Source: Gammaproteobacteria bacterium
GTDB lineage: Bacteria > Pseudomonadota > Gammaproteobacteria > Eutrophobiales > Eutrophobiaceae
Length of the DNA: 64,000 nt
Direction of reading: 5' to 3'
Assembly (NCBI GenBank): GCA_965261165.1
Contig: OZ253445.1
Coordinates: 845,987 to 909,986, forward strand
Positions within the stretch are counted from its first letter, which is position 1. Every line of letters starts with the position of its first letter. Below are positions 1 through 64,000 of the stretch, one piece after another. The position numbers and the translations under genes were made by a program. The notes beneath the pieces were generated by a model. It searched no databases and had not been told where the DNA came from. It worked only from the letters and a program-made list of their open reading frames with translations.

Positions 1-408
1 TATATTGGCCCACATGAAGACCCACGTCATACAGGCGTTGCGCCAGATAAGGTTAAGCAAACATTATATCCGAGTGTTTTATTGGGAGGGCATGTCGGCT
101 CAATGGATTTTACATTCTATACTGGCGCACAATTCCCGGAAAAATATCAGGGCGGCGCATTTCTAGCATTACATGGTTCATGGAATCGTTCGAAGCGTGC
201 TGGCTACAAGATTATTTTTGTGCCTTTTAAAAATGGTCAGCCCGCATCAGGCCCGGAAGATTTTCTAACTGGCTGGATGTTAGCCGAAGATAAGGCAGAA
301 GTCTGGGGTCGACCTGTAGCAGTTTTACAAATGCCAGACGGCTCACTCTTGATAAGTGACGACGCGGCAGGCAAGCTCTGGCGTGTCTCTTATAATCAAC
401 AAAAATAA
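1..408 (+). CDS. PQQ-dependent sugar (glucose/sorbosone) dehydrogenase family protein, C-terminal part (5' end outside window)
   Basis: Frame 1 is open from position 1 with no upstream stop; the C-terminal sequence ...GSWNRSKRAGYKIIFVPF...LLISDD... resembles beta-propeller soluble aldose/sorbosone dehydrogenases; TAA stop at 406-408. Confidence 0.5.
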   Translation, partial: YIGPHEDPRHTGVAPDKVKQTLYPSVLLGGHVGSMDFTFYTGAQFPEKYQGGAFLALHGSWNRSKRAGYKIIFVPFKNGQPASGPEDFLTGWMLAEDKAEVWGRPVAVLQMPDGSLLISDDAAGKLWRVSYNQQK

Positions 409-453
409 ATTTAAACCAATATTTTTTTAATGTAGAACAGTAGAGATATTTTT

Positions 454-1386
454 ATGTCAGCGTTAATTTGCGGCTCATTTGCCTATGACAACATCATGGT
501 CTTTCCAGATCAATTCAAAAATCATATCTTGCCGGACAAGGTGCATATGTTGAATGTTTGTTTCATGGTGCCAGATATGCGGCGCGAATTTGGTGGTTGT
601 GCCGGTAATATCGCTTTTAATCTCAATCTACTCGGTGACAAAGTCATTCCTATGGGTGCAGTGGGCAAGGATTTTGATCCTTATCGTTACTGGATGAAAA
701 AAAATAAAATTGATCAAACACACCTTAAAGTTATTGAGGATGTATTTACTGGGCAGGCATTTATTACTACGGATCTGGATAATAATCAGATCACCACCTT
801 TCATCCAGGAGCCATGAATTTTTCTCACGACAACAAAGTGTCTGATGCCAAAGATATCAGTATCGGAATAATTTCACCTGATGGGCGCGATGGCATGATT
901 CAACATGCCAGTCAGTTTGTCGCAGCAGATATTCCCTTTATGTTTGATCCTGGTCAAGGTTTGCCAATGTTTGATACTGACGATCTGAAGACTTTTTTTA
1001 AGCAGGCAACCTGGATCACCGTGAATGATTACGAATGGCAGATAATGCAAGAGCATACAGAGATGACACCGCATGACGTGGCAGAGTTGGTGGACGCAGT
1101 AATTATTACCAAGGGTGGTGATGGCTCGCTGATTTATACCCAAGATAAGCGCTATGAAATTCCCAGCGCTAAACCAACAAGCCTTGAAGATCCTACTGGT
1201 TGTGGAGATGCTTATCGTGCTGGGTTGTTATACGGTCTGATGAATGACATGGACTGGGATACAACAGGACGAATTGCTTCTTTAATGGGCGCAATCAAGA
1301 TTGAAAGTCATGGCACGCAGAATCATTCCTTTACCATGGATAAATTTAAGAAAAGATATCAAGAGGAGTTTGGCGCAGAGTTTTAA
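454..1386 (+). CDS. PfkB-family carbohydrate/nucleoside kinase (adenosine kinase-like)
   Basis: 310-aa ORF carrying the PfkB signature DPTGCGDAYRAGLLYG near the C-terminus. Confidence 0.7.
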   Translation: MSALICGSFAYDNIMVFPDQFKNHILPDKVHMLNVCFMVPDMRREFGGCAGNIAFNLNLLGDKVIPMGAVGKDFDPYRYWMKKNKIDQTHLKVIEDVFTGQAFITTDLDNNQITTFHPGAMNFSHDNKVSDAKDISIGIISPDGRDGMIQHASQFVAADIPFMFDPGQGLPMFDTDDLKTFFKQATWITVNDYEWQIMQEHTEMTPHDVAELVDAVIITKGGDGSLIYTQDKRYEIPSAKPTSLEDPTGCGDAYRAGLLYGLMNDMDWDTTGRIASLMGAIKIESHGTQNHSFTMDKFKKRYQEEFGAEF

Positions 1387-1483
1387 ATCGAATTAATATC
1401 ATTTCTGATACCAATACCACGGTCGTAGACTGGTTTTCCACCACACCATCCCGCGACACATAAAAAAGTTTTCCTGAAAATCA

Positions 1484-3688
1484 TTACATTGTTTTCTGCT
1501 CACGCCTACGTTGATATAAAATAAATTCTGTATAACCGTTGGCTTGATCAAGCCCTTCAAACACCAGCTCCAGAGCCGCTTTAAACGGAATACTAGCATC
1601 GAAATTTTCTGACATAGCCTGGTAGTGAAGATTGTCTCGATTTTGACGATCAACAATCACAGCCATTCGTTTCATTGCTGCATGAACTTCATCAGCAGTG
1701 ACGATCTTATGCTGTAACCAGTTGGTAATATGCTGGCTCGATATCCTTAATGTTGCGCAATCTTCCATCAAGGCAACATCATTGATATCAAGAACCTTGG
1801 AACAACCAATACCTTGACCTACCCAACGTGAAACATAGCCCAGAATGCCCTGTGCATTGTTTTCTAATTCATGTCTGATTTCATTTGTCGTCAGTTTTCG
1901 ATCAGCACTCATTATTGGAATATCGAGAATATCATCCACTGGAATAAGTTTTTCTTTCATTAACGCATCTTGGCGGCTATTCACATTCAATCGATGATAA
2001 TGAATAGCATGTAAGGTTGCCGCAATCGGTGAAGGCACCCAGGAGGTATTGGCGCCTGCTTTAAGATGCTGGATCTTGGTCTTCATCATGTTATTCATTT
2101 CTTCTGGCATTGCCCACATGCCTTTACCGATCTGAGCACGACCTTTTAAGCCACAATTAAGACCTACCTGAACATTGGAACCTTCATAGGCTAATAACCA
2201 CTTTGCATTTTTTAATTCAGTCTTGGGAACGACAGGACCGGCTTCCATATTGGTATGAATATCATCTCCGGTTCGGTCAAGGAAACCGGTATTAATGAAA
2301 AAGACGCGTTCTTTAGCGGCATAAATACAGGCTTTAAGATTCACTGAAGTTCGACGTTCTTCATCCATGATACCCATCTTCAAGGTGTTTCGTTTTAGAT
2401 CAAGTGCATCTTCGATGCGTGCAAATAGTTGACTAGCCAATGCGACTTCATCTGGACCATGCATCTTGGGTTTAACAATATTAACGGAGCCGGTTCTGCT
2501 GTTACGCAGTGCATTATTTCCTGATAAATCATGCTTTGCACAGAGTGTCGTGATCAAGCCGTCCAGCATGGTTTCTGGAATGGGTTTTCCCTGATAAAGC
2601 ACCGCATCTGTTTCCAGGTGCATACCGACATTTCTAACCAGCATCAGGCTGCGTCCATGCATGATAACGGGTTTGCCATTAGTCCCTATATAGGTTTTAT
2701 CTGACGCCATTGAACGCTCAATGGATTTATTATCTTTGACGACGGCACGTATCAAGGTACCTTGCATAAGACCGAGCCAGTTACGGTAGACATTTATTTT
2801 GTCTGCGGTGTCCACTGAGGCAACTGAGTCTTCACAATCCATAATGGTGGTGATTGCCGATTCTAGATGAACATCATAAATGTTGGCGTGATCGCGGCGA
2901 CCAATAAATAATCCTTCACCGAAACGAATTTCAAGATGTAAACCATGATGGCAAAGTAAAATTTCGTCGGGACTTTCTGGTTTTCCGGTATAGCCAATGA
3001 ATTGTTGTGGCTTTAACAATGTTGTTTCACTGTCATCACCAAATTGCACGGTGAGCTGATTGTTTTTAACAAAATATTGCGTCACATGTTTGTGTGTGTC
3101 ACGTTCCAGTGCAAAGTGCCGATCCAGAAAATGTCGCGCACGCTCAATGACTCGAACACCACGAATCAGATTATATTTTGTAATATTTTTACAGCCGTTT
3201 GCTTCTGAAATAGTATCTGTTGAATAGAAGGCATCATAGAGACTGCTCCAACGTGCATTGACAGCGTTTAAGATATAACGTGCATTATCAAGGGGAACAA
3301 CGAGTTGTGGTCCTGAAACTTCAGCGATCTCAACATCTACATTATCCGTGCTAATGTTAAAGTCATCAGGTTCATCGACCAGATATCCGATTTTTTGTAG
3401 AAATTGTTTATAGGCAACAGGATCATGTTTTTCATTACGATGCGTTTGATGCCACTTGTCAATTTGTTGTTGTAGCTGATCACGATTGCTTAAAAGCTCG
3501 GTATTTCTGGGCGCTAGATCGCGGATGATATTTTCAAGTGATGACCAAAAGCTAGTCGCTTCAATCCCGGTTCCAGGGATAGCTTCAGTTGCTATAAAGT
3601 TGTAAAGATCTTCAGCGATATCGAGATCACCTCGTTTTTGATAGTTCATATTTCTAGTTTTCATCTCTATGGTTGCTGCATCACTCAT
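1484..3688 (-). CDS. glcB: malate synthase G
   Basis: 734-aa ORF; length and sequence (MSDAATIEMKTRNM...; typical MSG motifs) match malate synthase G; TAA stop. Confidence 0.9.
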   Translation of the reverse strand: MSDAATIEMKTRNMNYQKRGDLDIAEDLYNFIATEAIPGTGIEATSFWSSLENIIRDLAPRNTELLSNRDQLQQQIDKWHQTHRNEKHDPVAYKQFLQKIGYLVDEPDDFNISTDNVDVEIAEVSGPQLVVPLDNARYILNAVNARWSSLYDAFYSTDTISEANGCKNITKYNLIRGVRVIERARHFLDRHFALERDTHKHVTQYFVKNNQLTVQFGDDSETTLLKPQQFIGYTGKPESPDEILLCHHGLHLEIRFGEGLFIGRRDHANIYDVHLESAITTIMDCEDSVASVDTADKINVYRNWLGLMQGTLIRAVVKDNKSIERSMASDKTYIGTNGKPVIMHGRSLMLVRNVGMHLETDAVLYQGKPIPETMLDGLITTLCAKHDLSGNNALRNSRTGSVNIVKPKMHGPDEVALASQLFARIEDALDLKRNTLKMGIMDEERRTSVNLKACIYAAKERVFFINTGFLDRTGDDIHTNMEAGPVVPKTELKNAKWLLAYEGSNVQVGLNCGLKGRAQIGKGMWAMPEEMNNMMKTKIQHLKAGANTSWVPSPIAATLHAIHYHRLNVNSRQDALMKEKLIPVDDILDIPIMSADRKLTTNEIRHELENNAQGILGYVSRWVGQGIGCSKVLDINDVALMEDCATLRISSQHITNWLQHKIVTADEVHAAMKRMAVIVDRQNRDNLHYQAMSENFDASIPFKAALELVFEGLDQANGYTEFILYQRRREQKTM

Positions 3689-4093
3689 GTCAATTATTAA
3701 TGAAATTTCATATTTGTGCAGTGCAGCAGGTTAAAGGAAATCGACTTTTTACGCAATATCAATAAAAAGTGATGACTTGAAAAATTTAGCTTCTTCCAGG
3801 ATCTGAGATAGTCTCCTGTGCGCCTGACGGAGCAAACCGTCAACTAATTAGAGGTTAGAAATAATTAGAGGTTAGAAAATGAACATATCTGCCAATAGGC
3901 TTTGTGAAAAGCTTTCTGTGTGGCTACAAGTCACACGTTTATTCCCCGTTTTTAATAAACATCACAGTTGCAAACCACTACCATCCGCTGTCAATAATCT
4001 GGCGCGAAGTCATCACATTTCCACAACAGAATCTCGCCTGAATCAGATAATTAGCCCTCCGCTAAAGCTCTTTGATTTCAAGGCGGCGGCATA

Positions 4094-5687
4094 ATGTCAA
4101 AACTACGCGTATTGATTTCGGATCCTATGTCTAGTCAGGCGATAAATGTCTTTGAAGAGCGTGGCATAGAAGTCGTTCAAACTGGAAAAATGACCGAAGA
4201 TGAACTGCTGGAAATAATTCCAGAGTTTCATGGCTTGGCGATTCGTTCAGTGACACAAGTAACAGAAAAAGTGTTAGCTGCCGCCAAAAAGTTAAAAGTA
4301 GTCGGTCGTGCGGCATTGGTATCGACAATATCAATGACAAAGCATGTACGGCAAGGGATATCGTGATGATGAATACGCCGATGGGTAATGCCATAACGAC
4401 AGCGGAACATTCATTAGCAATGATGTTTTCTCTGGCGTGCCATATTCCACAGGCGAATCAAACTACTTATGCGGGTGAATGGGCAAAATCACGTTACATG
4501 GGGATCGAATTAAGCGGCAAGATGCTGGGCATTATTGGTTGCGGGAACATTGGTTCCATTGTTGCAGAGAAGGCGCTTGGTTTTGGTTTAAAAGTACAGG
4601 CTTATGATCCATATTTAACAGAAGAGCGCGCTAGTGAATTAGGCATCAGAAAAGTTGATCTGGAAATATTGTTGACTACGTCTGATGTTATCTCACTGCA
4701 TGCGCCGAAGACATCGGAGACGGAGAATATCATTAGCGCATCGGCGATAAATAAAATGAAAAAAGGCGCGTTATTGGTGAATTGCGCTCGTGGTGGTCTG
4801 CTTGATGAATTGGCATTACGCGTCGCGCTTGAAAGTGGTCATTTACGAGACGTGGCACTGGATGTTTATCTTCAAGAACCTGCAAAAGAGAATCCGCTAT
4901 TTGGTTTGGAGAATGTCATTTGTACACCTCATCTAGGTGCATCAACAACAGAAGCACAGGAAAAAGTTGCGGTTCAGATTGCCGAACAAATTTCGGATTA
5001 TTTATTGGAAGGTTCGATCAAGAACGCACTGAATGCACCGAGTCTATCCGCAGAAGAAGTATGACAATTAAAACCTTATCTACAATTAGCTGATTTTCTC
5101 GGAGCCTTTGCAGGTCAACTTAGCGATACCACGATTAAAGGATTGACCGTCACTTTTGCGGGTGATGCAGCTAAACTGGATGTTGAGCCATTAGCGACAC
5201 AAGTCGTGCAATCAGTACTGGCGCCACATTTTAGTAATATAAATGCTGTTAATGCACGGCAGGTGGCCAGAGACAGAGGTATACATATCACTGAGGCAAA
5301 GGAAGATCTGGAGGATGTTTATCATAGTCGGGTAACGATCAGCATTATCACCGAAGACAAGACGCGTGATGTCAGTGGAGCGCTTATTCAAAACCGACCA
5401 AGGTTAATTGATATAAGGGTATCAAACTGGAATCAGAGTTTGGTGAGCATATGCTTTATATCACCAATCAGGATGAGCCTAGCATGATTGCCGCGACCGG
5501 TAATTTTGCCGCTGACAGAGGAATTAATATTGCCAATATGCATCTTGGTCGAAGAGAAAGTCGTGGTGATGCTATTTCATTACTGGAGATAGATGCGCCG
5601 ATAAAACAGGATGATCTGAAAGCATTGAGAGCAATAAAGCATATTTATAATGCGCAGTATTTGTGTTTTTATTCACTCACAATATGA
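4094..5687 (+). pseudogene. serA: D-3-phosphoglycerate dehydrogenase (long form with ASB and ACT domains), disrupted by 2 frameshifts and 1 in-frame TGA
   Basis: Four consecutive ORF pieces (4094-4366, 4363-5064, 5143-5487, 5451-5687) read continuously as SerA. A 1-nt loss in a G-run near 4311 gives expected ...VGRAGIGIDNI... versus observed RAALVSTI. An in-frame TGA at 5062-5064 gives EEV*QLKPY. A 1-nt loss in an A-run near 5416 gives expected ...DIKGIKLESEFGEHMLYI.... The NAD-binding motif GIIGCGNIGS is present. Confidence 0.75.
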
Positions 5688-6625
5688 GAGTGACAAATAC
5701 ATTCCTCAATCCTCATTGGTTGATCGATGAGGCAGAGGATAAACAAGTAGAATTTGTCATTATCATATTGAGATCAACTCAATGGCATGATGACAATGTT
5801 TTGCAAGTTCATCAGCTACTGAATGAAAATAACATTGCTATTGATTCATATAATGCTCTGACAAATGATAAGGCTACTGAGATTTTTTTCACCACCTCAA
5901 CCGTACTAGCGTGGGCGTTGTTTAAAAAGTGTTTGATCCTGACAGAGAATAGAGCGTTCGATATTGCAGTATTACCCGTTGCCTCACACAAGAAAAAACT
6001 TCTGCTCTGTGACATGGATAGCACCATTGTTCAGTCAGAAACACTGGACGACATTGCCGAAAGTGTTGGTATTGGAGATCAAATCAAAGTGATTACTGCT
6101 AGAGCCATGCAAGGTGAGATGGATTTTCGTCAAGCTTTGGATGAGCGAGTCAGTTTATTGGAAAATATGGCAGCAGATATCTTTGACGAACTTGCCAAGT
6201 CGGTTCAGTTTAGTTCCAGTGCAGAGCAACTAATTAGTTTGGCGCGGACGCAAGGCATGCGGACGGTGTTGGTCAGTGGCGGTTTCAAACCGATAGTGAA
6301 AGTGGTTGCAAACAAACTGGGGTTTGATCGTTATGTCTGTAATCGTTTGGAAATTGCAAACGGACAATTAACTGGCAAGGTTGTTGAACCCATTGTTGAT
6401 GGCGACTCAAAATTAAATATTTTGCAGGAAGAATGCCAACAACTGTCGATTCAAGCTTCGCAGGTTTGTGCGATAGGTGATGGTGCGAATGATATTCAAA
6501 TGTTGCAGGCCGCAGGTTTGGGTATCGGTTTTCAGGGAAAACCATTAGTGCGTGCAGTTACACCGTACCAGATCAATATGACTGGATTAGAGTCGGCTTT
6601 AGTGATTATGGGGATTGTTGGGTAA
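5684..6625 (+). CDS. serB: phosphoserine phosphatase
   Basis: HAD phosphatase motif LLLCDMDSTI; the C-terminal motifs GDGANDIQMLQAAGLGIGF fit SerB; the start is uncertain (ORF is open from 5663). Confidence 0.8.
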   Translation: MRVTNTFLNPHWLIDEAEDKQVEFVIIILRSTQWHDDNVLQVHQLLNENNIAIDSYNALTNDKATEIFFTTSTVLAWALFKKCLILTENRAFDIAVLPVASHKKKLLLCDMDSTIVQSETLDDIAESVGIGDQIKVITARAMQGEMDFRQALDERVSLLENMAADIFDELAKSVQFSSSAEQLISLARTQGMRTVLVSGGFKPIVKVVANKLGFDRYVCNRLEIANGQLTGKVVEPIVDGDSKLNILQEECQQLSIQASQVCAIGDGANDIQMLQAAGLGIGFQGKPLVRAVTPYQINMTGLESALVIMGIVG

Positions 6626-6634
6626 CGATTGCCA

Positions 6635-7045
6635 TCACCTTAAAACAATAGCTGCGCCCGTGAGGGCACATTCATGATCTTCACTGGGCGAACCACCACC
6701 CATACCCAGCGCACCAATGACATGGCCGTCTTTCATTACCGGTATACCGCCAGGACTAGGCAGTACTTGTGCTGGCACCACACTCGGTAGTGAATACCAA
6801 AGTAATGGATTGGCATCTTTATTTTCAGTTATTTCCAAAGTAGATCTTTTAAATGAAGCGGCCGCCATTGCCTTCGCCCTTGATGTATCAAAAGTAAAAA
6901 AACCGGCGTTATCAGAGCGACTAAAGTAAACCAGTCTGCCCGATTCATCGACAACAGAGACACTCATCGGTCTACCCATCTCATTGGCCTTTGCTAATGC
7001 AGCCTTAGCGATGGCCTCAGCGAGTTCCAGTGTCATCTCGATCAT
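6635..7045 (-). CDS. glcG: GlcG/HbpS-like heme-binding protein (DUF336)
   Basis: 136 aa, Ala/Gly-rich, with ...GGIPVMKDGHVIGALGMGGG... typical of DUF336/GlcG. Confidence 0.6.
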   Translation of the reverse strand: MIEMTLELAEAIAKAALAKANEMGRPMSVSVVDESGRLVYFSRSDNAGFFTFDTSRAKAMAAASFKRSTLEITENKDANPLLWYSLPSVVPAQVLPSPGGIPVMKDGHVIGALGMGGGSPSEDHECALTGAAIVLR

Positions 7046-7115
7046 TGCATTACCTTTTTTAGTGTCATTCTTGTTCTGTGTTATTTATATTTTATATCTG
7101 TGATTAGTAGATATT

Positions 7116-7156
7116 AAAAAGCCCGCTCAGAAAAATGATAATGAGCGGGCTTTATA
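7116..7156 (-). terminator. rho-independent terminator downstream of pckG
   Basis: Inverted repeat aaagcccgctca(7118-7129)...tgagcgggcttt(7142-7153), followed on the minus strand by a T-run, immediately 3' of the pckG stop. Confidence 0.5.
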
Positions 7157-7174
7157 AACCTTCGAGAAAGCTTG

Positions 7175-8992
7175 TTAGGCAACAGCCTGCTTTGAACTTT
7201 CTAAACGCTTACGTAGGGCTTGTACTTGATTGTTTAGTTCTGCTGGCAGGTGATCGCCAAATGTTGCGTAATATTCTTCGATACCTGCAAGTTCAGATAA
7301 CCAACCGTCAGTATCAACACGCATCAGGTTTGCAATATCTTCTTTCGACATATTCAAACCGTCAAAATCGATTCCATCCAGTGTAGGCATGTTTCCTATA
7401 GCCGTTTCAATCGCGTCGGCAGTTCCCGCGCAACGTTCAAACACCCATTTCAGTACACGACTATTTTCGCCAAAACCAGGCCACATGAATTTTCCATCTG
7501 CGTTCTTACGGAACCAGTTTACGTAATATATCTTAGGCATTTTTGCGCCTGCAGTCTGACCCATCTTCAGCCAGTGATCCCAGTAATCAGCCATGTTGTA
7601 TCCACAGAATGGCAACATCGCCATTGGGTCACGACGTAATTGACCGATGATACCGAAAGCAGCAGCAGTCATTTCAGAAGCAATTATCGTTCCGAGGAAA
7701 GTACCGTGATTCCAGTCCAAAGCTTCTGTCGCCAGAGGTACAACTGATGCGCGACGACCACCAAACAAGATTGCACTGATTGGAACACCTTTTGGATCTT
7801 CCCATTCACTAGCAATAACTGGACATTGAGCTGCACGTGCTGTGAAACGCGCGTTTGGATGTGAAGAAGGCTCGTCTGACTCAGGTGTCCAATCATTACC
7901 TTTCCAGTCAATAAGATGAGCAGGAGCAGGAGCAGGAGCAGACATTTCTTCCCACCAGACATCACCGTCATCGGTTTCAGCCACGTTGGTGAAAATAGCA
8001 TTTGCTTCCATAGACAACATGGCATTTGCATTTGATTGCATGCTAGTACCTGGAGCGACACCAAAGAAACCAGCTTCTGGATTGATCGCGTACAATTGAC
8101 CATTTTCGCCAAACTTCATCCAGCAAATATCATCACCAATAGTTTCAACTTTCCAGCCAGGAATGGTTGGTGTCAACATGGCAAGATTGGTTTTACCGCA
8201 GGCACTTGGGAAAGCACCAGCGACAAATTTAATCTCACCTTCTGGGTTGGTAAGCTTGAGGATAAGCATATGTTCAGCCATCCAGCCTTCATCACGTGCC
8301 ATGGTAGAAGCAATTCGCAGAGCGAAACATTTCTTACCCAGCAGTGCGTTGCCGCCGTAACCAGAACCGAAAGACCAGATTTCACGGGTCTCTGGATAAT
8401 GAACGATATAACGATTATCGGGGTTACAAGGCCAAGGTTCGCTTGCTTCGCCTTCAGCTAGAGGGACACCAACAGAATGCACACAAGGAACAAATTCACC
8501 GTCTTCACCCAGAACATCTAATACATCCTGACCAACACGAGCCATGATGTGCATGTTAGTAACAACATAAGGAGAATCAGACAATTCGACACCAATCTGA
8601 GCAATGTCTGATCCAATAGGGCCCATGCTGAAAGGAATAACGTACAGGGTACGACCTTTCATACAGCCGGAGAACATGTCGTTCATTTTTTCACGCATGT
8701 CAGCTGGCTTAAACCAGTTATTGGTAGGCCCCGCATCTTCTTCTTTTGCAGAACAGATGTATGTACGGTCTTCAACACGTGCTACATCAGCAGGGATTGA
8801 ATTAACGTGGTAGCTGTTAGGACGTTTGTCTTCATTCAGCTTTCTGGCGGTACCGCCTTTGACCATGATATCCCACATGGCATCCCATTCTGCATCTGTA
8901 CCGTCACACCAGACAACATCATATGGCTGGGTCAGAGCCACTATCTCTTCCACCCACGCTAGTAATTTCTTGTTTTTCGAACTAGAACTCAT
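7175..8992 (-). CDS. pckG: phosphoenolpyruvate carboxykinase (GTP)
   Basis: 605 aa; full-length similarity to GTP-type PEPCK, with a kinase P-loop-like [12 protein letters not shown] Shine-Dalgarno-like purine tract lies upstream. Confidence 0.9.
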
Positions 8993-9220
8993 TGATTAAT
9001 ACCTCTCAAGTGCACTTCATTAATTTAAAGATTATAGAGCAAAAAATATTCACGATGATAAATCACCGAATTAAAAATTATTGTTTTGCTTGAATCAGAC
9101 CTGTTCCAGCCAACGAATAACAATTCGGTCAAGCGGTCCTTCCATGAAGAAGTTTATTGCCTGAGGCTTTTCCGAACCTACTGCCAAGTAATCTATTGTT
9201 GCAAAGCAGCATGTTATTAT

Positions 9221-11263
9221 CTATTTAGGGAGATTGTTCAAGTTTTTGCTGATCAAATCAAGGTCAAATATGGGCTCTTGGCATGCGTGACCCTCGCAGA
9301 TATAGGCAACAGGTAATTTATCTATCTTGTATTCACTAAGGATTCCAGGGAGTTTGGAAACATTGGTCGGAAAAAGCATGAGGTTATTAAAGGGGTTATG
9401 AAATTTTCGATATTTTTTCAGCCACTCAGCAATTGTATCTGTTTCTCCCAGAATGATGATTCTTTTAGCAGGAAAAATATTTTCTTCCAATGCATGCAGC
9501 AGGGCATTATGAGCTGATGGATAGCGTTCAATCGAAGACCAACTGGCTCGAAGTGTCAATTCTGAGGCTTGTAGATAGCGAGAATCACCTAATAAATGGC
9601 CGAGCTTGCCAAGCACAGAAGCGGCGACTCCATTTCCTGAGGGCACAGAATCATCCATAAAGGATTTACTGCGTTGAATTAGTTTTTCGTGGTCATGTGA
9701 GGTGAAAAAGAAACCACCATGTTCCTCATCTTCAAATGAACTCAGTAATTCATCCGCCAGTTGAATCGTCATATCCAACCACTTTTTATCCCAACGGCAT
9801 TGTAAAAATGTGAGAAGGGCATCAATAAGAAAAGCATAGTCATCCAAATAAGCATTTAGATGCGCTTTACCTTCTCGATAGGTAGCGAGTAATTTCCCGT
9901 TGGCATACAGATTTTGATGAATAAATTCTAAAGCCTTTTCTGCAGAGGTCAGATAACGGTCAATGTTAAAAGTAAAGGCTGCGGTTGCCATGCCTTTAAT
10001 CATTAGCGCATTCCATGAGGTCAGGATCTTGTCATCGCACCCAGGATGGATACGTGCTGCCCGTTGTTGCAATAGTTTGACTCTACCTTGTTCAAGTAAT
10101 TTTAACGCTTCCTTATCAGTGGTTTGTTGCATGATCCGTAGGTGCCATTTGCCTTCAAAATTAGGCCCCTGATCCAAACCATAATGTTTTGCGAAGATAT
10201 TAAATTCCTCTGCGCTTAGCAGCGAACTGACTTCCTCTTTTCCCCAGACATAAAATTTTCCTTCCATGCCTTCGGAGTCAGCATCTAGGCTAGAATAATA
10301 ACCGCCTTTATGGCTCTGCATTTCATCAATGACCCAATCAGCAGTACCAGCGGCTATTTTTTGATATAGAGATTCTTTGGTGATTTGCCACGTCTGACTG
10401 TAGAGCGTCAGGAGTAAAGCATTGTCATAAAGCATTTTCTCAAAATGTGGGATCATCCACTCTCTATCGACAGAGTAACGGTAAAAACCACCACCAAGTT
10501 GATCGTAAAGGCCGCCAAGCGCCATTTTGCTAAGCGTGAGATCGACCACATCAATGGCCTGGTTTTGCATGCAATTTTTTTTCAGATGTTGCCGAAGTAG
10601 ATGCTCAAGATTAGATGGGTGAGGAAACTTAGGTGCGCTACCGAAACCGCCAAACTGCGAATCGAAGCTTTGCTGTAATTGTTGCGTTGCTGCTTGCAGA
10701 GGCGCGGGATTCAATTCCACTGTTTCATCACTTGCGATTTGCTGATTCATATTTTTCAGGCTCATTAGAAAGGAATCATTCTGCTGCGTGATAGAGTCTC
10801 TCTCTTGTTGATAGAAATCTACAATTCTTGCTAGAAGTCCTTTGAAGCCAGGTAAATTATATCTTGATTCCACGGGGAAATAGGTGCCGCCAAAAAAAGG
10901 GATATGATCATTGGGCGTCAAAAACATGGTTAAAGGCCAACCACCAGTTCGTTGCATCAGTATTTGTTGAGCCGTCTGATATATCCTGTCAATATCCGGT
11001 CTTTCTTCCCTATCAACCTTTATATTAATGAAATGCGCATTCATGATTTCGGCAGTTTCATCATCTTCAAATGATTCGTGTGCCATAACGTGACACCAGT
11101 GACAGGCAGAATATCCAATCGACAGGAGAATCAGCTTGTCTTCTTCAATGGCCTTATTTAAAGCTGTTTCATTCCATGCATACCAATCAACTGGGTTATC
11201 CGCATGTTGAAGCAGGTAAGGACTGGTCTCGGCAGCTAAATTATTCTTGGTTTTCTTAGTCAT
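9221..11263 (-). CDS. thioredoxin-domain protein of the DUF255/YyaL family (N-acylglucosamine-2-epimerase-like fold)
   Basis: 680 aa; the N-terminus [21 protein letters not shown]...[13 protein letters not shown] is the DUF255 thioredoxin-like signature. Confidence 0.75.
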
Positions 11264-11338
11264 AGCGAGAGAATAACAGTTGCCTTACGCAAACAATATT
11301 ATTTTCAGTTTAGGTATAAGTGATAGACTTCAAATCCT

Positions 11339-12148
11339 ATGTTGAGTTATCCAGATATTGATCCCGTCGCCCTTGCATTGGGCCCAATTAAAATTCATTG
11401 GTACGGCATTACCTATGTGGTCGGAATGGCAGCAGCGTGGTTGTTGCTACGTTGGCGTGCCAGAAAAAATCCACTGCTAAGATGGCAACAAAAACATATA
11501 GATGACATGGTGTTTTTTGCCATGTTTGGCGTAATTATTGGTGGGCGACTGGGCTCTGTGTTGTTTTATAACCTGCCTTATTATCTCGATCATCCAATTG
11601 ATATACTCAAGATCAATCAGGGAGGCATGTCCTTCCACGGTGGTCTGATCGGCGTTTTGCTGGCCATGTTTTGGTTCGCGCGGAAAACGAATTCTATTTT
11701 CTTTCAAGCGACAGATTTTATCGCGCCTGTCATCCCCGTTGGGCTAGGTTGTGGTCGCATCGGAAATTTTATTAATGGTGAATTATGGGGCGCACCTTCT
11801 TCTTTGCCTTGGGCAATGATATTCCCTAGCTCTTATGCAGGTGGCATCCCAAGACACCCTGCACAATTGTATGAGGCCTTATTGGAAGGACTATTACTGT
11901 TTCTTATTTTATGGTTTTATTCTGTCAAACCACGCCCAATGATGGCAGTGTCCGGTTTATTCCTTTTGGGCTATGGTATCTTCCGGAGTAGTGTTGAATT
12001 CGTACGTGAGCCTGATGCCCATCTTGGCTATCTGGCATTTGATTGGGTGACCATGGGACAGGTGCTTTCATTGCCAATGATTTTAACTGGAGCATTATTA
12101 CTATTTTTTGCTTACAGGAATAGCAGAGATGAAATTTTAAGCGGGTAG
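11339..12148 (+). CDS. lgt: prolipoprotein diacylglyceryl transferase
   Basis: 269-aa polytopic membrane protein; IHWYGITYVVGM and the Lgt signature region GRIGNFINGELWG. Confidence 0.85.
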   Translation: MLSYPDIDPVALALGPIKIHWYGITYVVGMAAAWLLLRWRARKNPLLRWQQKHIDDMVFFAMFGVIIGGRLGSVLFYNLPYYLDHPIDILKINQGGMSFHGGLIGVLLAMFWFARKTNSIFFQATDFIAPVIPVGLGCGRIGNFINGELWGAPSSLPWAMIFPSSYAGGIPRHPAQLYEALLEGLLLFLILWFYSVKPRPMMAVSGLFLLGYGIFRSSVEFVREPDAHLGYLAFDWVTMGQVLSLPMILTGALLLFFAYRNSRDEILSG

Positions 12149-12200
12149 TAGGCGTTGTTTCTACCGCCTGCTTGCTCAATTAATTTAATGTAATGAACGA

Positions 12201-12995
12201 ATGAGACAATATTTAGAATTAATGCAACACGTCAAAGAACATGGCGTAAAAAAAGAAGACCGAACTGGCACCGGGACGATTAGTGTGTTTGGTTATCAGA
12301 TGCGTTTTAATTTGCAGGATGGCTTTCCTGCGATGACCACCAAAAACCTTCATCTCAAATCTATCATTCATGAATTGCTCTGGTTCCTGAATGGAGGAAC
12401 CAATATTAAATACCTAAAAGACAATGGTGTCAGCATCTGGAATGAGTGGGCTGATGAACATGGTGATCTAGGGCCGGTTTATGGTGCTCAGTGGCGTAGC
12501 TGGAAGGCAGCAGATGGCAGAACACTGGATCAAATCACAGATGTCGTTGATCAGATTAAAACCAATCCAGATTCACGTCGTTTAATCGTTAGCGCTTGGA
12601 ATGTAGGTGAGTTAGACAAGATGGCGCTGATGCCTTGCCACGCTTTCTTTCAGTTTTATGTGGCCGATGGAAAATTATCCTGTCAGTTATGTCAACGCAG
12701 TGCAGATATATTTCTTGGTGTGCCTTTTAATATCGCATCCTATGCCTTGCTGACCATGATGATCGCCCAGGTCTGCAATCTGGAACTAGGTGACTTCGTA
12801 CATACGCTGGGCGATGCACATCTGTATTCAAATCATCTCGATCAAGTTGACGAACAGCTATCGCGTCAACCATTCACATTGCCTGTAATGAAAGTAAACT
12901 CAGGAATAAATTCGATCTTTGATTTTAAGTATGACGATTTTGAACTGCATAACTATGAATCACATCCTTCCATTGAGGCACCTATCTCAGTCTGA
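12201..12995 (+). CDS. thyA: thymidylate synthase
   Basis: 264 aa; classic ThyA motifs (RTGTGT, PCH, LPPCH-like [14 protein letters not shown]); TGA stop. Confidence 0.95.
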
Positions 12996-13001
12996 ATAGT
13001 C

Positions 13002-13487
13002 ATGATTATTTCAATCATCGTTGCCATGGATAAAAAAGGCGTTATTGGTTTTGATGGAAATCTGCCTTGGCATCTATCGGCAGATCTAAAGCATTTCAAA
13101 GCCATTACTATGGACAAACCACTAGTCATGGGTCGTAAGACACATAAGTCTATAGGTCGTCCCTTATCAGGTAGGAAAAATATTATTTTAACTCATTCGC
13201 AAGATTTTGAAGCTGAAGGCTGTACGGTTGTTCATTCGCTTGATGATGCGTTTCAAGCGGCAGGTAATGTCGATGAAGTCATGATTATAGGTGGTTCGGG
13301 GATTTATGAGCAATCATTGGCGCGTGCCGATCGTCTTCACTTAACAGAAGTGCATACAGATGTAAGCGGAGATGTTTCTTTTCCTGAGTTTAATAAAGGT
13401 CAATGGGTTGAGATAGAGCGAGAAGATTACTATGCAGATGACAAGAACGATTTTGATTATAGTTTTGTGGTAATGGATAGGAAGTAG
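13002..13487 (+). CDS. folA: dihydrofolate reductase
   Basis: 161 aa; IAMDKKGVIG...LPWHL... matches DHFR; canonical thyA-folA adjacency. Confidence 0.9.
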   Translation: MIISIIVAMDKKGVIGFDGNLPWHLSADLKHFKAITMDKPLVMGRKTHKSIGRPLSGRKNIILTHSQDFEAEGCTVVHSLDDAFQAAGNVDEVMIIGGSGIYEQSLARADRLHLTEVHTDVSGDVSFPEFNKGQWVEIEREDYYADDKNDFDYSFVVMDRK

Positions 13488-13723
13488 ATAATAATTAATC
13501 AGAAAATAAATTTAGATCATCGAATGATTTATTTTATTAGGGAATGGCATGATTAAAGATGTTGTTAACATTTTTCTGTTATTTTTCTAGTTAAAATGTT
13601 TTCTAGGCATAGTTTAGAGAACATTCAGTCAAAATAATCCACCTGAGAATCATATGTATTAGCTGGGGTCATCGCCACCGAATGAATCAGCTTGCTGTGG
13701 CTGCCTACCCCGTGGTGTGGGCG

Positions 13724-14576
13724 TTATTTTTTAAAGATTCTGGATTCAACTATTCGTTTAGCAGGGATGCTGAATAGGATTTCATCTTCGAGTTGCAATG
13801 CGCTTAATTTTCCACCCCAGAGATAACCCGTATCAACAGGATAAATATTGTACGGTTTAAAGTCAGTAATGGTTCCTAGATGTACCGTCGACCAATGACC
13901 GAAAATAATTTTATCATGTTTAGTTTTTCTTTCATCAACTGCGAACCATGGCGTTAGATAATCTGCTTGTGAACCGGGCGCGCCTTTCTCGGAAAAATTT
14001 AATTCGTTCTTATCGTTTAGATAACGTAGTCGTGTAAAACAATTCACAATAAACCTTAGACGATCATTACCTATCAGGTTTTCATCCAAACTATTGGGTT
14101 TATTACCATATATAACCTCAAGAAGTGTGCGGTAGTTATTGCTGTTTAAAGCCCGAGTAAATTCTGCAGCTAGCTCTAATGCTTGACCAATTTCCCACTG
14201 TGGTGGTAGGCCTGCATGGATCATAGAGAAATTTAATTCTTTGTCATGATGCATAAGTGGTTGCCATCAGATCCATTTCATTAACTCTTGTTTGTCTGGT
14301 GAGGCAAGAATAGGTGCTAACGTGTCTGTCTTTTTTTGGCGCGGCGAACCCTTCAGCAATAGTGACAAGATGAAGGTCATGATTACCAAGCACGGTGACT
14401 GCTGAATCATCCAGTTTTATAACAAAATTTAATACTTCCAGAGAGGCAGGTCCGCGATTGACGAGATCACCAACAAACCAAAGGCGATCGTTGGTTTCGT
14501 CAAAGTTAATTTTATCCAGTAATTGCAGGAGTTCTTTGAAACAACCCTGAACGTCGCCAATCGCGTAAGTCGGCAT
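13724..14576 (-). pseudogene. apaH: bis(5'-nucleosyl)-tetraphosphatase (symmetrical), disrupted by a frameshift and an in-frame TGA
   Basis: Two ORF pieces (14244-14576 and 13724-14254) together give a full ApaH with GDVQGC...GDLVNRGP...GNHD. A frameshift near 14318-14325 separates ...KKDR from [17 protein letters not shown], and TGA at 14267-14269 interrupts the reading ([22 protein letters not shown]); the TGA aligns with an Arg in homologs. apaG lies immediately upstream. Confidence 0.75.
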
Positions 14577-14579
14577 AAT

Positions 14580-14957
14580 TTAGTTCAAGGTGTGGGGGAG
14601 AGAAAGGCCAAAGGCAGGGATTTCTGTATCAAATTCTACTCCATCGTCAGTTATTAAATAATAATTTCCCTGCATATAACCAAAAGGTGTTTCTATCATT
14701 GCAGCACTGGTATAGGTGAATGATTCTCCCGGTTTTAAATGTGGCTGTTCGCCGACGACACCATCTCCTTGGACTTCCTGGATCTTGTCATTGGCATCTG
14801 TTATCAACCAACGGCGTCTGAGTAATTGGGCAGAAGTTAAACCATTATTTTTGATGGTGATGGTATAGGCAAATATATAGCGAGCATTATCCGGATTGGA
14901 TTGATTCTGGATGTAGTCTATTTTTACTGTGACATCTATATTATGTCGAATTTGCAT
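14580..14957 (-). CDS. apaG: ApaG (DUF525) protein
   Basis: 125 aa; the typical ApaG sequence and genomic pairing with apaH. Confidence 0.8.
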   Translation of the reverse strand: MQIRHNIDVTVKIDYIQNQSNPDNARYIFAYTITIKNNGLTSAQLLRRRWLITDANDKIQEVQGDGVVGEQPHLKPGESFTYTSAAMIETPFGYMQGNYYLITDDGVEFDTEIPAFGLSLPHTLN

Positions 14958-15028
14958 AATTCAATTTGACCTGAATTGAACTAATCGTGCAAGTGTCTAT
15001 GAATTTATTTTCTATGGGTTTTCATTTC

Positions 15029-16537
15029 TCAGACACAATTATTTCTGTCTAAGCGCCGATAACTGATGGCTTCACTCAAATGAGTTGAGTCTATTGATGC
15101 TGCGCCTGTTAAATCAGCAATAGTTCGGGCAACTTTTAGGATACGATGTATGGCTCTAGCAGATAAGCCCAAACGACCTATTGCAGTATCAAGTAATTGT
15201 GATCCGACATCATCAATCTTGCAATATTTATCCACCTCCTTATTGGTAAGCTTATGGTTGGCCTTTCCCGATCTATTCAATTGCAATTGGTAAGCCTCGG
15301 TAACGCGTTGTTGTACGGTACGGCTATTTTCAATATTTTGATTTTGACGAAAGATTTCTTTCGGTACTTTTGCTACTTCGATGTGTATATCAATTCTATC
15401 CAGTAGTGGGCCTGATATTTTTTGTCGGTAACGACGGACTTGATCTTCCGTACAATGGCAACGACCATCTGTATCGCCAAGATAGCCACAGGGGCAAGGG
15501 TTCATTGCTGCGATGAGTTGGAACTGTGCGGGAAACTCGGCTTGATTTGCAGCACGTGAAATCACAATGCGCCCAGACTCTAAAGGTTCCCTTAATACTT
15601 CCAACACACGGCGATCAAATTCCGGTAATTCGTCTAGGAACAATACGCCATGATGTGCCAGAGAAATTTCCCCTGGGCGTGGATGACTGCCACCACCAAC
15701 CAATGCTACACCGGAGGCAGTATGATGTGGGTGTCTTATCGGCCGTTGCCTCCATGTTTCCGGATCGAACCCCTGACTGCTAATTGAGGTTACTGCTGCA
15801 GATTCCAATGCCTGTGATTCTGTCATCGGCGGTAAGATACCGGGCAGTCGTTCTGCCAACATGGTTTTTCCCGTCCCCGGTGGACCAATCATGATGAGAT
15901 TATGACCGCCCGCCGCCGCAACCTCTAATGCGCGTTTAGCATGATTCTGAGCACGGACATCTGAGAAATCAAAGTCACTGTAGACATCCTTGACTACAGG
16001 TTTCCCCGTGCGCAAGGAGATTTTTTCATTTCCATGAATATGCGAACAAACCTCCATCAGGTGTGTTGCTGGATAAATCTCTACATCAGAAACAAGTGCT
16101 GCCTCATCTGCATTCTGGGTAGGTAATATCAGTTTGTGTTTTTGCTGTGAGCAGGCATAAGCAAAAGGAATTACACCCTTCATGGCACGAAGTTCCCCGG
16201 TTAAGGCAAGTTCACCAGAAAATTCATATTGTTCCAGTGGCTCTTTAGGTATTTGTCCTGATGCAACGAGGATCCCCATGGCAATGGCCAGATCAAAACG
16301 TGCTCCATCTTTGGGTAAATCGGCAGGCGCAAGATTGATGGTGATTCGGCCTAGCGGAAATTCAAAATGGTTGTTTAGTATAGCGCTGCGAACTCTGTCT
16401 TTACTTTCTTTAACCGCCGCTTCGGGCAATCCAACGATAGAAAGACTGGGAAGCCCTCGCGTGATGTGAACTTCTATGGTGATCAGTGGTGCTTGAATAC
16501 CGACTTGCGCACGACTATAGGTGATTGCGATGCTCAT
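15029..16537 (-). CDS. comM: YifB/ComM-family Mg-chelatase-like AAA+ ATPase
   Basis: 502 aa; Walker A GPPGTGKT, Walker B, and the C-terminal Mg-chelatase subunit ChlI-like region. Confidence 0.85.
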   Translation of the reverse strand: MSIAITYSRAQVGIQAPLITIEVHITRGLPSLSIVGLPEAAVKESKDRVRSAILNNHFEFPLGRITINLAPADLPKDGARFDLAIAMGILVASGQIPKEPLEQYEFSGELALTGELRAMKGVIPFAYACSQQKHKLILPTQNADEAALVSDVEIYPATHLMEVCSHIHGNEKISLRTGKPVVKDVYSDFDFSDVRAQNHAKRALEVAAAGGHNLIMIGPPGTGKTMLAERLPGILPPMTESQALESAAVTSISSQGFDPETWRQRPIRHPHHTASGVALVGGGSHPRPGEISLAHHGVLFLDELPEFDRRVLEVLREPLESGRIVISRAANQAEFPAQFQLIAAMNPCPCGYLGDTDGRCHCTEDQVRRYRQKISGPLLDRIDIHIEVAKVPKEIFRQNQNIENSRTVQQRVTEAYQLQLNRSGKANHKLTNKEVDKYCKIDDVGSQLLDTAIGRLGLSARAIHRILKVARTIADLTGAASIDSTHLSEAISYRRLDRNNCV

Positions 16538-16979
16538 TTATCTTCATCCTTGAAACTTAATCGGTACTGTACAACAGATTAGGTGATTAGTATAAAGATG
16601 AAAACAAGCATATCAATACGTAGTTTAGCGGGGCACTACACTTCCAATACAATTATCCAGAGGCATTAGAAGTTCAAGCATAATGAAAGTAAGGTGGCTG
16701 CCCCAGATAACTTAAAAAAAGGAGGTTATCATGGGGGCAGTTTAAGCCACTACAAACAAGGCCGTTTAGGGAGGGTTTATACGAAGATCATCGCCAATTA
16801 TTGAGCGCAAGGTCACCCTGGACAGCATCGTTGCTAGGTTGCGCAGATAGAGACTGCAAGAGATAAACTAAACAATTGACCAGGAAAATGTCTTGGCTTT
16901 AGAACACCGAATCAGGTGTTTCTCGTTATCAGCCCTGATGCTGCATTTGTGAGTTAAATCCGCGTTTCTTATTTCAAGA

Positions 16980-17606
16980 CTATAGGCCAATAATTTTAAT
17001 ATAGTCAGATGTGATGATGTTTACATCATGTGGAAAAGATAAGAGCGCTTTGAGCCTGACCTCGGGATCTATCAACATAATTCTTGCGCCGTGGTACATT
17101 TCATACTCAGCGCCTTCTGTATTTCCTTCCTTGCCAAAAGCAATTCCCAATGATTTAGTCAGTACCATGAGATTTTCAACACTCCCTGTCACACCCGTAA
17201 ATTCAGAATTGAAGTAGGCTACATATTCAGCAAGCTGCTCTACAGTATCTCGCTCTGGATCTATTGATACAAAAACTGTTCTCGGCAATGCAATGTTAGC
17301 TTCGCTTTTTAGAACTTTATCAATCTGGTTTAGTAAGGCCAAAGTCGTTGGACAAACATCAGGACAATGGGTGTAGCCAAAAAAAATAAATGACCATTGA
17401 CCCTTCAGATTTTCATTGGTAAACGCATTGCCATGATGATCTTTTAATGAAAATTCAGGTAAGGCTTTTGCCTCAGGCAAAACAGTGGCACTTACGCTCT
17501 CAAGAGAACCTTGCCCCTGATTGAGATATATGGAAAGTAAAATTCCCAACGACAGTGGGACTATGATAAACAAAATACATGGCAGAATTTTTTTTATATT
17601 TGTCAT
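16980..17606 (-). CDS. SCO1/SenC copper chaperone for cytochrome oxidase
   Basis: 208 aa; N-terminal TM segment, thioredoxin-fold CPDVCP motif, in a cox cluster. Confidence 0.8.
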   Translation of the reverse strand: MTNIKKILPCILFIIVPLSLGILLSIYLNQGQGSLESVSATVLPEAKALPEFSLKDHHGNAFTNENLKGQWSFIFFGYTHCPDVCPTTLALLNQIDKVLKSEANIALPRTVFVSIDPERDTVEQLAEYVAYFNSEFTGVTGSVENLMVLTKSLGIAFGKEGNTEGAEYEMYHGARIMLIDPEVRLKALLSFPHDVNIITSDYIKIIGL

Positions 17607-17612
17607 GATAAA

Positions 17613-18527
17613 TTAAAGGAAGAAATGTCGGAAAATAATACGAGCATAATGGTCAAGTAATAAGAATCCAAACAACACGCTCAAATAAAAAATAGAAAAG
17701 CCAAATGTCTTCATCGCATGATCATCCGTATCGGCTCGATACAAAATAAATGCCTGCCAGATAAAACCAATACCAAGCGCGATAGCTCCAGCCAGATAAA
17801 TAAGGCCGCTCATGTCAATAACAAATGGCAACAAACTCACCGCCAGAAGTAATAATGTATACAGAAGAATTTGCAGCTTGGTAAAAGGAACGCCATGTGT
17901 CACAGGTAACATAGGAATGCCTACACTGGCATATTCTTCTCGTCGGCGAATAGCCAAAGCCCAGAAGTGAGGCGGTGTCCAGATAAAAATTATCAGGAAT
18001 AACAACAAGGCTTCCGAACTTACTTCCCCTGTCATCGCCACCCAACCAAGCAATGGTGGAGCAGCACCAGCAGCACCCCCTAACACAATATTCTGTGGCG
18101 TCGCGGGCTTAAGAAACATGGTGTAAATCACTGCGTAACCAACTAGGGAAATAAAAGTCAGTAGCGCTGTTAGTGTATTGACTTGATAAAACAGGATTGT
18201 CATGGAAATGGCGCATAGTGCCAAGGCAAAGACAAAGGCATTCCTGGTATTTAATTCACCCTGTGGCAAAGGTCGATTTTTAGTCCGCGCCATGACGGCA
18301 TCAATACGCTGCTCTACCAATTGATTGATTGCCGCACCAGAGGCCGCAGCCAAACCAATACCAAGTGTTGCATAGATCACTTTGGCAAGCGGGAGAGCAC
18401 CAGGCATAGCCAGTAACATACCGACAATAGCGGTAAAGATAATAAGCGCCACCACCTTAGGTTTACACAACTCATAGTAATCGCGCCATTTAGGCCCTTG
18501 TTCGGTCATTATCGTTTGATTATTCAC
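17613..18527 (-). CDS. ctaB: protoheme IX farnesyltransferase (heme O synthase)
   Basis: 304-aa UbiA-family polytopic protein, with the cox cluster. Confidence 0.85.
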   Translation of the reverse strand: MNNQTIMTEQGPKWRDYYELCKPKVVALIIFTAIVGMLLAMPGALPLAKVIYATLGIGLAAASGAAINQLVEQRIDAVMARTKNRPLPQGELNTRNAFVFALALCAISMTILFYQVNTLTALLTFISLVGYAVIYTMFLKPATPQNIVLGGAAGAAPPLLGWVAMTGEVSSEALLLFLIIFIWTPPHFWALAIRRREEYASVGIPMLPVTHGVPFTKLQILLYTLLLLAVSLLPFVIDMSGLIYLAGAIALGIGFIWQAFILYRADTDDHAMKTFGFSIFYLSVLFGFLLLDHYARIIFRHFFL

Positions 18528-18610
18528 TCACCCTTCCCTCTACTATGCTTTTTTCTTACACATGCCTGTTATCGACACTATCAAATGCTTTTCCAATCAT
18601 TTCCTCCAGC

Positions 18611-19210
18611 TCAGCCAGATATTCTCAGCATGCGTGATAGATCTCGAATAATTCCTGTTGGCTCGGTGTCAGCTGGATAACGCATCATTAAGAATCCACG
18701 AGGATCGATCAGAAAAATTGAGCCCTGCTCCGTAATATTTTGATCATGAAACTGTTGGAGATAACTTTCACCAAGAGCTTCTTTTGAAATATAAAGCTGC
18801 CCGGGAAACTTCTTGCTCAGATTATCGCTAAATTCAACACTCTCTCCCTCATCAATAACGGCGATTCGTTGGACATGCTGAAGCTCCCTGCCTGTTGCCA
18901 ATCTGATTTGTTGAAGTCGGTAAAGGCTGTCTTCACAGCTTGCTTCACATGGGCCATCCACGTAAAACAACATTGACCACTTTCCATACAAAGGCTCCTG
19001 CTTGGTAGAATCTCTGCCCACCCAGGTAAGTTCAATATTTTCAAGTTGCCGAGGAGGTTGTATTAAGTCCCCATGCTCAGCGCCGTTACCCTCGCGCGCA
19101 TAGTCCGTAAAAAATACCAGATACCATGAACCCGCTACTGGCAAAAGAAACACCAGGGAAAAAAGAATTAACTTCGCTCTGCTTTTCGCTTGATTTGTTT
19201 GTTCTGACAT
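18611..19210 (-). CDS. conserved membrane-anchored hypothetical protein of cox clusters
   Basis: 199 aa; single N-terminal TM; sits between SURF1 and ctaB, as in other proteobacterial aa3 clusters. Confidence 0.4.
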   Translation of the reverse strand: MSEQTNQAKSRAKLILFSLVFLLPVAGSWYLVFFTDYAREGNGAEHGDLIQPPRQLENIELTWVGRDSTKQEPLYGKWSMLFYVDGPCEASCEDSLYRLQQIRLATGRELQHVQRIAVIDEGESVEFSDNLSKKFPGQLYISKEALGESYLQQFHDQNITEQGSIFLIDPRGFLMMRYPADTEPTGIIRDLSRMLRISG

Positions 19211-19214
19211 ATCT

Positions 19215-19949
19215 CTATCTTGCCCGTTTAATATTAAGAATTAGATAAATGATAAATATTACTGTTGCCATTGCAAACCATTGGAAAGCATAGCCCAGAT
19301 GCTTTTCTTCTCCCGACCCAGGCATCTTCCAGCGCCTTACGAATCCAGCGGGTGATTCAGGACTCATTCTTACTACATACGGCAGAAGTTTCTGACCTAA
19401 CAATTCTTCAATATCTGCAAGCAACAGCTTTTGAGTACGATACATCCCCACTAAAGGTTGCTCAATAATATTTTCTGCCAACATTATTCCCATTCTGGGC
19501 GGTAATTTAACGCTGCCAATAATCTTCAAAATTTCCTCAGCCACTGATACATCAGGCGGGTTATCACGACGATTACCAGCCGGCGCCCAACCTCGATTTA
19601 CCAACACCCACAAATCCTGCTCTTTCAGCTTAAAAGGGGTATAAACAAAATAGCCTGCCACACCGCTTTCGACCTGGTTATCCAGCAAGATATTAATGTT
19701 CTTAGAAAATACGCCTTCAATACTAACTTTGCGCCAGTGCATTTGCTTAAAATCATTTCGCAAAATATCTTCTTTATTTAAATCGGCAACATTCTTCGCC
19801 TGACGTTCTACAAATTCAGAATGCAAGGTGCGCTTTTGTTCTGCCCGATCCAGTTGCCAGAGTCCCAAAGATATAAATGATGGCAACGCTAGTACAGCAG
19901 CTAATGTTGGCCATAGGCTCGGAGTAAATTCCCACGAGGCTATGCGCAT
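19215..19949 (-). CDS. SURF1 family cytochrome oxidase assembly protein
   Basis: SURF1-like N-terminus MRIASWEFTPSLWPTLAAVLALPSFISLGLWQLDR; the ORF is open further upstream to 20024, but SURF1 homologs start at the internal Met. Confidence 0.75.
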   Translation of the reverse strand: MRIASWEFTPSLWPTLAAVLALPSFISLGLWQLDRAEQKRTLHSEFVERQAKNVADLNKEDILRNDFKQMHWRKVSIEGVFSKNINILLDNQVESGVAGYFVYTPFKLKEQDLWVLVNRGWAPAGNRRDNPPDVSVAEEILKIIGSVKLPPRMGIMLAENIIEQPLVGMYRTQKLLLADIEELLGQKLLPYVVRMSPESPAGFVRRWKMPGSGEEKHLGYAFQWFAMATVIFIIYLILNIKRAR

Positions 19950-20053
19950 TTTAAGACGGCATCCAAAATCAGTTATTGGAGGCGTTACTGATGTGTAGTG
20001 AAGCTTTATCAAGTGTATACTCAAGAGTCACGAACAAACCATGTTGATAAATA

Positions 20054-20308
20054 ATGTCTGGCGTTCTCATTTATAAAATTATTATCGTGCTTTTGTTAAT
20101 CGGAGTGCTCGTCAGCCTTTCATCCGGGATGTTTTTTCTTGTGCAGGATAAAGGGGAGACAGACCGAACCGTAAAATCACTGACCATCAGAGTCGTATTA
20201 TCCATCACGCTGTTTCTGCTGCTGCTGCTCGGCTACTTCACTGGCATTATACAGCCTCATGGAATCAACCCTGAGGCACCTGAAACAGAAAGGGCACTAC
20301 CTGAGTAG
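20054..20308 (+). CDS. twin-transmembrane-helix small protein (DUF2909)
   Basis: 84 aa with two TM helices; ...FFLVQDKGETDRTVKSLTIRVVLSITLFLLLLLGYFTGIIQP matches DUF2909 of cox clusters; encoded on the opposite strand to its neighbours. Confidence 0.6.
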   Translation: MSGVLIYKIIIVLLLIGVLVSLSSGMFFLVQDKGETDRTVKSLTIRVVLSITLFLLLLLGYFTGIIQPHGINPEAPETERALPE

Positions 20309-20342
20309 CACCCTTTGATATTATTAATATTGACCGCCTTTT

Positions 20343-21224
20343 CTACAGCCAGTAAACAAATATAAATAGACCCAGCCATACAACATCAACAAAATGCCAA
20401 TACCAGGCAACAGCTTCGAAAGCAAAGTGATTATGAGCACTAAAATGACCCTTCATTGATCTTAGTAAAATGACCAACAACATCGTCGCGCCCATGGTGA
20501 CATGAAAACCATGAAAACCCGTCAGCATGAAAAAGGTCGAGCCATATATGCCTGAGCTCATCTTTAAATTCAGCTCGGTATAGGCGTGATGATATTCACC
20601 TGCTTGAAAATAGACGAAGATAAAACCCAGAGCCACGGTGGCAAACAACCACCAGCAAAGCGCCTTGTTATTGTTCTTTTTTAACGCCCAATGCGCGAAG
20701 GTAACGGTCGCGCCACTGCTTAGCAATATAGCAGTATTCAGAGCGGGAATACCCCACGCAGGAATGGTTTCATAGAACAGTGAATCAATAAAAGCATTCT
20801 CATCAGGAATTGCCAAAATTGGCCACTCTGAGATAAAATCAGGCCACAGGTACATATTTGTTACTGCACCAGCCCCTTCTCCGCTCAACCATGGCACAGA
20901 CAGATGACGCGCATAAAACAAGGCACCAAAGAAAGCGGCAAAAAACATCACCTCTGAAAATATGAACCAACTCATTCCCCAACGGAAACTAATATCAACC
21001 TGTTTGTTATAACTACCACTTAAACTTTCGGAGATTACGTCGGCAAACCAGCCTGAAAACATGTAAACAACTGCCGCGATACCAAAACCTAGAACAAATA
21101 TACCAAACCCAGAACCATTCAACATGATGGATCCACCGACAAAGGATAAAAACAAGGCTATTGAGCCAACTAGTGGCCAACGACTCGGGTCGGGTATAAA
21201 GTAAGTGCTGTTCGAATCAGACAT
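20343..21224 (-). CDS. coxC: cytochrome c oxidase subunit III
   Basis: 293-aa 7-TM protein; COX3 sequence. Confidence 0.9.
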   Translation of the reverse strand: MSDSNSTYFIPDPSRWPLVGSIALFLSFVGGSIMLNGSGFGIFVLGFGIAAVVYMFSGWFADVISESLSGSYNKQVDISFRWGMSWFIFSEVMFFAAFFGALFYARHLSVPWLSGEGAGAVTNMYLWPDFISEWPILAIPDENAFIDSLFYETIPAWGIPALNTAILLSSGATVTFAHWALKKNNNKALCWWLFATVALGFIFVYFQAGEYHHAYTELNLKMSSGIYGSTFFMLTGFHGFHVTMGATMLLVILLRSMKGHFSAHNHFAFEAVAWYWHFVDVVWLGLFIFVYWL

Positions 21225-21276
21225 AACTTCTTTTCCTCGTTTATTTTCTAACGCTTAATTTCCAAAAAACTAATAG

Positions 21277-21840
21277 TCAAATAGTGCTTATTGAAATAAC
21301 AGGAGACAGGAGAGCGACATCTCGGGAATCAGGTGCAACAAAAAACGTGTATGACAAAGTTAATGTCGAGATATTTTTCGGCAAATCTGCCTCTACTACA
21401 AATCTTACAACCATTTCTTTTTGCTCGTGACCAGCCAACGTTTGACGACTAAAACAAAAACATTCAGTCTTGTTAAAAAACAGCGATGCCTGTGATGGAG
21501 ATACGCTGGGTACTGCCTGACCAGTGACCTCGGAAGCAGAAGTGTTAACTGCAACAAATACTGCCTCTGTCACTTCACCAGGGTGTACCAACAGCGTTCT
21601 ATCTCTGGCTTTAAATTGCCAAGGCAGCGCACTATTTACATTGGTATCAAACTGAACTGTCACAGTACGATCATAGTCAACAGTCAACTTGCTAACCGAT
21701 TCCGCCGTAATTTCTCCGGTTTTGCCGTTCAGCCCTGTAACATCACAAAGTACATCGTAAAGCGGCACTAGCGCATAACCAAAACCAAACATCGCCAGCG
21801 CAAAGATGGCTAACTTACCAGCAGTGTGCTCACTGTTCAT
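21277..21840 (-). CDS. ctaG: cytochrome c oxidase assembly protein CtaG/Cox11
   Basis: 187 aa; N-terminal TM; Cox11 CFCF motif (KTECFCFSRQ). Confidence 0.85.
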   Translation of the reverse strand: MNSEHTAGKLAIFALAMFGFGYALVPLYDVLCDVTGLNGKTGEITAESVSKLTVDYDRTVTVQFDTNVNSALPWQFKARDRTLLVHPGEVTEAVFVAVNTSASEVTGQAVPSVSPSQASLFFNKTECFCFSRQTLAGHEQKEMVVRFVVEADLPKNISTLTLSYTFFVAPDSRDVALLSPVISISTI

Positions 21841-21967
21841 TTGACAGTAAACCAGATAAATCCAGCATAAAATGAGAAAGCGACTAAACCCAAAACTATA
21901 GCTAGCTTGATATTAGCAGCATCTCTTGATGTCGCTAATTTATCTTCATTCTTTTCTGTTGTCATTA
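21839..21967 (-). CDS. small (42 aa) single-TM protein between coxA and ctaG
   Basis: Not in the ORF track (under 60 aa). Reverse strand reads MTTEKNEDKLATSRDAANIKLAIVLGLVAFSFYAGFIWFTVK*; its TGA overlaps the ctaG ATG (ATGA), consistent with translational coupling inside the operon. Confidence 0.35.
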
Positions 21968-21989
21968 CCCTAAATTTTTACCAATCCAT

Positions 21990-23582
21990 TTAAGAATGTG
22001 CCGTTGCATCCGTTACTTGTGGTGGCGTGGTAAATGAATGGAATGGCGGAGGTGAAGACAGGGTCCATTCCAGACCATGAGCACCTTCCCAAACCTGATC
22101 TGTGGCCTTTTGTCCGCCACGGATACACTGAATAACAACAACCACAAACAACAACTGAGACAGTCCGAAGACAAAACCACCGATACTGGAGATCATATTC
22201 CAGTCAGCAAACTGCACGCTGTAGTCTGGGATTCGACGTGGCATACCGGCCAGTCCCAAAAAGTGTTGCGGGAAGAACAGGATATTCACAGAAATAGCAG
22301 ATAGCCAAAAATGCCATTTACCCAGACATTCGTTGTACATGTACCCCGTCCATTTTGGCAACCAATAATAAGTGGCTGCAAACAAACTGAAGACCGCACC
22401 AGGCACTAGTACATAATGAAAATGCGCAACAATGAAGTAAGTATCATGGTATTGAAAATCAACCGGGGTTACGCCCATCATCAGACCGGTGAAACCACCG
22501 ATGGTAAACAAAACAATGAAGGCCAAGGAGAATAGCATAGGCGTTTCGAAGGTCATGGAACCTCTCCACATTGTTGCCACCCAGTTAAATATTTTTACGC
22601 CCGTTGGTACGGCAATCGACATAGTCGCGTACATAAAATAAAGCTCGCCCGCTAGTGGCATACCGACTGTGAACATATGGTGCGCCCAAACAAAGAAGGA
22701 CAGAAAGGCGATTGCAGCTGTGGCATAGACCATTGACGCATAACCAAATAATGGTTTACGGGCAAAGGTTGGTAAAATCTGCGAAATAATACCAAAAGCA
22801 GGTAGGATCAGAATATATACTTCAGGATGTCCAAAGAACCAGAATATATGCTGGAACATCGTTGGGTCACCGCCGCCAGCAGCACTGAAGAAACTGGTGG
22901 CAAAGAATTTATCTGTTAACAGCATAGTCACTGCGCCAGCAAAAACAGGCATGGCAGCAATCAATAGAAATGCGGTAATGATCCAAGTCCAGACAAACAG
23001 TGGTAATTTCATGAATGTCATGCCTGGGGCACGCATATTGAAGACTGTTGCGATAATATTAATGGCACCCATGATGGATGAAATACCAAGGAAATGAACA
23101 GTAAATATCAGAAAAGGAAAAGCATCGCCTAATTGCAGAACCAGCGGTGGGTACATTGTCCACCCCCCTCCTGGTGCACCACCTTCCATAAACAGAGTGC
23201 TTAACAACATGACGAATGCAAATGGCAAGATCCAGAAGCTCATGTTATTCATGCGCGGCAAGGCCATGTCTGGCGCACCTATCATCATCGGAATCAACCA
23301 GTTAGCCAGGCCTACGCCTGCTGGCATCACCGCACCAAATATCATAACCAAGGCATGCACTGTTGTCATTTGATTGAAGAACAGCGGATCTACAAACTGC
23401 ATACCTGGCTGAAAAAGTTCAGCGCGTATCACCATGGCCATAGCACCACCGATAAAAAACATTATCAGGGCGAATATCAGATACATAGTACCAATATCTT
23501 TATGGTTCGTAGAAAACAACCAACGGCCTGCGCCTGTTGGTTTATGATCGTGATGATCACTGTGGACAGCTGCTTCGCTCAT
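21990..23582 (-). CDS. coxA: cytochrome c oxidase subunit I
   Basis: 530-aa 12-TM protein with the COX1 signature (...WFFGHPEVYIL...). Confidence 0.95.
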   Translation of the reverse strand: MSEAAVHSDHHDHKPTGAGRWLFSTNHKDIGTMYLIFALIMFFIGGAMAMVIRAELFQPGMQFVDPLFFNQMTTVHALVMIFGAVMPAGVGLANWLIPMMIGAPDMALPRMNNMSFWILPFAFVMLLSTLFMEGGAPGGGWTMYPPLVLQLGDAFPFLIFTVHFLGISSIMGAINIIATVFNMRAPGMTFMKLPLFVWTWIITAFLLIAAMPVFAGAVTMLLTDKFFATSFFSAAGGGDPTMFQHIFWFFGHPEVYILILPAFGIISQILPTFARKPLFGYASMVYATAAIAFLSFFVWAHHMFTVGMPLAGELYFMYATMSIAVPTGVKIFNWVATMWRGSMTFETPMLFSLAFIVLFTIGGFTGLMMGVTPVDFQYHDTYFIVAHFHYVLVPGAVFSLFAATYYWLPKWTGYMYNECLGKWHFWLSAISVNILFFPQHFLGLAGMPRRIPDYSVQFADWNMISSIGGFVFGLSQLLFVVVVIQCIRGGQKATDQVWEGAHGLEWTLSSPPPFHSFTTPPQVTDATAHS

Positions 23583-23645
23583 GTATCTATCCTCTTAAAT
23601 TATCTCTTTGATTAGGCATTAAAGGATTTAAATTCAGGTAAATTC

Positions 23646-24779
23646 CTAACGTGCCGCCTTGATATCAGCGGGCTGTACAATATCTCCAGTAGCATTACTC
23701 CAGGAATTACGCTCATAGGTAATGGCTGCTGCGATATCTGCATCAGACAGTTGCCCGGCAAACGCTGGCATCAGATTCTTGCCTGCTAACACTAGCTTGA
23801 CATGATCTACAGCAGAGCCTTGCACGATGGCGCTGCCATCCAACGGTGGAAAAGGACCCGTACCTTTACCATCTGCCAAATGACATGCAGCACAGTTGGC
23901 ACCGTAAACTTCTTTGCCATGAGCCATCAATTCATCTTTAGCCCATTCTTTATCTGAGTTAGCCAGCGCGTCAATTTGTGCCTGTTTGGTATCAACAATC
24001 CAGGTACGATAATCCTCCATAGAAACTGCTTCCAGAACGATTGGCATAAAAGCATGGTCTTTACCACATAGCTCAGCGCATTGACCACGATAGATGCCTA
24101 ACTCCTCTATGTAAGCCCAGTTATCGTTGATAAACCCTGGGATCGCGTCCCGTTTCCAGCCTAGGTCAGGTACCCACCATGCATGATTAACATCGTTGGA
24201 AGCAGTTAAGATTCTGATTTTTGTATTAATCGGCAGAACAATTGGTTTATCTACCTCTAACAAGTAATTTTCAACACTGGCAGGATCAATCCCGGAATTC
24301 ATTTGCCTGGCCTCATTGCTATCTTTTGCCAGTGAGCTGAAAAAACTCAGTTCATCTTCCAGATAATCATACTTCCACTTCCATTGATAGGCGGTGACTT
24401 TTAGCGTGATATCTGCATCGCCTGTTTGTTCCATGTATACCAATGTCTTGGTTGCAGGAAAGGCGATGATCACTAGGATTACAATAGGAATGATCGTCCA
24501 AGTAATTTCAGCGAGAGTACTATGATAAAATTGTGCAGGGACGGCGCCCCTTGATTTCCTGTGATGGAAAATGGACCAGGCCATGACACCAAACACAACG
24601 ACACCGATAAGGGTAACGATCCAAAGTATGATCATATGCAGGTCATATATCTCATGACTAATTGGTGTCACGCCCTCTCTTAGATTAAGCGCCCACTCAG
24701 CATTGGCAACTGTTGTCCACAGCAGCAACACTACTTGAACCGCAATCCCTATGATGTTTCTCAAATTTTTAACAAACAT
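23646..24779 (-). CDS. coxB: cytochrome c oxidase subunit II with C-terminal cytochrome c domain
   Basis: 377 aa; the CuA site ...CAELCGKDHAFM...; C-terminal CAACH heme-binding motif. Confidence 0.9.
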   Translation of the reverse strand: MFVKNLRNIIGIAVQVVLLLWTTVANAEWALNLREGVTPISHEIYDLHMIILWIVTLIGVVVFGVMAWSIFHHRKSRGAVPAQFYHSTLAEITWTIIPIVILVIIAFPATKTLVYMEQTGDADITLKVTAYQWKWKYDYLEDELSFFSSLAKDSNEARQMNSGIDPASVENYLLEVDKPIVLPINTKIRILTASNDVNHAWWVPDLGWKRDAIPGFINDNWAYIEELGIYRGQCAELCGKDHAFMPIVLEAVSMEDYRTWIVDTKQAQIDALANSDKEWAKDELMAHGKEVYGANCAACHLADGKGTGPFPPLDGSAIVQGSAVDHVKLVLAGKNLMPAFAGQLSDADIAAAITYERNSWSNATGDIVQPADIKAAR

Positions 24780-25415
24780 GCAGCGTTCCTCAGCAAAATG
24801 TAATGTAAAATTTCTAAAACTTCTCAGCCTAGCTTTACTGACCTTAACTTAAGCCCTATTTAAGACAAAATCTAAGACAAAATCAATAACTAACAAACTT
24901 AGCTATCCATCTAGCAGACAGCCTCAGAGAATTCGTACGGAGGGTTTACGAGCAAGATCATAAAATTTGAAGAGCTATGCTTACAGACTAGAGGCATTCA
25001 ATATCTTTGTGAGCACAAATATATGACTATAATTATATTTGACTATAACTTTCTGGCTTTGTTAGTTAGCAACTCTTCTATCTATAGACCACCTGCCCCC
25101 AAACTGGTAATTATTCTTATACTTTCAAGTGGTTACGCACACAAATACTTAGGTGCGACAATATGCCCTATTTTGGTGTGTTTTGGCAAGTGTTTGTTAT
25201 GTGTCCACCACATATTGCGCTGTGGCTGATATTTGACGAACATTGTGGCCAAAGAGGTGTTGGCTCAGGCTATAGCGAGGTCTATAGTAAGTCATTGTTT
25301 CAGTTATTTCAGTTAAAAAAATGAGTTAGAGATTATTTAAATTAGCTGTCTGGGACAGCTCCACGCCTTTAAAAGTTGTTATAGTGCCACAGACAGGCTA
25401 AACCTTAATGATTAG

Positions 25416-25682
25416 TTACATCAACCTTTTAACTCTCGAAGCCGCCGCATCATCTAATTCTTTTCTGATTTTCCCTGTCAAATAACTCGCTTTAAACCCT
25501 TTCTGCTTACATTCAAGAAGAAGTCCTTTAATTTGTTTATCAGATTTATTTGCCCTCAGAGAAGAGACCAACATATCAATCAGCGTATCGGACCAAAGTG
25601 TTTTGGCTGTCGTTTTATCATCTATCACTGCCTTATCCCCTGCATAATTGAATGTTAATATTTTTGCATCATATATCGTCAT
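25416..25682 (-). CDS. hypothetical protein (orphan)
   Basis: ORF of 88-102 aa in an otherwise gene-free 1.2-kb region; no recognisable motif; weak ribosome-binding site. Confidence 0.25.
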   Translation of the reverse strand: MTIYDAKILTFNYAGDKAVIDDKTTAKTLWSDTLIDMLVSSLRANKSDKQIKGLLLECKQKGFKASYLTGKIRKELDDAAASRVKRLM

Positions 25683-25989
25683 TAACAAGGTAAATACCCT
25701 GTCTTGGATACGGGATGATAACAATATTTACATCCTTCATCGTGTCTCCAGCAATGACGGCCTAGCCAAGATATAATGGCTAGGCTGGAACCAGATGTAG
25801 TTACCAAAAATTTACGATTTATCATTTGAGGCAGGCTTAAAAATACCTTTAAAACATACTAAAAACATTCCAAGTCACTGTAAAATATACGAGAATTATG
25901 CTGGAAATGCCGTCCCAGACAGTGTAGCTTAGCTTCTCCCTTGCTTGATATTACCAAAAACTATTCACGAATTATTAAGAACTTAAGGT

Positions 25990-27357
25990 ATGAGACGTAT
26001 ATATATCCAGACCATGGGCTGCCAAATGAACGAATATGATTCGGCCAAGGCGCTGGATGTCCTCGCTGAATCCCATGGCACCGTCAAAACAAATAAGCCT
26101 GAAGAAGCAGATATCATCCTGCTCAATACCTGCTCAATTCGTGAAAAAGCCCAGGAAAAGGTATTTTCCCAATTGGGTCGCTGGAGACCATTCAAAGACG
26201 AGAAGCCTGATCTGGTAATCGGTGTCGGTGGCTGCGTAGCGAGTCAGGAAGGTGCGGCCATTTTTGAACGCGCACCTTATGTTGATTTGGTCTTTGGTCC
26301 GCAGACCCTGCACCGTCTTCCAGGAATGATCAATGATGTTATGAAATCAAAAAAATCAGTGATTGATATATCCTTTCCTGAAATTGAAAAATTTGATCAT
26401 TTACCAGAGGCTCGTGCAGAAGGCTCGACCGCCTTTGTTTCCATCATGGAAGGATGTAGCAAATATTGCACCTTTTGTGTTGTGCCCTACACCCGTGGTG
26501 AGGAGATTAACCGAACCTTTGATGATGTGATCAATGAAGTTGTTGAACTCGCGGCACAGGGTGTCAGGGAAATTAATTTGCTCGGTCAGAATGTTAATGC
26601 TTATAGAGGCGAAATGCATGATGGTGAAATTGCAGACCTTGCATTGTTAATCGAATATGTTGCAGCCGTTGAAGGCATCGAGCGCATTCGTTATACAACC
26701 TCTCACCCCGTTGAATTTTCGGATAGATTGATTGAAGCTTATGCTAAAGTACCTGAACTGGTAAACCACCTGCATTTACCTGTACAAAGCGGCTCTGACC
26801 GTGTGCTTGCCCTGATGAAAAGAGGGCATACTGCGTTGGAATATAAATCCAAAATACGGAAATTGCGCAAAATCAGACCTGATATCAGTTTATCTTCAGA
26901 TTTTATTATTGGCTTTCCTGGCGAAACTGATTATGATTTTGAGGCAACTATGAATTTAATCGCGGAAATCGGCTTTGATCATTCGTTCAGCTTTATTTAC
27001 AGCAAACGTCCTGGAACCCCCGCATCATCATTTAGTGATAATGTACCAGCAGAAACAAAAAAACAACGTTTGAATATTCTGCAAGCCAAGATTAATTCCA
27101 AGGCTATGGAAATTAGTCAGAGTATGGTCGGAGAAACGACACAAGTTTTGGTTGAAGGCTTTTCCAAAAAAAACACGAAACAACTCCGTGGCAAAACAGA
27201 AAATAATCGCACCGTAAATTTTTCTGGTCCAGCATCATTAATTGGCGAGTTTGCTCACGTATTGATTACAGAGGCATTGCCAAATTCCTTGCGTGCTGAA
27301 TTACAACAGGTGCCTGTTGTCGGTCCAGAAACAACACTCCAACAATCAGCGCTATAA
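25990..27357 (+). CDS. miaB: tRNA-i6A37 methylthiotransferase
   Basis: 455 aa; radical-SAM CxxxCxxC (CSKYCTFC), with N-terminal MTTase and C-terminal TRAM domains. Confidence 0.9.
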
Positions 27358-28351
27358 AAACTGCTTGAACGCTTCATCCAATAGCTTACATCCCAGATCA
27401 ACAGACATAGTTCTGGAACCAGCAGACAACACCCGGCTGGCAAACATCTGTGGTTCTCTAGATAAAAATCTGCGGCTTATTGAAAGAAGACTGGGGGTTG
27501 AAATTAATAATCGTGGAAATGCTTTTCGCATCATTGGCACAAATAAGTCTGTTGACCTTGCCGAACAACTCTTGCTATCACTTTACGAGATGACGGCAAT
27601 AGAGACACTATTACCTGAAAAAGTACATCTTCATATTCAGGATATGGGCATTGATCGGGATGCCGAAGACGATAGTGATACCGATACGCGTATTAAAACG
27701 AAGCGTGGGATCATTAGAGGCAGATCTCCAAACCAACGGTGCTACTTAAAAGATATCTTCGACCATGATATTAGTTTTGGTATTGGACCTGCTGGTACCG
27801 GCAAAACCTATCTTGCCGTTACCTGTGCTATCGCTGCCCTAGAACAGGATCGTGCACGGCGTATTGTGCTAGTTCGCCCTGCTGTTGAGGCCGGTGAGAA
27901 CCTTGGCTTTCTTCCCGGTGATCTTATGCAGAAGGTCGATCCTTATCTGCGACCACTCTATGATGCCTTATACGAAATGCTCGGCTTCGAACAAGTTGCA
28001 AAATATATTGAACGTAATGTCATTGAAATTGCTCCGCTAGCCTTTATGCGTGGACGTACACTCAATGAATCTTTTGTGATTCTGGATGAAGCCCAAAATA
28101 CAACAGTTGAACAAATGAAAATGTTTCTCACCCGCATTGGCTTTGGTTCCACGGTGGTCATTACCGGGGATATCACCCAGATAGATTTACCTCGAGGCAA
28201 AGACTCTGGCCTACGACAGGTCATAGATGTCCTTAAAGAAGAAGAGAATATTAGCTTTACCTTCTTTACTTCAAAAGATATCGTCAGACACCCACTGGTA
28301 GCAAAAATACTGAATGCTTATGAAAGACATGAGCAGGATAATCAAAACTGA
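27293..28351 (+). CDS. ybeZ: PhoH-like ATPase (YbeZ)
   Basis: Walker A GPAGTGKT; conserved ybeZ-ybeY-corC-lnt order. The true start is probably the TTG near 27362, since the listed ATG overlaps miaB. TGA stop overlaps the ybeY ATG. Confidence 0.85.
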
Positions 28352-28812
28352 TGGCTATCGAAGTAGATATTCAATATGCAACAGATTTTCCTGATCTACC
28401 TGATAAAAACCAACTAAAACTCTGGGCGGAAGTTGCCTTGGTGAATTTGAAAGAAAATGCAGAACTAACCATCCGCATTGTTAATGAGGATGAAGGAACA
28501 CAGCTCAATGAACAATGGCGAAAATCACAAGGTCCGACAAATGTGCTATCTTTTACTCATGAAGAGGAGGCAAAAATTGCACCGGACTTACTTGGTGATA
28601 TCGTTGTTTGCGCACCGGTGGTAGCCAAAGAGGCGAAAGAACAAAATAAAACTATCGATGCACATTGGGCGCATATGATAATCCATGGTGTTTTACATCT
28701 AAGTGGTTTTGATCATGCTAATCTGGAGGATGCCGACTGTATGGAAAGTCTTGAAATTAAAATTCTTGAGGAATTAAATTATCACAACCCTTACCTCATC
28801 ACCCAAACCTAG
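28351..28812 (+). CDS. ybeY: rRNA maturation endoribonuclease YbeY
   Basis: 153 aa; metal-binding motif HGVLHLSGFDH. Confidence 0.85.
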   Translation: MAIEVDIQYATDFPDLPDKNQLKLWAEVALVNLKENAELTIRIVNEDEGTQLNEQWRKSQGPTNVLSFTHEEEAKIAPDLLGDIVVCAPVVAKEAKEQNKTIDAHWAHMIIHGVLHLSGFDHANLEDADCMESLEIKILEELNYHNPYLITQT

Positions 28813-28842
28813 AACCAGCCAATATAAAGCACAGATAAATGC

Positions 28843-29715
28843 ATGAATGAAAACACATCTGGCAAACGTCAGTTAAAAATATCGCAAAAAATCCTCTCCT
28901 TATTTTCAAGTAAACCTGAAGATAGGCAGGCACTGATTGAGCTGTTACGAGAATCAGAAACCAGAAGCCTGCTGGAACTTGATGCACTAACAATGATTGA
29001 GGGAGTATTGCAAGTCTCTGAAATGCAGGTTCGCGATATAATGATTCCACGCGTACAAATGATAGTGATCAAAAATGATGCGAGTCCAGAAGATATTCTT
29101 GCAGCCGTTGTTGAATCAGGCCATTCACGATTTCCCGTTATAGGCGACGATACTGATGAGATAACAGGCATCCTTCTGGCAAAAGATTTATTAGCTTATT
29201 TTTCTGATAAGGAAAACTCCGAATTCAATATTAAAGATATGATGCGCCGGGCATTTTTTGTGCCTGAGAGTAAACGTCTCAATATTCTATTGAGAGAATT
29301 TCGATCAAATCGTAACCATATGGCTATTATTGTTGATGAATATTCAGGTGTTGCTGGACTGGTTACCATGGAAGATGTTATTGAGGAAATCGTTGGGGAA
29401 ATTGAAGATGAACATGACATCGACAATGAGGAACACATCAGGCCACATGGACGTAACCGCTATACTATCAAAGCCTTAACACCGATAAATGAATTCGATA
29501 ATTTCTTCAATACAGAGTTTAGTGGTGATGAATACGATACGATTGGTGGACTGATACTCAAAGCATTTGGTCATGTCCCCAGACGTGGGGAAAGCATCGA
29601 ACTCGGAAGCTTTAATATTAAAGTTCTCCGCGCAGACAAAAGAAGGATTCGTCTAATACGTATCAACAAAATTGAACAATCTTTATCAGAGACTGACTCA
29701 GGATCATCTGAATAA
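28843..29715 (+). CDS. corC: CorC/HlyC-family Mg2+/Co2+ efflux protein (CBS pair plus transporter-associated domain)
   Basis: 290 aa; CBS-domain region followed by a CorC_HlyC C-terminal domain. Confidence 0.8.
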   Translation: MNENTSGKRQLKISQKILSLFSSKPEDRQALIELLRESETRSLLELDALTMIEGVLQVSEMQVRDIMIPRVQMIVIKNDASPEDILAAVVESGHSRFPVIGDDTDEITGILLAKDLLAYFSDKENSEFNIKDMMRRAFFVPESKRLNILLREFRSNRNHMAIIVDEYSGVAGLVTMEDVIEEIVGEIEDEHDIDNEEHIRPHGRNRYTIKALTPINEFDNFFNTEFSGDEYDTIGGLILKAFGHVPRRGESIELGSFNIKVLRADKRRIRLIRINKIEQSLSETDSGSSE

Positions 29716-29758
29716 TAGGCCGATAGATTATTTGTAATATTGATAACTTTACAAACAT

Positions 29759-31270
29759 TTGCAAATTAAACCGCAAAAGAATTATTTACTGAAACTCATA
29801 AGCTGCTTCCTGTCAGGTGCGCTATTACCTCTGGCTTTTTCTCCCTATGACTACCCTGCTATCGCCATCCTTTCATTGGCATGGTTATTTTATGCAATTC
29901 TGAATAGCACACCCAATCATGCAGGGATCTTAGGATATATCTTTGGCTTTGGCATGTTTGGCGTGGGTATCAATTGGTTACATATCAGCATCAACTTATT
30001 TGGTGGAGTTAATCTTGCAGGTGCGCTGATAATTACATTCATACTGGTTGCATTTCTTTCCCTATATCCTGCTTTAGTTGCTTTCGTATACCAATGTTTA
30101 TTTGCCAACAAAGGTATTCTTGCCTTTGTCATTGTAATGCCCGCACTATGGGTACTGACCGAATGGTTGCGCTCCTGGATTCTTACCGGGCTACCCTGGC
30201 TGAATATTGCTTATACCCAAACTGATACTTCTATATCCTCTCTGGCTCCTTTGCTTGGGCAATATGGCGTAAGCTGGTTCACAGCATTTATTTCAGCATT
30301 ACTCGTAGCAATGTTTTTGGGAGCCAAGAAGGTAAAGATTATTCTCATTGGAATCTTCTTCATATCATGGCTTGGCCTGAATGCACTAAATGACATTCAC
30401 TGGACGACGGATAGAAATGCTGATATTACAGTGGCTCTGGTTCAAGGCGCTATTCCACAAGAGATGAAATGGAAGCCAGAACAAAGACAGAGGACACTCG
30501 ATCTCTATATCTCGCTATCAGAAGAGCATCAAGATAGCCAATTGATCATTTGGCCTGAAACAGCTGTCCCTGTATTACATCATCAAGCTCAAGAATTTAT
30601 AAATGTAATGACATCAAGAGCAAAAAATCAGAACCATGATTATCTGGTTGGCATTCCTTTCAGTGATCAAAATTCAAATAAATTTTATAACGGTATTACC
30701 GTGATTGGCAGTACCAATGATATCTACTACAAACAACATCTGGTACCATTTGGGGAATATTTACCTTTTGATAAATGGCTGCGCCCTATTCTTGACCTGA
30801 TGAAGATTCCGATGCCTGATTTTAGTCCAGGACCTGATAAAAAACCTGTGATCCGTGCTGCTGGAGAAGTTATTGGCGTATCAATTTGTTATGAAGATGT
30901 CTTTGGTGAAGAAGTTATTACAGCATTACCTGAGGCAACAATATTGGTAAATATTAGCAATGATGCCTGGTTCGGCGACTCCATTGCCCCGCACCAACAT
31001 TTACAAATGGCAAGGATGCGAGCATTGGAAACAGGTCGCTATATGCTGCGCTCAACCAATACAGGCATCAGCGCCATTATCAACGAAAAGGGAATTATTA
31101 CTGCAAGCTCACCACAATTCACTCCGCATGTGACTAGCGATACAGTAAAAACTTTTGAAGGATTAACACCCTACGCAAGGTCTGGAAATTCACCAGTAAT
31201 CATCGCTGCATTTTTAGTATTGTTGATTCATTTTTTTAGACACAGAAAACCATCTACGGCTAACATCTAG
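29759..31270 (+). CDS. lnt: apolipoprotein N-acyltransferase
   Basis: 503 aa; N-terminal multi-TM region plus a C-terminal nitrilase-fold CN-hydrolase domain. Confidence 0.85.
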   Translation: MQIKPQKNYLLKLISCFLSGALLPLAFSPYDYPAIAILSLAWLFYAILNSTPNHAGILGYIFGFGMFGVGINWLHISINLFGGVNLAGALIITFILVAFLSLYPALVAFVYQCLFANKGILAFVIVMPALWVLTEWLRSWILTGLPWLNIAYTQTDTSISSLAPLLGQYGVSWFTAFISALLVAMFLGAKKVKIILIGIFFISWLGLNALNDIHWTTDRNADITVALVQGAIPQEMKWKPEQRQRTLDLYISLSEEHQDSQLIIWPETAVPVLHHQAQEFINVMTSRAKNQNHDYLVGIPFSDQNSNKFYNGITVIGSTNDIYYKQHLVPFGEYLPFDKWLRPILDLMKIPMPDFSPGPDKKPVIRAAGEVIGVSICYEDVFGEEVITALPEATILVNISNDAWFGDSIAPHQHLQMARMRALETGRYMLRSTNTGISAIINEKGIITASSPQFTPHVTSDTVKTFEGLTPYARSGNSPVIIAAFLVLLIHFFRHRKPSTANI

Positions 31271-34080
31271 ATGACTATTTCTCTTGATGCCTTGGCCTCC
31301 TCCAGCCTTTCTTTTAATTCCAGATTACTCTCTGCAATCTTCATGATATCTCCTCGGTTTAATCTCAATAATGCCGCCTTTTCCTTTATCTTTACTGTCG
31401 CAGTACGAACCTGATCACCCAACAAGGCCATTTCACCAAAAAAATCACCTTCTTTAAGTTCTGCAATCAATTCGCCAGCCTTAAATACAGAGACAACACC
31501 GTGAATAATGATAAACATAGAATTGCCACTTTCGCCTTCTGTCACAACAATATCTCCATGCCTAAATCCAACCAATATTGTCTGCTCAACAATCAGATCC
31601 AATACCTCATTCGATAGCCCGCGCAACAGGGGAACTAGGCCAACCAAATCCATTTGCATCTCCCTTCCTTCTTTAATATCAGTTAATCTACGTTTTAATT
31701 CAGTTCCCTCTCTAGCGAGTTGCATGACATCCCGTCTTGTTAATCGCAGCAGTGTTGATGGGTGTTTCGCTTTGACCGTTGCCATCCTGACTTGATCTCC
31801 CAATAAAGCCATCTCACCAAAAAAATCACCATCACTCAATACAGCAACCTCTTTATTGTCCTTATATACAGAGACAATACCATGGGCAATGATATAAAGT
31901 GCATTGCCACGTTCGCCTTCGCCGATAATGATATCGTCCGCTAAAAATGTCACCGGCTTTGCATGCCCTGAAAGTTGTCCCAGTACTTCTGTTGGTAAGC
32001 CATTCAGTAGGGGTACTGTGCCAATCAAATCACTGGCATCAAGCCTGGGTGCTGCATCCGTAATAGGAGGCAAGGCTGAGATCGCCTCATAAATTATCCT
32101 TTTAATTCGGGCAAGTGCCTTTGCGCCAATTTCACCATCATGGCGATCTTGTTCTGCATGCAAACGCGCTGCAGTCAGTGCAACTTGGGTAAATAAATTG
32201 GTTTCAAATCTCACATAAAAATCTGGAAAATCCTCAGCAATTTCCTGTAATCGAGAACGACGTCTTTGCAGACGTTCACGATATTTCCCAGCAATCCTCT
32301 CTCTTCCCACTTCGCCAACTTCAGGATGTGTATCAAGCATCTCCAGCACTGATGAACAAATTAATACTCCAGCAATATCACGCTGCATCCTATGCGCCAA
32401 ACGTGTATTTTGATAGCGTGATAATAACCATGCCGCCCAATCATGCTCCCTTATTCTTTTTAACAGGGCATTTTCCATCGCCGCAAATAGACCTGTTTTA
32501 CTGGCAAAATCAGATGACGTGCCTGGGGCTTCATTAGCAGCAATCTTTTCCCTGTCGCGTTGGATATTATTTCTGATATCCAGATAGGTGTAATGCTGTA
32601 TCAGGTTAATATCATGTAATTTCTTTAACTCATCGAACTCAGTCCTCAATGCACTAAAACGCAAATGCTTTATGCCCTGCCTCTTTTGAATATCAGGAAT
32701 ATCAGAGCTAAACATTTCATATATATTTTTATGAATAAGTTGCTCGGTACTTCGTGAAACAATCCCTGCCTTGTAAAATCTATCGATGAGTGCAGATGAT
32801 TCTTTGCCTGCATGTATGATTCCCTGTTTCAGTTCAGCCAATTCGTCGTTTGTTAATCTATCTATCCGCAATTTTTGTATCAGTGGCTTGATCGTCGGAG
32901 CATTAACCAACAGTGAAAACATTACAACACCCAATGTTAAATCCAGCAATAAATCCCGACCTGGAAGATATTCAGGAACTGATAAAACAATTGCGATTGC
33001 TAATCCGCCTTTAATGCCGCCCCACCACATAATGTGCCGTTCACCAAGACTGACATGCGGCAAGGAGAACCATTTAATGGTTAAGGGAATCATGGCATGT
33101 ATCGTTGCAGCACGAGACAGCAACACCAACGATATAGCAATACCGATCACATCCATTCTGGCGACAAGGCGCTCTGCGTCTACTGATAATCCAACCAGTA
33201 AAAATAATAGAGAATTACTAACCAGCGCAATCACTTCCCAGGTTTCCTTGACCGTATAAATTGCAGCCTGTGAAATACGCGGAACCCATAACATGCCCAT
33301 GGTAATAGCGGAAGCGACTACCGCCATTACGCCTGAAACATGCAACAAATGTTCGGCAACGATAAAGCATACATAAGCAACAACAATCGTCATAATCATG
33401 AATGCACTCGAGCTTGAGAAAAGTCTGTGCAAAAATTCGCTAAACACAAAACCAATCACGGCTCCTACCAAAGCACCCCCAATAAAGACTTCAAAGAAAT
33501 CCAGTACAGCACTGCCAGCATCTGCCCAAGTAAACGCTGCACCACTCAATGCAAATATAAGAATAATCTTGAAGACAACGATCGCGGTGGCATCATTTAG
33601 CAATGACTCGCCTTCAACAAGAATCCTCAGTCTTTCTGGCACACCCAGTTCCTTAAACAAGGAGATAACGGCAACAGGGTCAGTTGCTGAAATTAAAGCA
33701 CCAAATAACAGCGCCAATACCAAATCCACTTTTAGGAAAAACCAGAGGCCTATCCCAATGAAGGCCGTGGAAATAAGCAGTGCCGGGACAGCCAGAACCA
33801 AAACAGGTAACAAATCCTTAACTAGCTGTCTGGCATTTAAGTTAAATGCGGACTCAAATATCAAGGCAGGCAAAAATAAGAATAAAACGATATCTGGAGC
33901 TAGTTGAAAATCAAGTAACACATGCATGGACTCATGATTTCTAGCAAAAGAACCCAGCACAATTCCAATGATCACCAGAAAAACGGTATAGGGAATAGGT
34001 GTATTATGACAAATGCCAGATGCCAACATGGCGATCGTCAACAAGCCCATAATAATCAGGATGGCTTCTGATAAAGGCAT
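31267..34080 (-). CDS. CPA1-family Na+/H+ exchanger fused to two C-terminal cyclic-nucleotide-binding (CAP-family) domains
   Basis: 937 aa; N-terminal ~420-aa polytopic NhaP-type domain; two copies of cNMP-binding motifs (...FGEMALLGDQVRMATVKA... and ...FGEMALLGDQVRTATVKI...). Confidence 0.8.
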   Translation of the reverse strand: MPLSEAILIIMGLLTIAMLASGICHNTPIPYTVFLVIIGIVLGSFARNHESMHVLLDFQLAPDIVLFLFLPALIFESAFNLNARQLVKDLLPVLVLAVPALLISTAFIGIGLWFFLKVDLVLALLFGALISATDPVAVISLFKELGVPERLRILVEGESLLNDATAIVVFKIILIFALSGAAFTWADAGSAVLDFFEVFIGGALVGAVIGFVFSEFLHRLFSSSSAFMIMTIVVAYVCFIVAEHLLHVSGVMAVVASAITMGMLWVPRISQAAIYTVKETWEVIALVSNSLLFLLVGLSVDAERLVARMDVIGIAISLVLLSRAATIHAMIPLTIKWFSLPHVSLGERHIMWWGGIKGGLAIAIVLSVPEYLPGRDLLLDLTLGVVMFSLLVNAPTIKPLIQKLRIDRLTNDELAELKQGIIHAGKESSALIDRFYKAGIVSRSTEQLIHKNIYEMFSSDIPDIQKRQGIKHLRFSALRTEFDELKKLHDINLIQHYTYLDIRNNIQRDREKIAANEAPGTSSDFASKTGLFAAMENALLKRIREHDWAAWLLSRYQNTRLAHRMQRDIAGVLICSSVLEMLDTHPEVGEVGRERIAGKYRERLQRRRSRLQEIAEDFPDFYVRFETNLFTQVALTAARLHAEQDRHDGEIGAKALARIKRIIYEAISALPPITDAAPRLDASDLIGTVPLLNGLPTEVLGQLSGHAKPVTFLADDIIIGEGERGNALYIIAHGIVSVYKDNKEVAVLSDGDFFGEMALLGDQVRMATVKAKHPSTLLRLTRRDVMQLAREGTELKRRLTDIKEGREMQMDLVGLVPLLRGLSNEVLDLIVEQTILVGFRHGDIVVTEGESGNSMFIIIHGVVSVFKAGELIAELKEGDFFGEMALLGDQVRTATVKIKEKAALLRLNRGDIMKIAESNLELKERLEEAKASREIVI

Positions 34081-34169
34081 TTTAAAGTTCTCCCCCTAAC
34101 CCTTTTAAATCGAGTTATAACCGAAAGCGGTGCATGAGCAGTTGAAGAAAAGCGGCATATCTGATTAAT

Positions 34170-34500
34170 TTGTCGCTACCACAACTTCAACTTAATAAAG
34201 GGGATACGCCACTCATAGACAAGAATAACGTGATTTTACTCCAAGGTCGAGCACCTGTTTTCGATCCATTAACCGAACTGTTTCAATCAGGGGCAAGACA
34301 ATTGATACATCAAGCTGTTGAGGCGGAACTCAACGAGTTTATGGGGCAGTTGCCAGTCAGCAAACTGACTCCAGTCAAGTTGTGACCGTGCAAAATGGCT
34401 GCCAACCTGAACCTAACGTACAGGGATGGGAGCCGTGTCGGTCAAGATACCGAAGGTGCGCTCTTGATCGGAAGACATCCATTCCGTCTTAAATTACTTC
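34170..34500 (+). pseudogene. IS256-family (mutator-type) transposase, N-terminal fragment only, frameshifted remnant
   Basis: ...VFDPLTELFQSGARQLIHQAVEAELNEFMGQL... matches the conserved N-terminus of IS256-family transposases. The ORF terminates after ~70 aa, and a second weakly similar piece continues in another frame to about 34500. A 9-bp-arm palindrome tacttcttttaaagaagta lies at about 34488-34512. Confidence 0.45.
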
Positions 34501-34857
34501 TTTTAAAGAAGTAATCCATCACTGCAATATTTTTTAGCTATTTCTAATTCTACTGGAATTGGTTCTTTGGCTACTATTTTTTCTTAAAAAACATATATAA
34601 CTGGTCTTGAAAATGTGATATTTATACATTTACAGCAGGTGGGGGTGAGATCTCAGTAGCTATTTTTTTGTACATAAAAACCAATTACTTGCCATTTTAA
34701 CTGCCATTAGTTAGAAATCACTGGTAAAATGGCACAAACAAGGAAAGTAAAGCTAAAAAAGCTTACCTTAGCTTAAGGTAAGACGCATAAGCTTGCGGTC
34801 GAGACGTGAGTTAGACATACTTGAATATATTTAAAAAATTGTAAGGAGGACTTAATA

Positions 34858-35241
34858 ATGGCAAAACAAGATTTGTATAAGGAGTGCATTGAGGATATTA
34901 AATCTGGAACTGAAGGGTTATACGCTGTTTCGGTTGTCGAAATTGCATCAGGCTTAGCTTTAGGTACCTTTACTGATGGGACACTGGATCCAGAGATTGC
35001 CAGTGCTCATAATGTAGAAGTGGTCAAATCAAAGCTAAAAGCTATTGACGCATTAGGACTAAAAGAAAAGATTGACGACATATTGATCACCCTCACTTAT
35101 CAATACCATTTAATTAACTGCAATGATGAAGGTACGCACATGATCTATGTAGCAGCAAGTAGAACCAAAGCAAATCTTGCAATTTTAAGAAATCTTGCAA
35201 GAAATGCCGTTAAAAAACTGGACAGTGGTTTAGCATCATAA
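34858..35241 (+). CDS. hypothetical protein, possibly roadblock/LC7-like
   Basis: 127 aa; strong Shine-Dalgarno AAGGAGGA 7 nt upstream; LYAVSVVEIASGLALGTFTDG resembles the roadblock/LC7 (MglB-like) fold, but the similarity is weak. Confidence 0.4.
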   Translation: MAKQDLYKECIEDIKSGTEGLYAVSVVEIASGLALGTFTDGTLDPEIASAHNVEVVKSKLKAIDALGLKEKIDDILITLTYQYHLINCNDEGTHMIYVAASRTKANLAILRNLARNAVKKLDSGLAS

Positions 35242-35439
35242 CGAATTTGGTATTAGAAAAAAGTGTAAATAATTTCTTGAAATTGATCGTATGGCAATCA
35301 GAATAAAGTCAATCATTTCAAAAAAGTAATTAGGTGATAGTAACTTTCAAGCGACGACGCGGTGCTCGCTCTAGTTTGGATAGGGGTTTTTTGCCTCTTT
35401 TTCTGTCTACTCAGTTTCTATATATTCTAATGCAAGCCC

Positions 35440-35473
35440 TTACTTATCCTAACTAATTACTTATCCTAACTAA
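35440..35473. repeat. 17-bp direct tandem repeat (ttacttatcctaactaa x2)
   Basis: Exact duplication read directly, 160 bp from the 3' end of the tRNA-Met. Confidence 0.5.
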
Positions 35474-35631
35474 TTGCCACACCGACTCGCAAAATTTGCC
35501 TGATTTGATAACGCCACAATTGTTGTCTAAATGCTTTGCTCGTGTTAATGACAATCCTGAACAGTGACTCAAAAAAAAGGCGCAACGTTCTATATGTTTC
35601 GCTTAGGTAATCGGCAAGTCTTTGCTTCAAT

Positions 35632-35708
35632 TGGTGGCTATGGGTAGACTTGAACTACCGACCCCAGCGTTATGAGTGCTGTGCTCTAACCAGCTGAGCT
35701 ACATAGCC
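35632..35708 (-). tRNA. tRNA-Met (CAT anticodon, elongator type)
   Basis: The reverse complement GGCTATGTAGCTCAGCTGGTTAGAGCACAGCACTCATAACGCTGGGGTCGGTAGTTCAAGTCTACCCATAGCCACCA folds as a cloverleaf with anticodon CAT and encoded CCA; close to E. coli elongator tRNA-Met. Confidence 0.85.
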
Positions 35709-36139
35709 ATACTATATGAAATTCCATGTTGAAAACCTAGAGAATGATGAACTCAGGGATGCGGAATTTTCCAGTGAGCGCAGGGTTTTGTCAAGGGGTC
35801 TTGCTATCTCGTGCCGAAAAAGTAATCGTCGGGATTGAGGCAAACCAGAACAATTTTCCTGCCCTTAACATCTTCGGCAATGGCCGTAACAGAGTCATTA
35901 ATAATGTAAAGGTCAGTGTTGAGATCTCCTTAAAATTTTACGATGATATTTTTTGCCAGATATTCTTTAATTAATGACATCGATCAAGAAAAGAGTTTGA
36001 TCATGTTTGTCCATTTGTGCTCATAAACACTTTGACCCGATTTAGTAAGCATGGCTTGAACGCTCTTTCAAAAATGTTCCTGCTAAACGACGAACCATGT
36101 TATTCTTTTTTCAGAGAATCAACCAACCCGGAGAGGCAA

Positions 36140-36559
36140 ATGGAGACACAGCTCAAATGGGCAGGTAATGCGGCATTCATCGGTAGGGCATCGACTGGAC
36201 ACACTATTGTCATGGATGGGCCAGCTAAAGGTGGTGGTCGAAACCTTGGTCCCAGGCCAATGGAGATGCTGATTCTTGGGATGGGGGCATGTAGTACATA
36301 TGATGTTGTTTCAATATTAAAAAAGTCACGCCAGGAAATCACCGATTGCGAGGTAAAGATTACATCACAACGTACGGATAGCGACCCTAAAGTATTTACA
36401 GAGATTCAGTTGCACTTTATTGTTAGCGGCAAAGACCTTAAAGAAAAGCAAGTTGAACGAGCCATAAGACTTTCGGCAGAAAAATATTGTTCTGCTTCAA
36501 TCATGTTGGGTGCGACTGCAAATATTACGCATGATTTTGAGATTGTTAATATAGCTTGA
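36140..36559 (+). CDS. OsmC/Ohr-family peroxiredoxin-like protein
   Basis: OsmC-like domain with conserved Cys (GMGACSTYD...); start assigned to the internal Met METQLKW, since the upstream part of the ORF lacks a ribosome-binding site. Confidence 0.75.
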   Translation: METQLKWAGNAAFIGRASTGHTIVMDGPAKGGGRNLGPRPMEMLILGMGACSTYDVVSILKKSRQEITDCEVKITSQRTDSDPKVFTEIQLHFIVSGKDLKEKQVERAIRLSAEKYCSASIMLGATANITHDFEIVNIA

Positions 36560-37026
36560 GACCTTTGCATCATTCACACTGATTCTACCGAAACAGGTAA
36601 AATAAGACCATTCTAAGAACCTTAAAGATTATTTATCCATGTGCTGGGAAAAACTGCCCAAGGTTCGTTCACAGATATGCCTTTAGTAGGATATAAATCA
36701 TTGTTTGAACTAGATGCTGCACAGAGAGATTATCAATTGGAAACAGATCAAAACAATATTCAGTCATCTTTATGCTTCCCGGCATCCCCGCCCTAGTTGA
36801 TGTTTAAGACGCTCATCTTGCCAGTATGGCCAGCATGGATATGGCCTAAGTGATGCGGCGATTGAGGGAAAATTCTCGCAAAACGAAACCTTTTCATACA
36901 AACTTTATAAAAAATGATATTACCTATAATATTTTGTTCAGTAGTTTTGAATGATGCAAAAATTCTCAATGGGTGAGAGAGTTTTTGAATTAGTTATCCG
37001 AGACAGCTTTTTTTTAATTTTAAATC

Positions 37027-37500
37027 ATGCGTTGGAAATCAAGTATCACCGTTACCGCGGTTATAGAATGTGACCAGAAATTTCTTCTGGTTGAAGAAAA
37101 TGCAGATAATCACGTCGTCTTCAATCAGCCTGCGGCCATCTGGAAAAGAATGAAACCCTTATGGAAGCCGCAATAAAGAGAGGTGCTGGAAGAAACTGCC
37201 TGGGAATTTATTCCTCAAACAATTGTGGGCATCTATATGTACCCAAATCAGCACAGTGATATTACTTACCTGCGAGTCTGTTTCTCAGGAACATGTGAGA
37301 ACCATCACCCTGAACAAGCTCTAGATACAGGCATCATCCAGGCCGTGTGGCTCAGTGAGGAGGAAATCAAAGAAAAAAATGGCAAAATGCGCAGTCAAAT
37401 GGTCTCAAAATGCATTAACGACTACCCTTCAGGAAAAAGCTATGCGCTGGAATTACTGCATCATTTTTTACCAGAAGAAATTACTGCATCTCAACAATAG
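37027..37500 (+). pseudogene. NUDIX hydrolase with two compensating 1-nt indels inside the Nudix box
   Basis: The expected ...FNQPAGHLEKNETLMEAAIREVLEETAWEF... is recovered only by adding a G in the G-run near 37133 and removing an A from the A-run near 37176; as written, the frame hits TAA at 37174-37176. Confidence 0.6.
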
Positions 37501-37510
37501 ACCCATTTAA

Positions 37511-38596
37511 ATGTCTAAAGGAAAAATTATTGTTGGCATCTCTGGTGGTGTTGATTCTTCCGTCGCCGCCCTACTTCTGAGGGAGCAGGGTTATGATGTT
37601 GAAGGATTATTCATGAAAAACTGGGAAGAACAGTTGCCTGGAGGCGAATGCATGTGGGAAGCTGATATTGAGGATGCGATGCAGATCTGTGACCGGCTTG
37701 ATATCCCTATCAATACGGTCGATTTAGCTAATGATTACTGGGATAAAGTGTTTAGTAATTTTCTGGAGGAATACAAACGTGGGCGGACACCTAATCCTGA
37801 TGTCCTATGCAATCAGGAGATCAAATTCAGCGCATTTTTAACCCATGCCACCAATTTAGGTGCCAAAAAAATTGCCACTGGGCATTACGCCTGCGCCACT
37901 GAAGTTAATGGTCACTTTCAACTAAGGAAGGGGTTGGATAACAATAAAGATCAAAGTTATTTTCTATGCCGGCTAAATCAGGAACAACTAAACCTAAGTC
38001 TTTTCCCAATTGGTGAGTTTGAAAAGCACGAAGTACGAGAACTCGCTAAGAAAGCTGGATTTCAGACACATGATAAAAAGGATAGCACCGGAATCTGTTT
38101 TGTCGGTGAACGCCCTTTCAGAGAATTCCTTTCACGTTATCTTCCCGAAAAAATGGGCGAAATACAGACACCTGATGGTAAGGTCATCGGACAGCATAAT
38201 GGCGTATTCTATTACACATTGGGACAACGGCAAGGACTTGGTATCGGTGGTGTTCAAGGTGCGCCTGACTCGCCTTGGTACATATACAAAAAAGACATTG
38301 AAAACAATATTCTGTTTGCCGTACAGGGTCATGACCACGAACTGTTACACAGTCAGAGATTAACAACCACAGACATCAATTGGGTTAGCGGACTTGCACA
38401 CAATGCACCATTTAGATGTGCTGCTAAAACACGCTATCGACAGGCGGCTCAGGCTTGCACAATTGCACGCATTGAAGATGATAGTTATTCAGTCACCTTT
38501 GACAATGCTCAACGTGCAGTGACGCCAGGACAATTTGTGGTCTTTTATGATAGAGATATCTGCTTGGGAGGAGGCATCATAGAGAACACTGATTAA
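37511..38596 (+). CDS. mnmA: tRNA-specific 2-thiouridylase
   Basis: 361 aa; PP-loop SGGVDSSV; full-length MnmA. Confidence 0.9.
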   Translation: MSKGKIIVGISGGVDSSVAALLLREQGYDVEGLFMKNWEEQLPGGECMWEADIEDAMQICDRLDIPINTVDLANDYWDKVFSNFLEEYKRGRTPNPDVLCNQEIKFSAFLTHATNLGAKKIATGHYACATEVNGHFQLRKGLDNNKDQSYFLCRLNQEQLNLSLFPIGEFEKHEVRELAKKAGFQTHDKKDSTGICFVGERPFREFLSRYLPEKMGEIQTPDGKVIGQHNGVFYYTLGQRQGLGIGGVQGAPDSPWYIYKKDIENNILFAVQGHDHELLHSQRLTTTDINWVSGLAHNAPFRCAAKTRYRQAAQACTIARIEDDSYSVTFDNAQRAVTPGQFVVFYDRDICLGGGIIENTD

Positions 38597-38851
38597 AAAC
38601 CTTTTAAATACAACCATATCCATCTAAATACTTTAAATTAACGTTATTTGTCGCTATTTGTTAATAAAATTATTTGTCTCTATGCCCGCATATTTTGCAG
38701 CGTAGCGAGGGCATTTCTTGTACAATTTCCCTAACTCATAATTATTAAGGCATGGTCATAAGCAAGCAGGTCGAAAATACCAAGCCTGTAGTCTCGGCTT
38801 TATGGCCATTAATCAAAATAATTGCATTAATCTAAGGTTAGGAGATTAGGA

Positions 38852-41470
38852 ATGGTACTTGAAGCATGTCGTAAACATGTGGCGGAAAGGGCTGCACAAG
38901 GCATCGTGCCACAACCGCTTAATGAGGAACAAACGGCCTCTTTAGTCAATCTGCTAAAGAACCCTCCCGCTGGAGAAGAAAAATTTATCCTAGATCTCAT
39001 TACCAATCGCGTGCCAGCTGGTGTCGATCAGGCCGCTTACGTTAAGGCTGGCTTCCTGGCCGCCATCAGTAAAGGCGAGACAGAATCTCCGCTCATCAAT
39101 AAAGTGAAGGCAATCGAACTACTGGGCACCATGCTCGGTGGTTACAACATCGCTCCCATGATTGATGCGCTGGATAATGAAGCACTCGCACCTACCGCAG
39201 TCAATGCCCTGTCACATACCTTGTTGATGTTTGATACATTCCATGATGTTAAGGAAAAAATGGATGCTGGAAATCAATATGCCAAACAAGTTATAGAATC
39301 ATGGGCTGAAGGCAAATGGTTTACCAGCAAACTAAAATTGGCTGAGAAGATTACCGTGACCGTATTCAAGGTGACTGGCGAAACCAATACTGACGATCTT
39401 TCGCCAGCACCGGATGCGTGGTCACGTCCTGATATCCCGCTACATGCACAGGCTATGCTAAAGATGGAACGTGATGGCATAGAGCCTGATAAAGCAGGCG
39501 ATATTGGCCCAATTAAGCAAATAAAAACACTGAAAGAAAAAGGTCATCCGCTTGCCTATGTCGGCGATGTTGTTGGTACCGGCTCTTCACGCAAGTCGGC
39601 GGCTAACTCTGTCTTATGGCATATAGGAGATGATATTCCCTTTATTCCAAACAAACGTATTGGTGGCTATTGTCTCGGCAGTAAGATTGCGCCCATCTTT
39701 TTTAACACCATGGAAGACTCAGGAGCGCTACCCATAGAATGTGATGTCACAAAATTAAATATGGGTGATGTCATTGATATCTATCCTTATGAAGGCATCA
39801 TTAAAAAGAATGAATCAGATACAACACTCTGTGAGTTTTCGCTGAAAACTGATATTTTACTGGATGAAGTTCAGGCAGGGGGTCGTATTCCACTGATTAT
39901 CGGACGTGGACTGACAACTCGTGCTCGTGAGGCGCTGGCTGTGGGTGAAACAGATTTATTCCGTAAACCCGTGCCAGCTGAAGATACAGGCAAAGACTTT
40001 ACGCTAGCCCAAAAAATGGTTGGTAAGGCCTGTGGCGTGGAAGGTATTCGTCCTGACATCTATTGCGAACCTAGGATGACAACCGTTGGCTCACAAGATA
40101 CCACCGGCCCAATGACACGAGATGAACTCAAAGACCTCGCCTGTCTGGGTTTCTCCGCCGATCTAACCCTACAGTCTTTCTGTCACACCGCGGCCTACCC
40201 GAAACCAATTGATGAAATAACTCATCACACCCTGCCTGATTTCATCATGACTCGTGGTGGTGTTTCCTTGCGCCCGGGCGACGGCATTATTCATTCTTGG
40301 CTTAACCGTATGTTGTTACCGGATACCGTCGGTACTGGTGGTGATTCGCATACCCGTTTTCCAATTGGTATTTCATTCCCGGCAGGTTCAGGCCTGGTAG
40401 CCTTTGCCGCTGCAACTGGCGTCATGCCATTGGATATGCCTGAATCCATTCTGGTACGTTTTAAGGGTGCATTACAGCCTGGCATTACCTTACGTGATCT
40501 GGTCAATGCGATACCATTAGAAGCCATAAAAAATGGACTACTTACTGTTGAAAAAGAAGGCAAGGTAAATGCCTTCTCTGGTCGCATTCTTGAGATTGAA
40601 GGTCTGCCCGATCTGAAAATTGAACAAGCATTCGAACTCTCTGATGCATCTGCCGAACGCTCGGCAGCAGGCTGCACCATCAAACTGAACAAAGAACCCA
40701 TCATTGAGTATCTAAATTCTAATATCACCATGTTGCGCTGGATGATCAGCAATGATTATGGCGATCCGCGAACACTAGAACGCCGTGCGCTGGCCATGGA
40801 AGAGTGGGTCAGGAACCCGCAATTGATGGAAGCGGACGAAAATGCTGAATATACTGAGGTCATCGAAATCGATATTTCAGAAATCAAGGAGCCCATCCTC
40901 GCATGCCCCAACGATCCAGATGATGTAAAGACACTGGCTGAAGTTGCTGGCACTAAGATTGATGAAGTCTTCCTTGGTTCATGTATGACTAACATTGGTC
41001 ACTTCCGTGCTGCAGGCAAATTACTTGAACAATACGGAAAGAAAATACCTACCCGCTTATGGGTGGTTCCTCCAACAAAAATGGATGAGAAAAAACTCAA
41101 GGATGAAGGCTATTACGATATCTATGATGCCGCAGGCGCCAGAACGGAGGTGCCAGGTTGCTCCTTATGTATGGGCAATCAGGCGCGTGTTGAGGCGAAA
41201 TCTACAGTCGTCTCAACATCAACACGGAACTTTCCAAATCGCCTAGGAGATGGTGCCAATGTTTATTTATCTTCAGCGGAGATTGCTGCCGTAGTCTCAA
41301 TCCTTGGCAAAATTCCAACTTATGAAGAATACATGCAGTTTGCCAATAAAATTGACCCCATGGCGGATGATATCTATCGCTATCTGAATTTTGATCAAGT
41401 TGATAATTACCAGCAGGCAGCTTACAAAGCTGCCAGCAAGCTAGCTGAAATTGGAGTGAAAGTGGCATAG
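38852..41470 (+). CDS. acnB: aconitate hydratase B
   Basis: 872 aa; N-terminus ...[17 protein letters not shown]...[10 protein letters not shown]... is the AcnB signature. Confidence 0.9.
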
Positions 41471-41565
41471 AATTAGAAGGATAATTAAAGAAAGATAAAA
41501 ATGTATGGGTAGAGGATCTCGAATTTTGTAATTTCATCAGAAATTGTTATTGAGCCACTAGATTA

Positions 41566-42036
41566 CTAACAATTCTTTTTTATAAACTCTTCAAATCTCT
41601 TTTCTTCGGCATTGCGTTCTTCGTTAGTCCATATCCTTGGATTATCCGGATCGTCCGTTTTTGTATATAGAGAACTGGCCTCCTTGTTTTTTTTCAAATT
41701 TCTCCTCGCATCAGCACATACTTTCTTTTGTTCTTCTTTCTTCGCTTTTTCTTCTTTCTTCAAAAGAGTTCTTTCTTCACGCTCTTGTGCTATCACATCC
41801 AACAACTTATTTTGTTTTTTATTTTGTTCCTGTACTACCGGATCTAGCACAGGGGTTTTCTTTAATTTGACTTTATCAGCATTATTTGATGTTGGTTTAT
41901 CACCGTAGACGACCTTACCGCTCTCATCAAGCCATTTATAAACCTCTGCATTTACATAGCTTAAACTTAACAGAAAGAAGATAATGGTCAAAAATTTACT
42001 AGAAGCACATCTGTGATTCACTTTAAAGTATGCCAT
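41566..42036 (-). CDS. DUF4124 domain secreted protein with a KE-rich C-terminal region
   Basis: Signal peptide; YKWLDESGKVVYGDKP is the DUF4124 motif. Confidence 0.6.
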   Translation of the reverse strand: MAYFKVNHRCASSKFLTIIFFLLSLSYVNAEVYKWLDESGKVVYGDKPTSNNADKVKLKKTPVLDPVVQEQNKKQNKLLDVIAQEREERTLLKKEEKAKKEEQKKVCADARRNLKKNKEASSLYTKTDDPDNPRIWTNEERNAEEKRFEEFIKKNC

Positions 42037-42220
42037 TTAATTTCTCCAACAAAAAATTTAGACTGAATCCTGTCTAGGTTGTCCTTGCTTTAATGCAACT
42101 CTACCGCTGCTTTAAGTTCCTTGCAAATATTTAGCAAGTTTGGGTGACATCAATCAAAGATTGTGGAACACTTAGGTGCAATGAAATTACATAAAAATCA
42201 GGTTTTCTAAGGAGTTAGAT

Positions 42221-43516
42221 TTGGCTATCAAGATAGATATTCCGTCAGATGGAGAAAAAATAACAATAAATGATGGCAAGCTATGCGTGCCAGACAATCC
42301 CGTTATCCCCTATATTGAGGGTGATGGGATAGGCCCTGATGTCTGGGCAGCAACCGTCAGAGTGCTGGACGCAGCTGTAGAAAAATCTTCACAAGGAAAC
42401 AAAAAAATCCATTGGGCTGAGGTCTATGCTGGAGAGAAAGCCAATCAGCTTTGTGGCAACTGGCTGCCTGATGAAACACTGGACACATGTAGAGAATGTC
42501 TAGTTGCGATCAAGGGGCCACTGACGACACCGATTGGCGGCGGCATCCGCTCACTCAACGTTGCCCTGAGACAAATCCTTGACCTTTATGTCTGTCTCAG
42601 ACCAGTACGTTGGTATACAGGTGTACCTTCACCTATTAAACGACCTGAGCTGGTTGATATGGTGATATTTAGGGAAAATACTGAGGACATTTATGCTGGG
42701 ATCGAATTTGAAAGTGGTTCTGATGAAAACATTCGCTTCCTGAAATTATTTAAAGAGACCTTTCCAAGCCATTATAAGAAAATACGTTTTCCAGAGTCAT
42801 CCGGAATAGGCATCAAACCCATCTCAAAGGAGGGCACTGAAAGACTGGTTAGGGCTGCAATCGAATATGCCATCATCAACCAGAGGAAAAGCGTTACTCT
42901 AGTGCATAAGGGTAACATAATGAAGTTTACTGAAGGTGCATTCAGAAACTGGGGCTACCAGCTTGCCGAATCAGACTTTAGTGATCACACCTATACTTGG
43001 GATCAATGGGAACGTACTCAGGCTGAACAAGGTGAAGATGCAGCAAATCAAGAGCAAAAAGAAGCGCTGAGTTCAGGAAAAATTCTAATCAAGGATGCCA
43101 TTGCTGATATCACCCTACAACAAATACTGACCAGACCAAAAGATTTTGATGTGATTGCGACAATGAATCTAAATGGTGATTATCTTTCGGATGCATTGGC
43201 TGCACAGGTAGGCGGTATTGGCATTGCACCAGGTGGGAATATTAACTACAACACAGGTTATGCGATATTCGAAGCCACTCATGGCACAGCACCAAAATAT
43301 TCAAATCAGGATAAAGTGAATCCTGGTTCATTGATTTTATCTGGTGAAATGATGCTACGTTATCTCGGTTGGGCAGATGCAGCAGATCTTATCATTAGCA
43401 CCATGGATGAAACGATTAGACAGAAAACCGTCACCTATGACTTCGCCAGAATGATGGACAATTCCACAGAAGTTAAATGCAGTGAATTTGCTAATGCACT
43501 GATTTCAAACATGTAG
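42221..43516 (+). CDS. icd: isocitrate dehydrogenase (NADP), E. coli Icd type
   Basis: 431-aa homodimeric ICDH sequence, including the AceK phosphorylation region ...[11 protein letters not shown]... Confidence 0.9.
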
Positions 43517-43527
43517 CCAAGATACTG

Positions 43528-45246
43528 TTGATGGCACAAATGCCAGATAGAAAGCTGATCACCGAATCCTCGCAGATCATCTATGATGGATTTGTTCAGT
43601 ACAATAATGTTTTTCATCGAATAACACGCCGCGCCAGAACCCGTTTCGAAAAGCGTGATTGGCAAGGTCACCAGCAAGACATTGTCGAACGTGTAGATCT
43701 ATACGAAAAATCGGTCAGACGTGTCGTCCTCTCCCTAAGACGTCATTTGAATAACCGTGTTAAAGAACGTGAACTCTGGAACTCCATTCGTTTTTATTTC
43801 GGCAGACGTCTGGACAAAGTTCCCGACTCTGGCTTTATTAAAACCTTTTTTAATTCAGCCACCAGAAGAATTTTTGGAACAGTTGGTACCGACCCCAAGC
43901 TCGAATTTGTTTCAGTAGACCTTTATGCTGATATTGAATTAGTTAATTCACTCAATCTAAAACGTTACCCTTTCTGGGGTTCCACTGAAAAGATATTTGA
44001 AGAAATACTCAATGATTTTTCATTCAGAGTTCCTTATGCAGAATTAATTAACAATGATATCGGGCAATTTATAGAAACAATATTTAGCAGGGAAAATGAA
44101 TACTTAAGATTTGAATTTATCGACTCTTTTTTCTATCAGGCAGCGCGCGCCTATCTCATAGGAAGAGTCGTTACTCGTAAAGATGTAACTCCAATTGTTA
44201 TTGCCTTTAAGAATACCGACAAGGGTATTGTTATTGATGCGGTACTGACCTCTGAAGAAGAGGTTAGTATCGTTTTTAGTTATACACGCTCCTATTATTT
44301 TGCTGATCCAAACTCAGTGGTTGGTGCGGTACATTTTATTCATTCAATCTTGCCCAGAAAACCGATAGATGAGCTCTACACAGTTTTAGGCCGACTGAGA
44401 CAAGGCAAGACCGAAAGGCACAGGATTTTTACCGAACATTTGCAATCGACCACAGATAAATTTGTGCACAGTGCAGGTGATGAAGGTCTGGTTATGATTG
44501 TATTTACTCTTCCTTCATATGATCTTGTCTTCAAAATAATCAGAGATAAATTTGGTTACCCGAAAATGATTACTCGCAATGAAGTCATCGATAAATACAA
44601 ACTCGTTTCTAAGCACGACCGTGCCGGGCGTTTGATTGACACGCAGGAATTCAGGAACCTTAAATTTCCTATCAATCGTTTCTCCAAAGAAATGCTGGAT
44701 GATTTGTTACAAGAAGCATCGAATACTGTAGAAATTATTGAGAATAATTTATTAATTAAGCATGTTTACATTGAACGCCGCGTACGACCTCTTAATTTAT
44801 ATATCAATGAGGTCGGCCGTGAAAAGGCAGAGCAGGCAATTCTTGATTATGGACAGGCGATTAAGGATCTGGCACAGACTAATATCTTTCCCGGAGATTT
44901 ATTATTGAAGAATTTTGGTGTCACACGCCATAACCGCATTCTTTTCTATGACTACGATGAGGTTAATCTGATTACCGAGTGCAATTTCCGGGACATCCCG
45001 AAAGCCAAAGATGATATCGATGAAATGCGTTCCGAATCCTGGTATTTCGTTGGTGAGAATGACATGTTTCCTGAAGAATTTATAAAATTTCTTTCTATGG
45101 ACAAAGATCTCCGTTCTCTATTTCTGGTAGTTCACGGTGAATTATTAACCGCAGAGTACTGGCGTAAAATAAAATCGTTACACCAGACGGGCAAAATACG
45201 TCTGGTTGTCCCCTATACCAGACCCAGGCTTCCTCAAAATAAATAG
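43528..45246 (+). CDS. aceK: isocitrate dehydrogenase kinase/phosphatase
   Basis: 572 aa; full-length AceK, adjacent to icd. Confidence 0.9.
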   Translation: MMAQMPDRKLITESSQIIYDGFVQYNNVFHRITRRARTRFEKRDWQGHQQDIVERVDLYEKSVRRVVLSLRRHLNNRVKERELWNSIRFYFGRRLDKVPDSGFIKTFFNSATRRIFGTVGTDPKLEFVSVDLYADIELVNSLNLKRYPFWGSTEKIFEEILNDFSFRVPYAELINNDIGQFIETIFSRENEYLRFEFIDSFFYQAARAYLIGRVVTRKDVTPIVIAFKNTDKGIVIDAVLTSEEEVSIVFSYTRSYYFADPNSVVGAVHFIHSILPRKPIDELYTVLGRLRQGKTERHRIFTEHLQSTTDKFVHSAGDEGLVMIVFTLPSYDLVFKIIRDKFGYPKMITRNEVIDKYKLVSKHDRAGRLIDTQEFRNLKFPINRFSKEMLDDLLQEASNTVEIIENNLLIKHVYIERRVRPLNLYINEVGREKAEQAILDYGQAIKDLAQTNIFPGDLLLKNFGVTRHNRILFYDYDEVNLITECNFRDIPKAKDDIDEMRSESWYFVGENDMFPEEFIKFLSMDKDLRSLFLVVHGELLTAEYWRKIKSLHQTGKIRLVVPYTRPRLPQNK

Positions 45247-45266
45247 AAAAACACTTAATCCGACGA

Positions 45267-46568
45267 CTAAACTACTACTTTAGAGTCGAACTGTGCTTCT
45301 TCAGTAGAACCAGTTAATGCGGTCACTGAAGATGCACCACCTTGAATCACAGTTGTTACATCATCAAAGTACCCAGCGCCAACTTCCTGCTGATGACTTG
45401 CAAATGTATAACCGTGTTTTGATGCTGCAAATTCAGGCTCCTGAACTTGTTCAACATAGGCGCTCATGCCACGTTCCATATAATCACGAGTCAGGTTAAA
45501 CATGTTGTACCACATGCTATGAATACCGGCCAAAGTGATGAACTGATACTTGTAACCCATTGCGCCCAGTTCTTTCTGGAATTTTGCGATAGTTGCATCG
45601 TTAAGATTCTTCTTCCAGTTAAAAGAAGGTGAGCAGTTATAAGCCAGCAACTGAGCAGGATGTTCTTTACGAACAGCTTCAGCAAATTTCTTGGCTTCAT
45701 CCAGATCTGGAACTGCGGTCTCACACCACAAAAGATCCGCATAAGGTGCGTATGCAATACCACGAGCAATTGCTTGATCAATACCAGCATTGGTCTGGTA
45801 AAAACCTTCTGGCGTACGTTTACCGGTAATGAATGGCGCATCACGATCATCAACATCAGAGGTTAGCAGATCAGCAGCATTCGCATCTGTGCGCGCAAGA
45901 ACGATGGTTGGAACACCCATGATGTCTGCCGCCAACCGCGCTGAGATCAATTTCTGAATAGCTTCTTGAGTTGGCACAAGTACCTTACCCCCCATGTGTC
46001 CGCATTTCTTGACAGAAGCCAATTGATCTTCAAAGTGAACGCCAGCAGCACCAGCTTCGATCATGTTCTTCATTAATTCAAATGCGTTCAATACGCCACC
46101 AAAGCCAGCTTCAGCATCAGCAATGATTGGGGCGAAATAATCAATGTCATTATTGCCTTTAGCCCACTGAATTTCATCAGCACGACGGAAAGTATTATTA
46201 ATACGCCTCACCATGGTTGGCACTGAATTGTAGGCGTAGAGAGATTGATCTGGATACATGGTTTCTGATGTATTACCGTCGGCAGCAACCTGCCAACCTG
46301 ATAAATAGATAGCTTTGATGCCACCTTTTACCTGCTGCATTGCCTGACCAGCAGTAATCGCACCCATGCAGTTAACATAGCCATCTTCATCATTAACAAG
46401 ATCCCATAATTTTTCAGCACCACAGGTTGCTAATGTGTATTCTTCCATGACTGAACCACGTAAACGTACTACGTCTCCTGCGCTGTAATTACGCGTAACA
46501 TTTGCCCAGCGCTGCTTTTCAGCCCAATCTTTCTCTAACTGCTTGATTTGCTCTTCTCTCGACACCAT
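45267..46568 (-). CDS. aceA: isocitrate lyase
   Basis: ICL signature KKCGHMGGK; start set at MVSREEQ (ATG 46568), preceded by GGAGG; the ORF track extends further to 46643. Confidence 0.9.
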
Positions 46569-46887
46569 TAAACCTCCTAAAACTACTGCCTTACATAATA
46601 AAAATATCAACCAACTTAACCAAAGGAATAATAAAAATCTCAACTAAGTCTAAAAAATTCAGCCTGCTATTTTCACATAAAACCCCTCTTCCTGCTAGGA
46701 AAACACACTAAAATCGATGATAAATCTACTCAATAAATACACCTGCCTGATTACGATTTCTTTTATAAATCATTAAAATCTAGCAAAGATGAATGAATGT
46801 GATCCTAAAAAAAATAACCAAATCAGTGTGGCATCCCTGTACTTCCACAGTATAATAAGAGTTAGCACAACAAAAAAGCACATATGC

Positions 46888-47208
46888 ATGACAAAAAAGA
46901 TTGAACATCGCCACGATAGTGACATCGCAGTACAGGAGGCGAGGCCTAAGCCCAAACTTCCTTCACTGTACAAAGTCATCCTTAAGAATGATGACTATAC
47001 CCCTATGGATTTTGTCGTGGAAATCCTGGAAAGTTTTTTCAATATGAATATTGAATCTGCCACGCATATCATGTTGGACGTACATAAAAGCGGCAAAGGT
47101 ATTTGTGGTATTTTTAGTCAGGAAATAGCAGAAACAAAAGTAGCTCAGGTCAATAATTATTCGCGAGAAAATCAACACCCTCTTCTCTGCTCCATGGAAA
47201 AAGAATGA
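46888..47208 (+). CDS. clpS: ATP-dependent Clp protease adaptor ClpS
   Basis: 106 aa from the internal Met; ...[21 protein letters not shown]... is the ClpS core. Confidence 0.85.
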
Positions 47209-47235
47209 GAGGAAAAAGAATAAGGAAAACTCGTT

Positions 47236-49500
47236 ATGTTGGATAAAGATCTTGAAGTCACTCTAAACAGCGTTTTTAACGAGGCGCGCGATAGACGCCA
47301 TGAATATGTCACGGTTGAACATCTGTTGCTTGCCTTACTCGATAACAACTCTGCCGCACAGGTACTTAAAGCCTGCGGCGCTAATTTAAATGTATTGCAT
47401 GGCGAATTAAGCAAATTTATTCAGGAGAACTCGCCCCTCCTTACCGAAGGTGATGAACACGATACCCAACCAACACTCGGTTTCCAACGAGTACTACAAC
47501 GTGCTGTCTTCCATGTACAATCATCGGGCAAAAAACAAGTTAAGGGCGCAAATGTTCTGGTGGCCATTTTTGGAGAACGAGAATCACACGCGGCCTATTT
47601 TTTGGGTCAGCAGGAAGTCAGTCGTCTGGATGTGATTAATTACATCGCCCATGGTATTGTAAAAATATCCGAAGACGAGCATGGCAATGAAGCAGAACCA
47701 GTCGAGGAAGAGCTTGCCGCAGATGAAACTGGCACCACCCCACTGGAAAAATATGCAGCTAATCTGAATCAACAGGCAGAACTGGGAAAAATAGACCCAC
47801 TGATTGGCCGACAACATGAAATCGAACGAACTATCCAGATTCTCTGCCGCCGAAGAAAAAACAACCCGCTCTACATAGGTGAAGCAGGTGTTGGTAAAAC
47901 CGCCATCGCGGAAGGATTAGCCAAAAAAATCGTCGATGGAGAAATTCCAGATGTACTTACGGATAATATTATTTATTCACTCGATCTGGGAGCGTTACTC
48001 GCGGGTACGAAATACCGCGGTGATTTTGAGAAACGTCTGAAGAATATAATTTCCCAACTAAAGAAAATAAAAAATTCCGTGCTGTTTATCGACGAGATTC
48101 ATAGCATTATCGGAGCAGGCGCTGCCTCAGGCGGGGTGATGGATGCATCAAATATTATCAAACCTGTTCTGGCTTCTGGAGAAATAAAATGCATCGGTTC
48201 TACAACTTATCAGGAATATCGAGGTATCTTTGAAAAGGATCGCGCACTTGCCAGACGCTTTCAAAAAATTGATGTTACAGAACCTAGCGTCAATGAAACG
48301 GTTAAAATTCTTGAAGGTCTAAAATCACGATTTGAAGAACACCATCAGATTAAATACACACATCAGGCACTACGATCATCTGCCGAATTGACTGATCGTT
48401 ATATTACCGATAGGCATTTGCCTGACAAGGCGATTGATATCATCGATGAAGCAGGCGCATCTCAACAATTATTGCCGATTTCTCGTAGAAAAAAATCAAT
48501 TGGTGTTCATGACATAGAAAATATTGTTGCTAAGATAGCCAGGATACCCGCAAAAAATATCACTGCATCAGATAGGGATATAATGAAAAATCTTGAGCGC
48601 AATCTGAAGATGGTTGTCTTCGGCCAGGATGAGGCAATCAGCACATTAAGCAGCGCAATTAAGATGGCTCGCTCAGGTCTGGGCGATACACAGCAGCCTG
48701 TTGGTTCATTCCTCTTTGCGGGGCCCACTGGTGTTGGCAAAACAGAGATTACTCGCCAGCTTGCCAGTATGATGGGAATTGAGCTGACTCGCTTTGATAT
48801 GTCTGAATATATGGAGCGTCACACTGTTTCTCGTTTAATCGGCGCTCCTCCAGGTTATGTGGGCTTTGATCAAGGCGGCTTGCTCACGGAAGAGATAAAC
48901 AAACACCCTCACTCAGTTCTATTGCTGGATGAAATCGAAAAGGCACATCCAGATGTATTTAATTTATTATTGCAAGTCATGGATCACGGCACGCTGACAG
49001 ATACCAATGGTCGCAAGACTGATTTCCGCAGTGTCATTATCGTCATGACCACCAATGCTGGTGCGGAGCGTATCAGTCGCTCATCCGTTGGATTCACGCA
49101 TCAGGATCACAGTAGCGATGCCATGGAGGCAATCAAGAAAACCTTCAGTCCTGAATTTAGAAACAGGTTGAATGCCATCATTCAATTCAATGTCTTGGAT
49201 ACTAAAACCATTGCTAATGTGGTTGATAAATTTATTATCGAACTGGAAGCTCAGCTTGATACCAAAAAAGTTCTTATCAACATTGATGAGTCTGCCAAAA
49301 AATGGTTAGGATTACATGGTTACGACAAAGACATGGGCGCAAGACCTATGGCTAGACTGATCCAGGATAAAATCAAAAAACCCCTAGCCGAAGAATTGCT
49401 GTTTGGCAGGCTTGAGCATGGCGGCCAAGTACTAGTTAGCGAAAAAGATGGCCAGCTCACTATTGAAGTACTGGAAAAAGAAACTGCTCAAACTGCCTAG
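47236..49500 (+). CDS. clpA: ATP-dependent Clp protease ATP-binding subunit ClpA
   Basis: 754 aa; two AAA+ modules (GEAGVGKT and GPTGVGKT); clpS-clpA pair. Confidence 0.9.
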   Translation: MLDKDLEVTLNSVFNEARDRRHEYVTVEHLLLALLDNNSAAQVLKACGANLNVLHGELSKFIQENSPLLTEGDEHDTQPTLGFQRVLQRAVFHVQSSGKKQVKGANVLVAIFGERESHAAYFLGQQEVSRLDVINYIAHGIVKISEDEHGNEAEPVEEELAADETGTTPLEKYAANLNQQAELGKIDPLIGRQHEIERTIQILCRRRKNNPLYIGEAGVGKTAIAEGLAKKIVDGEIPDVLTDNIIYSLDLGALLAGTKYRGDFEKRLKNIISQLKKIKNSVLFIDEIHSIIGAGAASGGVMDASNIIKPVLASGEIKCIGSTTYQEYRGIFEKDRALARRFQKIDVTEPSVNETVKILEGLKSRFEEHHQIKYTHQALRSSAELTDRYITDRHLPDKAIDIIDEAGASQQLLPISRRKKSIGVHDIENIVAKIARIPAKNITASDRDIMKNLERNLKMVVFGQDEAISTLSSAIKMARSGLGDTQQPVGSFLFAGPTGVGKTEITRQLASMMGIELTRFDMSEYMERHTVSRLIGAPPGYVGFDQGGLLTEEINKHPHSVLLLDEIEKAHPDVFNLLLQVMDHGTLTDTNGRKTDFRSVIIVMTTNAGAERISRSSVGFTHQDHSSDAMEAIKKTFSPEFRNRLNAIIQFNVLDTKTIANVVDKFIIELEAQLDTKKVLINIDESAKKWLGLHGYDKDMGARPMARLIQDKIKKPLAEELLFGRLEHGGQVLVSEKDGQLTIEVLEKETAQTA

Positions 49501-49525
49501 GCGGGCAGCCTGCCTTTAATACTTT

Positions 49526-50854
49526 CTACACCAGTAACTCAACCAGCACTTTTGAATTACGTTGATAGTTATAGAATTCCTGTTTAGACACAGGCAAATC
49601 ATTCACATCAGCTTCAACAAAACCACGCTCCAAAAACCAATGAACCGCTTGAGTGGTTAGAACAAAAAGTTTCTCAACGCCGAGCTTAATCGCCTGCTCT
49701 TCTACGTTTAAGAATAGCCCTTCACCCTTACCCAATTCCCGATAATTTTCATCTACTGCAAGACAGGCCAATTCTGCATATTTATTACCTTCTACATGCA
49801 ATGCTGCACAGGCGATGACTGAGCCATCACGGACTAGAACAGTATAATCATCAATAGCGGATTCTATTTTTTCTCGTGAACGACGGACTAACAGACCTTC
49901 CTGCTCTAGTGGTTGAATCAATTCCAGAATGCCACCAATATCATCAATCGTTGCTGCTCTTATTTGATCAAAAGAAGCTGAGCTCAATAATGTGCCCACG
50001 CCATCGCGACTAAATAATTCCAGTAATAAACTCCCATCCTGCTCCTGTTGCAGAAAATGCACGCGTTTCACACCTTCGTTACAGGCACGTACACCGCAAG
50101 ATAATTTTAAACAAGTGAGTTCATTCAAATTTGATTTATCGAGCAGGGTTTCAGCTTCAATTTGCGTCAGTTGATGAATGCTTTCTCCTTTATCATCTTT
50201 CAGTCCCATGTTTTGGTCAGCCCCCGGCATAAGATAAAGTAATTTATCCGCTTCAAGACTGATCGCTATTTTCATAGCGACCTCAGTAGCACGTAAATTA
50301 AATACTTCACCTGTCGACGAATAACCGATGGGTGATATCAGAACAATCTCATTATTATCAAGTTTGCGAATCATCGTTTTGGTATCAATACGGCGAATCT
50401 CCCCAGTAAAACCCAGATCAACACCATCAACCACACCAACTGGTTTGGCGGTAATAAAATTACCTGAAGTAACCTTTAACTGTGCATCTTCCATCGGTGA
50501 GTTTGGCAAGCCCATTGAAAGTAAGGCCTCGATCTGAATCCTTGTAGCGCCCACAACCTCTTTCACACATGCTATCGACACTTCATCAGTCAAACGTAGT
50601 CCACGTACAAAACGTGACTCAATATTCCTTTGTTGTTGTGATTTTTCAATTTGCGGACGCACACCAAAGACGATAATCAGGCGAATACCCAAACTATTAA
50701 GTAGGGCGATATCGTGTATAAGATGAGCAAACTCATCACTATCAACTAAATCACCTTCAAATTGTAAAACAACAGTCTTGCCACGATGCGCATGAATATA
50801 AGGCGCAGCAGAACGAAACCATTTAACAAACTCAGAAAGATGATTCGACATCAT
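49526..50854 (-). CDS. argA: amino-acid N-acetyltransferase (N-acetylglutamate synthase)
   Basis: 442 aa; an amino-acid-kinase-like domain plus a C-terminal GNAT domain. Confidence 0.85.
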   Translation of the reverse strand: MMSNHLSEFVKWFRSAAPYIHAHRGKTVVLQFEGDLVDSDEFAHLIHDIALLNSLGIRLIIVFGVRPQIEKSQQQRNIESRFVRGLRLTDEVSIACVKEVVGATRIQIEALLSMGLPNSPMEDAQLKVTSGNFITAKPVGVVDGVDLGFTGEIRRIDTKTMIRKLDNNEIVLISPIGYSSTGEVFNLRATEVAMKIAISLEADKLLYLMPGADQNMGLKDDKGESIHQLTQIEAETLLDKSNLNELTCLKLSCGVRACNEGVKRVHFLQQEQDGSLLLELFSRDGVGTLLSSASFDQIRAATIDDIGGILELIQPLEQEGLLVRRSREKIESAIDDYTVLVRDGSVIACAALHVEGNKYAELACLAVDENYRELGKGEGLFLNVEEQAIKLGVEKLFVLTTQAVHWFLERGFVEADVNDLPVSKQEFYNYQRNSKVLVELLV

Positions 50855-50891
50855 TAATTACCATTTATAAACTACTTTATCGTAGCCTATA

Positions 50892-52097
50892 TTAATCATG
50901 TCGTACACAAAAATGATTAACCATATTCGTCACTATATCCAGCATCGGTGGGATTCTGTCCAATGACAAATATTCATTGGCTTGGTGTGCCTGATCAATA
51001 TCTCCTGGCCCAAGCACAACCGTATCTATGCCCATAGCATTCAAATATGGGCCTTCTGTGCCAAATGCCACCGTCCCTGATTCTCGTCCAGATAATTTCT
51101 CAGCGATCTGAATCACTTCTGAATTTTTATCTGTTTCAAATCCTGGGATACCATCAAAAATGGAGCCACATTCAACACTGAGTCCGGAACCTGAGATGGT
51201 CTCAGAAATCAAAGTCCTCAGACTCGCCCGTATCTTTTCCAGTTCCATTTCAGGCATCAAACGTAAATCAATCGTTAGCTCACAATCCGCGCATATCCTG
51301 TTAGGGTTGTCTCCTCCATGGATGGTGCCAAGATTAATCGTCGGCTCTGGCACCAAAAACCTCGCATCATGAAACTGTTTTTGCAATCCTTCTCGCCATT
51401 GCAGGATGGCACTCATGACACATTGCATCCCTTCAAGTGCACTGTTCCCCAACACCGGGTTACTTGAATGTCCAGCCTGACCTTTTATCTTAATCGACTC
51501 CATAAGAATACCTTTATGCATATATACCGGCATTAAACCCGTGGGTTCACCGATAAGTGCATGCCTTCCCATGGATTTGCCATATCCTGCAAGCGCCCGT
51601 GCACCAGACATGGTACTTTCTTCGTCTGCTGTCGCCAAAACATAAAGCGGTTGTCTCAATTCACGCACATTCAATTGCTGTGCAACTTCCATAACAATCG
51701 GAAAAAAACTCTTCATGTCACAGATCCCCAGCCCATGCAGCCGACCGTCATTTTCAATCAACTTGAAGGGGTCATGATCCCAAGAATCGGCACTGAATGG
51801 CACCGTATCAGTGTGTCCAGACAACACCAAACCACCCTCACCTCCTCCCTCACCATCGTATAGGCAAGCAATTAAATTAAATTTTTCTGCATTTGAGGCA
51901 GAATCAGGTTCGGCAGGAACAGGGATGATCTCCAACTTGAAACCAATCCCTTCCAGCCAACCTGCCAATAGATCAACCACGCCACGATTACTCTGATCCA
52001 ATTGCGGATCGGTACTACTCACCGAAGGTGCAGCCACCAATTGTGAGAAACTCTCAAATATCTCAGGAACTTGTTTGTTCATTGTAATCTCTCGCAT
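50892..52097 (-). CDS. argE: acetylornithine deacetylase (M20 peptidase family)
   Basis: M20 metal-binding motifs (HTDTV...); start possibly at the internal MNKQ. Confidence 0.8.
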   Translation of the reverse strand: MREITMNKQVPEIFESFSQLVAAPSVSSTDPQLDQSNRGVVDLLAGWLEGIGFKLEIIPVPAEPDSASNAEKFNLIACLYDGEGGGEGGLVLSGHTDTVPFSADSWDHDPFKLIENDGRLHGLGICDMKSFFPIVMEVAQQLNVRELRQPLYVLATADEESTMSGARALAGYGKSMGRHALIGEPTGLMPVYMHKGILMESIKIKGQAGHSSNPVLGNSALEGMQCVMSAILQWREGLQKQFHDARFLVPEPTINLGTIHGGDNPNRICADCELTIDLRLMPEMELEKIRASLRTLISETISGSGLSVECGSIFDGIPGFETDKNSEVIQIAEKLSGRESGTVAFGTEGPYLNAMGIDTVVLGPGDIDQAHQANEYLSLDRIPPMLDIVTNMVNHFCVRHD

Positions 52098-52205
52098 ATA
52101 TCCCGAATGGCTATTGCCAGACGATGACAGGTTTTATATTGTGTTGTATTGTATCGCGTCTTTTTACAGTCTGGCTAATTAACATAATTTTATTCTGGAA
52201 TAAGC

Positions 52206-53885
52206 ATGACAAAGCCTTTAAATCGCTACAGTTCGCGCATTACTCAACCCAAATCACAAGGCGCATCACAGGCCATGCTTTATGGTACTGGCATGACACG
52301 CGAAGATATGAATAAGCCACAGGTAGGCATCTCCAGCATTTGGTATGAAGGAAATACCTGCAATATGCACTTATTATCTCTGGCTGAGAAAATTAAAGAA
52401 GGTGTGGTCAGGGCAGGGTTAATCGGCATGCGTTTTAACACCATTGGCGTCAGTGATGGCATTTCCATGGGCACAGATGGCATGAGTTATTCACTACAAT
52501 CTCGCGACTTGATTGCTGATTCTATCGAAACCGTTATGAGCGCCCAATGGTATGACGCCAACGTCTCTATCCCTGGCTGCGATAAAAATATGCCCGGTTG
52601 TATTATCGCTATGGGTCGCTTAAATCGCCCAGCCTTAATGGTCTATGGCGGCACGATCAAGCCGGGACATCGCGGCGAACAGAAGCTCGACATCATCTCA
52701 GCATTCCAGAGCTATGGTGAATTTATTGTTGGCAGTATTGACGAAGACACACGTCAGGACATTGTCAGTAAATCCTGCCCTGGTGCAGGTGCCTGCGGCG
52801 GAATGTATACCGCCAACACCATGGCATCCGCCGTTGAAGCTATGGGCATGTCACTGCCTTATAGCTCTTCTACACCTGCCGTTGAGCCGGGCAAACTTGA
52901 TGAATGTTTACGTGTTGGTACAGCCATTAAAAATTTACTGGAAAAAGATATCAAACCGCGTGACATCATGACACGTGAAGCATTTGAAAATGCCATTGTC
53001 TTGATCATCGTGCTCGGCGGCTCAACCAATGCCGTACTTCATTTAATAGCCATGGCACGTTCAGTCGATGTCGAATTAACCATTGATGATTTCCAGACAG
53101 TCAGTGACCGAACACCGTTCCTTGCTGATCTAAAACCCAGTGGTCAATATGTTATGGAAGATTTGCATCTTGTCGGCGGTATCCCTGCCGTTATGAAATG
53201 CCTTTTAGACAACAATATGATTAATGGCGACTGTCTCACTGTGACCGGCAAAACGATTGCTGAAAATCTTGCCGATGTTCCAGGCTTAAATGAAGGGCAA
53301 GAAGTGATTCATGCTTTGGATAACCCTATCAAAGAAACTGGACATTTAAGAATCCTTAAAGGCAACCTAGCACCAGGCGGTAGCGTTGCAAAGATCACTG
53401 GCAAAGAAGGCATGAACTTTACTGGCCCTGCAAAAGTTTACGATTCTGAAGAAGACATGCTCAAGGCATTAGAAGCTAAAGACATCAGTAAAGGCGATGT
53501 TATTGTGATTCGTTATGAAGGTCCAAAAGGTGGTCCCGGCATGCCCGAAATGTTAACACCTACCTCAGCTATCATGGGAGCAGGTTTAGGATCTGATGTT
53601 GCCATGATCACCGATGGTCGTTTTTCTGGAGGCTCACACGGCTTCATCATTGGTCATGTCGTGCCGGAAGCTCAAGAAGGCGGACCCATCGCGCTCATCA
53701 AAACAGGTGATATCATTACCGTGAACGGTGAAACCAATATGATCAATGTTGATCTCTCTGATCAAGAACTGGCACAAAGAAAAAAATACTGGGTAATGCC
53801 TCCGTACAAGACATCAAGAGGCACGCTCTATAAATACACCAAGAATGTAAGATCTGCTTCAGATGGGTGCGTTACTGACGAGTAA
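52206..53885 (+). CDS. ilvD: dihydroxy-acid dehydratase
   Basis: 559-aa ILVD/EDD-family sequence with the CDKNMPG and SGGSHGFI motifs. Confidence 0.9.
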
Positions 53886-53889
53886 ACCA

Positions 53890-54130
53890 CCAAGTTCAGT
53901 TGACGCTAGCGCGTCCATTTATCAATCGCCGTAACGAAGTCGTACTGCGTACCAGTGGCACCTACACCAATTACGGCGGCAGCAAAGTCAGCGCCCGACT
54001 TGGCGGCAACGATGCGATTTCATACCAAGTCCCGGGCAGCCAGTTCGATCTCCGGTGTCTATGTGGGGATTAGCCTACATCACGCCATCAAGGACAACGC
54101 AACCGTAGGCGGCGACATCGAATAACCCCC
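53890..54130 (+). pseudogene. unidentified gene fragment (short C-terminal remnant, frameshifted)
   Basis: Two frames read as ...LRTSGTYTNYGGSKVSARLGGNDAISYQVPGSQFDL... and ...GVYVGISLHHAIKDNATVGGDIE*, with no start; it looks like a decayed coding remnant. Confidence 0.2.
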
Positions 54131-54136
54131 TCGCCT

Positions 54137-54346
54137 TCAGTGCACTCCGCTCTGTTTGACATAACAGTCAAGTTTTAGACGGATTATTCCCCCCGGCCCG
54201 GCCCGGGCTCCCCTCATCAGAGAGCTGGGTTCGTAACCAGCGTTAGAACCCCCCCCTAAATCCTCCTTACTAGGGGGCTTTGTGCGTTGGTTGTTGAAAT
54301 TCGGCTTTGGCCGCGCAAGCCTGTGAAACCTAGGTCTCCGCACCAA
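54137..54346. repeat. GC-rich MITE-like repeat copy (inverted relative to the copy at 58255-58403)
   Basis: ...aacccccccctaaatcctccttactagggggctttg... matches the reverse complement of 58320-58365 (aacccaacccccctaaatcccccttatcagggggactttc); contains the palindromic C/G tracts ccggcccggcccggg. Confidence 0.45.
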
Positions 54347-54596
54347 AAATTAAAAATTTCAGACAAAATGCTGTCTTAACCATCAACTTATTTTGAACTT
54401 TCATCGGTTGATTTTGAGACGACTGTACCATTGATAATTTCACCATCCATTCCATATCCACTCATAAACAATAGTCATAATGATAATCCATGACGCAACC
54501 CGTCTATTCTCTGGCATAATGAACGTCAAAAGGTTGTTTTGATTTCAATGCCCCATAAGACACAACAAGTAATTTCCGTCTCACAGCACATACAGA

Positions 54597-54857
54597 ATGC
54601 CACTTTGCTATCAGTGCCTCTATCCCGAGCAGAATATCGCCAGCGCGAGCTGCTCAAGGGAAGGTGTTGTCGCGCCGTTAGTCGGCATCATCGGCATCAT
54701 GCAAGCGATGGAAGCAATCAACATATTGCTCGGCGATGGACAGTTGCCTGGCATAGTGTGGCTATTTGACGGCACCAGCATGGCATGGCAGAAAATGAAA
54801 CTCCCTAAGAATCCTGCTTGCCGCGCTTGTGGTGATTCAACATTGACGGAAAATTGA
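54597..54857 (+). pseudogene. moeB: molybdopterin-synthase adenylyltransferase MoeB/ThiF-family, C-terminal ~85-aa fragment only
   Basis: ...CYQCLYPE...GVVAPLVGIIGIMQAMEAINILLG...PACRACG matches the MoeB C-terminal region including the CxxC pair; there is no N-terminal Rossmann part upstream. Confidence 0.6.
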
Positions 54858-54867
54858 CGGAAATTTA

Positions 54868-57800
54868 ATGAACAGCAAATTCTTTACCAACTGCCAGGAA
54901 AACACCTTATTCAACAAACTTGAAGGCATTTTTCAGCACAACCAAAGCATCAATAATTTTGATGTTCTGGTCGGTTATTTCCGCTCTTCAGGTTATTTCA
55001 AACTGCGACCATTGCTGGAAAATGTAGCCCACATCCGCATTCTGGTGGGTATCGATGTCGATAAAATAACCACACAAATGCACGCGGATGGATTAGCCTT
55101 ATTCAATGGAGACCGCGAAAAAACCATCAAAGACTGGCAGAAGAAATTCAGCACTGATGTTCAAGAAGCTAATTATGAACAACAAACCGAGCAGGGCATT
55201 GTGCAGTTTATTGCGGATATAAAAACCAAAAAAGTGCAAATCAAAGCACATCCGAGCCGCGCCATTCACGCCAAGATATATATTTTTCGCCCCGATGATT
55301 ACAACCCGCATAAAGGCGGCAGTGTGATTACCGGCTCGTCAAACCTCACCGATGCCGGACTCGGGACAGGAAGCAGTTCTAATTACGAATTTAATGTGTT
55401 GTTAAACGATTATAACGATATTCAATTCGCCACTGCCGAGTTCGAAAAATTATGGCAGGAAGGCATAGAAGTACTGCCACAAGTCGCCGAAGACAGCCTC
55501 AAAAAAACCTATTTAGCCGATAACATCACGCCCTATGAACTGTATTTGAAATGCCTGATTGAATATTTTGGTGCGGAAATTGAATTTGACCCGAACTCCA
55601 TTAAAGACTTGCCCGCTGACTTCAAACGCCTGTCCTATCAAATGGATGCGGTGAATGAAGGCTGGCAAATGCTAAAAAAACACAATGGGTTTTTTCTCGC
55701 CGATGTGGTGGGCCTGGGCAAAACCGTTATTGCTGTTTTAATTGCGCGTCAGTTTTATTACCACAATGGCTATCCTGATTATCGGTCTAAAATTTTATTG
55801 GTGATTCCACCAGCATTGAAACAAAACTGGGTCGATACCTTAAAAAGTTTTAGCATTGATGATGCTTTTAAGATTATTACCAACGGCAGTTTGCACAAGA
55901 TTAGCAACGCCAAAGACTATGACATGGTCATTGTCGATGAGGCACATAAATTTCGCAACGATAGCGCAGAAGCTTACGACCAATTACAACGCATTTGCAA
56001 AACCAAAACCGAACACGATAAGGGCAAGGGCGGCAGAGATAAAAAAGTGATGCTCATTTCCGCCACGCCGCTGAATAATCGCCCTGATGATTTATACAAC
56101 CAGATTTTATTGTTCCAAGACGGCAACAACTCAACGCTTGATTTCCCACTGGGCAGTTTCTTTAGCAAAGCAAAAAAAGAATATCAAGATATTTTGAAGC
56201 TGGCGGATAAACATCAAGCCGGGCAAAAAACAGCAGCACTGTATGAAAAAATCCGCGCAAGAGTCATTGCTCCGCTTATGGTGCGCCGAACCCGTACTGA
56301 TTTATTGGCAAATAAGCGTTACCAACAAGATTTGCTGGAACATGGCGTTGTGTTCCCCAAAACAACCCCGCCAAAACCCGTGTATTGTCAACTGGAGGCA
56401 GGATTAGAAAAATTATACGATAACACCGTCAAAAAAATAGATAACAAACATCGAAATAAAAGCGGCTTACTGCATACCCGCTACCGTGCCTTGCATTACC
56501 TAAAGCCTGAACTCAAACAACAATACACAAGAGCAGATTTTATTGCTGATCGCTTGGTCGGCATTATGAAAACACTATTGCTGAAAAGAATGGACAGCAG
56601 TTTTTATGCCTTTGGGCAAACCTTGGGGCGTTTTATCAGATCTTCTGAAGCTATGTTAAAGATGATTGACAACAATAAAATCATTATCGCGCCAAATCTT
56701 GATGTAAATAGTTATATATTGGACGGCAACGAAGACGAGTTAATGGAAGTAATTGCCACTGAAAGTCTGACCGACCCCAGCATTATTGTGTGTTGCCGTG
56801 ATGATTTTGAAGCTGGTTTTATTGATGGCATCAAACACGACTATGCCCTGTTAAAAACCATGAAATCGGACTGGGACAATATAACTGAAGAAATCGGCGA
56901 TCCAAAATTGCATGAGTTTTTAACCCAACTACCAAATTTTTTAGACAAACAAAACAATCCACAGCAGAAAATCGTGCTGTTTACCGAAAGCACCGACACC
57001 ATGCGCTATCTGACAGCGGAAATAGAACAAACCAAATACGGCGAGAAAACGCTCAGCGTCAATGCTCAAAACCGCAATCAACTCAAGCAAGCCATTGCAC
57101 AGGATTTTGATGCCAATATAGATGCCGCAGACAAGCTAAATAGCCATCAAATTCTCTTAACCACAGATGTATTAGCCGAGGGCGTGAATCTGCACCGAGC
57201 CAACACGGTGATCAATTATGATACGCCGTGGAATGCCACCAAACTGATGCAACGCATCGGCCGGGTCAACCGTATCGGACAAACCGCCAGCCATATCTTT
57301 GTCTATAACTTCTATCCAACCGCACAAATTGACGATGATATTGCGCTACGAAGAAGAGCACTGATTAAACTACAAGCCTTTCACTCGGCCCTAGGCGAAG
57401 ACTCACAAATTTATTCAACCGATGAAAAAGTCGATACATTCGGTATATTTGATGAAAATATCAAAGAAGAAGTGAATGAAACCATCCCGTTTTTAGAAGA
57501 AATACGGCAGTTCAGGAAAAATGACCCAGCCGCCTATAAACGCATCAAGGGGTTGCCGAGCAAGGTCAGAAATGCAGTAAAAAATACCGCCCATCAAGGC
57601 GGCGCCCTGGTTTTTGCGCGCACCGAAGGCAAGGGCAGCAGTCGGTTTTATGTGGTAAAACCTGAACTAGACAATGCCAGCAATGAAAATAACATTGCCC
57701 CTTTTATTAAAACCTACAGCTTTATTCAAACCGCCAAATTATTAAGATGCAGCCCCGACACCCAAGCGACAAAATTACCCGAACAACACCACAGCCAAGT

Positions 57801-58194
57801 AGTATCGGCATTAGATAAATTCAAGCAGGAAACAGCACAAGACATTGTCAATGAAAATCAAAATAAAACCTTATCCACGACAGAAAAAAAGGCGATTCGC
57901 TTTCTAAAAGCAATGTTAGCCCTCTCCGAAATCAATGCCGCCAATGACGCGGAACCAGACAAAATAAAGCTGGCAATCGAACAAATTAAACAGAAACGCT
58001 TTCAAAACCTAAGCAGAGACATCAACAAATTAAGTAAAAACACTAAGGAAATAAAGCCAATTGTGGTATTGGAAAGAACCTTGAACATCATTCAGAAATA
58101 TGACCTTAACCGCCATATAGAAGATAACCCAGAGCAAGCAAAAAAACCTAAAAACACCCAGCCAACCATCGTCATTTCGCAATCCTACACCTAA
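54868..58194 (+). CDS. phospholipase-D-family (single HKD) nuclease domain fused to an SNF2-family helicase with a long C-terminal extension
   Basis: 1108 aa. HKD motif HAKIYIFRPDD...GSSNLT at about 55267-55340. SNF2 motif I LADVVGLGKTVIA (55711-55725), DEAH box MVIVDEAHKF (55934-55948), motif VI QRIGRVNRIGQ. A ~280-aa C-terminal tail of unknown function. Confidence 0.85.
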   Translation: MNSKFFTNCQENTLFNKLEGIFQHNQSINNFDVLVGYFRSSGYFKLRPLLENVAHIRILVGIDVDKITTQMHADGLALFNGDREKTIKDWQKKFSTDVQEANYEQQTEQGIVQFIADIKTKKVQIKAHPSRAIHAKIYIFRPDDYNPHKGGSVITGSSNLTDAGLGTGSSSNYEFNVLLNDYNDIQFATAEFEKLWQEGIEVLPQVAEDSLKKTYLADNITPYELYLKCLIEYFGAEIEFDPNSIKDLPADFKRLSYQMDAVNEGWQMLKKHNGFFLADVVGLGKTVIAVLIARQFYYHNGYPDYRSKILLVIPPALKQNWVDTLKSFSIDDAFKIITNGSLHKISNAKDYDMVIVDEAHKFRNDSAEAYDQLQRICKTKTEHDKGKGGRDKKVMLISATPLNNRPDDLYNQILLFQDGNNSTLDFPLGSFFSKAKKEYQDILKLADKHQAGQKTAALYEKIRARVIAPLMVRRTRTDLLANKRYQQDLLEHGVVFPKTTPPKPVYCQLEAGLEKLYDNTVKKIDNKHRNKSGLLHTRYRALHYLKPELKQQYTRADFIADRLVGIMKTLLLKRMDSSFYAFGQTLGRFIRSSEAMLKMIDNNKIIIAPNLDVNSYILDGNEDELMEVIATESLTDPSIIVCCRDDFEAGFIDGIKHDYALLKTMKSDWDNITEEIGDPKLHEFLTQLPNFLDKQNNPQQKIVLFTESTDTMRYLTAEIEQTKYGEKTLSVNAQNRNQLKQAIAQDFDANIDAADKLNSHQILLTTDVLAEGVNLHRANTVINYDTPWNATKLMQRIGRVNRIGQTASHIFVYNFYPTAQIDDDIALRRRALIKLQAFHSALGEDSQIYSTDEKVDTFGIFDENIKEEVNETIPFLEEIRQFRKNDPAAYKRIKGLPSKVRNAVKNTAHQGGALVFARTEGKGSSRFYVVKPELDNASNENNIAPFIKTYSFIQTAKLLRCSPDTQATKLPEQHHSQVVSALDKFKQETAQDIVNENQNKTLSTTEKKAIRFLKAMLALSEINAANDAEPDKIKLAIEQIKQKRFQNLSRDINKLSKNTKEIKPIVVLERTLNIIQKYDLNRHIEDNPEQAKKPKNTQPTIVISQSYT

Positions 58195-58254
58195 GCCGTC
58201 ATCCCACTAATCCATATCTGTCACTCCCGCACCGCCCCGTCATTCCTGCGAAAG

Positions 58255-58403
58255 AGACTGTGCAAGAAACCCAACGTTCGTCATTCTTAACCCCCTAGCC
58301 CCCTTATCAGGGGGGAATTGAGTGGAAAGTCCCCCTGATAAGGGGGATTTAGGGGGTTGGGTTTTCCACCAGCGTAACCTAACGAGGTTTTTTACACAGT
58401 CTC
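58255..58403. mobile_element. 149-bp MITE-like element inserted in the loop of a REP-like hairpin, with a 5-bp target duplication
   Basis: The host hairpin gtcattcctgc[gaaag]caggaatccag is split. gaaag occurs at 58250-58254 and again at 58404-58408. The element's ends are imperfect inverted repeats, gagactgtgcaagaaacc versus gagactgtgtaaaaaacc (16 of 18 match); there is an internal palindrome cccccttatcagggggg / ccccctgataaggggg. Confidence 0.5.
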
Positions 58404-58550
58404 GAAAGCAGGAATCCAGTGAAACAACCAAACCGGCCAGGGTTTTCCACCATCAGTGCGGTTATTTTTCTTATTATTTCGCAACCATACACATAACATA
58501 GTACGATACACATCAAACACTAATCGTAACCCACTCAACCGGAGAGACCA

Positions 58551-58796
58551 ATGCTAAACAGCGCTCATAGAACCAATATTGTTTTAGATGAAAATGTCGT
58601 GCAAGAGGCATTAAAACTGAGCAACCTAAAAACCAGGCGCGCTTTGATAGATGCTGCCCTAAGAGAGTTTATCGTTAATCACAAACAAAACAACAGTTTA
58701 GAGGCGTTACGGGATTCATTTGGTGGCAAGAGTCCATTTTTTGAAGGGTATGATTACAAGACTTTGCGTATCAATCCGCATTTACCCGAAGACTGA
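58551..58796 (+). CDS. vapB: VapB-family (DUF2191-type) antitoxin
   Basis: 81 aa; NIVLDENVVQEALKL...RRALIDAALREFI is the DUF2191 antitoxin pattern; sits 6 nt upstream of a PIN toxin. Confidence 0.7.
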   Translation: MLNSAHRTNIVLDENVVQEALKLSNLKTRRALIDAALREFIVNHKQNNSLEALRDSFGGKSPFFEGYDYKTLRINPHLPED

Positions 58797-58802
58797 AGGC
58801 TA

Positions 58803-59216
58803 ATGTCTAAACAGTTAATATATTTAGCAGATACATCGGTGTGGATTGACTTTTTTAATTACAACACAACTGAAAAAATAGAACAATTATTCAAAACCAA
58901 TCAAATCGCATTAACACCGCTTGTCTATATGGAAGTTTTACAAGGTTCTAAAACTCAACAAATACTTGAAAAGATAGATAAAATTTTATTACAGCAAGTT
59001 TTTTATCACCTAAACGATAAACTTATTAGTTATAAGAACGCCGCACTAATTTACTCAAAATGCCGCAAAAAAGGCATTACCATTCGCTCATCCATTGATT
59101 ACCTGATTGCCCAATGTGCCATCGAGAATGAGGTTACCCTGCTCCACAACGATAAAGACTTTGTGCAAATGGCAGGGGTTATCCCAACCTTAAAACAACG
59201 GTATATCGGCGACTAA
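58803..59216 (+). CDS. vapC: PIN-domain toxin VapC
   Basis: 137 aa; N-terminal IYLADTSVWIDF... with the conserved acidic residues of the PIN fold; stop TAA overlaps the ATG of the next gene (TAATG). Confidence 0.8.
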   Translation: MSKQLIYLADTSVWIDFFNYNTTEKIEQLFKTNQIALTPLVYMEVLQGSKTQQILEKIDKILLQQVFYHLNDKLISYKNAALIYSKCRKKGITIRSSIDYLIAQCAIENEVTLLHNDKDFVQMAGVIPTLKQRYIGD

Positions 59217-62200
59217 TGAAACTATTAAACCAAGCCTATAACCAAGACAATTACCTTAATTTTCTGGCAGATCAATTCAACTTTGATAAAAACCTTGCAC
59301 CTATTGAGGTGGAAAGCAAAGAAGTCAACACTTTTACGCGGCTCGGCACCGTTACCAGCCAAGACGGCAAAAAATTACCCGTCTTTGAAATTCATATCAA
59401 GCCCAACACCCAATTAAGCAGAAACCGCGTACAGTTACGCAATCTGGTTGCCAAGCAAATTGGCAGCGAAGACGGTGCTTTAGCCGTTTATGTTGATGAG
59501 GAAAACAAACAATGGCGGTTTAGTTTTATTGCCATTGAATACCGTTTCACCAATGACGGCATTCAACAAGAGCAAACCGCCAGCAAACGCTTTACTTACC
59601 TGTTGGGCGAAAACACCCAAACCAGAACCGCCCAAGACCGCTTTAGCGCACTCAACAAGCAATCCACGCTACAAGACTTAAAAACCGCTTTTTCTGTTGA
59701 AGAGCTGAACAAGGAATTTTACGACAAACTGTATCGCTGGTATGAAAAAGCACAATGCGAAGTCGTATTCCCCAATGACGAACGCACCGACAACCACAGC
59801 CAAACCAGCCTGATTCGCCTGTTGACGCGGTTGTTATTCATCTGGTTTATCAAAGAGAAGGGGCTAATCAAGGCGGATTTATTTGATAAAGATAAATTAC
59901 AAACGCTGATTGATTACGAACAGCCCAGCAGTTTTTACAAGGCGATTCTGCAAAATCTGTTTTTTGCCACCCTCAACCGTCCGGTCACCGAGCGTAGTTT
60001 TCGCAACACAACCAACGGAGCGGCAAATAGCACCAATTATCTGGTCACCAATATCTACCGCTATCAAGATTATTTCATCGATTCGGATAAAGACAAAATC
60101 ATCGCGTTATTTGCCCAAACGCCCTTTCTCAACGGTGGCTTGTTTGAATGCTTAGACCGAGAGGCAAGCGATGCAGAAAAACAGGCTTACGATAATGATA
60201 AAACGATTCGCCCGATAGGCAGTGCCATTCGGATTGATGGCTTTTCCGATAGAGCTGATAATGAATTGGTTTTTCATAATCACCTATTTTTCAAGGACAC
60301 TATTTTCAATGACAATAAGCAGGACGATAAGCAGGATTTAGGCTTGATTGACTTGTTCAATCAATACCAGTTCACCGTTGAGGAAAGCACGCCGCTGGAT
60401 GTCGAAGTCGCCCTTGACCCCGAGCTATTGGGCAAGGTGTTTGAAAACCTGCTCGCCAGTTATAACCCCGAAACCGGACAACAGGCGCGCAAAGCCACCG
60501 GCAGTTTTTACACCCCGCGTGAAATTGTCAATTATATGGTCGATGAAAGCCTGAAACAGCATTTTCATCAGCACACCGACCTAACAGACGAGCAGATCAA
60601 TGCCCTGTTTGTTGACGCTGAATTCACCGAACAAGAAAACGCCCTCAATAAGCAACAAACAAAAGCCCTGATTTATGCCATAGATGGGCTAAAAATCCTT
60701 GACCCAGCGGTGGGCAGTGGTGCGTATCCGATGGGCATATTGCAACGGCTAGTGCTGATTTTAGAAAAAGTGGATGCAGAAAACACCCATTTCAAACAAC
60801 AGCAAATCGACAAGGCAGAACAAATCCCCGATGAAGCCAGTTGCGCCAGTGCCATAGCGGCGATAGAGCAGGTCTTTTCACAACAAAATCAGCATAACGC
60901 CTATGGCAAGAAATTAATGTTGATAGAAAACTGTATTTATGGCGTGGACATTCAACCCATCGCCATTCAAATCTGCAAGCTGCGCTTTTTTATCAGCCTG
61001 ACCATTGAACAAAGCCCTAACAAAAACAAAGCCGATAATTACGGCATCAAAGCCTTACCGAATTTAGAAACTAAGTTTATTGTTGCGAATAGTTTGCTGC
61101 CTTTGGGTGAGATGCCAAAACAAAAAGGGATATTTGATACTGGTATCGAAGAATTACAAACAAAATTAGCCCAAGTCAGGCACAAGCATTTTAGTGCCAA
61201 GACCTTAACCACCAAACGCAAATACCGCGATAAAGATAAAGACTTACGCGAGCAAATGCTGGAAGAATTAACCAAAAGCGGTGTCACTCCAGCCGTTGAA
61301 GCCAGCATGAAAAGAATCGTTCATTGGGATTTATACAATCAAAATGCAGTAGCCGATTGGTTTGATCCCAAATGGATGTTTGGCGTGGATAGTTTTGATA
61401 TTGTGATTGGTAACCCGCCGTATATCCGTCATGAATCCATTAAAGAGTTTAAGCCACAATTTGAGAAAAGTTTTTCTGTTTTTGTCGGCACTGCTGATAT
61501 TTATACCTATTTTTATGAAAAAGGCGTGCAGCTACTCAATGATAATGGACATTTATGCTACATCACCTCCAACAAATGGATGCGGGCAAAATATGGTGAA
61601 AAGTTGCGCGGCTTTTTCAAAGACAAAACCCAGCTCAAACAGATTATTGATTTTGAAGGGCAGCAGGTTTTTGAAAATGCCACAGTGGACACCAATATTC
61701 TGCTCTGCGGTAAAACTGCAAACACGCAAACCACACCCCCACTCTCGCCCAGTCATACCTATTCCCACCCTCGTCATTCCCGCCCCCACCCTCGTCATTC
61801 CCGCCCCCACCCCCGTCATTCCTGCCCCCACCCCCGTCATTCCTGCCCCCACCCCCGTCATTCCTGCGAAAGCAGGAATCCAGAGACTAACCCGCCAGCC
61901 AGTTTTCAATATCAAAAACAATTACCCGACGAGAACAACCCATTATTTAATATGGCGATTGGCGACTTATCAGCCAATGCTTACACCTTGCAGGCACCCG
62001 AAATTTTAGCCCTGAAAAAGAAAATAGAACAAATCGGCACACCATTAAAAGATTGGGATATTCGTATTAACTACGGCATAAAAACAGGTTTTAACGAGGC
62101 TTTTATTATCAACACCGCCAAACGAGACGAGTTAATAACGCAAGACCCGAAATCCACGGAAATCATCAAACCTATTTTACGCGGCAGGGACATCAAAGCA

Positions 62201-62839
62201 TATCAACACCATTGGGCGGGGTTGTGGTTGATTGCTACTTTTCCAGTATTAAAAATAAATATTGACCATTACCCCGCCATTAAAAACCATTTATTAAGTT
62301 TTTCAAAAGACCGATTAGAGCAGGCAGGAAAGAGGTTGCCAGATGGCAAAAAATCAAGGAAGAAAACAGGGAATAAATGGTTTGAAACTCAAGACCAAAT
62401 CGGCTATTACGAAGAATTTGCGAAGGAAAAGATTGTTTATAATGATATTACTAACAAGCTCTCTTTTTCATTGTCAGAGGCTGGTGAATATTTTAACAAT
62501 ACTGTCTATTTTGTTGCTAACAACAATGACATTCTTTTTCAGTTAGCGGTTCTTAACTCTAATTTAATCGACTGGTATTACAAACAAATATCAGTTCAAT
62601 TAGGGGCTGGAACTGTAAGAATGTTTAGTATTTATGTTGAACAACTCCCCATCCCGCAAATATCAAAACCAGCACAACAACCGTTTATAGCCTTAGTCGA
62701 TAAAATCCTCACCGCTAAACAACAGGGGCAAGACACCCGCACACTGGAAACCCAAATCGACCAGATGGTATATCAACTTTATGACCTCACCGACGATGAG
62801 ATTGGCATTATTGAGAATAGAAAATGTATGACAATATGA
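59216..62839 (+). CDS. MmeI/PglX-family gamma-class N6-adenine DNA methyltransferase with N-terminal nuclease-like and C-terminal target-recognition domains (Type IIL/IIG RM, BREX PglX or DISARM DrmMI-like)
   Basis: 1207 aa. The helical-domain motifs SLIRLLTRLLFIWFIKEKGLI, LFFATLN and PFLNGGLFE parallel those of MmeI. Motif X ...FYTPREIV; motif I DPAVGSGAYP; motif IV GNPPYI (61412-61423). The N-terminal YVD...IEYR aligns with the MmeI catalytic FVD...IEMK, with Lys replaced by Arg. Confidence 0.85.
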   Translation: MKLLNQAYNQDNYLNFLADQFNFDKNLAPIEVESKEVNTFTRLGTVTSQDGKKLPVFEIHIKPNTQLSRNRVQLRNLVAKQIGSEDGALAVYVDEENKQWRFSFIAIEYRFTNDGIQQEQTASKRFTYLLGENTQTRTAQDRFSALNKQSTLQDLKTAFSVEELNKEFYDKLYRWYEKAQCEVVFPNDERTDNHSQTSLIRLLTRLLFIWFIKEKGLIKADLFDKDKLQTLIDYEQPSSFYKAILQNLFFATLNRPVTERSFRNTTNGAANSTNYLVTNIYRYQDYFIDSDKDKIIALFAQTPFLNGGLFECLDREASDAEKQAYDNDKTIRPIGSAIRIDGFSDRADNELVFHNHLFFKDTIFNDNKQDDKQDLGLIDLFNQYQFTVEESTPLDVEVALDPELLGKVFENLLASYNPETGQQARKATGSFYTPREIVNYMVDESLKQHFHQHTDLTDEQINALFVDAEFTEQENALNKQQTKALIYAIDGLKILDPAVGSGAYPMGILQRLVLILEKVDAENTHFKQQQIDKAEQIPDEASCASAIAAIEQVFSQQNQHNAYGKKLMLIENCIYGVDIQPIAIQICKLRFFISLTIEQSPNKNKADNYGIKALPNLETKFIVANSLLPLGEMPKQKGIFDTGIEELQTKLAQVRHKHFSAKTLTTKRKYRDKDKDLREQMLEELTKSGVTPAVEASMKRIVHWDLYNQNAVADWFDPKWMFGVDSFDIVIGNPPYIRHESIKEFKPQFEKSFSVFVGTADIYTYFYEKGVQLLNDNGHLCYITSNKWMRAKYGEKLRGFFKDKTQLKQIIDFEGQQVFENATVDTNILLCGKTANTQTTPPLSPSHTYSHPRHSRPHPRHSRPHPRHSCPHPRHSCPHPRHSCESRNPETNPPASFQYQKQLPDENNPLFNMAIGDLSANAYTLQAPEILALKKKIEQIGTPLKDWDIRINYGIKTGFNEAFIINTAKRDELITQDPKSTEIIKPILRGRDIKAYQHHWAGLWLIATFPVLKINIDHYPAIKNHLLSFSKDRLEQAGKRLPDGKKSRKKTGNKWFETQDQIGYYEEFAKEKIVYNDITNKLSFSLSEAGEYFNNTVYFVANNNDILFQLAVLNSNLIDWYYKQISVQLGAGTVRMFSIYVEQLPIPQISKPAQQPFIALVDKILTAKQQGQDTRTLETQIDQMVYQLYDLTDDEIGIIENRKCMTI
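61764..61883. repeat. In-frame tandem array of ~5.5 copies of a 21-bp unit (cccaccc[t/c]cgtcattcc[c/t]gcc), ending in an intact REP-like hairpin gtcattcctgcgaaagcaggaatccag
   Basis: Units at 61764, 61785, 61806, 61827 and 61848; translated as HPRHSRPHPRHSRPHPRHSCPHPRHSCPHPRHSC inside the methyltransferase; the same hairpin sequence hosts the MITE at 58238-58419. Confidence 0.8.
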
Positions 62840-64000
62840 ATTTTGCGGAATTTTTTGCTGGTGCAAGTGGACTGGGTGAGGGGTTTATATCAGAAGGATT
62901 TAATCCAATAGCAACGGTAGAGATAAATAAACATTGCTGTGAAACATTAAAGACCCGCTCGGCATACCATTATTTAATGAACAATAATAATGCAGATACT
63001 TACAATGATTATCTTAAAGGAAAAATTAATAAAGATGCTTTATATGCGCAAATTCCAAAAGAGGTTTTAAGCCAAACGATACATCGGGAAATAAATAAAG
63101 CCAACATGCAAGGCATAAAGGACAGCATACGAGAGCAACTGGGTAGCCAGAAATTGGATGTCATATTAGGTGGACCTCCTTGTCAAGCCTATTCAATAAT
63201 TGGGAAATTTAAAAACGGCTATAAAGCAAATGACCATCGGCTTTATTTGTATAAATTTTACATCTCTTTTTTGAAAGAATTTCAACCAAAGATATTTTTA
63301 TTTGAAAATGTTTTAGGGCTTCTATCGCTGGATAAAGGAAATTTATTTAACACTATCAAACAAGAATTTGAAAAAGTAGGCTATAACATCGCCTATAAAG
63401 TATTGGATGCTAGTCAGTACGGCGTATTACAAAAAAGAAAAAGAGTTATATTGGTAGGTATAAAAAAAGGTTTAGGTATAGCGTTTAATTTTGATGAAAT
63501 GGTAGAAACAAAAAACCAATATTTTGTTAAAGATTTATTACAAGATTTGCCTCAATTGCAGGCTGGAAAACATTCAACGAAATACGCCGCTGAAACTAAT
63601 GATTATCTTAAAAAATTTAATATCAGAAACGAACAAGACAATATTCTAACGTGCCACCAATCAAGACCGCACAATGAAAGAGATTTAGAGATTTATAAAA
63701 TAGTTGTTCAGTCGTGGAATAAAGGCAAAGAAAGGTTGAAGTATAGTAAGTTGCCTAATGAATTAATAACCCATAAGAATATAAAATCTTTTTTAGATCG
63801 CTTTAAGGTGGTTGCTGACAATATGCCATATAGCCATACTATGGTGGCACACATTGCTAAAGACGGACATCATTACATCCACCCTGACATCAAGCAAAAT
63901 AGAAGTTTGACGGTAAGAGAGGCGGCAAGAATACAGTCTTTCCCAGATAATTATTTTTTTGAAGGACCAAGAACCGCACAATTTACGCAGGTTGGAAATG
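62836..64000 (+). CDS. DNA (cytosine-5)-methyltransferase (3' end outside window)
   Basis: Open frame from ATG 62836 (or 62824) to the window end; motif I FAGASGLGEGF; motif IV GGPPCQAYS (about 63169-63189); motif VI LFENV (63301-63312); ...QFTQVGN near the end; its start overlaps the stop of the upstream methyltransferase (ATGA). Confidence 0.85.
   Translation, partial: MNFAEFFAGASGLGEGFISEGFNPIATVEINKHCCETLKTRSAYHYLMNNNNADTYNDYLKGKINKDALYAQIPKEVLSQTIHREINKANMQGIKDSIREQLGSQKLDVILGGPPCQAYSIIGKFKNGYKANDHRLYLYKFYISFLKEFQPKIFLFENVLGLLSLDKGNLFNTIKQEFEKVGYNIAYKVLDASQYGVLQKRKRVILVGIKKGLGIAFNFDEMVETKNQYFVKDLLQDLPQLQAGKHSTKYAAETNDYLKKFNIRNEQDNILTCHQSRPHNERDLEIYKIVVQSWNKGKERLKYSKLPNELITHKNIKSFLDRFKVVADNMPYSHTMVAHIAKDGHHYIHPDIKQNRSLTVREAARIQSFPDNYFFEGPRTAQFTQVGN

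What the first reader, a model, noticed from the sequence alone, without database searches (positions are those of the whole stretch)
54868..64000. Co-directional helicase-nuclease / toxin-antitoxin / dual-methyltransferase defence module of unclear family
Four elements sit on one strand within about 9 kb: a PLD(HKD)-SNF2 helicase fusion; vapBC; a 1207-aa MmeI/PglX-family N6-adenine methyltransferase; and a C5-cytosine methyltransferase. The last four genes overlap by start/stop (TAATG, ATGA), so they probably form one operon. No stand-alone restriction endonuclease gene is visible. The parts list resembles DISARM (DrmD SNF2 helicase, DrmC PLD, DrmMI adenine methyltransferase, DrmMII cytosine methyltransferase) but lacks DrmA/DrmB in the visible part. 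It also resembles BREX (PglX-like methyltransferase) but lacks PglZ/BrxC. A PLD domain fused to the SNF2 helicase, with a type II toxin-antitoxin translationally coupled to the methyltransferase, is not a canonical layout. The system continues past the end of the window.
Basis: partly seen in the sequence, partly recalled or inferred. Interest (0 to 1): 0.75.

Follow-up and report, generated by a model that had tools for sequence, protein, structure and literature searches.

The report
Nuclease-helicase plus methylase defence pair
The region is a defence island built from three separate parts, the core being a widespread but untested gene pair in which a DNA-cutting motor protein is almost always encoded next to a large DNA methylase, with a toxin-antitoxin pair lodged between them and a second, mobile methylase cassette attached behind.

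Summary
They are not one system, and they are neither DISARM nor BREX.

(1) The HKD(PLD)-SNF2 gene (54868-58194) and the 1207-aa Eco57I/MmeI/PglX-like N6-adenine methyltransferase (59216-62839) form a conserved pair. In 64 of 65 homologous loci with enough downstream sequence (42-99% identity), the same kind of methylase lies directly downstream on the same strand. This fits an ATP-dependent, Type I/III/ISP-like restriction-modification system. The methylase reads the target, and its N-terminal nuclease-like domain looks degenerate. The HKD-SNF2 protein supplies the motor and the nuclease. Specificity cassettes are swapped between near-identical alleles.

(2) vapBC sits between the pair only in the closest relatives. 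Other loci carry other hitchhiker genes at that position.

(3) The C5 methyltransferase (GC 0.34, against 0.42 for its neighbours) starts a separate mobile cassette. In all five closest relatives it is followed by a double-GHKL, histidine-kinase-like ATPase, and in four of them by a receiver-HEPN protein.

The nearest characterised relative is MANTIS (Gao_RL), whose DUF499 and DUF3780 partners are absent here. HKD-SNF2 fusions in restriction-modification loci were noted computationally long ago, but I found no experimental work on this pair.

The parts
54605..54857 (+). 3' remnant of a ThiF-family gene. Only the equivalent of residues 171-253 of 253 is present. It marks the left edge of the transferred block.
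   Evidence: tblastn with the intact ThiF of L083 matches only 54606-54854 (89% identity). Nucleotide homology to L083 begins at 54605. Pfam ThiF matches profile positions 160-237 only.
54868..58194 (+). HKD(PLD)-nuclease / SNF2-helicase fusion, 1108 aa. It carries one HKD motif (H134, K136, N159, E174; aa 31-196), an SNF2 ATPase core (aa ~255-870), and a family-specific C-terminal tail (aa ~860-1108) of unknown function. It is the inferred restriction (motor plus nuclease) subunit.
   Evidence: Pfam and PADLOC: best PADLOC model is C3a139 'HKD+Snf2', 9e-54. Catalytic residues are invariant. NCBIfam DrmD scores 154.7 bits against a cut-off of 610, and phospholipD_antiphage 143 against 1100. 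The tail is found only at the C-terminus of ~1070-1120-aa proteins.
58242..58415 (.). Nested palindromic repeat element in the 356-nt spacer between HKD-SNF2 and vapB. Outer arms are 30 nt (80% complementary). Inner arms are a perfect 16-nt pair.
   Evidence: the repeat finder. It shares the motif CCCGTCATTCCTGC with the insertion inside the methylase gene. No terminator-like site lies on the + strand there.
58551..58796 (+). vapB antitoxin, 81 aa.
   Evidence: Pfam VapB_antitoxin, 51 bits against a cut-off of 23.4.
58803..59216 (+). vapC PIN-domain toxin, 137 aa. Its stop codon overlaps the methylase start (TAATG).
   Evidence: Pfam PIN. NCBIfam TA_toxin_VapC, 129.6 bits against a cut-off of 80. 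Junction sequence.
59216..62839 (+). Large gamma-class N6-adenine DNA methyltransferase with fused target-recognition domain, 1207 aa. It is the inferred modification and specificity subunit of the pair.
- aa 1-135: restriction-endonuclease-like fold without a conserved catalytic motif.
- aa ~150-420: helical region like MmeI/PglX/HsdM.
- Motif I DPAVGSG: aa 496-502 (nt 60701-60721).
- Motif IV NPPY: aa 733-736 (nt 61412-61423).
- TaqI_C target-recognition domain: aa 985-1146.
61427..62641 (+). Exchangeable specificity cassette of the methylase (aa ~738-1142). The breakpoints lie just after NPPY and before a conserved C-terminal tail.
   Evidence: Window against L082: about 99% protein identity up to residue 737, unrelated from there to ~1142, then conserved again. 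L003 has a third allele with the same breakpoints (window 61426 and 62693/62747). L164 is a partly matching allele.
61725..61910 (+). In-frame insertion specific to the window, about 168 nt, in the linker between the catalytic domain and the target-recognition domain. It consists of a 21-nt x 5 tandem repeat (61764-61867; peptide HPRHS(R/C)P) followed by a small palindrome (GTCATTCCTGCGAAAGCAGGAATCC).
   Evidence: TRF, sequence, motif search with 6 matches against 0.01 expected, and absence from the otherwise 86-92% identical L164 allele.
62836..64000 (+). C5-cytosine DNA methyltransferase, cut by the end of the window (388 of ~410 aa). It is the first gene of a separate mobile cassette.
   Evidence: Pfam DNA_methylase 2e-59. 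Motifs FAGASGLG, PPCQ, ENV and GN are visible in the sequence. GC is 0.336 and GC3 0.29, against 0.42 and 0.46 for the neighbouring genes. It has 92-95% nucleotide identity in L002, L003, L004 and L010, where the upstream context differs.

Best explanation
The region is a composite defence island made of three independent units.

Unit 1 is a two-gene, ATP-dependent restriction-modification-like system: the HKD-SNF2 protein plus the 1207-aa methyltransferase.
- The methyltransferase recognises a short, probably asymmetric, DNA target through its exchangeable recognition domain and methylates one adenine on host DNA.
- On unmethylated foreign DNA it recruits or licenses the HKD-SNF2 protein.
- That protein uses ATP to move along or loop the DNA. 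Because each polypeptide carries only one HKD motif, it must pair with a second copy to form one PLD active site and cut.
- The methylase's N-terminal nuclease-like domain is probably a degenerate relic of a Type IIG/IIL enzyme.

Unit 2, vapBC, is a toxin-antitoxin hitchhiker lodged between the two genes. It is translationally coupled to the methylase and probably stabilises the locus or acts as a back-up.

Unit 3, the C5 methyltransferase, begins a separate mobile cassette whose partners lie beyond the end of the window.

Shown here: gene content, catalytic motifs, the near-obligate linkage of the pair, cassette swapping, and the separability of the units.

Inferred: target-dependent recruitment, translocation, dimer-dependent cleavage, and the role of vapBC.
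For: Linkage of the pair:
- 64 of 65 HKD-SNF2 loci with at least 1.5 kb of downstream sequence carry a homologue of the large methylase downstream on the same strand. Homology includes the N-terminal 600 residues. The gap is usually 6-280 nt.
- L164 has two tandem copies of the pair. Cultured Prevotella sp. oral taxon 299 F0039 also has the pair.

Activity:
- HKD, Walker A/B and motif VI are invariant in 14 homologues.
- Methylase motifs I and IV are intact.

Where the nuclease resides:
- The would-be catalytic positions are not conserved: E58 in 54%, position 62 K in 31%.

Restriction-modification-like behaviour:
- The specificity cassette is swapped between alleles that are about 99% identical up to NPPY.
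- An XRE-type HTH gene lies directly upstream in 25 of 42 loci.
- Inserts between the pair are RhuM/Fic, DUF1016/YhcG, KilA-N, Bro-N, AlbA_2-HATPase_c_4 and AAA_14-DUF4143.

Separability of the units:
- vapBC is present only in the window and L082-L084.
- L082 (99% identical HKD-SNF2) lacks the C5 cassette.
- In L083 the cassette has an N6_N4 methylase and lies between vapBC and the large methylase.
- L002, L004 and L010 have the C5 cassette without the pair.
- The GC content of the C5 gene differs from its neighbours.

Mechanistic precedent: the MANTIS protein MtsD is an N-terminal PLD plus SF2 ATPase that forms a dimer with one PLD site and restricts unmethylated DNA marked by an N6-adenine methylase (bioRxiv 10.64898/2026.09.23.753747).
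Against: - There are no experimental data for any member of this pair that I could find.
- PADLOC's best model for the methylase is 'Type IIG restriction enzyme-methyltransferase' (5e-152). D50 of the N-terminal domain is 96% conserved, so residual nuclease activity cannot be excluded.
- In MANTIS the methylase and nuclease need two further proteins (DUF499 and DUF3780/3870). These are absent here, so the minimal pair may not be self-sufficient.
- 21 of 35 other loci carry a third gene, an ABC-type ATPase, that this locus lacks.
- Two loci have the HKD-SNF2 gene without a methylase (L158; L165). L003 has the methylase without HKD-SNF2.
- The window's methylase carries a 56-aa repeat insertion of unknown effect.
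- The census loci are the best 80 of more than 579 hits, not a random sample.
Confidence: 0.7

Rival explanations
1. All five genes form one integrated system, a DISARM-like or BREX-like variant in which HKD-SNF2 stands for DrmD plus DrmC, the large methylase for DrmMI or PglX, and the C5 methylase for DrmMII. The missing core genes would lie beyond the window.
For: All genes are co-directional, and two junctions overlap. The C5 methylase's best PADLOC model is DrmMII (1.5e-149). HKD-SNF2 hits DrmD models (3.7e-36). In 14 other loci a related C5 methylase sits next to a genuine DrmD (PDLC02619, 1311 bits).
Against: DrmD, PglX and DrmMI scores are far below the family cut-offs (154.7 against 610; 97.5 against 500). 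No DrmA, DrmB, PglZ or BrxC appears in the window. None appears in the 8-10 kb flanks of L082, L083 and L164 (Pfam lists). Downstream of the cassette, L002 has no ORF over 300 aa and L003 none on the cassette strand. The units occur separately in close relatives. In all five closest relatives the C5 methylase is followed by a GHKL ATPase, not a DISARM gene.
Confidence: 0.07
2. The 1207-aa protein is a self-contained Type IIG/IIL restriction-modification enzyme that cuts with its own N-terminal nuclease. HKD-SNF2 is an independent neighbour, for example a SauUSI-like modification-dependent (Type IV) enzyme.
Against: Near-obligate adjacency over a 42-99% identity range is not expected for independent systems. 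No (D/E)xK is conserved in the N-terminal domain, whereas the HKD residues are invariant. No SRA, DUF3427 or other reader of modified bases was detected in HKD-SNF2. A modification-dependent nuclease beside two methylases would risk self-restriction.
Confidence: 0.13
3. The pair is not self-sufficient. It is a module that works only with further factors encoded elsewhere, such as a DUF499-type loader as in MANTIS, or the ABC ATPase seen in most other loci. Alternatively it excludes phage without cutting DNA, as BREX does.
For: MANTIS methylation needs MtsA and MtsB, and restriction needs all four proteins. 21 of 35 related loci have an ABC ATPase directly after the methylase. SNF2 plus PglX-like methylase pairs recur as sub-modules of DISARM class 1, BREX type 3 and ARMADA type II.
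Against: 14 of 35 loci, and all close relatives of the window, lack the ABC ATPase. L164 has a three-gene copy and a two-gene copy side by side. No DUF499 or DUF3780 was seen in any neighbourhood examined. The invariant HKD nuclease argues for cleavage.
Confidence: 0.1

Closest known systems
MANTIS (Gao_RL / Gao_29; BREX-related 'BR' type 2): MtsA-D
   Same: The effector has the same domain order: one N-terminal HKD/PLD nuclease followed by an SF2 (Swi2/Snf2-type) ATPase. It is paired with an N6-adenine methyltransferase that reads a short asymmetric site. Restriction targets unmethylated DNA. The PLD active site forms by dimerisation.
   Different: No DUF499 AAA+ protein (MtsA) and no DUF3780/3870 protein (MtsB) is present here or in any related locus examined. 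The NCBIfam model 'phospholipD_antiphage' scores 143 bits against a cut-off of 1100, and PADLOC PLD_Helicase only 3e-26, so this is a different family of HKD-helicase. The methylase here is Eco57I/TaqI_C-type with an MmeI-like N-terminal part.
DISARM class 1 (DrmD SNF2 helicase, DrmMI adenine methylase, DrmC PLD, DrmA, DrmB)
   Same: An SNF2 helicase, a PLD nuclease domain and a large Eco57I-type adenine methylase occur together. DrmD and DrmMI models give significant partial matches.
   Different: The defining core, DrmA and DrmB (DUF1998), is absent. The PLD domain is fused to the helicase. DrmD scores 154.7 bits against a cut-off of 610.
Type ISP (LlaGI, LlaBIII) and Type III restriction-modification enzymes
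   Same: The logic is the same: nuclease plus SF2 motor plus gamma-class N6-adenine methylase plus recognition domain, with one-strand methylation of an asymmetric site and ATP-driven communication between sites. Here the logic is split into two polypeptides, as in Type III Res/Mod. This comparison rests on established knowledge and is an analogy, not a result tested here.
   Different: The nuclease is HKD/PLD rather than PD-(D/E)XK/Mrr. The motor is SNF2-type. The methylase keeps a degenerate nuclease-like N-terminal domain. No sequence-level family membership was found.
MmeI / DrdV / BpuSI (Type IIL/IIG single-chain enzymes) and BREX PglX
   Different: The catalytic D...(D/E)xK is not conserved. 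The protein has a near-obligate helicase-nuclease partner. No sequence hit to MmeI at E<0.01. PglX scores 97.5 bits against a cut-off of 500.
SauUSI (Type IV) and CglI/NgoAVII (PLD nuclease plus SF2 ATPase restriction enzymes)
   Same: A PLD nuclease is coupled to an ATP-driven SF2 motor. Pfam RE_NgoFVII matches the N-terminal domain.
   Different: SauUSI recognises modified cytosine through its own recognition domain and has no methylase partner. In CglI/NgoAVII the nuclease and the ATPase are separate proteins that work with a C5 methylase (own knowledge).
For the C5 methylase cassette: BbrUII/HgiDII restriction enzymes, MORC/paraMORC GHKL ATPases in restriction-modification operons (Iyer et al. 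2008), and Detocs
   Same: A GHKL ATPase is encoded next to a cytosine methylase. The N-terminal 180 aa match NCBIfam BbrUII/HgiDII. A histidine-kinase-like protein followed by a receiver-effector protein is the Detocs layout (own knowledge).
   Different: The BbrUII/HgiDII match scores 105 bits against a cut-off of 550. The C-terminal half is histidine-kinase-like rather than a known nuclease. No PADLOC system model matched. These partner genes lie outside the window and are inferred from relatives.

Membership tests
DISARM | DrmA helicase and DrmB (DUF1998) core genes present in the locus | tested here: not met
   No DrmA or DrmB hit among the window's ORFs from 47 kb to the end or among ten further large ORFs at 1-47500. 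None in the flanks of L082, L083 and L164. Downstream of the C5 cassette, L002 has no ORF over 300 aa and L003 none on the cassette strand. The window's own sequence beyond 64000 was not seen.
DISARM | DrmD equivalog (class 1 SNF2 helicase) | tested here: not met
   NCBIfam DISARM_DrmD scores 154.7 bits against a cut-off of 610, and DrmD_b 91 against 950. The best PADLOC model is C3a139 'HKD+Snf2', not DrmD.
DISARM | DrmMI or DrmMII methyltransferase | tested here: inconclusive
   The large methylase scores DrmMI 7e-32 against Type IIG 5e-152. The C5 methylase scores DrmMII PDLC02649 1.5e-149. But that C5 subfamily partners with GHKL ATPases in 24 of 80 loci and with DrmD in 14, so the model is not specific to DISARM.
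BREX | PglZ phosphatase and BrxC ATPase present | tested here: not met
   No hits in the window or in the flanks of related loci.
BREX | PglX equivalog | tested here: not met
   NCBIfam BREX_1_MTaseX scores 97.5 bits against a cut-off of 500.
MANTIS / BR type 2 (Gao_RL) | DUF499 AAA+ ATPase (MtsA) and DUF3780/3870 protein (MtsB) in the operon | tested here: not met
   Absent from the window and from all neighbourhoods scanned with Pfam.
MANTIS / BR type 2 (Gao_RL) | Effector with an N-terminal HKD nuclease followed by an SF2 ATPase, next to an N6-adenine methylase | tested here: met
   The domain order and adjacency are shown. As a sequence family it is distinct: NF042964 scores 143 bits against a cut-off of 1100.
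Type IIG/IIL restriction-modification enzyme | Gamma-class N6-adenine methylase with a fused recognition domain in one chain | tested here: met
   Eco57I, N6_Mtase and TaqI_C. Motifs DPAVGSG and NPPY. PADLOC REase_MTase_IIG 5.4e-152.
Type IIG/IIL restriction-modification enzyme | Catalytically competent N-terminal PD-(D/E)XK nuclease in the same chain | tested here: inconclusive
Type II toxin-antitoxin VapBC | VapB antitoxin followed by a PIN-domain VapC toxin, both above the family cut-offs | tested here: met
   VapB_antitoxin scores 51 bits against 23.4. PIN scores 43.3 against 23.6. NCBIfam VapC scores 129.6 against 80.
C5 DNA methyltransferase (Dcm family) | Pfam DNA_methylase above the cut-off, with motifs I, IV, VI and X | tested here: met
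   202 bits against a cut-off of 22. TIGR00675 scores 189 against 100.65. Motifs read in the sequence. The last ~22 residues lie outside the window.
BbrUII/HgiDII restriction enzyme family (partner of the C5 methylase in relatives) | NCBIfam NF050001 equivalog score | tested here: not met
   105 bits against a cut-off of 550, N-terminal 180 aa only. The gene is not in the window.

The most novel reading that the evidence does not exclude
Two readings remain open.

(a) The HKD-SNF2 plus methylase pair is a minimal, self-sufficient, ATP-dependent restriction-modification system of a kind not yet characterised: in effect a split Type ISP/III enzyme with a PLD nuclease. It would do without the DUF499 and DUF3780 loader that its nearest studied relative, MANTIS, requires.

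(b) The cassette that starts with the window's C5 methyltransferase is an undescribed methylation-linked two-component defence system. A MORC-like GHKL sensor fused to a histidine kinase would phosphorylate a receiver-HEPN RNase when it meets unmethylated DNA.

The probability given is that at least one of the two holds as stated.
Probability: 0.35. Interest if true: 0.75.

Novelty: new variant of a known kind. Interest (0 to 1): 0.55.

Why it matters
- The pair is common in bacteria from many phyla and in metagenomes. Homologues are annotated only as 'helicase-related protein' or as a methyltransferase or 'restriction endonuclease', and PADLOC files the methylase under Type IIG. Its restriction half therefore probably goes unrecognised in defence-system censuses.
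- It is the simplest natural version of the HKD-helicase plus adenine-methylase logic that was worked out in 2026 for the four-gene MANTIS system. It offers a direct test of which functions really need the extra ATPase loader.
- The exchangeable specificity cassette, with fixed breakpoints at NPPY and at the C-terminal tail, is a ready-made scaffold for swapping recognition domains.
- The neighbouring Dcm / GHKL-histidine kinase / response regulator triad is also carried by 65 plasmids, 41 of them from Campylobacter and 49 predicted to be conjugative. It may be an unrecognised defence or plasmid-maintenance system.

Tried and rejected
- **Source sequence beyond 64000.** I could not retrieve it. 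The exact-protein look-up returned only a 7.5-kb identical contig that ends in vapC (L001). The 1207-aa protein is not on record. The genome scan gave 94% relatives at best.
- **DISARM, BREX, MANTIS, Hma and Pbe memberships.** I considered and rejected each on missing core genes and on scores below cut-off.
- **Sequence and profile searches of the methylase N-terminus against PDB.** These gave nothing for residues 1-200. Only fold comparison gave weak restriction-endonuclease-fold matches.
- **Promoter and terminator scans of 53800-64000.** Counts did not exceed shuffled controls, so they say nothing about operon structure.
- **Phage collection.** No HKD-SNF2 homologue was found. Only 10 plasmid records matched.
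- **Krishnan et al. 2020 (NAR, ABC ATPase classification).** This paper may describe the three-gene variant with the ABC ATPase. The library does not hold it.
- **PADLOC Pycsar hits of ORF 31267-34080.** These proved to be a cNMP-binding Na+/H+ exchanger, not a defence gene.
- **Literature searches.** No paper naming the pair or the Dcm/GHKL-kinase/receiver triad was found. The library is incomplete, so absence there is not proof of novelty.

Full report
**1. Observation**

The five ORFs exist as described: 54868-58194 (1108 aa), 58551-58796 (81 aa), 58803-59216 (137 aa), 59216-62839 (1207 aa), and a frame open from 62836 to the end of the window.

Pfam assigns them as follows:
- Protein 1: PLDc_2/RE_NgoFVII, SNF2-rel_dom and Helicase_C.
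- Protein 2: VapB_antitoxin.
- Protein 3: PIN.
- Protein 4: Eco57I, N6_Mtase and TaqI_C.
- Protein 5: DNA_methylase.

The junctions TAATG (vapC/methylase) and ATGA (methylase/C5 methylase) are real. vapB and vapC are 6 nt apart rather than overlapping. HKD-SNF2 is separated from vapB by 356 nt that carry a nested palindromic repeat.

Upstream genes are housekeeping: clpA, an argA-like gene, an M20 peptidase and ilvD. Ten further large ORFs at 1-47500 give no DrmA, DrmB, PglZ or BrxC hits.

**2. What the genes are by family score**

- HKD-SNF2. The best PADLOC model is C3a139 'HKD+Snf2' (9e-54). This is a cluster merely listed as a neighbour of type III CRISPR loci by Shah et al. 2018 (PMC6546367). 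DrmD, DpdE, BrxH, HmaA and ZorD models match only the helicase core. NCBIfam DrmD scores 154.7 bits against a cut-off of 610. The 'phospholipase D-like anti-phage protein' model scores 143 against 1100.
- The 1207-aa protein. It scores best as 'Type IIG restriction enzyme-methyltransferase' (5.4e-152), far above DrmMI (7e-32) and PglX (5.5e-22). NCBIfam PglX scores 97.5 bits against a cut-off of 500.
- The C5 methylase. It scores best on a DrmMII model (1.5e-149).

**3. The decisive comparison: neighbours of HKD-SNF2 elsewhere**

The protein family is conserved over its full length (~1085-1110 aa). The 120 best clusters all have at least 48% identity. The HKD residues H134/K136/N159/E174, Walker A, DEAH and motif VI are invariant.

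I collected 80 metagenomic loci at 42-66% identity and two close relatives, L082 (99%) and L083 (89%). Of 65 loci with at least 1.5 kb downstream, 64 carry a homologue of the window's large methylase downstream on the same strand. The gap is usually 6-280 nt, and the homology extends over the methylase's N-terminal 600 residues.

Further cases:
- L164 has two tandem copies of the pair.
- Cultured Prevotella sp. oral taxon 299 F0039 has the pair.
- L165 has HKD-SNF2 alone.

The pair is the unit.

Around the pair:
- The nearest upstream co-directional ORF is an XRE-type HTH protein in 25 of 42 loci, like a controller protein of a restriction-modification system.
- The next downstream gene is an ABC-type ATPase (SMC_N/AAA_23/AAA_15) in 21 of 35 loci. 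This gene is absent from the window's clade.
- No DUF499, DUF3780, DUF1998 or PglZ was seen anywhere.

**4. Anatomy of the methylase**

- Across 48 partner methylases only D50 is conserved (96%). E58 is present in 54%, and the position where the Lys should be is A or K.
- I read this as a degenerate nuclease-like domain. The invariant HKD nuclease of the partner would then be the cutter. This is an inference; biochemistry is needed.
- The catalytic motifs I (DPAVGSG) and IV (NPPY) are intact.
- Compared with L082, the protein is about 99% identical up to residue 737 (just after NPPY), unrelated to about residue 1142, and conserved again in the last 60 residues. L003 carries a third allele with the same breakpoints, and L164 a partly matching one. 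This is specificity-cassette exchange, the hallmark of a methylase under diversifying selection for target sequence.
- The window's allele also carries an in-frame ~168-nt insertion (61725-61910). It consists of a 21-nt x 5 tandem repeat plus a small palindrome that recurs at 58236. Its effect is unknown.

**5. vapBC**

vapBC lies between the pair only in the window, L082, L083 and L084. L003 keeps a vapC remnant in front of an orphaned methylase.

Thirteen other loci have 0.7-1.9 kb inserted at the same position. The ten identified are RhuM+Fic, DUF1016/YhcG, Bro-N, KilA-N, AlbA_2+HATPase_c_4 (four loci) and AAA_14+DUF4143 (two loci). From my own knowledge, this is the same assortment that interrupts Type I hsd operons.

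vapBC is therefore a hitchhiker at a permissive site. In this clade it is stable and translationally coupled to the methylase, in the window and in L082. Its middle part (58658-59061) has been replaced relative to L082, although the flanks are 95-99% identical.

**6. The C5 methylase**

- Its GC content is 0.336 (GC3 0.29), against 0.42 (GC3 0.46) for the pair.
- The gene recurs at 92-95% nucleotide identity in L002, L003, L004 and L010. Homology starts only 13-25 nt upstream of its ATG in L002 and L010.
- L082 lacks it.
- In all five closest relatives it is followed, with overlapping stop and start, by a ~700-aa protein. That protein has an N-terminal MORC/HSP90-like GHKL domain and a C-terminal histidine-kinase-like half with a conserved H-box, N-box and G-boxes.
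- In 17 of 20 such loci the next gene begins with a receiver-like domain. The Asp at the phospho-acceptor position is invariant, and Pfam detects a receiver domain in 5 of 15.
- In the closest relatives the C-terminus of that third protein carries an invariant RNxxAH (HEPN) motif.
- L083 has the same cassette with an N6_N4 methylase, placed between vapBC and the large methylase.
- Annotated records show the same triad. C. jejuni pAR-0413-1 has 'sensor histidine kinase', 'response regulator' and dcm. A B. glumae plasmid has 'ATP-binding protein', a hypothetical protein, vsr and dcm.
- The DrmMII label arises because 14 more distant loci pair this Dcm subfamily with a genuine DrmD. The window's relatives do not.

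What follows 64000 in the window itself was not seen. The GHKL gene there is an inference from 5 of 5 relatives.

**7. Island boundary**

Nucleotide homology to L083 begins at 54605, inside a ThiF-family gene of which only the last 83 codons remain. The block was therefore moved with a piece of its former neighbour and now lies next to ilvD.

**8. Mechanism (inferred)**

- The methylase marks one adenine in a short target on host DNA.
- Unmarked targets on incoming DNA are bound by the same protein, which recruits or licenses HKD-SNF2.
- ATP hydrolysis drives translocation or looping.
- Two HKD domains come together to form one PLD active site, which cuts.
- Site-orientation dependence, as in Type III, Type ISP and MANTIS, is expected.

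The precedent is MtsD of MANTIS: an N-terminal PLD plus SF2 ATPase that forms a dimer with a single PLD site. It acts downstream of recognition by the methylase complex and restricts unmethylated DNA. The difference is that MANTIS needs a DUF499 ATPase and a DUF3780/3870 protein to load the methylase. Those are absent here.

**9. Known or new**

HKD domains fused to SWI2/SNF2 ATPases in bacterial restriction-modification systems were noted by Aravind's group (PMC3417536, citing Iyer et al. 2006). GHKL ATPases beside Dcm genes were noted in PMC2292703. PADLOC holds a model for the fusion.

I found no name, methylome or phage assay for this pair in the libraries available. One possibly relevant paper could not be read.

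I therefore file the pair as a new (minimal) variant of a known kind: ATP-dependent, methylation-based restriction-like systems with an HKD-helicase effector.

The Dcm / GHKL-kinase / receiver cassette may be more novel. It lies outside the window and was followed up only in part.

**10. Limits**

- The census used the 80 best of more than 579 hits, with crude ORF calling.
- All functional statements are inferences.
- The organism names on several MAG records (OZ2534xx) look inconsistent with one another and were not used.

Noticed in passing
Beyond window 64000; seen in L003:11212-14081, L004, L005, L010, L083:14093-18259, L168 (C. jejuni pAR-0413-1), L167 (B. glumae plasmid): The C5 methylase is the first gene of a conserved triad: methylase, then a ~700-aa MORC-like GHKL plus histidine-kinase-like protein, then a receiver-domain protein with a variable effector. 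In the closest relatives the effector is HEPN, with an RNxxAH motif. The GHKL-kinase homologue is on 65 plasmids (41 Campylobacter, 49 predicted conjugative); the triad itself was read in C. jejuni pAR-0413-1. This may be an unnamed methylation-linked two-component defence system.
   Followed up: partly
window 61725-61910 and 58236-58415: A small palindromic repeat element (core GTCATTCCTGCGAAAGCAGGAATCC) occurs in the HKD-SNF2/vapB spacer, where it carries a nested second palindrome. It also occurs in frame inside the methylase gene, preceded by five 21-nt tandem copies of its left arm that encode HPRHS(R/C)P. The insertion is absent from the related L164 allele.
   Followed up: partly
window 54605-54857: Only the last third of a ThiF-family gene is present, immediately upstream of HKD-SNF2. 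The intact gene is in the same position in L083. This marks the recombination edge of the island next to ilvD.
   Followed up: yes
L164:1309-16793 (contig OZ253439.1, the same contig as L002): Two copies of the system lie in tandem. The first has an ABC ATPase as a third gene; the second does not. Both have overlapping start and stop codons.
   Followed up: no
L084-L163, gene directly after the large methylase: In 21 of 35 loci an SMC_N/AAA_23/AAA_15 ABC-type ATPase of 520-640 aa follows the methylase. In 25 of 42 loci an XRE-type HTH gene precedes HKD-SNF2. The fuller form of the system may therefore have four genes. The window's clade has neither extra gene.
   Followed up: partly
window 58658-59061, compared with L082: The central part of vapBC has no nucleotide match to L082, and the proteins are only 62-65% identical. 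The flanking HKD-SNF2 and methylase sequences are 95-99% identical. A vapBC allele has been replaced inside an otherwise near-identical locus.
   Followed up: no
window 31267-34080 (- strand): This 937-aa ORF hits PADLOC Pycsar models (PycTIR 2.7e-28, PycC 1.3e-20). Pfam shows a Na+/H+ exchanger with two cNMP-binding domains. The defence-model hits are caused by the cNMP-binding domains.
   Followed up: yes
L002, L003, L004, L010 (records OZ253439.1, OZ253450.1, OZ253440.1, CBDHDT010000193.1): The record titles name very different taxa (Polaribacter, Spongiihabitans, Fibrobacteria, Ekhidna). Yet the loci share 92-95% nucleotide identity over the C5 methylase cassette, and two of the chromosomes are nearly the same length (2,764,847 and 2,765,189 bp). 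This is either very recent transfer or unreliable labels.
   Followed up: no

What the first reader, a model, noticed from the sequence alone, without database searches (positions are those of the whole stretch)
58238..58419. Nested insertion: a 149-bp MITE inside the loop of a REP-like hairpin, with a 5-bp target-site duplication
The hairpin gtcattcctgc-gaaag-caggaatccag is interrupted after gaaag, and gaaag recurs immediately after the insert. The insert has 18-bp imperfect terminal inverted repeats (gagactgtgcaagaaacc / gagactgtgtaaaaaacc) and an internal G/C-tract palindrome. It sits between the helicase gene and vapB, where it could supply or disrupt promoter or terminator functions.
Basis: seen in the sequence. 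Interest (0 to 1): 0.55.

Follow-up and report, generated by a model that had tools for sequence, protein, structure and literature searches.

The report
MITE inserted in a hairpin's loop
A 150-bp non-coding transposon (a MITE derived from an IS1182-family insertion sequence) has landed exactly in the four-base loop of a repeated DNA hairpin between a helicase gene and a toxin-antitoxin pair; it is a real, well-behaved example of a known kind of event rather than a new mechanism.

Summary
The insert is 150 bp (58254-58403), not 149. The duplication is 4 bp (GAAA, the whole tetraloop of ATTCCTGC-GAAA-GCAGGAAT), not 5.

- **Empty site:** an exact uninterrupted copy of the 27-nt hairpin lies 3.4 kb away (61857-61883).
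- **Family:** the 18-nt terminal repeat occurs at over 100 sites in four sponge-symbiont gammaproteobacterial MAGs. There it bounds about 121-bp MITEs with 4-bp duplications.
- **Autonomous partner:** the same repeat also bounds about 1.87-kb elements encoding an IS1182-family transposase.
- **Target preference:** 114 of 304 element ends abut the hairpin stem at exactly 4 nt (about 0.4 expected). Other targets read C|NNNN|G.
- **Conserved geometry:** a distant IS1182 relative in Parabacteroides has the same ends and also sits in a tetraloop.
- **Hairpin identity:** it resembles the Neisseria dRS3/NTS repeat, the site of the Ssn nuclease, but has two compensatory changes and fails the published thresholds.
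- **Window subfamily:** the MITE's usual internal hairpin is replaced by a G/C palindrome doublet that otherwise matches only cyanobacterial plasmids.

No promoter or terminator consensus was found. I rate this a new member of a known kind, of moderate interest.

The parts
58196..58249 (+). 5' part of the host repeat module. It holds degenerate half-site units (CCGTCATCCC, GTCACTCCCGC-ACCGCCC) and then CGTCATTCCTGC, whose last 8 nt (58242-58249, ATTCCTGC) form the left stem of the hairpin.
   Evidence: The same unit structure is seen in free modules of related genomes and in the array at 61752-61867.
58250..58253 (+). Left copy of the 4-bp target-site duplication GAAA, which is the tetraloop of the hairpin.
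   Evidence: The 4-bp length is set by 14 family members at non-hairpin sites and by the 4-nt stem-to-repeat spacing at 114 ends.
58254..58403 (+). 150-bp MITE, a non-autonomous derivative of an IS1182-family insertion sequence, of the palindrome-core subfamily.
   Evidence: The closest copy is L053:1373-1527. Its ends are identical to those of the roughly 1.87-kb IS.
58254..58271 (+). Left terminal inverted repeat GAGACTGTGCAAGAAACC, identical to the family consensus.
58289..58358 (.). Internal G/C-tract palindrome doublet: two inverted units, each with its own CCCCC..GGGGG mini-hairpin. It takes the place of the hairpin module carried by canonical 121-bp family members.
   Evidence: (I2, I4) and the alignment. 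It is about 81% identical to intergenic repeats on cyanobacterial plasmids, and 23 of 23 plasmid records hit are cyanobacterial.
58386..58403 (-). Right terminal inverted repeat (GAGACTGTGTAAAAAACC on the minus strand). It matches the left repeat at 16 of 18 positions.
58404..58407 (+). Right copy of the 4-bp target-site duplication GAAA.
58408..58452 (+). Right stem GCAGGAAT (58408-58415) plus the conserved tail of the host repeat module (CCAGTGAAACAACCAAACCGGCCAGGGTTTTCCACCA).
   Evidence: the same tail follows free hairpins in related genomes. D5: GGGTTTTCCACCA recurs inside the MITE.
61752..61883 (+). Paralogous 'empty site'. Five 21-bp half-site units end in the intact hairpin CGTCATTCCTGC-GAAA-GCAGGAATCCAG (61856-61883), in frame inside the type IIG restriction-modification gene.
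54252..54277 (-). Solo, degenerate half-unit of the palindrome core (CCCCCTAGTAAGGAGGATTTAGGGGG on the minus strand), outside any MITE.
   Evidence: (I4, 88% complementary to 58331-58356).

Best explanation
[quoted passage not shown] It carries the two 18-bp ends of an IS1182-family insertion sequence but no transposase gene.

**Proposed mechanism (inferred).** A transposase supplied in trans binds the ends. It makes cuts staggered by 4 bp at a C|NNNN|G site. Repair of the gaps duplicates the four bases.

**Target preference (shown).** The family strongly prefers the tetraloop of a short perfect hairpin, so the whole loop becomes the duplication and the two stems end up flanking the element. 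Here the target was ATTCCTGC-GAAA-GCAGGAAT. This is the hairpin of a dispersed dRS3/NTS-like repeat module that lies between the helicase gene and vapB.

**What is shown.**
- The anatomy of the insertion.
- The empty paralogous site.
- The existence of the family and of the autonomous partner.
- The 4-bp duplication and the loop preference.

**What is inferred.**
- That the transposase recognises hairpin or palindrome geometry.
- That this particular copy arrived by transposition, either in this lineage or in a donor of the defence island.

**Likely local consequence (inferred).** The insertion splits the small hairpin. The 181-nt composite should instead fold as one long stem-loop if it is transcribed or single-stranded.
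For: **Anatomy in the window**
- The repeats, the duplication and the exact restoration of a 27-mer that exists intact at 61857-61883 are all present.

**The family in other genomes**
Of these, 105 lie in four sponge-symbiont MAGs.
- There are 55 short repeat-bounded elements, with a modal length of 121-122 bp.
- A roughly 90% identical copy of this subfamily is at L053.

**Autonomous partner**
- Elements of 1862-1893 bp (most 1866-1871) carry the same ends and a single 564-aa ORF.
- That ORF scores 401 bits against NF033551, IS1182 family transposase, whose cutoff is 270.

**Target preference**
- At 114 of 304 repeat ends the 8-nt stem finishes exactly 4 nt outside the element. At every other offset the count is 0-3, and about 0.4 is expected by chance.
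- Where both flanks are hairpin stems and the two 4-mers match, the duplication is the loop itself: CTGC, CTTC, TTTC or GAAA.
- The element sits in both orientations relative to the asymmetric hairpin flanks: the window and L053 one way, L031 the other.
- At the 14 non-hairpin targets the base left of the duplication is C in 14 of 14, and the base to its right is G in 12 of 14.

**Conserved geometry**
- A Parabacteroides IS whose transposase is 32% identical has the same terminal 18 nt. It sits in CCGGCAGT-TTCA-ACTGCCGG with the duplication TTCA.

**Literature**
- The IS1182-family elements IS1272 and TnSha1 target hairpins, and some family members target palindromes (PMC4923244, PMC5678879).
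Against: - Only one copy and no transposase gene are present in the 64-kb window. Copy number and current mobility in this genome are therefore unknown.
- No orthologous empty allele of this locus was found. The only other contig carrying the locus is identical, and the metagenome scan for the flank gave 0 hits.
- Many pairings of repeat ends in the related genomes lack matching 4-mers. Part of this comes from non-cognate pairing in my script, and part probably from rearrangements.
- The mechanism of hairpin recognition is inferred from insertion sites only.
Confidence: 0.88

Rival explanations
1. The hairpin arms belong to the element. On this view the true mobile unit is 58239-58419 with roughly 30-nt inverted repeats (ATTCCTGCGAAAGAGACTGTGCAAGAAACC), and there was no insertion into a pre-existing hairpin.
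For: - One search reports a 30-nt, 80% complementary inverted repeat that spans the arms plus the terminal repeats.
- The junction of stem, GAAA and repeat recurs often in related genomes.
- L053 matches the window across the flanks as well.
Against: - The uninterrupted hairpin exists on its own, in the window and 35-89 times in the sampled loci.
- At least 14 family members sit at unrelated sites with 4-bp duplications directly abutting GAGACT...AGTCTC.
- The loops, and with them the duplications, vary: GAAA, CTGC, CTTC.
- The element occurs in both orientations relative to the asymmetric hairpin flanks.
Confidence: 0.03
2. The insertion did not happen at this locus in this lineage. The already-interrupted repeat module was acquired as a unit, either with the horizontally transferred defence island or by recombination or gene conversion between repeat modules. 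On this view the copy is a fossil with no partner transposase in the genome.
For: - The window's coding DNA is only about 64-67% identical to the sponge-symbiont MAGs, yet the MITE plus its flanks is about 90% identical to L053.
- The element lies in a helicase / VapBC / type IIG RM / Dcm island that is bordered by non-coding DNA and a possible gene fragment.
- There is no IS1182 transposase gene in the window.
- The right repeat carries a substitution that is rare in the family (one search compared).
Against: - This is compatible with the main explanation rather than opposed to it, because a transposition into the loop is still required at the origin.
- The flanks that match L053 are themselves a dispersed repeat, so flank similarity does not prove transfer as a unit.
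- The duplication is perfect.
Confidence: 0.35
3. The structure is primarily a functional RNA or DNA element selected at this position, such as a terminator, an attenuator of read-through into vapBC, or an sRNA. Its transposon-like features would then be incidental.
For: - The composite folds far better than shuffled controls. As DNA it reaches -47.9 kcal/mol with z = -8.2, and the intergenic RNA gives z = -6.0.
- It sits between two genes on the same strand.
Against: - No Rfam family reaches its threshold. The only hits are weak ones to eukaryotic miRNA and snoRNA models, below their gathering scores.
- No terminator-like or sigma-70-like site lies in 58000-58700.
- The same sequence family is scattered at unrelated sites in other genomes.
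- Strong folding is expected for any nested palindrome.
Confidence: 0.05
4. It is a chance coincidence of a short direct repeat and an imperfect inverted repeat.
For: None beyond the short length of the duplication.
Confidence: 0.01

Closest known systems
IS1272 / TnSha1 (IS1182 family, staphylococci)
   Same: - The same transposase family: NF033551 is met by the partner IS.
- Hairpin or inverted-repeat structures are the preferred targets, with multiple independent hits in both orientations.
- Tandem duplications of one element end have been reported for IS1272, and similar solo-end arrays are seen here (PMC4923244, PMC5678879).
   Different: - IS1272 and TnSha1 cut in the stem, delete or replace part of the hairpin, and leave no duplication.
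- Here both stems are kept, and the 4-nt loop is duplicated exactly.
- The element here is a 150-bp MITE, not the IS or a gene-carrying transposon.
REP-targeting insertion sequences (IS1397/ISKpn1, IS621, ISPpu9/10, ISPa11, ISRm22; Tobes & Pareja 2006, PMC1525189)
   Same: A dispersed palindromic repeat family serves as a hot spot, and the insertion falls at a fixed position inside the palindrome.
   Different: - Those elements belong to the IS3, IS110, IS4, IS256 and IS5 families. IS1182 is not on that list.
- This family also uses non-repeat C|NNNN|G sites.
- The canonical MITE of this family carries its own copy of the target hairpin.
Neisseria dRS3 / NTS repeats and Ssn-related motifs (PMC11893778)
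   Same: - The host hairpin CGTCATTCCTGCGAAAGCAGGAATCCAG matches the NTS consensus CGTCATTCCCGCGMAVGCGGGAATCYRG at 26 of 28 positions. This includes the orientation-specific flanks CGTC... and ...TCCAG.
- The two differences are a compensatory C-G to T-A change in the stem.
- Some copies in the related MAGs have the exact dRS3 core ATTCCCGCCTGCGCGGGAAT (L038).
   Different: - The hairpin fails the paper's own thresholds: NTS with at most 1 mismatch, dRS3 exact, and the SRM pattern.
- No GIY-YIG (ssnA-like) ORF was seen in the window by a motif scan.
- Here the hairpin is preceded by 21-bp tandem half-site units and followed by a conserved tail of about 35 nt.
REPIN-type doublets / cyanobacterial small dispersed repeats (compared from my own knowledge of Bertels & Rainey 2011 and Elhai et al. 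2008; those papers were not read here)
   Same: The MITE's internal core consists of two inverted copies of a unit that is itself a small G/C hairpin. Close relatives occur in intergenic DNA of many cyanobacterial plasmids.
   Different: - No RAYT gene or independent mobility was shown.
- In the sampled proteobacterial loci the core is almost always part of the MITE (12 of 14 units).

Membership tests
Bacterial MITE (non-autonomous TIR element) | Terminal inverted repeats | tested here: met
   The 18-nt repeats match at 16 of 18 positions and are the only two matches in 64 kb.
Bacterial MITE (non-autonomous TIR element) | Target-site duplication of fixed length | tested here: met
   GAAA flanks the element on both sides. 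The duplication is 4 bp in 14 of 14 related copies at non-hairpin sites that have matching flanks.
Bacterial MITE (non-autonomous TIR element) | Small size and no transposase gene | tested here: met
   The element is 150 bp. Only spurious ORFs of at most 63 aa overlap it.
Bacterial MITE (non-autonomous TIR element) | Multiple dispersed copies | tested here: inconclusive
   - Met in other genomes: 55 short repeat-bounded elements in 0.9 Mb of sampled loci.
- Only one copy lies in the 64-kb window.
- The rest of this genome was not available.
Bacterial MITE (non-autonomous TIR element) | Empty (unoccupied) target site | tested here: met
   A paralogous exact empty site lies at 61857-61883. An orthologous empty allele was sought and not found.
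IS1182-family derivative | Ends identical to those of an autonomous element whose transposase meets the family model | tested here: met
   - L026:2095-3964, L111:1038-2906 and about 12 others have the same terminal 12-18 nt.
- The ORF scores 401 bits against NF033551, cutoff 270.
- Pfam domains DUF772, DDE_Tnp_1 and DDE_Tnp_1_6 are present.
IS1182-family derivative | Same duplication length and target choice as the autonomous element | tested here: met
   Of 14 IS-length pairings, 6 have a perfect 4-bp duplication with hairpin stems on both sides, and 4 more have hairpin stems on both sides.
IS1272/TnSha1-type hairpin targeting | Insertion into hairpin structures | tested here: met
   At 114 of 304 ends the stem finishes exactly 4 nt from the element. 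The Parabacteroides relative sits in a different, unrelated hairpin.
IS1272/TnSha1-type hairpin targeting | Blunt cut in the stem, partial deletion or replacement of the target, and no duplication | tested here: not met
   Both stems are intact and the loop is duplicated.
dRS3 (Neisseria) | ATTCCC-N8-GGGAAT, exact | tested here: not met
   The window has ATTCCTGC-GAAA-GCAGGAAT, with one compensatory change per arm. Some copies in the related MAGs do meet the pattern (L038).
NTS / Ssn-related motif (PMC11893778) | CGTCATTCCCGCGMAVGCGGGAATCYRG with at most 1 mismatch, or the degenerate SRM pattern | tested here: not met
   - The hairpin has 2 mismatches to NTS.
- The SRM pattern does not match the intact site.
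- In the sampled MAG loci there are 0 sites at 1 mismatch or fewer and 23 at 2 or fewer.
NTS / Ssn-related motif (PMC11893778) | Genome encodes an SsnA (small GIY-YIG) nuclease, often next to the repeats | tested here: inconclusive
   A motif scan of six-frame ORFs found no GIY-YIG candidate in the window or in the sampled loci. That scan is a crude regex, and only 64 kb of this genome is available.
REP-targeting IS (Tobes & Pareja) | Insertion at a fixed position within a dispersed palindromic repeat | tested here: met
   The offset is specific: 114 ends at 4 nt against 0-3 at every other offset.
REPIN / RAYT system (for the internal core only) | Inverted doublet of a short palindromic unit | tested here: met
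   (I2, I4, I6, I7) and the alignment.
REPIN / RAYT system (for the internal core only) | Associated RAYT (Y1 transposase) gene and independent dispersal | not tested
   No RAYT search was done. In the sampled loci the core is nearly always inside the MITE.

The most novel reading that the evidence does not exclude
This clade of IS1182-family transposases recognises DNA geometry: a stem closed by a C-G pair around a 4-nt loop. Its integration is a precise 'loop-duplicating' reaction, conserved from Bacteroidota to Gammaproteobacteria.

In sponge symbionts it has been co-opted onto the dRS3/NTS-like repeats, which in Neisseria are the recognition sites of the single-strand nuclease Ssn. The canonical MITE carries its own copy of that hairpin, so each insertion destroys one landing pad and delivers a new one. 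This allows self-nesting arrays.

Subfamilies swap the internal module. Here the module is a cyanobacterial-type palindrome that is in turn the target of an IS110 element. Insertions of this family would then also inactivate Ssn sites, coupling transposon activity to whatever Ssn and NTS control.
Probability: 0.25. Interest if true: 0.6.

Novelty: new member of a known kind. Interest (0 to 1): 0.4.

Why it matters
For this window the finding is mostly housekeeping. It explains the odd 357-bp spacer between the helicase gene and vapBC, and it identifies the repeat families that also sit inside the neighbouring restriction-modification gene.

More broadly, it documents a previously undescribed MITE and IS pair of the poorly studied IS1182 family. 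The target rule is unusually clean: the tetraloop of a hairpin, with the duplication equal to the loop.

The pair is shared between distantly related sponge-associated Gammaproteobacteria. The same geometry appears in a Bacteroidota relative.

That gives a concrete, testable handle on how IS1182 transposases read hairpins, which the IS1272/TnSha1 work left open. It also links them to dRS3/NTS-like repeats, whose only known partner so far is the Ssn nuclease.

Tried and rejected
- **Literature search for the sequences:** the core gave 0 papers, and the hairpin half gave only unrelated primer hits.
- **Viral contig scan for the repeat:** 0 hits.
- **Metagenome scans:** both were empty. One used a locus-specific flank to look for an empty allele, and the other used a 24-mer of the core.
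- **Exact-protein look-ups for VapC and IlvD:** these returned only one short ENA contig identical to the window. The contig of more than 1 Mb that also carries these proteins was not delivered, so the organism could not be named.
- **Rfam:** there were only sub-threshold hits to eukaryotic miRNA and snoRNA models, as expected for any long hairpin, and I rejected them.
- **Promoter and terminator consensus scan:** nothing in 58000-58700.
- **GIY-YIG motif scan for an Ssn-like gene:** nothing in the window or in the sampled loci.
- **Host module as a decayed canonical MITE (considered and rejected):** no left repeat is present upstream, and free modules ending at GGGTTTTCC are common in related genomes.
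- **62729-62826 as a DNA repeat (considered and rejected):** it is the conserved C-terminal coding region of type IIG enzymes.

Full report
**1. What is in the sequence**

The spacer between the stop codon of a 1108-aa PLD+SNF2 helicase gene (58194) and the start of vapB (58551) is 357 bp. Within it lie the following features.
- CGTCATTCCTGC at 58238-58249.
- GAAA at 58250-58253.
- An element running from GAGACTGTGCAAGAAACC (58254) to GGTTTTTTACACAGTCTC (ending at 58403).
- GAAA again at 58404-58407.
- GCAGGAATCCAG at 58408-58419.

The two 18-nt ends match at 16 of 18 positions. They are the only matches to that pattern in the 64-kb window.

Deleting 58254-58407 recreates the 27-mer GTCATTCCTGCGAAAGCAGGAATCCAG. 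This 27-mer occurs uninterrupted and exact at 61857-61883, whereas none is expected in shuffled sequence.

Inside the element, 58299-58314 and 58331-58346 are perfectly complementary 16-mers. Further nested complementarity makes the 181-nt composite fold as one long hairpin, at -47.9 kcal/mol as DNA with z = -8.2.

The only ambiguity is the G at 58254. It can be read as the last base of a 5-bp GAAAG duplication or as the first base of the inverted repeat.

**2. The family, and the resolution of that ambiguity**

- 105 of them lie in four long-read MAGs of sponge-associated Gammaproteobacteria.
- These are two Ca. Spongiihabitans species (39 and 21 loci), a MAG labelled uncultured Pseudohongiella (34) and a Ca. 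Poriferihabitaceae MAG (11).
- In about 0.9 Mb of retrieved DNA there are 304 element ends.
- There are 55 short end-to-end pairs, most of them 121-122 bp long.

Fourteen of these elements sit at unrelated sites with perfect 4-bp direct repeats that abut GAGACT...AGTCTC directly. Examples are AACA, TTTG, TGTA, TTCC and TAAG. The duplication is therefore 4 bp. In the window the element is 58254-58403 (150 bp) and the duplication is GAAA.

The closest relative of the window's copy is L053:1373-1527 in Ca. Spongiihabitans. It is about 90% identical, and the similarity includes the flanking repeat module. The window's protein-coding DNA is only about 64-67% identical to these MAGs. The window's organism is therefore different. 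I could not name it, because the only other contig found carrying these genes is an identical 7.6-kb ENA metagenome contig.

**3. The autonomous partner**

The same ends also bound elements of 1862-1893 bp, most of them 1866-1871 bp. Examples are L026:2095-3964 and L111:1038-2906, and there are about a dozen more.
- Each carries one ORF of about 564 aa with Pfam domains DUF772, DDE_Tnp_1 and DDE_Tnp_1_6.
- The ORF scores 401 bits against NCBIfam NF033551, 'IS1182 family transposase', whose cutoff is 270.
- Its best plasmid-borne relative is only 49% identical, an IS1182-family gene in Sulfurimonas aquatica. This is a new IS of that family.

The window's element is thus a non-autonomous derivative, a MITE. 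No transposase gene of this kind lies in the window.

**4. Target choice**

At 114 of the 304 ends, the 8-mer ATTCCYGC (at most 1 mismatch) finishes exactly 4 nt outside the element. At every other offset from 0 to 8 nt the count is 0-3. About 0.4 is expected from the 8-mer's frequency.

Where both flanks are hairpin stems and the two 4-mers match, the duplication equals the loop. Examples are attcccgc-CTGC-gcgggaat, attcctgc-CTTC-gcaggaat and attcctgc-TTTC-gcaggaat. Of 14 IS-length pairings, 6 show this with a perfect duplication, and 4 more have stems on both sides.

The element occurs in both orientations relative to the asymmetric outer flanks of the hairpin. The window and L053 have one orientation and L031 the other. 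This argues for independent insertions, not for one composite that spreads as a unit.

At the 14 non-hairpin sites, the base before the duplication is C in 14 of 14. The base after it is G in 12 of 14. The 8 nt on either side are slightly more complementary than chance, at a mean of 3.1 against 2. The minimal target is therefore C|NNNN|G, which is the closing pair and loop of a tetraloop hairpin.

One of the scan's 'stray' hits is informative.
- In Parabacteroides sp. PM6-13 (L063:3549-5320), a 1772-bp IS encodes an IS1182 transposase only 32% identical to the sponge-MAG one (NF033551, 344 bits).
- It has the same terminal 18 nt.
- It sits in the loop of an unrelated perfect hairpin, CCGGCAGT-TTCA-ACTGCCGG, with the duplication TTCA.

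The loop-duplicating geometry therefore looks like an old property of this branch of the family. It is more likely to be read from structure or symmetry than from the particular stem sequence. That last step is inference.

**5. What the hairpin is**

The host hairpin is part of a longer dispersed module with three parts.
- One to several 19-21-bp units, each carrying the left arm (GTCATTCCYGC plus a C-rich spacer).
- The complete hairpin.
- A conserved tail of about 35 nt, CCAGTAAAAYAGCCAAACCCGCAAGGGTTTTCC.

The 28-nt centre, CGTCATTCCTGCGAAAGCAGGAATCCAG, matches the Neisseria Transformation Sequence at 26 of 28 positions. The NTS consensus is CGTCATTCCCGCGMAVGCGGGAATCYRG, an extended dRS3 repeat. 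The two differences form a compensatory C-G to T-A change in the stem (PMC11893778). In Neisseria the NTS is bound as single-stranded DNA by the small GIY-YIG nuclease SsnA, which cuts a few nucleotides upstream. NTS-like motifs occur widely next to ssnA homologues.

By that paper's own criteria the window's hairpin is not a member. It has 2 mismatches where at most 1 is allowed, and the degenerate SRM pattern fails. A crude motif scan found no GIY-YIG ORF in the window. I therefore call it dRS3/NTS-like and leave any Ssn connection open.

**6. Modular structure of the MITE**

Aligning family members shows that the canonical 121-bp MITE consists of the two IS ends around its own copy of the hairpin module (GTCGTTCCTGC-GAAA-GCAGGAACCCAGTAAAATAGCCAAACCCGCAAGGGTTTTCCAC). 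Longer copies contain extra 21-bp half-site units.

Because the MITE carries a target, MITEs nest in MITEs. In L031 the right flank of the element continues into the inverted left end of a canonical MITE.

The window's copy belongs to a subfamily with a different internal module.
- The stretch between GTCATTC and GGGTTTTCCAC is replaced by a roughly 70-bp doublet of G/C mini-hairpins (58289-58358).
- At least 14 units of this core occur in the sampled Spongiihabitans loci, 12 of them in MITE context.
- In the plasmid database the core matches only cyanobacteria: 23 of 23 records, up to 84% identity over 86% of the 77-nt query, all in intergenic DNA.
- In three Spongiihabitans loci (L031, L057, L101) an IS110-family element is inserted at the same position of this core, after CCCCCTGATAA.

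Whether the core reached these Proteobacteria by transfer from cyanobacteria is not settled.

**7. Function at this locus**

No sigma-70-like promoter or intrinsic-terminator consensus lies in 58000-58700. No Rfam family reaches its threshold.

The insertion splits the small hairpin, so it can no longer form on its own. It replaces that hairpin with a much longer, very stable stem-loop between two genes on the same strand. Any effect on read-through into vapBC or on an Ssn-type interaction is conjecture.

**8. Comparison with what is known, and verdict**

- Hairpin or palindrome targeting is already documented in the IS1182 family for IS1272 and TnSha1. A review cited in that work also notes palindromic targets for other family members (PMC4923244, PMC5678879).
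- Those elements cut in the stem, delete part of the target and leave no duplication. Here the stems survive and the loop is duplicated.
- Insertion sequences that home to REP-type repeats are known from the IS3, IS110, IS4, IS256 and IS5 families (PMC1525189).

The finding is therefore a genuine nested insertion and a new, unnamed MITE and IS pair. It has an unusually tidy target rule and is shared among sponge-associated bacteria. I rate it a new member of a known kind.

Confidence in the main explanation is 0.88. What remains uncertain is whether the insertion happened in this lineage and whether the element is still mobile.

Noticed in passing
window 61752-61912 (inside ORF 59216-62839): Five 21-bp half-site units plus the intact dRS3/NTS-like hairpin and its tail lie in frame inside a 1207-aa type IIG restriction-modification gene. 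They encode ...SHPRHSRPHPRHSRPHPRHSCPHPRHSCPHPRHSCESRNPE... The array falls in the linker between the Eco57I methylase domain (to about aa 837) and the TaqI_C specificity domain (from aa 985). So a dispersed DNA repeat has been absorbed into a coding sequence without breaking it. Homologues lacking the insert were not examined.
   Followed up: partly
L031:1020-2560, L057:~1638-3115, L101:~2313 (Ca. Spongiihabitans): An IS110-family element (DEDD_Tnp_IS110 plus Transposase_20; frameshifted in L031) is inserted at the same point of the MITE's palindrome core (after CCCCCTGATAA) in three separate loci. In L031 this gives four nesting levels: canonical MITE > variant MITE > palindrome core > IS110.
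   Followed up: partly
L063:3549-5320 (Parabacteroides sp. PM6-13): A 1772-bp IS1182-family IS has the same terminal 18 nt as the sponge-symbiont family but only 32% transposase identity. It is inserted in the tetraloop of the perfect hairpin CCGGCAGT-TTCA-ACTGCCGG, with the duplication TTCA.
   Followed up: yes
L026:2072-3766 and L111:1236-3014: The transposase ORF has no stop codon inside the IS. It reads through the terminal repeat into the target, so its C-terminus depends on the insertion site. It ends ...AQSRKQESSD in a hairpin loop, and in L111 it is extended by (GNDGGCG)n where the IS abuts a 21-bp array.
   Followed up: no
L014:925-1022, L092:1916-2461, L107:2983-3184, L043:2679-2837: Tandem arrays of solo element ends, each preceded by a hairpin half-site, with periods of about 40, 59-85 and 166 bp. 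They recall the tandem left-end duplications described for IS1272 (PMC5678879).
   Followed up: no
window 54252-54277 (and 54190-54290): A solo, degenerate half-unit of the cyanobacterial-type palindrome core lies in the non-coding stretch upstream of the helicase gene, next to a G/C-rich tract. It is outside any MITE.
   Followed up: partly
window 53886-54867: This is nearly 1 kb without a long ORF between ilvD and the helicase gene. It contains only an 86-aa ORF (54597-54857) that could be a gene fragment. Together with VapBC, the type IIG RM gene and a low-GC (35%) Dcm methylase gene starting at 62836, it suggests an inserted defence island.
   Followed up: no
window 36639-36819: A non-coding stretch downstream of ORF 36017-36559 matches six of the sponge-symbiont loci at about 72-76% identity. 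It may be a remnant of another shared mobile element and was not identified.
   Followed up: no
loci L019, L033, L039, L050, L080, L099 (sponge-symbiont MAGs): A second hairpin type, TCCCCGC-GCAG-GCGGGGA (preceded by gcgaagcctg), is often fused directly upstream of the GCAGGAATCCAGTAAAAC tail. This indicates further modular repeat families in these genomes.
   Followed up: no

Follow-up and report, generated by a model that had tools for sequence, protein, structure and literature searches.

A gamma-class N6-adenine methyltransferase with a relic nuclease motif, probably the modification and specificity subunit of an upstream PLD-SNF2 helicase-nuclease

In the stretch of gammaproteobacterial DNA analysed here (the window, 64,000 nucleotides), a single open reading frame at positions 59216-62839 of the forward strand encodes a 1207-residue protein that joins DNA methyltransferase motifs to a degenerate nuclease motif, and the question raised by this locus is whether such a protein cuts DNA by itself, marks DNA for a larger defence system or works for a partner. 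A sequence-only reading had assigned it to the MmeI/PglX family, as a modification-only (BREX/DISARM-like) protein or a non-canonical nuclease. The observations behind that reading were partly confirmed and its interpretation was partly supported: the reading frame, the methyltransferase motifs and the Lys-to-Arg change in the nuclease motif are real, and modification and specificity rather than cutting is the most likely function, whereas neither the family membership nor the BREX/DISARM identity was supported. Its most likely task is to mark and recognise DNA on behalf of a helicase-nuclease whose gene lies just upstream.

The gene product is a gamma-class N6-adenine methyltransferase, intact, whose recognition domain is variable and of the TaqI_C type. 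In Pfam the protein passed the gathering cut-offs for Eco57I (PF07669; 4.7e-44, 150.9 bits against 25.3) and TaqI_C (PF12950; 4.5e-16, 59.6 bits against 26.5) and also matched N6_Mtase (1.1e-12), while its best PADLOC models were those derived from REBASE Type IIG enzymes, headed by REase_MTase_IIG (5.4e-152). The methyltransferase core (60488-61735, forward strand) presents its catalytic motifs intact and in gamma order, namely motif X (G429-SFYTP, residues 429-434), motif I (xDPAxGxG, here D496-PAVGSG, residues 496-503, positions 60701-60724) and motif IV (N733-PPY, residues 733-736, positions 61412-61423). It is preceded by a helical domain (about residues 140-420, 59633-60475, forward strand) that is common to 2978 cluster representatives and carries the highly conserved motifs QNLFFATLN, PFLNGGLFE and LDPELLGKVFENLL; no Pfam family rose above threshold in this domain, DUF7814 staying under its cut-off at 3.7e-4, and none matched residues 1-430. 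The target-recognition domain with its C-terminal helix (61913-62836, forward strand; TaqI_C at residues 985-1146) is hypervariable between relatives, and many of the homologues, which number more than 8000, match just the first 69% of the methylase. The family profile reached CamA (7e-53), BseCI (4e-46) and TaqI (1e-14), with BseCI and CamA also matching the target-recognition part.

Membership of the MmeI family (Type IIL) was not supported, all of its Pfam models having failed. The proposed alignment of the helical domain and methylase motifs with MmeI was not borne out: MmeI_N, MmeI_hel, MmeI_TRD and MmeI_C gave no match in the methylase, residues 1-430 showing none even with the threshold relaxed to E<=10, and MmeI_Mtase scored 16.7 bits, below its cut-off of 27. 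The family profile does reach the MmeI structure (5.9e-10), in the methylase/TRD part only and more weakly than it reaches CamA, BseCI, PglX and TaqI. Protein length had been taken to favour PglX or DrmMI, a weak argument given that about 1100-1250 residues is normal for the present family. The repeat insert that had been subtracted in that estimate is real. It is a REP-like, in-frame insertion in the linker between methylase and target-recognition domain (61729-61909, forward strand), made of five 21-bp tandem repeats (61764-61867) and a hairpin, GTCATTCCTGCGAAAGCAGGAATC (61857-61880); it occupies 181 bp where an insert-free relative has 13 bp, and the protein without it measures about 1151 residues. 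The heptad is present in five copies in the query, P0001 and P0002, in four in P0003 and in three in P0006, and the insert is absent in P0004, P0012 and P0014. Five clusters with 73-96% identity preserve the insert without a frameshift.

The N-terminal alpha/beta domain (residues 1-135, 59216-59620, forward strand) resembles a relic PD-(D/E)XK-like fold, for which a role as coupling module is proposed. A Foldseek search of the PDB with its AlphaFold2 model (pLDDT 87.8, pTM 0.84) gave nothing significant, and no solved Type IIG/IIL nuclease domain was matched either by sequence or by Foldseek. In the model, strand 99-112 of a beta-hairpin carries E108-Y109-R110 and D86 opens the partner strand 87-94, an arrangement with the predicted geometry of a PD-(D/E)XK site. 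This relic motif (D86 ... E108-Y109-R110, 59471-59545, forward strand) has Arg for Lys, so that the protein lacks the conserved intact N-terminal PD-(D/E)XK triad expected of a Type IIG/IIL enzyme. Among 83 representatives, an acidic residue occupies the E108 position in 59, and only five (6%) have the full triad with Lys; at the third triad position the counts are 12 each for K and R, 9 for T and 7 for E. A set of 121 close homologues shows K 34 times at position 110, R 30 times, S 19 times, E 14 times and H 6 times. The most conserved residues of the domain are R71, W100-R101-x-S103, K124-R125-x-T127 and G131. An intact ExK in a shifted register, named beforehand as the mark of a standard Type IIL enzyme, was not found in conserved form: the two candidates present in the methylase, E33-S-K35 and E96-N-K98 (the latter in the hairpin turn of the model), fall at positions that vary even among close relatives. 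The triad has decayed across the family and, with K, R, S, E or H at its third position in close relatives, the 1207-residue protein is probably without a working nuclease, although its Arg variant may still be active. In some relatives the motif position does hold a complete D...D-(I/L)-K, and since Bacteroidales members have the intact D...DxK and nonetheless a PLD-SNF2 partner, the domain may be catalytic in certain lineages.

The decisive context, overlooked in the sequence-only reading, is the gene at 54868-58194 of the same strand, which would supply the nuclease. It encodes an 1108-residue PLD(HKD)-SNF2 helicase-nuclease, the proposed motor and cutter, with PLDc_2 (residues 31-196), SNF2-rel_dom and Helicase_C in Pfam and with matches to the PADLOC models 'HKD+Snf2' C3a139 (9e-54) and DrmD (3.7e-36). 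The HxK of its single HKD motif (H134-A-K136, 55267-55275, forward strand, followed by GSSNLT) is intact, as are GLGKT (282-286), DEAH (357-360) and QRIGRVNR (795-802). Each PLD-SNF2 chain carries one HKD motif, whose H and K are kept in 52 of 52 aligned partner proteins. Only vapBC and a repeat-filled spacer separate the pair in the window, and in relatives 77% and 88% identical the PLD-SNF2 gene lies 8-10 bp upstream of the methylase. Of the 69 related loci with at least 4.5 kb of sequence upstream of the methylase, 58 (84%), from many phyla, have a same-strand SNF2 homologue there, mostly abutting or overlapping the methylase frame; about 16% have no helicase, and the methylases of L009 and L044 stand alone. 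The same pair is borne by a Parabacteroides plasmid. Moreover, in the helicase-linked loci scored for co-variation (PLD detected in 58 of 62), the partner SNF2 proteins are 43% identical where the methylase N-domain matches (n=14) and 26% where it does not (n=48), while the methylase core has the same median identity to the query, 42.8%, in both groups. The type of N-terminal domain tracks the helicase clade.

What lies around the gene is best viewed as cargo and as a neighbour. The vapC stop and the methylase ATG share one base (TAATG), which had been read as translational coupling; the overlap is real, but the coupling is only that of a lineage-specific insertion, in which vapB (58551-58796, 81 residues, VapB_antitoxin 1.3e-13) and the PIN toxin gene vapC (58803-59216, 137 residues, PIN 6.6e-11), both on the forward strand, later entered between the PLD-SNF2 and methylase genes. 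In relatives without vapBC these two genes are just 8-10 bp apart; vapB is absent in L002 and L004, and truncated remnants are found at the vapC-methylase junction in L001 and L088. The helicase-methylase junction often gathers accessory genes. Upstream of vapB, in the spacer (58195-58550), a 148-bp MITE (58255-58402) interrupts a REP-like hairpin (58235-58419). At the other end, the methylase TGA overlaps the ATG of a C5-cytosine methyltransferase (ATGA, 62836-62839), of which the window contains the first 388 of about 410 residues (62836-64000, forward strand; TIGR00675 (dcm) 1.5e-55). Here too the overlap is real. L001, L002 and L004 lack this gene on the downstream side of their methylase, and its homologues in L088 and L089 are followed by a double-GHKL ATPase of about 700 residues and a protein of about 250 residues. 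It is the first gene of a separate neighbouring module, outside the conserved pair.

The reading we favour, and consider reasonably probable, is that the methylase is the subunit for modification and specificity in a Type ISP-like restriction-modification system, ATP-dependent and made up of two genes, of which the other encodes the PLD-SNF2 protein. The methylase would recognise a short asymmetric site and protect host DNA by methylating one adenine; at an unmodified site it would recruit or activate its partner through the N-terminal domain, the partner would translocate along the DNA with ATP, and cleavage would be performed by a PLD active site built from two converging or dimerised complexes. 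The whole would correspond to a Type ISP enzyme divided over two polypeptides, with a PLD nuclease replacing the Mrr nuclease. It is genetic linkage and co-variation that point to physical contact between the two proteins. The same division of labour, specificity and protection on one side and cutting partners on the other, was proposed by Morgan et al. (2009) for MmeI homologues without the PD-ExK motif that are flanked by helicase genes, two of which were without endonuclease activity (PMC2731913), and Milman et al. (2023) noted a PLD+SNF coding sequence immediately upstream of a Cj0031-like Type II RM gene (PMC9881135). The two-gene system, putatively restriction-like, is widespread and unnamed, its PADLOC label being 'HKD+Snf2'; published work touches on the arrangement without characterising it, and the literature searched held no experimental data on any member of a PLD-SNF2 + Eco57I/TaqI_C pair. 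A bolder claim, which we advance tentatively and without quite leaning towards it, is that the pair represents a distinct, uncharacterised ATP-dependent restriction class (in effect a Type ISP enzyme split in two, with PLD as its cutter), in which a former PD-(D/E)XK domain was repurposed as a partner-specific coupling or activation module and accessory defence and toxin-antitoxin cargo regularly docks at the gene junction.

Other explanations account for part of these data. A self-contained Type IIG/IIL enzyme, whose N-domain would cut at a fixed distance as a functional nuclease of non-canonical type (with D86/E108/R110 or another register) and whose helicase would be an independent neighbour, agrees with the REBASE-derived best models, with the location of the motif at the PD-(D/E)XK site position and its intactness in some relatives, and with the solitary members of the family. 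Solitary Cj0031, of the same Eco57I+TaqI_C architecture, lowers phage plating 5-1000-fold (PMC4889913), and by analogy such proteins may restrict alone. The variable third catalytic position, the rarity of the Lys triad, the same-strand SNF2 linkage with an invariant partner HxK and the lack of a match to any solved Type IIG/IIL nuclease domain make this explanation distinctly improbable. Hardly credible is a BREX (PglX) or DISARM (DrmMI) methyltransferase that would label self DNA on behalf of a larger exclusion system of many proteins. The case against BREX PglX is the absence of BREX neighbours from 38-64 kb of the window and from L002, L004 and L085, together with NCBIfam scores far under the cut-offs (BREX-1, 97.5 bits against 500; BREX-2, 62.7 against 400; BREX-6, 49.1 against 900), and against class 1 DISARM DrmMI it is a partial match only (PADLOC, 108 bits at residues 423-589, the DrmMI models spanning at most 423-593) and the absence of drmA/drmB (DUF1998) in relatives. 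To these weak matches can be added the partial DrmD match of the upstream protein, the DrmMII match of the C5-methylase (PADLOC, 1.5e-149) and the end of the window at 64000, which leaves the genes past the C5-methylase outside view. However, no PglZ, BrxC, BrxL, DrmA or DrmB gene was found within 38-64 kb of the window or in L002, L004 or L085, and in L088 (92-94% identical) the C5-methylase is followed by the GHKL ATPase and a 249-residue protein, not by DrmA/B. In addition, DUF1156/PglXI is the methylase type of the BREX-related 'BR' systems (PMC12839542).

It is also rather unlikely that the gene encodes a functionally orphan or decaying epigenetic methylase, by which DNA would be methylated while restriction by the pair was lost in the lineage, like B. 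subtilis DnmA. In that analogue, DnmA/YeeA with YeeB/YeeC, transformation is not restricted (PMC7261158), and decay is seen in the close relatives L001, which has an IS upstream and no helicase, and L088, where IS66 splits the methylase. The window itself has a mobile-element insertion inside the reading frame, another in the spacer, and vapBC between the two genes. Nevertheless, both window proteins are full length with all catalytic motifs intact, the insert is held in frame across its five clusters, and the target-recognition domain diversifies as expected of an active specificity determinant.

The favoured two-gene system can finally be placed among known ones. Cj0031, a phase-variable Type IIG enzyme of C. 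jejuni that methylates one strand of CCYGA (PMC4889913), shares the Eco57I + TaqI_C Pfam architecture and a similar size (1243 residues), and Milman et al. class PLD-SNF-linked methylases as its homologues (PMC9881135); it is described as solitary and as restricting phage alone, whereas the 1207-residue protein has a linked helicase gene and carries Arg where the motif calls for Lys. The MmeI homologues without PD-ExK (YeeA/DnmA-YeeB-YeeC) likewise combine a methylase/TRD protein without working N-terminal nuclease with an adjoining helicase, and were proposed to give specificity and protection while partners cut (PMC2731913), but YeeA genuinely belongs with MmeI (38% identity; PMC7261158) and YeeABC comprises three genes with a separate nuclease gene, while in the window the PLD is fused to the helicase. 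Class 1 DISARM (DrmD, DrmMI, DrmA/B/C) also brings together a SNF2 helicase, a PLD nuclease and a large N6-adenine methylase, with partial HMM similarity to DrmD and DrmMI; it differs in having DrmA and DrmB and a separate DrmC in place of a PLD-SNF2 fusion, and the DrmD score, 154.7 bits, is far under the cut-off of 610. In Type-2 BR systems (HKD-Swi2/Snf2 helicase, DUF499 ATPase, DUF3780 and N6-methylase), the effector is a Swi2/Snf2 helicase with an HKD nuclease fused at its N terminus, and an adenine methylase stands alongside (PMC12839542); the window system has neither DUF499 nor DUF3780, and its methylase is of the Eco57I/TaqI_C type. With respect to the Type ISP enzymes LlaGI and LlaBIII, the proposed window system is spread over two polypeptides, has a PLD/HKD nuclease instead of an Mrr-like PD-QxK one and a SNF2-type motor, and retains in its methylase, as extras, a relic nuclease-like N-domain as well as a large helical domain. 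What it shares with them is the order of nuclease, SF2 translocase, gamma-class N6-adenine methyltransferase and C-terminal TRD, as well as a presumably asymmetric site methylated on one strand (PMC3874165).

The gene at 59216-62839 (forward strand) is a single ORF of 1207 aa, and both overlapping junctions noticed in the sequence-only reading are real: the stop codon of vapC (PIN domain, 58803-59216) has one base in common with the ATG of the methylase (TAATG), and the methylase in turn ends in a TGA that overlaps the start codon of a C5-cytosine methyltransferase gene (ATGA, 62836-62839). That reading was largely right in what it observed, but its MmeI/PglX family label was wrong. In a Pfam search the protein matched Eco57I (PF07669, 4.7e-44), TaqI_C (4.5e-16) and N6_Mtase, with MmeI_Mtase remaining below threshold (16.7 bits vs 27) and the other MmeI models giving no match. 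The best PADLOC models were REBASE-derived “Type IIG” enzymes (5.4e-152), those for DrmMI and PglX matching only parts of the methylase core, and scores against the NCBIfam PglX models fell far under their cut-offs. A family profile built from 49 diverse full-length homologues matched the solved structures of CamA (7e-53), BseCI (4e-46), PglX/BrxX (about 1e-25) and TaqI (1e-14), and more weakly those of DrdV (5e-12) and MmeI (6e-10), always within the methylase and recognition domains; no solved structure was matched by this profile in residues 1-400. Together with the intact methylase motifs X, I and IV (NPPY), these matches mark the protein, at the level of sequence, as a gamma N6-adenine methyltransferase of the Eco57I/TaqI_C type. 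Its size, previously taken to favour PglX or DrmMI, carries no weight, because 1100-1250 aa is the usual length in its own family and is therefore uninformative on BREX or DISARM. This family is very large, with at least 8000 homologue matches to the methylase and an N-terminal 400 aa common to 2978 cluster representatives. The BREX-related “BR” systems were also considered as its identity and rejected, their methylases being of the DUF1156 type.

Residues 1-135 (the N-domain) are predicted with confidence to fold (pLDDT 87.8, pTM 0.84) as a helix, three strands, a helix, then a long beta-hairpin formed by 87-94 and 99-112, and two further strands. In this predicted structure D86 comes just before strand 87-94 and E108-Y-R110 is part of strand 99-112, which in the model is the arrangement of a PD-(D/E)XK site. 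Another candidate for the motif, D50...E58-x-H60, was discarded because both of its acids fall on a single strand and the turn before it, not across a hairpin. The triad was counted in 83 representatives of the family, from clusters at ≤50% identity, anchored on the near-invariant W100-R101-x-S103, replacing a column-wise MAFFT count in which the variable hairpin was misaligned and no (D/E/Q)xK exceeded 22% in any register. An acidic residue occupies the E108 position in 59/83 representatives and the upstream D-(G/A)-A-L motif is present in 31, while the third position is variable (K 12, R 12, T 9, E 7), the complete triad with Lys being found in only five. Position 110 varies likewise among 121 close homologues (K 34, R 30, S 19, E 14, H 6). 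The textbook form FDAAL...WRLS-FISD(I/L)K is kept in some Bacteroidales members, and some family members have an intact triad and a PLD-SNF2 partner together. The motif is thus, as proposed from its Lys to Arg change, a genuine remnant of a nuclease site, under relaxed constraint in the clade of the query. No intact ExK in a shifted register, as in a standard Type IIL enzyme, was found: the two other ExK tripeptides of the query, E33-S-K35 and E96-N-K98 (the latter in the hairpin turn), are at variable positions. Outside the relic motif, the best-conserved N-domain residues are mostly basic (R71, R101, K124 and R125, at 95-98%), with S103, T127 and G131 also well conserved.

Upstream of the methylase, a gene at 54868-58194 (forward strand, 1108 aa) encodes an N-terminal PLD/HKD nuclease domain joined to an SNF2 ATPase, matching PLDc_2, SNF2-rel_dom and Helicase_C in Pfam and “HKD+Snf2” in PADLOC (9e-54), with H134-x-K136, GLGKT, DEAH and motif VI intact. 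In relatives 77% and 88% identical, which lack vapBC, only 8-10 bp separate the end of this gene from the methylase. The linkage was scanned in one genome per species, giving 80 loci from many phyla; with four further loci added, 69 had at least 4.5 kb of upstream sequence. An SNF2 homologue was found upstream on the same strand in 58 of these 69 (84%), usually abutting or overlapping the methylase ORF. The PLD domain was detected in 58/62 loci scored and its HxK was conserved in all 52 aligned partners. The same pair resides on a Parabacteroides plasmid, annotated as “SNF2-related protein” and “N-6 DNA methylase”. Loci that do not match the query N-domain carry a different one of about 200 aa. 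The methylase core shows the same median identity to that of the query (42.8%) in matching and other loci, whereas the partner helicase is 43% identical when the N-domain matches (n=14) and 26% when it differs (n=48). The N-domain therefore tracks the partner, as would be expected for a docking module.

The helicase is preceded by housekeeping genes and by an ORF of 86 aa (54597-54857), ending 10 bp before the helicase start and matching only the C-terminal third of ThiF/MoeB (8.7e-13); this fragment is probably a remnant marking the edge of the inserted defence genes. Among the related loci, the 1.92-Mb genome of L028 (OZ253494.1) has four methylase paralogues (protein matches P0025, P0030, P0051 and P0079), two of them in tandem beside a truncated helicase, and most of the four diverge in the last 30% of the protein, corresponding to the target-recognition domain (TRD). 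In L086 (Lactococcus cremoris pJM1F), a stand-alone TaqI_C gene in inverted orientation and an invertase of the Mpi family come after a related pair of helicase (1233 aa) and methylase (1106 aa), an arrangement that looks like a shufflon for switching specificity.

In the lineage of the query, and in no other, the helicase and methylase genes are kept apart by vapBC together with a 356-bp repeat-filled spacer. The proposed translational coupling to vapC stands insofar as the overlap would permit co-translation, but this overlap is not conserved across the PLD-SNF2/methylase system. A promoter and terminator scan gave counts at chance level. Truncated vapC remnants occupy the same junction in L001 and L088, and other inserted genes do so in L010, L011, L021, L022, L024, L042, L048, L060, L062, L064, L066, L070, L071, L072 and L082. 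As read from translations, with no domain search, this cargo includes DUF1016/YhcG-like, AlbA_2-like and KilA-N/Bro-like genes, an IS200-like gene and toxin-antitoxin pairs (vapBC in L082, higBA in L022, hicB in L071). The junction thus appears to act as a hotspot at which accessory genes have inserted repeatedly; genes are known to be embedded in Type I operons in a similar manner.

The C5-methylase (62836-64000) is not found downstream of the methylase in L001, L002 or L004. Its homologues in L088 (92% identical; module at 10001-14087) and L089 (68%; 8001-12148) are followed by a double-GHKL ATPase of about 700 aa (HATPase_c_3 plus HATPase_c) and by a protein of about 250 aa with a weak HEPN_Swt1 match. 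The gene is therefore the start of a separate, conserved three-gene module stacked against the methylase system which, judging from L088, probably continues just past the window end. The module resembles the MORC/MutL-like ATPase restriction systems reportedly described by Iyer et al. in 2008.

The linker between catalytic domain and TRD contains a REP-like insert (61729-61909) of five 21-bp tandem repeats and a hairpin, GTCATTCCTGCGAAAGCAGGAATC, standing in place of 13 bp in the insert-free relative L002 and adding about 56 Pro/His/Arg/Ser-rich residues. It stays in frame, with 3-5 repeat copies, in five protein clusters 73-96% identical to the query; copy number varies among relatives (5, 5, 5, 4 and 3), and others lack the insert. 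It resembles the in-frame palindromic elements of Rickettsia. Copies of the element are scattered across related genomes, and the vapB-proximal spacer contains one too, where the second REP hairpin (58235-58419) is split by a 148-bp MITE (58255-58402) with terminal inverted repeats AGACTGTGCAAGAAACC and GGTTTTTTACACAGTCT and a duplicated GAAAG. The vapC remnant of L088 is interrupted by MITEs that share these ends. In L001, the region downstream of the methylase (14900-20300) is a tandem array resembling cassettes, in which the final ~90 nt of the methylase gene occur eight times, in most cases with the REP hairpin behind them, and seven GIY-YIG ORFs of 78-101 aa lie among these copies; L004 contains two 3′-end copies of this kind. 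Elsewhere in the window, a 164-nt direct repeat (71% identity) occurs at 31391-31554 and 31772-31935, the copies being 381 nt apart.

In summary, the methylase is intact and its TRD variable, the nuclease site is a decayed relic, and linkage to an invariant PLD and an active-looking SNF2 motor is conserved. The protein is best read, from these sequence features, as the methylase/specificity subunit of a widespread, already noticed, uncharacterised PLD-SNF2 two-gene restriction-like system. In this scenario, the methylase would mark an asymmetric site and, at unmodified sites, engage PLD-SNF2, which would translocate and cleave. Since each chain has one HKD motif, two chains would have to meet to build one active site, so that cleavage may occur when they dimerise or collide, by analogy with Type ISP and Type I enzymes (PMC3874165). 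Members of the family are usually annotated as “Type IIG restriction enzyme” or “N-6 DNA methylase”, but the data suggest that many are instead specificity subunits of a helicase-nuclease system that spans many phyla. In that case these proteins are miscounted in catalogues of restriction systems, and a further restriction mechanism would be added, in which an SNF2 motor carries a PLD cutter under the direction of a methylase likely marking one strand. The family would also show clearly how a nuclease domain decays after another nuclease has taken over, a step in the evolution of restriction systems between fused and split architectures. In practical terms the value is modest; the hypervariable TRDs could supply new methylation specificities.

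Two known systems call for caution, as do the family members that combine an intact triad with the partner: DnmA/YeeB/YeeC of B. subtilis leaves transformation unrestricted (PMC7261158), and Cj0031, which has the same architecture as the methylase, restricts phage as a solitary gene (PMC4889913), whereas the methylase is helicase-linked. A Cj0031-like Type II RM gene has been listed with a PLD+SNF CDS immediately upstream (Milman et al. 2023, PMC9881135). The same division of labour was proposed by Morgan et al. (2009, PMC2731913) for helicase-flanked MmeI homologues without PD-ExK, two of which had no endonuclease activity.

Follow-up and report, generated by a model that had tools for sequence, protein, structure and literature searches.

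Why does a DNA methyltransferase carry, within its chain, a run of repeats rich in proline, histidine and arginine, and is this run a part of the enzyme or something that landed in it? The question is raised by a gene at 59216..62839 on the forward strand of the window (the whole 64-kb stretch of DNA analysed here), which encodes a 1207-aa Eco57I-family gamma-class N6-adenine DNA methyltransferase with a TaqI-like target-recognition domain (TRD). Pfam places Eco57I at aa 572-819, N6_Mtase up to aa 837 and TaqI_C at aa 985-1146, and the methyltransferase motifs DPAVGSGAY and GNPPY are intact. The PADLOC matches of the gene are type IIG-like models, the Foldseek matches of its product are CamA, M.BseCI, BrxX/PglX, M.TaqI and MmeI, and the protein is identical to the database protein P0127. 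On the same strand lies a partner gene for a 1108-aa PLD (HKD) nuclease fused to an SNF2 helicase (54868..58194), which adjoins the methyltransferase in L001 and L002; here, and in a similar layout in L004, a VapB/VapC (PIN) toxin-antitoxin pair (58551..59216, forward strand) stands between the two.

At the DNA level, the repeats are a tandem array that ends in a hairpin. Tandem Repeats Finder reports the array at 61764..61867, with a period of 21, 5.0 copies, 97% matches, a score of 180 and the consensus CCCACCCCCGTCATTCCTGCC, and five matches of the 21-bp unit were found at no more than 2 mismatches versus 0 in 100 shuffles. Along the forward strand, the array begins with a degenerate distal arm unit, GTCATACCTATTCCCACCCTC (GTCATACCTAT plus TCCCACCCTC; 61752-61772), which is kept in all insertion-bearing alleles and is the oldest unit of the array. 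Four 21-bp units follow (61773-61856), each consisting of an 11-nt 5' arm, GTCATTCC(C/T)GC, and a 10-nt C-rich spacer, CCCCACCC(T/C)C; of these arms, the distal pair carries CCCGC, the canonical NTS type that codes for HSR, and the proximal pair CCTGC, which codes for HSC. A complete CGTC-1 / NTS-like hairpin on the same strand, GTCATTCCTGC-GAAA-GCAGGAAT-CCAG (about 61856-61883), closes the array. Degenerate unit, four units and full hairpin agree with the approximately 5.5 copies of the original prediction, which had also correctly recognised the perfect hairpin, CGTCATTCCTGCGAAAGCAGGAATCCAG, at the array end.

The hairpin has an unpaired CGTC tag (61856-61859) directly before the stem, an 8-bp stem (ATTCCTGC/GCAGGAAT), a GAAA loop and a CCA(G) tail. 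Its 20-nt palindrome, ATTCCTGCGAAAGCAGGAAT, is intact once in the window (61860-61879; expected 0.02) and, folded as single-stranded DNA, forms the 8-bp stem with the GAAA loop, the minimum free energy of the 151-nt stretch being -7.9 kcal/mol. The element ends on the forward strand in a right flank, AGACTAACCCGCC (61884..61896), which together with the CCAG tail resembles CCAGTGACTAA behind the hairpin before the ssn genes in L005. An RNA-family identity for the hairpin was rejected: a tRNA at 35635-35708 is the sole Rfam match in the window at gathering thresholds, and there is no T-run 3' of the hairpin. Within the methyltransferase ORF the array is translated as (HPRHS[R/C]P)n, the Pro/His/Arg-rich segment that had been predicted. 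The complementary strand is open as well, over a 122-aa ORF (61553..61921, reverse strand; ...GMTGVGAGMT...) that lies wholly within the conserved methyltransferase ORF and is, as suspected, spurious, a mere open frame through the G-rich complement of the array.

The strongest evidence on the origin of the segment comes from genes that lack it. In the orthologues P0004, P0012-P0015, P0024 and others, ...GKTANTQP is fused straight to (D/N)FAYQKQLP..., and the DNA alignment with the empty-site L002/P0004 and other orthologues has a clean 168-bp gap. An element of 168 bp, or 56 codons (61729..61896, forward strand; about aa 839-894), was therefore inserted in-frame, as had been proposed. A GCCA repeat at the right edge makes its boundaries uncertain by about 4 nt; the insert is without terminal inverted repeats, and by way of a target-site duplication it shows only this ambiguous 4-nt repeat. 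One could suppose from the Pro/His/Arg-rich look of the protein, and from nothing else, that the segment is an old, conserved linker of low complexity that has nothing to do with mobile DNA, or else an assembly artefact. The empty sites and the identity of the DNA to an interspersed repeat family lead us to reject such a linker and, with the presence of the element on more than 10 independent contigs, leave practically no room for either notion.

The position of the insert bears on what it may do to the enzyme. In an AlphaFold2 model of the host protein, moderate overall (mean pLDDT 69.7), residues 836-893 (full-length numbering) have a pLDDT of 26-33 and no secondary structure, and they lie between strands 826-832 and 896-900, which are linked by about 2 residues in empty-site orthologues. 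The model thus places the insert at a beta-hairpin turn where the catalytic fold of the methyltransferase has its C-terminal edge, as a predicted disordered surface loop some 90 residues ahead of the TaqI_C domain of Pfam. The original prediction had put the array exactly at the junction between the catalytic and target-recognition domains: it does lie between them in sequence, but the site is a predicted beta-hairpin turn and not a free inter-domain linker. Loop length is therefore unlikely to reposition the domains, and on structural grounds an effect of it on enzyme function seems unlikely.

That the array does vary in length is clear from its relatives. Among about 13 close homologues there are at least 8 array alleles, which have 3, 4, 5 or 7 units and include one with a +1C frameshift. 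The in-frame alleles, found in intact ORFs, are RRCCC, RRRCC, RCRRC, RRRC, RCC, RRC and RCRRRCC, and even between L005 and L126, orthologous loci with 95.4% identity over 6.4 kb, the arrays are not the same. The copy-number variants all lie on separate contigs within a single metagenome assembly (ERZ26693861) and represent differences between strains and paralogues rather than instability measured inside a population. At that level, the comparison of orthologues bears out the expectation that presence and copy number would differ and that copy number could change without breaking the frame. Since the unit is 21 bp, its gain or loss only changes the predicted disordered Pro/His/Arg-rich loop, by 7 residues each.

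Two functional readings of this variation have to be weighed. In L126, one 22-bp unit with C6 for C5 splits the gene into an 891-aa and a 291-aa ORF (a single case, on an 8x-coverage contig, where an assembly or homopolymer error is possible), as would be expected if the C5-A-C5 spacer tracts slipped by 1 nt and so uncoupled the TRD from the methyltransferase in a phase-variable ON/OFF switch. Twelve other alleles are in frame, however, and 5-C runs are shorter than typical contingency tracts, which together with the doubtful status of the one frameshift makes a switch very improbable. Alternatively, the 7-residue repeats could be an adjustable spacer between catalytic domain and TRD whose copy number alters specificity or activity, much as 4-residue repeats in the central part of type I HsdS change the spacer within the EcoR124I/II recognition sequence. 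Such adaptive length variation would be in keeping with the 3 to 7 copies in intact genes, with a site that in sequence falls between the catalytic domain and TaqI_C as defined by Pfam and with an insert that is kept in every close paralogue, a retention that could also reflect selection. Yet the short link between the strands in empty sites implies that the loop ends lie close together, so that length could not set an inter-domain distance, and the segment is predicted to be disordered. Furthermore, the divergent TRD core (62250-62660) already explains specificity differences between paralogues, and like arrays occur in the unrelated proteins UvrA, AceE and FtsK. We consider an adjustable spacer very unlikely.

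These methyltransferase genes are mosaics: the paralogues share 97-100% identity in the segment around the insert but only 50-68% in their TRD cores, and a variable TRD cassette lies 350 bp downstream of the insert. In several paralogues a second hairpin provides the last codons and the stop codon, and P0123 carries both hairpins, which bracket the TRD there. The window's own methyltransferase gene has no 3' hairpin, and a pair of hairpins of the SRM type bracketing the TRD as a shuffling cassette was rejected for this gene on that account.

What, then, is the inserted element? With its CGTC tag, 8-bp stem starting with AT, 4-nt loop and CCA tail, the hairpin fits the definition of CGTC-1, the family that corresponds to dRS3 in Neisseria and to RPE-6 in Rickettsia conorii (Di Nocera et al., BMC Genomics 2013, PMC3733652). 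Judged by its sequence, it is a CGTC-1 REP of the same class as the Neisseria dRS3/NTS and Ssn-related motifs. Of the 28 positions of the NTS consensus, CGTCATTCCCGCGMAVGCGGGAATCYRG, it matches 26, and its deviating bases, T10 and A19, pair with each other; by this one compensatory stem pair it formally fails the published NTS string. Because of the same T10/A19 base pair, the SRM expression HGTCWY N0-2 YYVSBRH N0-5 WNVSBRG N0-2 RNCYNB has no match on the window hairpin; it matches the canonical form and the copy in L128. By its fit to this class and its 1-22 copies per ~23 kb in sister genomes, the repeat is of the REP type, as had been suggested. With only 2 hairpin copies and no ssn gene in the 64-kb window, the family is at most putatively active in this particular genome. 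What did not stand is a RAYT partner: the tag is CGTC and not GTAG, the genes bracketed by the hairpin encode GIY-YIG, Ssn-like nucleases rather than RAYT transposases, and no RAYT was seen next to the hairpin copies examined. A RAYT-type REP was rejected for these reasons.

The second copy in the window lies 3.4 kb upstream of the array on the forward strand (58238..58419), its loop interrupted by a MITE. The earlier claim of such a split copy was borne out in every part, with a left half, CGTCATTCCTGC-GAAA (58238-58253), a right half, GAAA-GCAGGAATCCAG (58404-58419), and between them a MITE of 150 bp (58254-58403) that has 9-bp inverted ends (GAGACTGTG/CACAGTCTC) and has duplicated GAAA. Degenerate 5' arms lie upstream of this copy at about 58170, 58198 and 58220. 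The core palindrome of the MITE was also found in L005, L126 and L109.

In sister genomes the hairpin keeps specific company. L005 has seven tandem GIY-YIG ORFs of 97-101 aa and L004 has two, each bracketed by inverted copies of the identical hairpin. The ORF product matches Pfam GIY-YIG at 1.3e-13, NCBIfam has no specific model for it, and the PDB entries obtained with its sequence were WD40 proteins only, none with a passing stretch, and are uninformative. This is the arrangement described for ssn, a single-domain GIY-YIG gene of ~94 aa flanked by inverted NTS/SRM (Chenal et al., Nat Commun 2025, PMC11893778). According to the same study, Ssn binds the hairpin in single-stranded DNA, makes its cut a few nt to the 5' side of the CGTC tag and accepts any insert at the loop position of the hairpin; the Neisseria enzyme no longer cuts when the stem is altered, even if its structure is kept, and recognition of window-type hairpins by a local Ssn-like protein is for this reason suggested by co-location alone. 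Beside the GIY-YIG genes, too, there are 5'-arm arrays with a full hairpin (period 19, 2.7-6.7 copies, 100% identical).

This association opens a further reading, in which the hairpin within the methyltransferase gene is itself a functional Ssn site, making single-stranded copies of the gene (in transformation, conjugation or repair) an Ssn substrate and limiting or directing recombination beside the TRD cassette, as NTS do around Neisseria genes. NTS/Ssn does lower the integration of NTS-bearing transforming DNA (Chenal 2025, PMC11893778). Additionally, the mosaic genes have their variable TRD cassette downstream of the insert, several paralogues have the second hairpin that in P0123 leaves the TRD bracketed, and the Ssn cassettes of L004 and L005 lie 1.4-2.4 kb downstream of the methyltransferase and include pieces of a methyltransferase 3' end. 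The window gene, on the other hand, is without a 3' hairpin, there is no ssn gene within the 64-kb window, and the association could merely reflect a clustering of mobile DNA in defence islands. A site of this kind is, in our estimation, quite improbable.

A trait common in the family bears on the array itself. Tandem 5'-arm arrays turn up in many phyla across GTDB genomes (at least 120 loci), with periods of 17-24 bp, up to 16 copies and spacers that are 78% C+T, and they are always on the CGTC side of the hairpin. Among 36 hairpins at loci fetched via the methyltransferase, not via arrays, 17 have an extra left arm no more than 30 nt upstream and none has a right arm added on the downstream side. 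Tandem repetition of the 5' arm is a trait of the family, and the same unit and spacer occur between genes in L128, an unrelated metagenome contig. The modal period is 21 bp (45/141 arrays) and is the commonest also in non-coding DNA, by which we reject coding selection as its origin; it may, by filtering, be what lets arrays persist in genes. In-frame 21-bp arrays also occur in UvrA, AceE (PDH E1), FtsK and a beta-lactamase-family gene, and all five verified in-gene cases have the 21-bp period. Long ORFs across the arrays of the high-GC loci L013, L054, L104 and L105 are without Pfam support and were not counted as in-gene, nor were the arrays of L102 and L116, which precede the true starts of Ffh and ClpB.

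The account that we favour, and hold to be probably correct, is that a single CGTC-1 palindrome was inserted in-frame into a surface turn of the methyltransferase and has since been carried along as a passenger. The palindrome would have entered a surface beta-hairpin at its turn on one occasion, keeping the frame and introducing no stop codon. Like many members of its family, it carries direct repeats of its 5' half, that is, of the CGTC tag, the left stem arm and the pyrimidine-rich spacer. Units may have been gained and lost by slipped-strand mispairing or unequal recombination, the enzyme would have tolerated the insertion, and the insert-bearing segment would later have spread among the paralogous mosaic methyltransferase genes of the lineage. 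The structural model points to a loop whose length is probably functionally neutral, and our verdict is that the array is a tolerated, unstable passenger in the methyltransferase.

A bolder extension, to which we give some weight while thinking it rather less likely than not to hold, is that one-sided CGTC-arm arrays are footprints of Ssn action and that Ssn hairpins act as local engines of tandem duplication. Because Ssn tolerates loop inserts and cuts 5' of the tag, each upstream arm could form a stem with the one right arm and so become a target for cutting, after which arm-plus-spacer units would be duplicated or deleted through repair or slippage. Such a process might account for the repeats of 19, 21, 82 and 104 bp and for the complete ssn cassettes of L005, and the 21-bp units inside genes would give rise to protein loops of variable length, as in the restriction-modification methyltransferase, UvrA, AceE and FtsK.

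The locus brings together three literatures, those on CGTC REPs/dRS3, on coding palindromes of the Rickettsia type and on the Ssn nuclease family of 2025, in a single, clean case from nature that offers an empty site, at least 8 length alleles and a cognate-type nuclease gene nearby in sister genomes. Strictly one-sided amplification of a half-site, on the side that Ssn cuts, was not found described in papers on these three systems. If arrays were tied to Ssn activity, this would offer a testable handle on repeat proliferation, which the Ssn paper left open, and show a route by which evolvable disordered loops are added to proteins. For this methyltransferase, little follows in practice: at sites of this type, annotation should allow for low-complexity inserts of variable length and for spurious antisense ORFs, and the array should not be taken for a specificity-determining linker without methylome evidence.

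Among known systems, the closest is NTS/SRM with Ssn (Chenal 2025, PMC11893778), which shares a nearly identical sequence (CGTCATTCC-C/T-GCGAAAGC-G/A-GGAATCCAG), the 5' CGTCA orientation, the occurrence in clusters and, in sister genomes, the inverted copies that bracket small single-domain GIY-YIG genes. The window hairpin differs in falling outside the NTS string and SRM expression by its compensatory pair, in being intragenic and translated, whereas only 2% of N. meningitidis NTS lie inside genes, and in having tandem 5' half-sites; the word 'tandem' occurs 0 times in that paper. CGTC-1 (Di Nocera 2013, PMC3733652) has the same tag, 8-bp AT-starting stem, 4-nt loop and CCA tail, and intragenic, translated CGTC REPs have been reported there, many in DNA-repair genes such as uvrA; in-frame precedents comprise RPE-4, RPE-6, uvrA and others (PMC3733652, PMC10969869). 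That family was described as whole-REP singletons, dimers and clusters, with head-to-tail dimers called negligible, whereas the repeat unit here is the 5' half plus spacer only and is polymorphic in copy number. Like the RPE of Rickettsia (Ogata et al. 2000, 2002, summarised in PMC10969869), which are palindromes inserted in-frame in unrelated genes at fold-compatible positions, our insert is present or absent among orthologues, keeps the frame and lies in a predicted disordered surface loop; in contrast to RPE-1, of about 150 bp and with a conserved peptide (PMC10969869), it joins a 28-nt hairpin to an expandable 21-bp array that is length-polymorphic between close relatives.

The REP/REPIN-RAYT system likewise combines short interspersed hairpins, inverted around a gene, with a small nuclease that acts on single-stranded hairpins, but it does so with a GTAG tag and an HUH/Y1 transposase where the window family has CGTC and GIY-YIG. 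The HsdS proteins of EcoR124I/II, finally, also have a 3n-bp repeat within a restriction-modification gene, with a copy number that differs between alleles and an unbroken frame. Their 4-aa repeats lie within a rigid spacer between two TRDs and set the gap of a bipartite recognition sequence, whereas the array described here would be a predicted disordered excursion from a beta-turn in an enzyme with a single TRD.

The methyltransferase gene of the window (ORF 59216-62839, 1207 aa) carries within its reading frame a hairpin preceded by a tandem array of its own 5' arm. Pfam places Eco57I at residues 572-819, N6_Mtase up to residue 837 and TaqI_C at residues 985-1146 of the host protein, which also matches type IIG-like models (PADLOC), and the modelled structure of its last 808 residues is similar to those of CamA, M.BseCI, BrxX/PglX, M.TaqI and MmeI. 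According to Tandem Repeats Finder, the sole strong array in the window lies at 61764-61867 (period 21, 5.0 copies, 97% matches); the 21-bp unit was matched five times with at most two mismatches, and not once in shuffled sequence. Read from the arm, a degenerate unit GTCATACCTAT-TCCCACCCTC (61752-61772) is followed by four units (61773-61856), each an 11-nt arm GTCATTCC(C/T)GC plus a 10-nt C-rich spacer, and then by the complete hairpin CGTC-ATTCCTGC-GAAA-GCAGGAAT-CCAG (61856-61883), so the original prediction of about 5.5 units ending in a perfect hairpin was accurate. The 20-nt palindrome occurs intact once in the window, against an expected 0.02, and folds, as single-stranded DNA, into an 8-bp stem with a GAAA loop. 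The Pro/His/Arg-rich translation that had been proposed is likewise present, as (HPRHS[R/C]P)n within the ORF, and the antisense ORF (61553-61921), already suspected to be spurious, is merely a stop-free run of the complementary strand.

That the element was inserted into the gene is borne out by homologues with an empty site. Among the 120 best homologues, the inserted segment is confined to the closest; in the database proteins P0004, P0012-P0015, P0024 and many others, ...ILLCGKTANTQP is joined directly to (D/N)FAYQKQLP..., and alignment of the DNA with the homologous locus L002 leaves a clean gap of 168 bp (56 codons) at ~61729-61896. Identity among all insertion-bearing genes is 97-100% in the flank at 61650-62100 and only 50-68% in the core of the target-recognition domain (TRD; 62250-62660), with other blocks diverging too. 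These genes are mosaics; most likely, the insertion happened once and later spread by duplication and recombination. The window's own TRD core is a swapped cassette, being 50-68% identical to paralogues with 95-100% identical flanks, and it is identical in the sister genome L005. At the C-termini of the paralogous methyltransferases P0009, P0010, P0016, P0018 and P0123, a second hairpin read in another frame gives the last residues and the stop (...NNATPDLVIPAKAGIQ*); P0123 has this 3' copy in addition to the internal array, and the window's methyltransferase gene lacks the 3' copy.

The expectation that copy number could change without breaking the frame also held, with 3, 4, 5 and 7 units in open frames of close homologues. 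Writing R for a CCCGC arm (encoding HSR) and C for a CCTGC arm (encoding HSC), seven alleles were listed, all with an open reading frame: RRCCC (the window, whose protein has the exact sequence of database entry P0127, together with P0001, P0002 and P0123), RRRCC (P0122, P0129) and RCRRC (P0135) with five units, RRRC (P0003, P0134) with four, RCC (P0006) and RRC (P0124) with three, and RCRRRCC (P0128) with seven. P0002 and P0006 are paralogues located on one 2.10-Mb contig. L005 and L126, orthologous loci with 95.4% identity across 6.4 kb, nevertheless have arrays that differ. In L126 (8503-8699), one unit is moreover 22 bp long, with C6 for C5, and the frameshift leaves two ORFs of 891 aa and 291 aa, the shorter one TRD-only. 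Such an allele may be genuine, as a pseudogene or a phase variant, or it may be an assembly error, the contig coverage being only 8x. Taken as differences between contigs of one assembly and not as within-population switching, the array variants show evolutionary lability. Units would be gained or lost through unequal recombination or slippage, a process that the hairpin, or cleavage by Ssn, a family of GIY-YIG single-strand nucleases, may promote.

The array had been placed in a linker at the junction of the catalytic domain and the TRD. It does lie between Pfam N6_Mtase and TaqI_C, but an AlphaFold2 model of residues 400-1207 (49-sequence alignment, mean pLDDT 69.7) does not portray it as a spacer. 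The insert (model residues 437-494, or 836-893 of the full protein) has a pLDDT of 26-33 and no secondary structure, and is flanked by strands at model residues 427-433 and 497-501. Since insert-free orthologues connect these strands by ~2 residues, the insert is predicted to loop out from a beta-turn on the catalytic fold's edge, and its length would not set the distance to the TRD. By inference, this argues against a specificity-tuning role, and functional consequences of loop length seem unlikely on structural grounds. The element appears as an in-frame insertion in a permissive methyltransferase loop, now probably a length-polymorphic passenger.

A second hairpin copy, correctly anticipated to be split by a MITE, lies at 58238-58419, its loop interrupted by a 150-bp element (58254-58403) with inverted ends GAGACTGTG/CACAGTCTC and duplicated GAAA. 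The loop is itself an insertion target, for the MITE here and for a 22-nt mini-hairpin CATGTCCCCGCGTAGGCGGGGA in L005 (15098-15119, 15775-15796); the MITE core palindrome is also present in L005, L126 and the locus L109. Upstream of the split hairpin (58170-58249) are degenerate CGTC arms, CGTCATTTCGC, CGTCATCCCAC and GTCACTCCCGC. The first of these is contained in the final codons of the helicase reading frame, whose C-terminus and stop codon may thus stem from a decayed array of arms. The gene of this 1108-aa PLD-SNF2 helicase, upstream of the methyltransferase gene, directly adjoins it in the loci L001 and L002 of two related genomes (9-bp gap); the interval of ~1 kb in the window (58195-59215) contains the MITE-split hairpin and a VapBC pair, and that of the sister genome L004 holds VapBC and three further genes. 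Downstream, an ORF (62836-63999) starts in an ATGA overlap with the methyltransferase stop and is open to the window end; from its FAGxxG (FxGxG), GPPCQ (PCQ) and ENV motifs, we take it to be a cytosine-5 DNA methyltransferase.

Tandem amplification of the arm is a family trait, and it is one-sided. In the loci fetched via the methyltransferase, a sample unbiased toward arrays, an additional left arm is present up to 30 nt upstream in 17 of 36 hairpins, and none of the 36 is followed by a second right arm. Beside GIY-YIG genes, 2.7-6.7 perfect copies of arm plus 8-nt spacer (period 19) precede the hairpin in its own orientation. The duplicated arm is on the side of Ssn cleavage (side according to Chenal et al. 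2025, PMC11893778). A scan over GTDB, with each species represented by one genome, for pairs of arms separated by 6-12 nt returned at least 120 stretches; among the matches listed, these come from Dehalococcoidia, Nitrospirales, Binatia, Gammaproteobacteria, Rickettsiales, Planctomycetota and others, and comprise 141 arrays with periods of 17-24 (mode 21, 45/141), up to 16 copies and spacers of 78% C+T, most of them terminated by a complete hairpin. Very long arrays in other phyla include 16 units of 22 bp in a gammaproteobacterial MAG (L117, 5553-5900), 10 of 18 bp in Bdellovibrionales (L118, 2636-2820) and 8 of 21 bp in Dehalococcoidia (L071, 2812-2980). The 21-bp unit with spacer CCCCACCCCC is also intergenic in L128, an unrelated metagenome contig, in which two copies of a different hairpin repeat, CGTCATCCTCGCGAA(C/T)GCGGGGATCC (2940-3030), adjoin an array of the type of the Neisseria repeat NTS and look like another CGTC-tagged family of that genome.

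In other phyla, Pfam-supported genes with an in-frame 21-bp array encode UvrA (L062), pyruvate dehydrogenase E1 (L119), FtsK, in its linker (L077), and a beta-lactamase-family protein (L041); domain support was absent for in-gene candidates with period 19, 20 or 23. Period 21 makes up 32% of the arrays listed and 5/5 of the Pfam-supported in-gene cases (~0.003 if independent), which is suggestive in a small and selected sample. The in-gene arrays of L062, L119, L077, L041 and L098 stem from Ramlibacter, Pirellulales and Binatia MAGs and are located in housekeeping genes, that of L098 having an 18-bp period and no Pfam support; their peptides read ...SRLRGNDGKSGGND... or ...VIPAPSSVIPA..., depending on strand and frame. 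In-frame CGTC REPs and RPEs have precedent, uvrA included (Di Nocera et al. 2013, PMC3733652; PMC10969869).

Per ~23 kb, the identical hairpin occurs 8 times in L004 and 22 times in L005, sister genomes of the same metagenome assembly. Inverted copies bracket ORFs of 97-101 aa, single-domain GIY-YIG proteins, in seven tandem cassettes in L005 (15000-20200) and two in L004 (15700-17000). Every L005 cassette includes a ~100-bp fragment resembling the methyltransferase 3' end (...MVYKFYDLTDNEIGIIENN...), extra 82- and 104-bp tandem repeats consist of the hairpin and the first ssn codons, and L001 holds a 24-aa remnant of a GIY-YIG (Ssn-like) gene at 15350-15560. The bracketed arrangement is that published for the Ssn family (Chenal et al. 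2025, PMC11893778), in which the 94-aa GIY-YIG protein SsnA binds NTS (CGTCATTCCCGCGMAVGCGGGAATCYRG, a subset of dRS3) as a single-stranded hairpin and cuts a few nucleotides upstream of it, and Ssn-related motifs (SRMs) flank ssn genes across many phyla. Of the 28 NTS positions, the window hairpin shares 26; the two that differ, T10 and A19, form a base pair, and because of this pair the hairpin fits neither the NTS string nor the degenerate SRM search expression of that study. Two distal array arms retain the canonical CCCGC. With CGTC-1, which corresponds to the dRS3 of Neisseria and the RPE-6 of Rickettsia conorii (Di Nocera et al. 2013, PMC3733652), the element agrees in the CGTC tag, an 8-bp stem starting AT, a 4-nt loop and a CCA tail. 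Its sequence thus identifies it as a probable CGTC-1/NTS-type, Ssn-associated palindrome with an expandable 5'-half array: this kind of element is already known, and what is new is the one-sided half-site amplification, described in neither Chenal et al. 2025 nor Di Nocera et al. 2013, and its in-frame 21-bp polymorphism.
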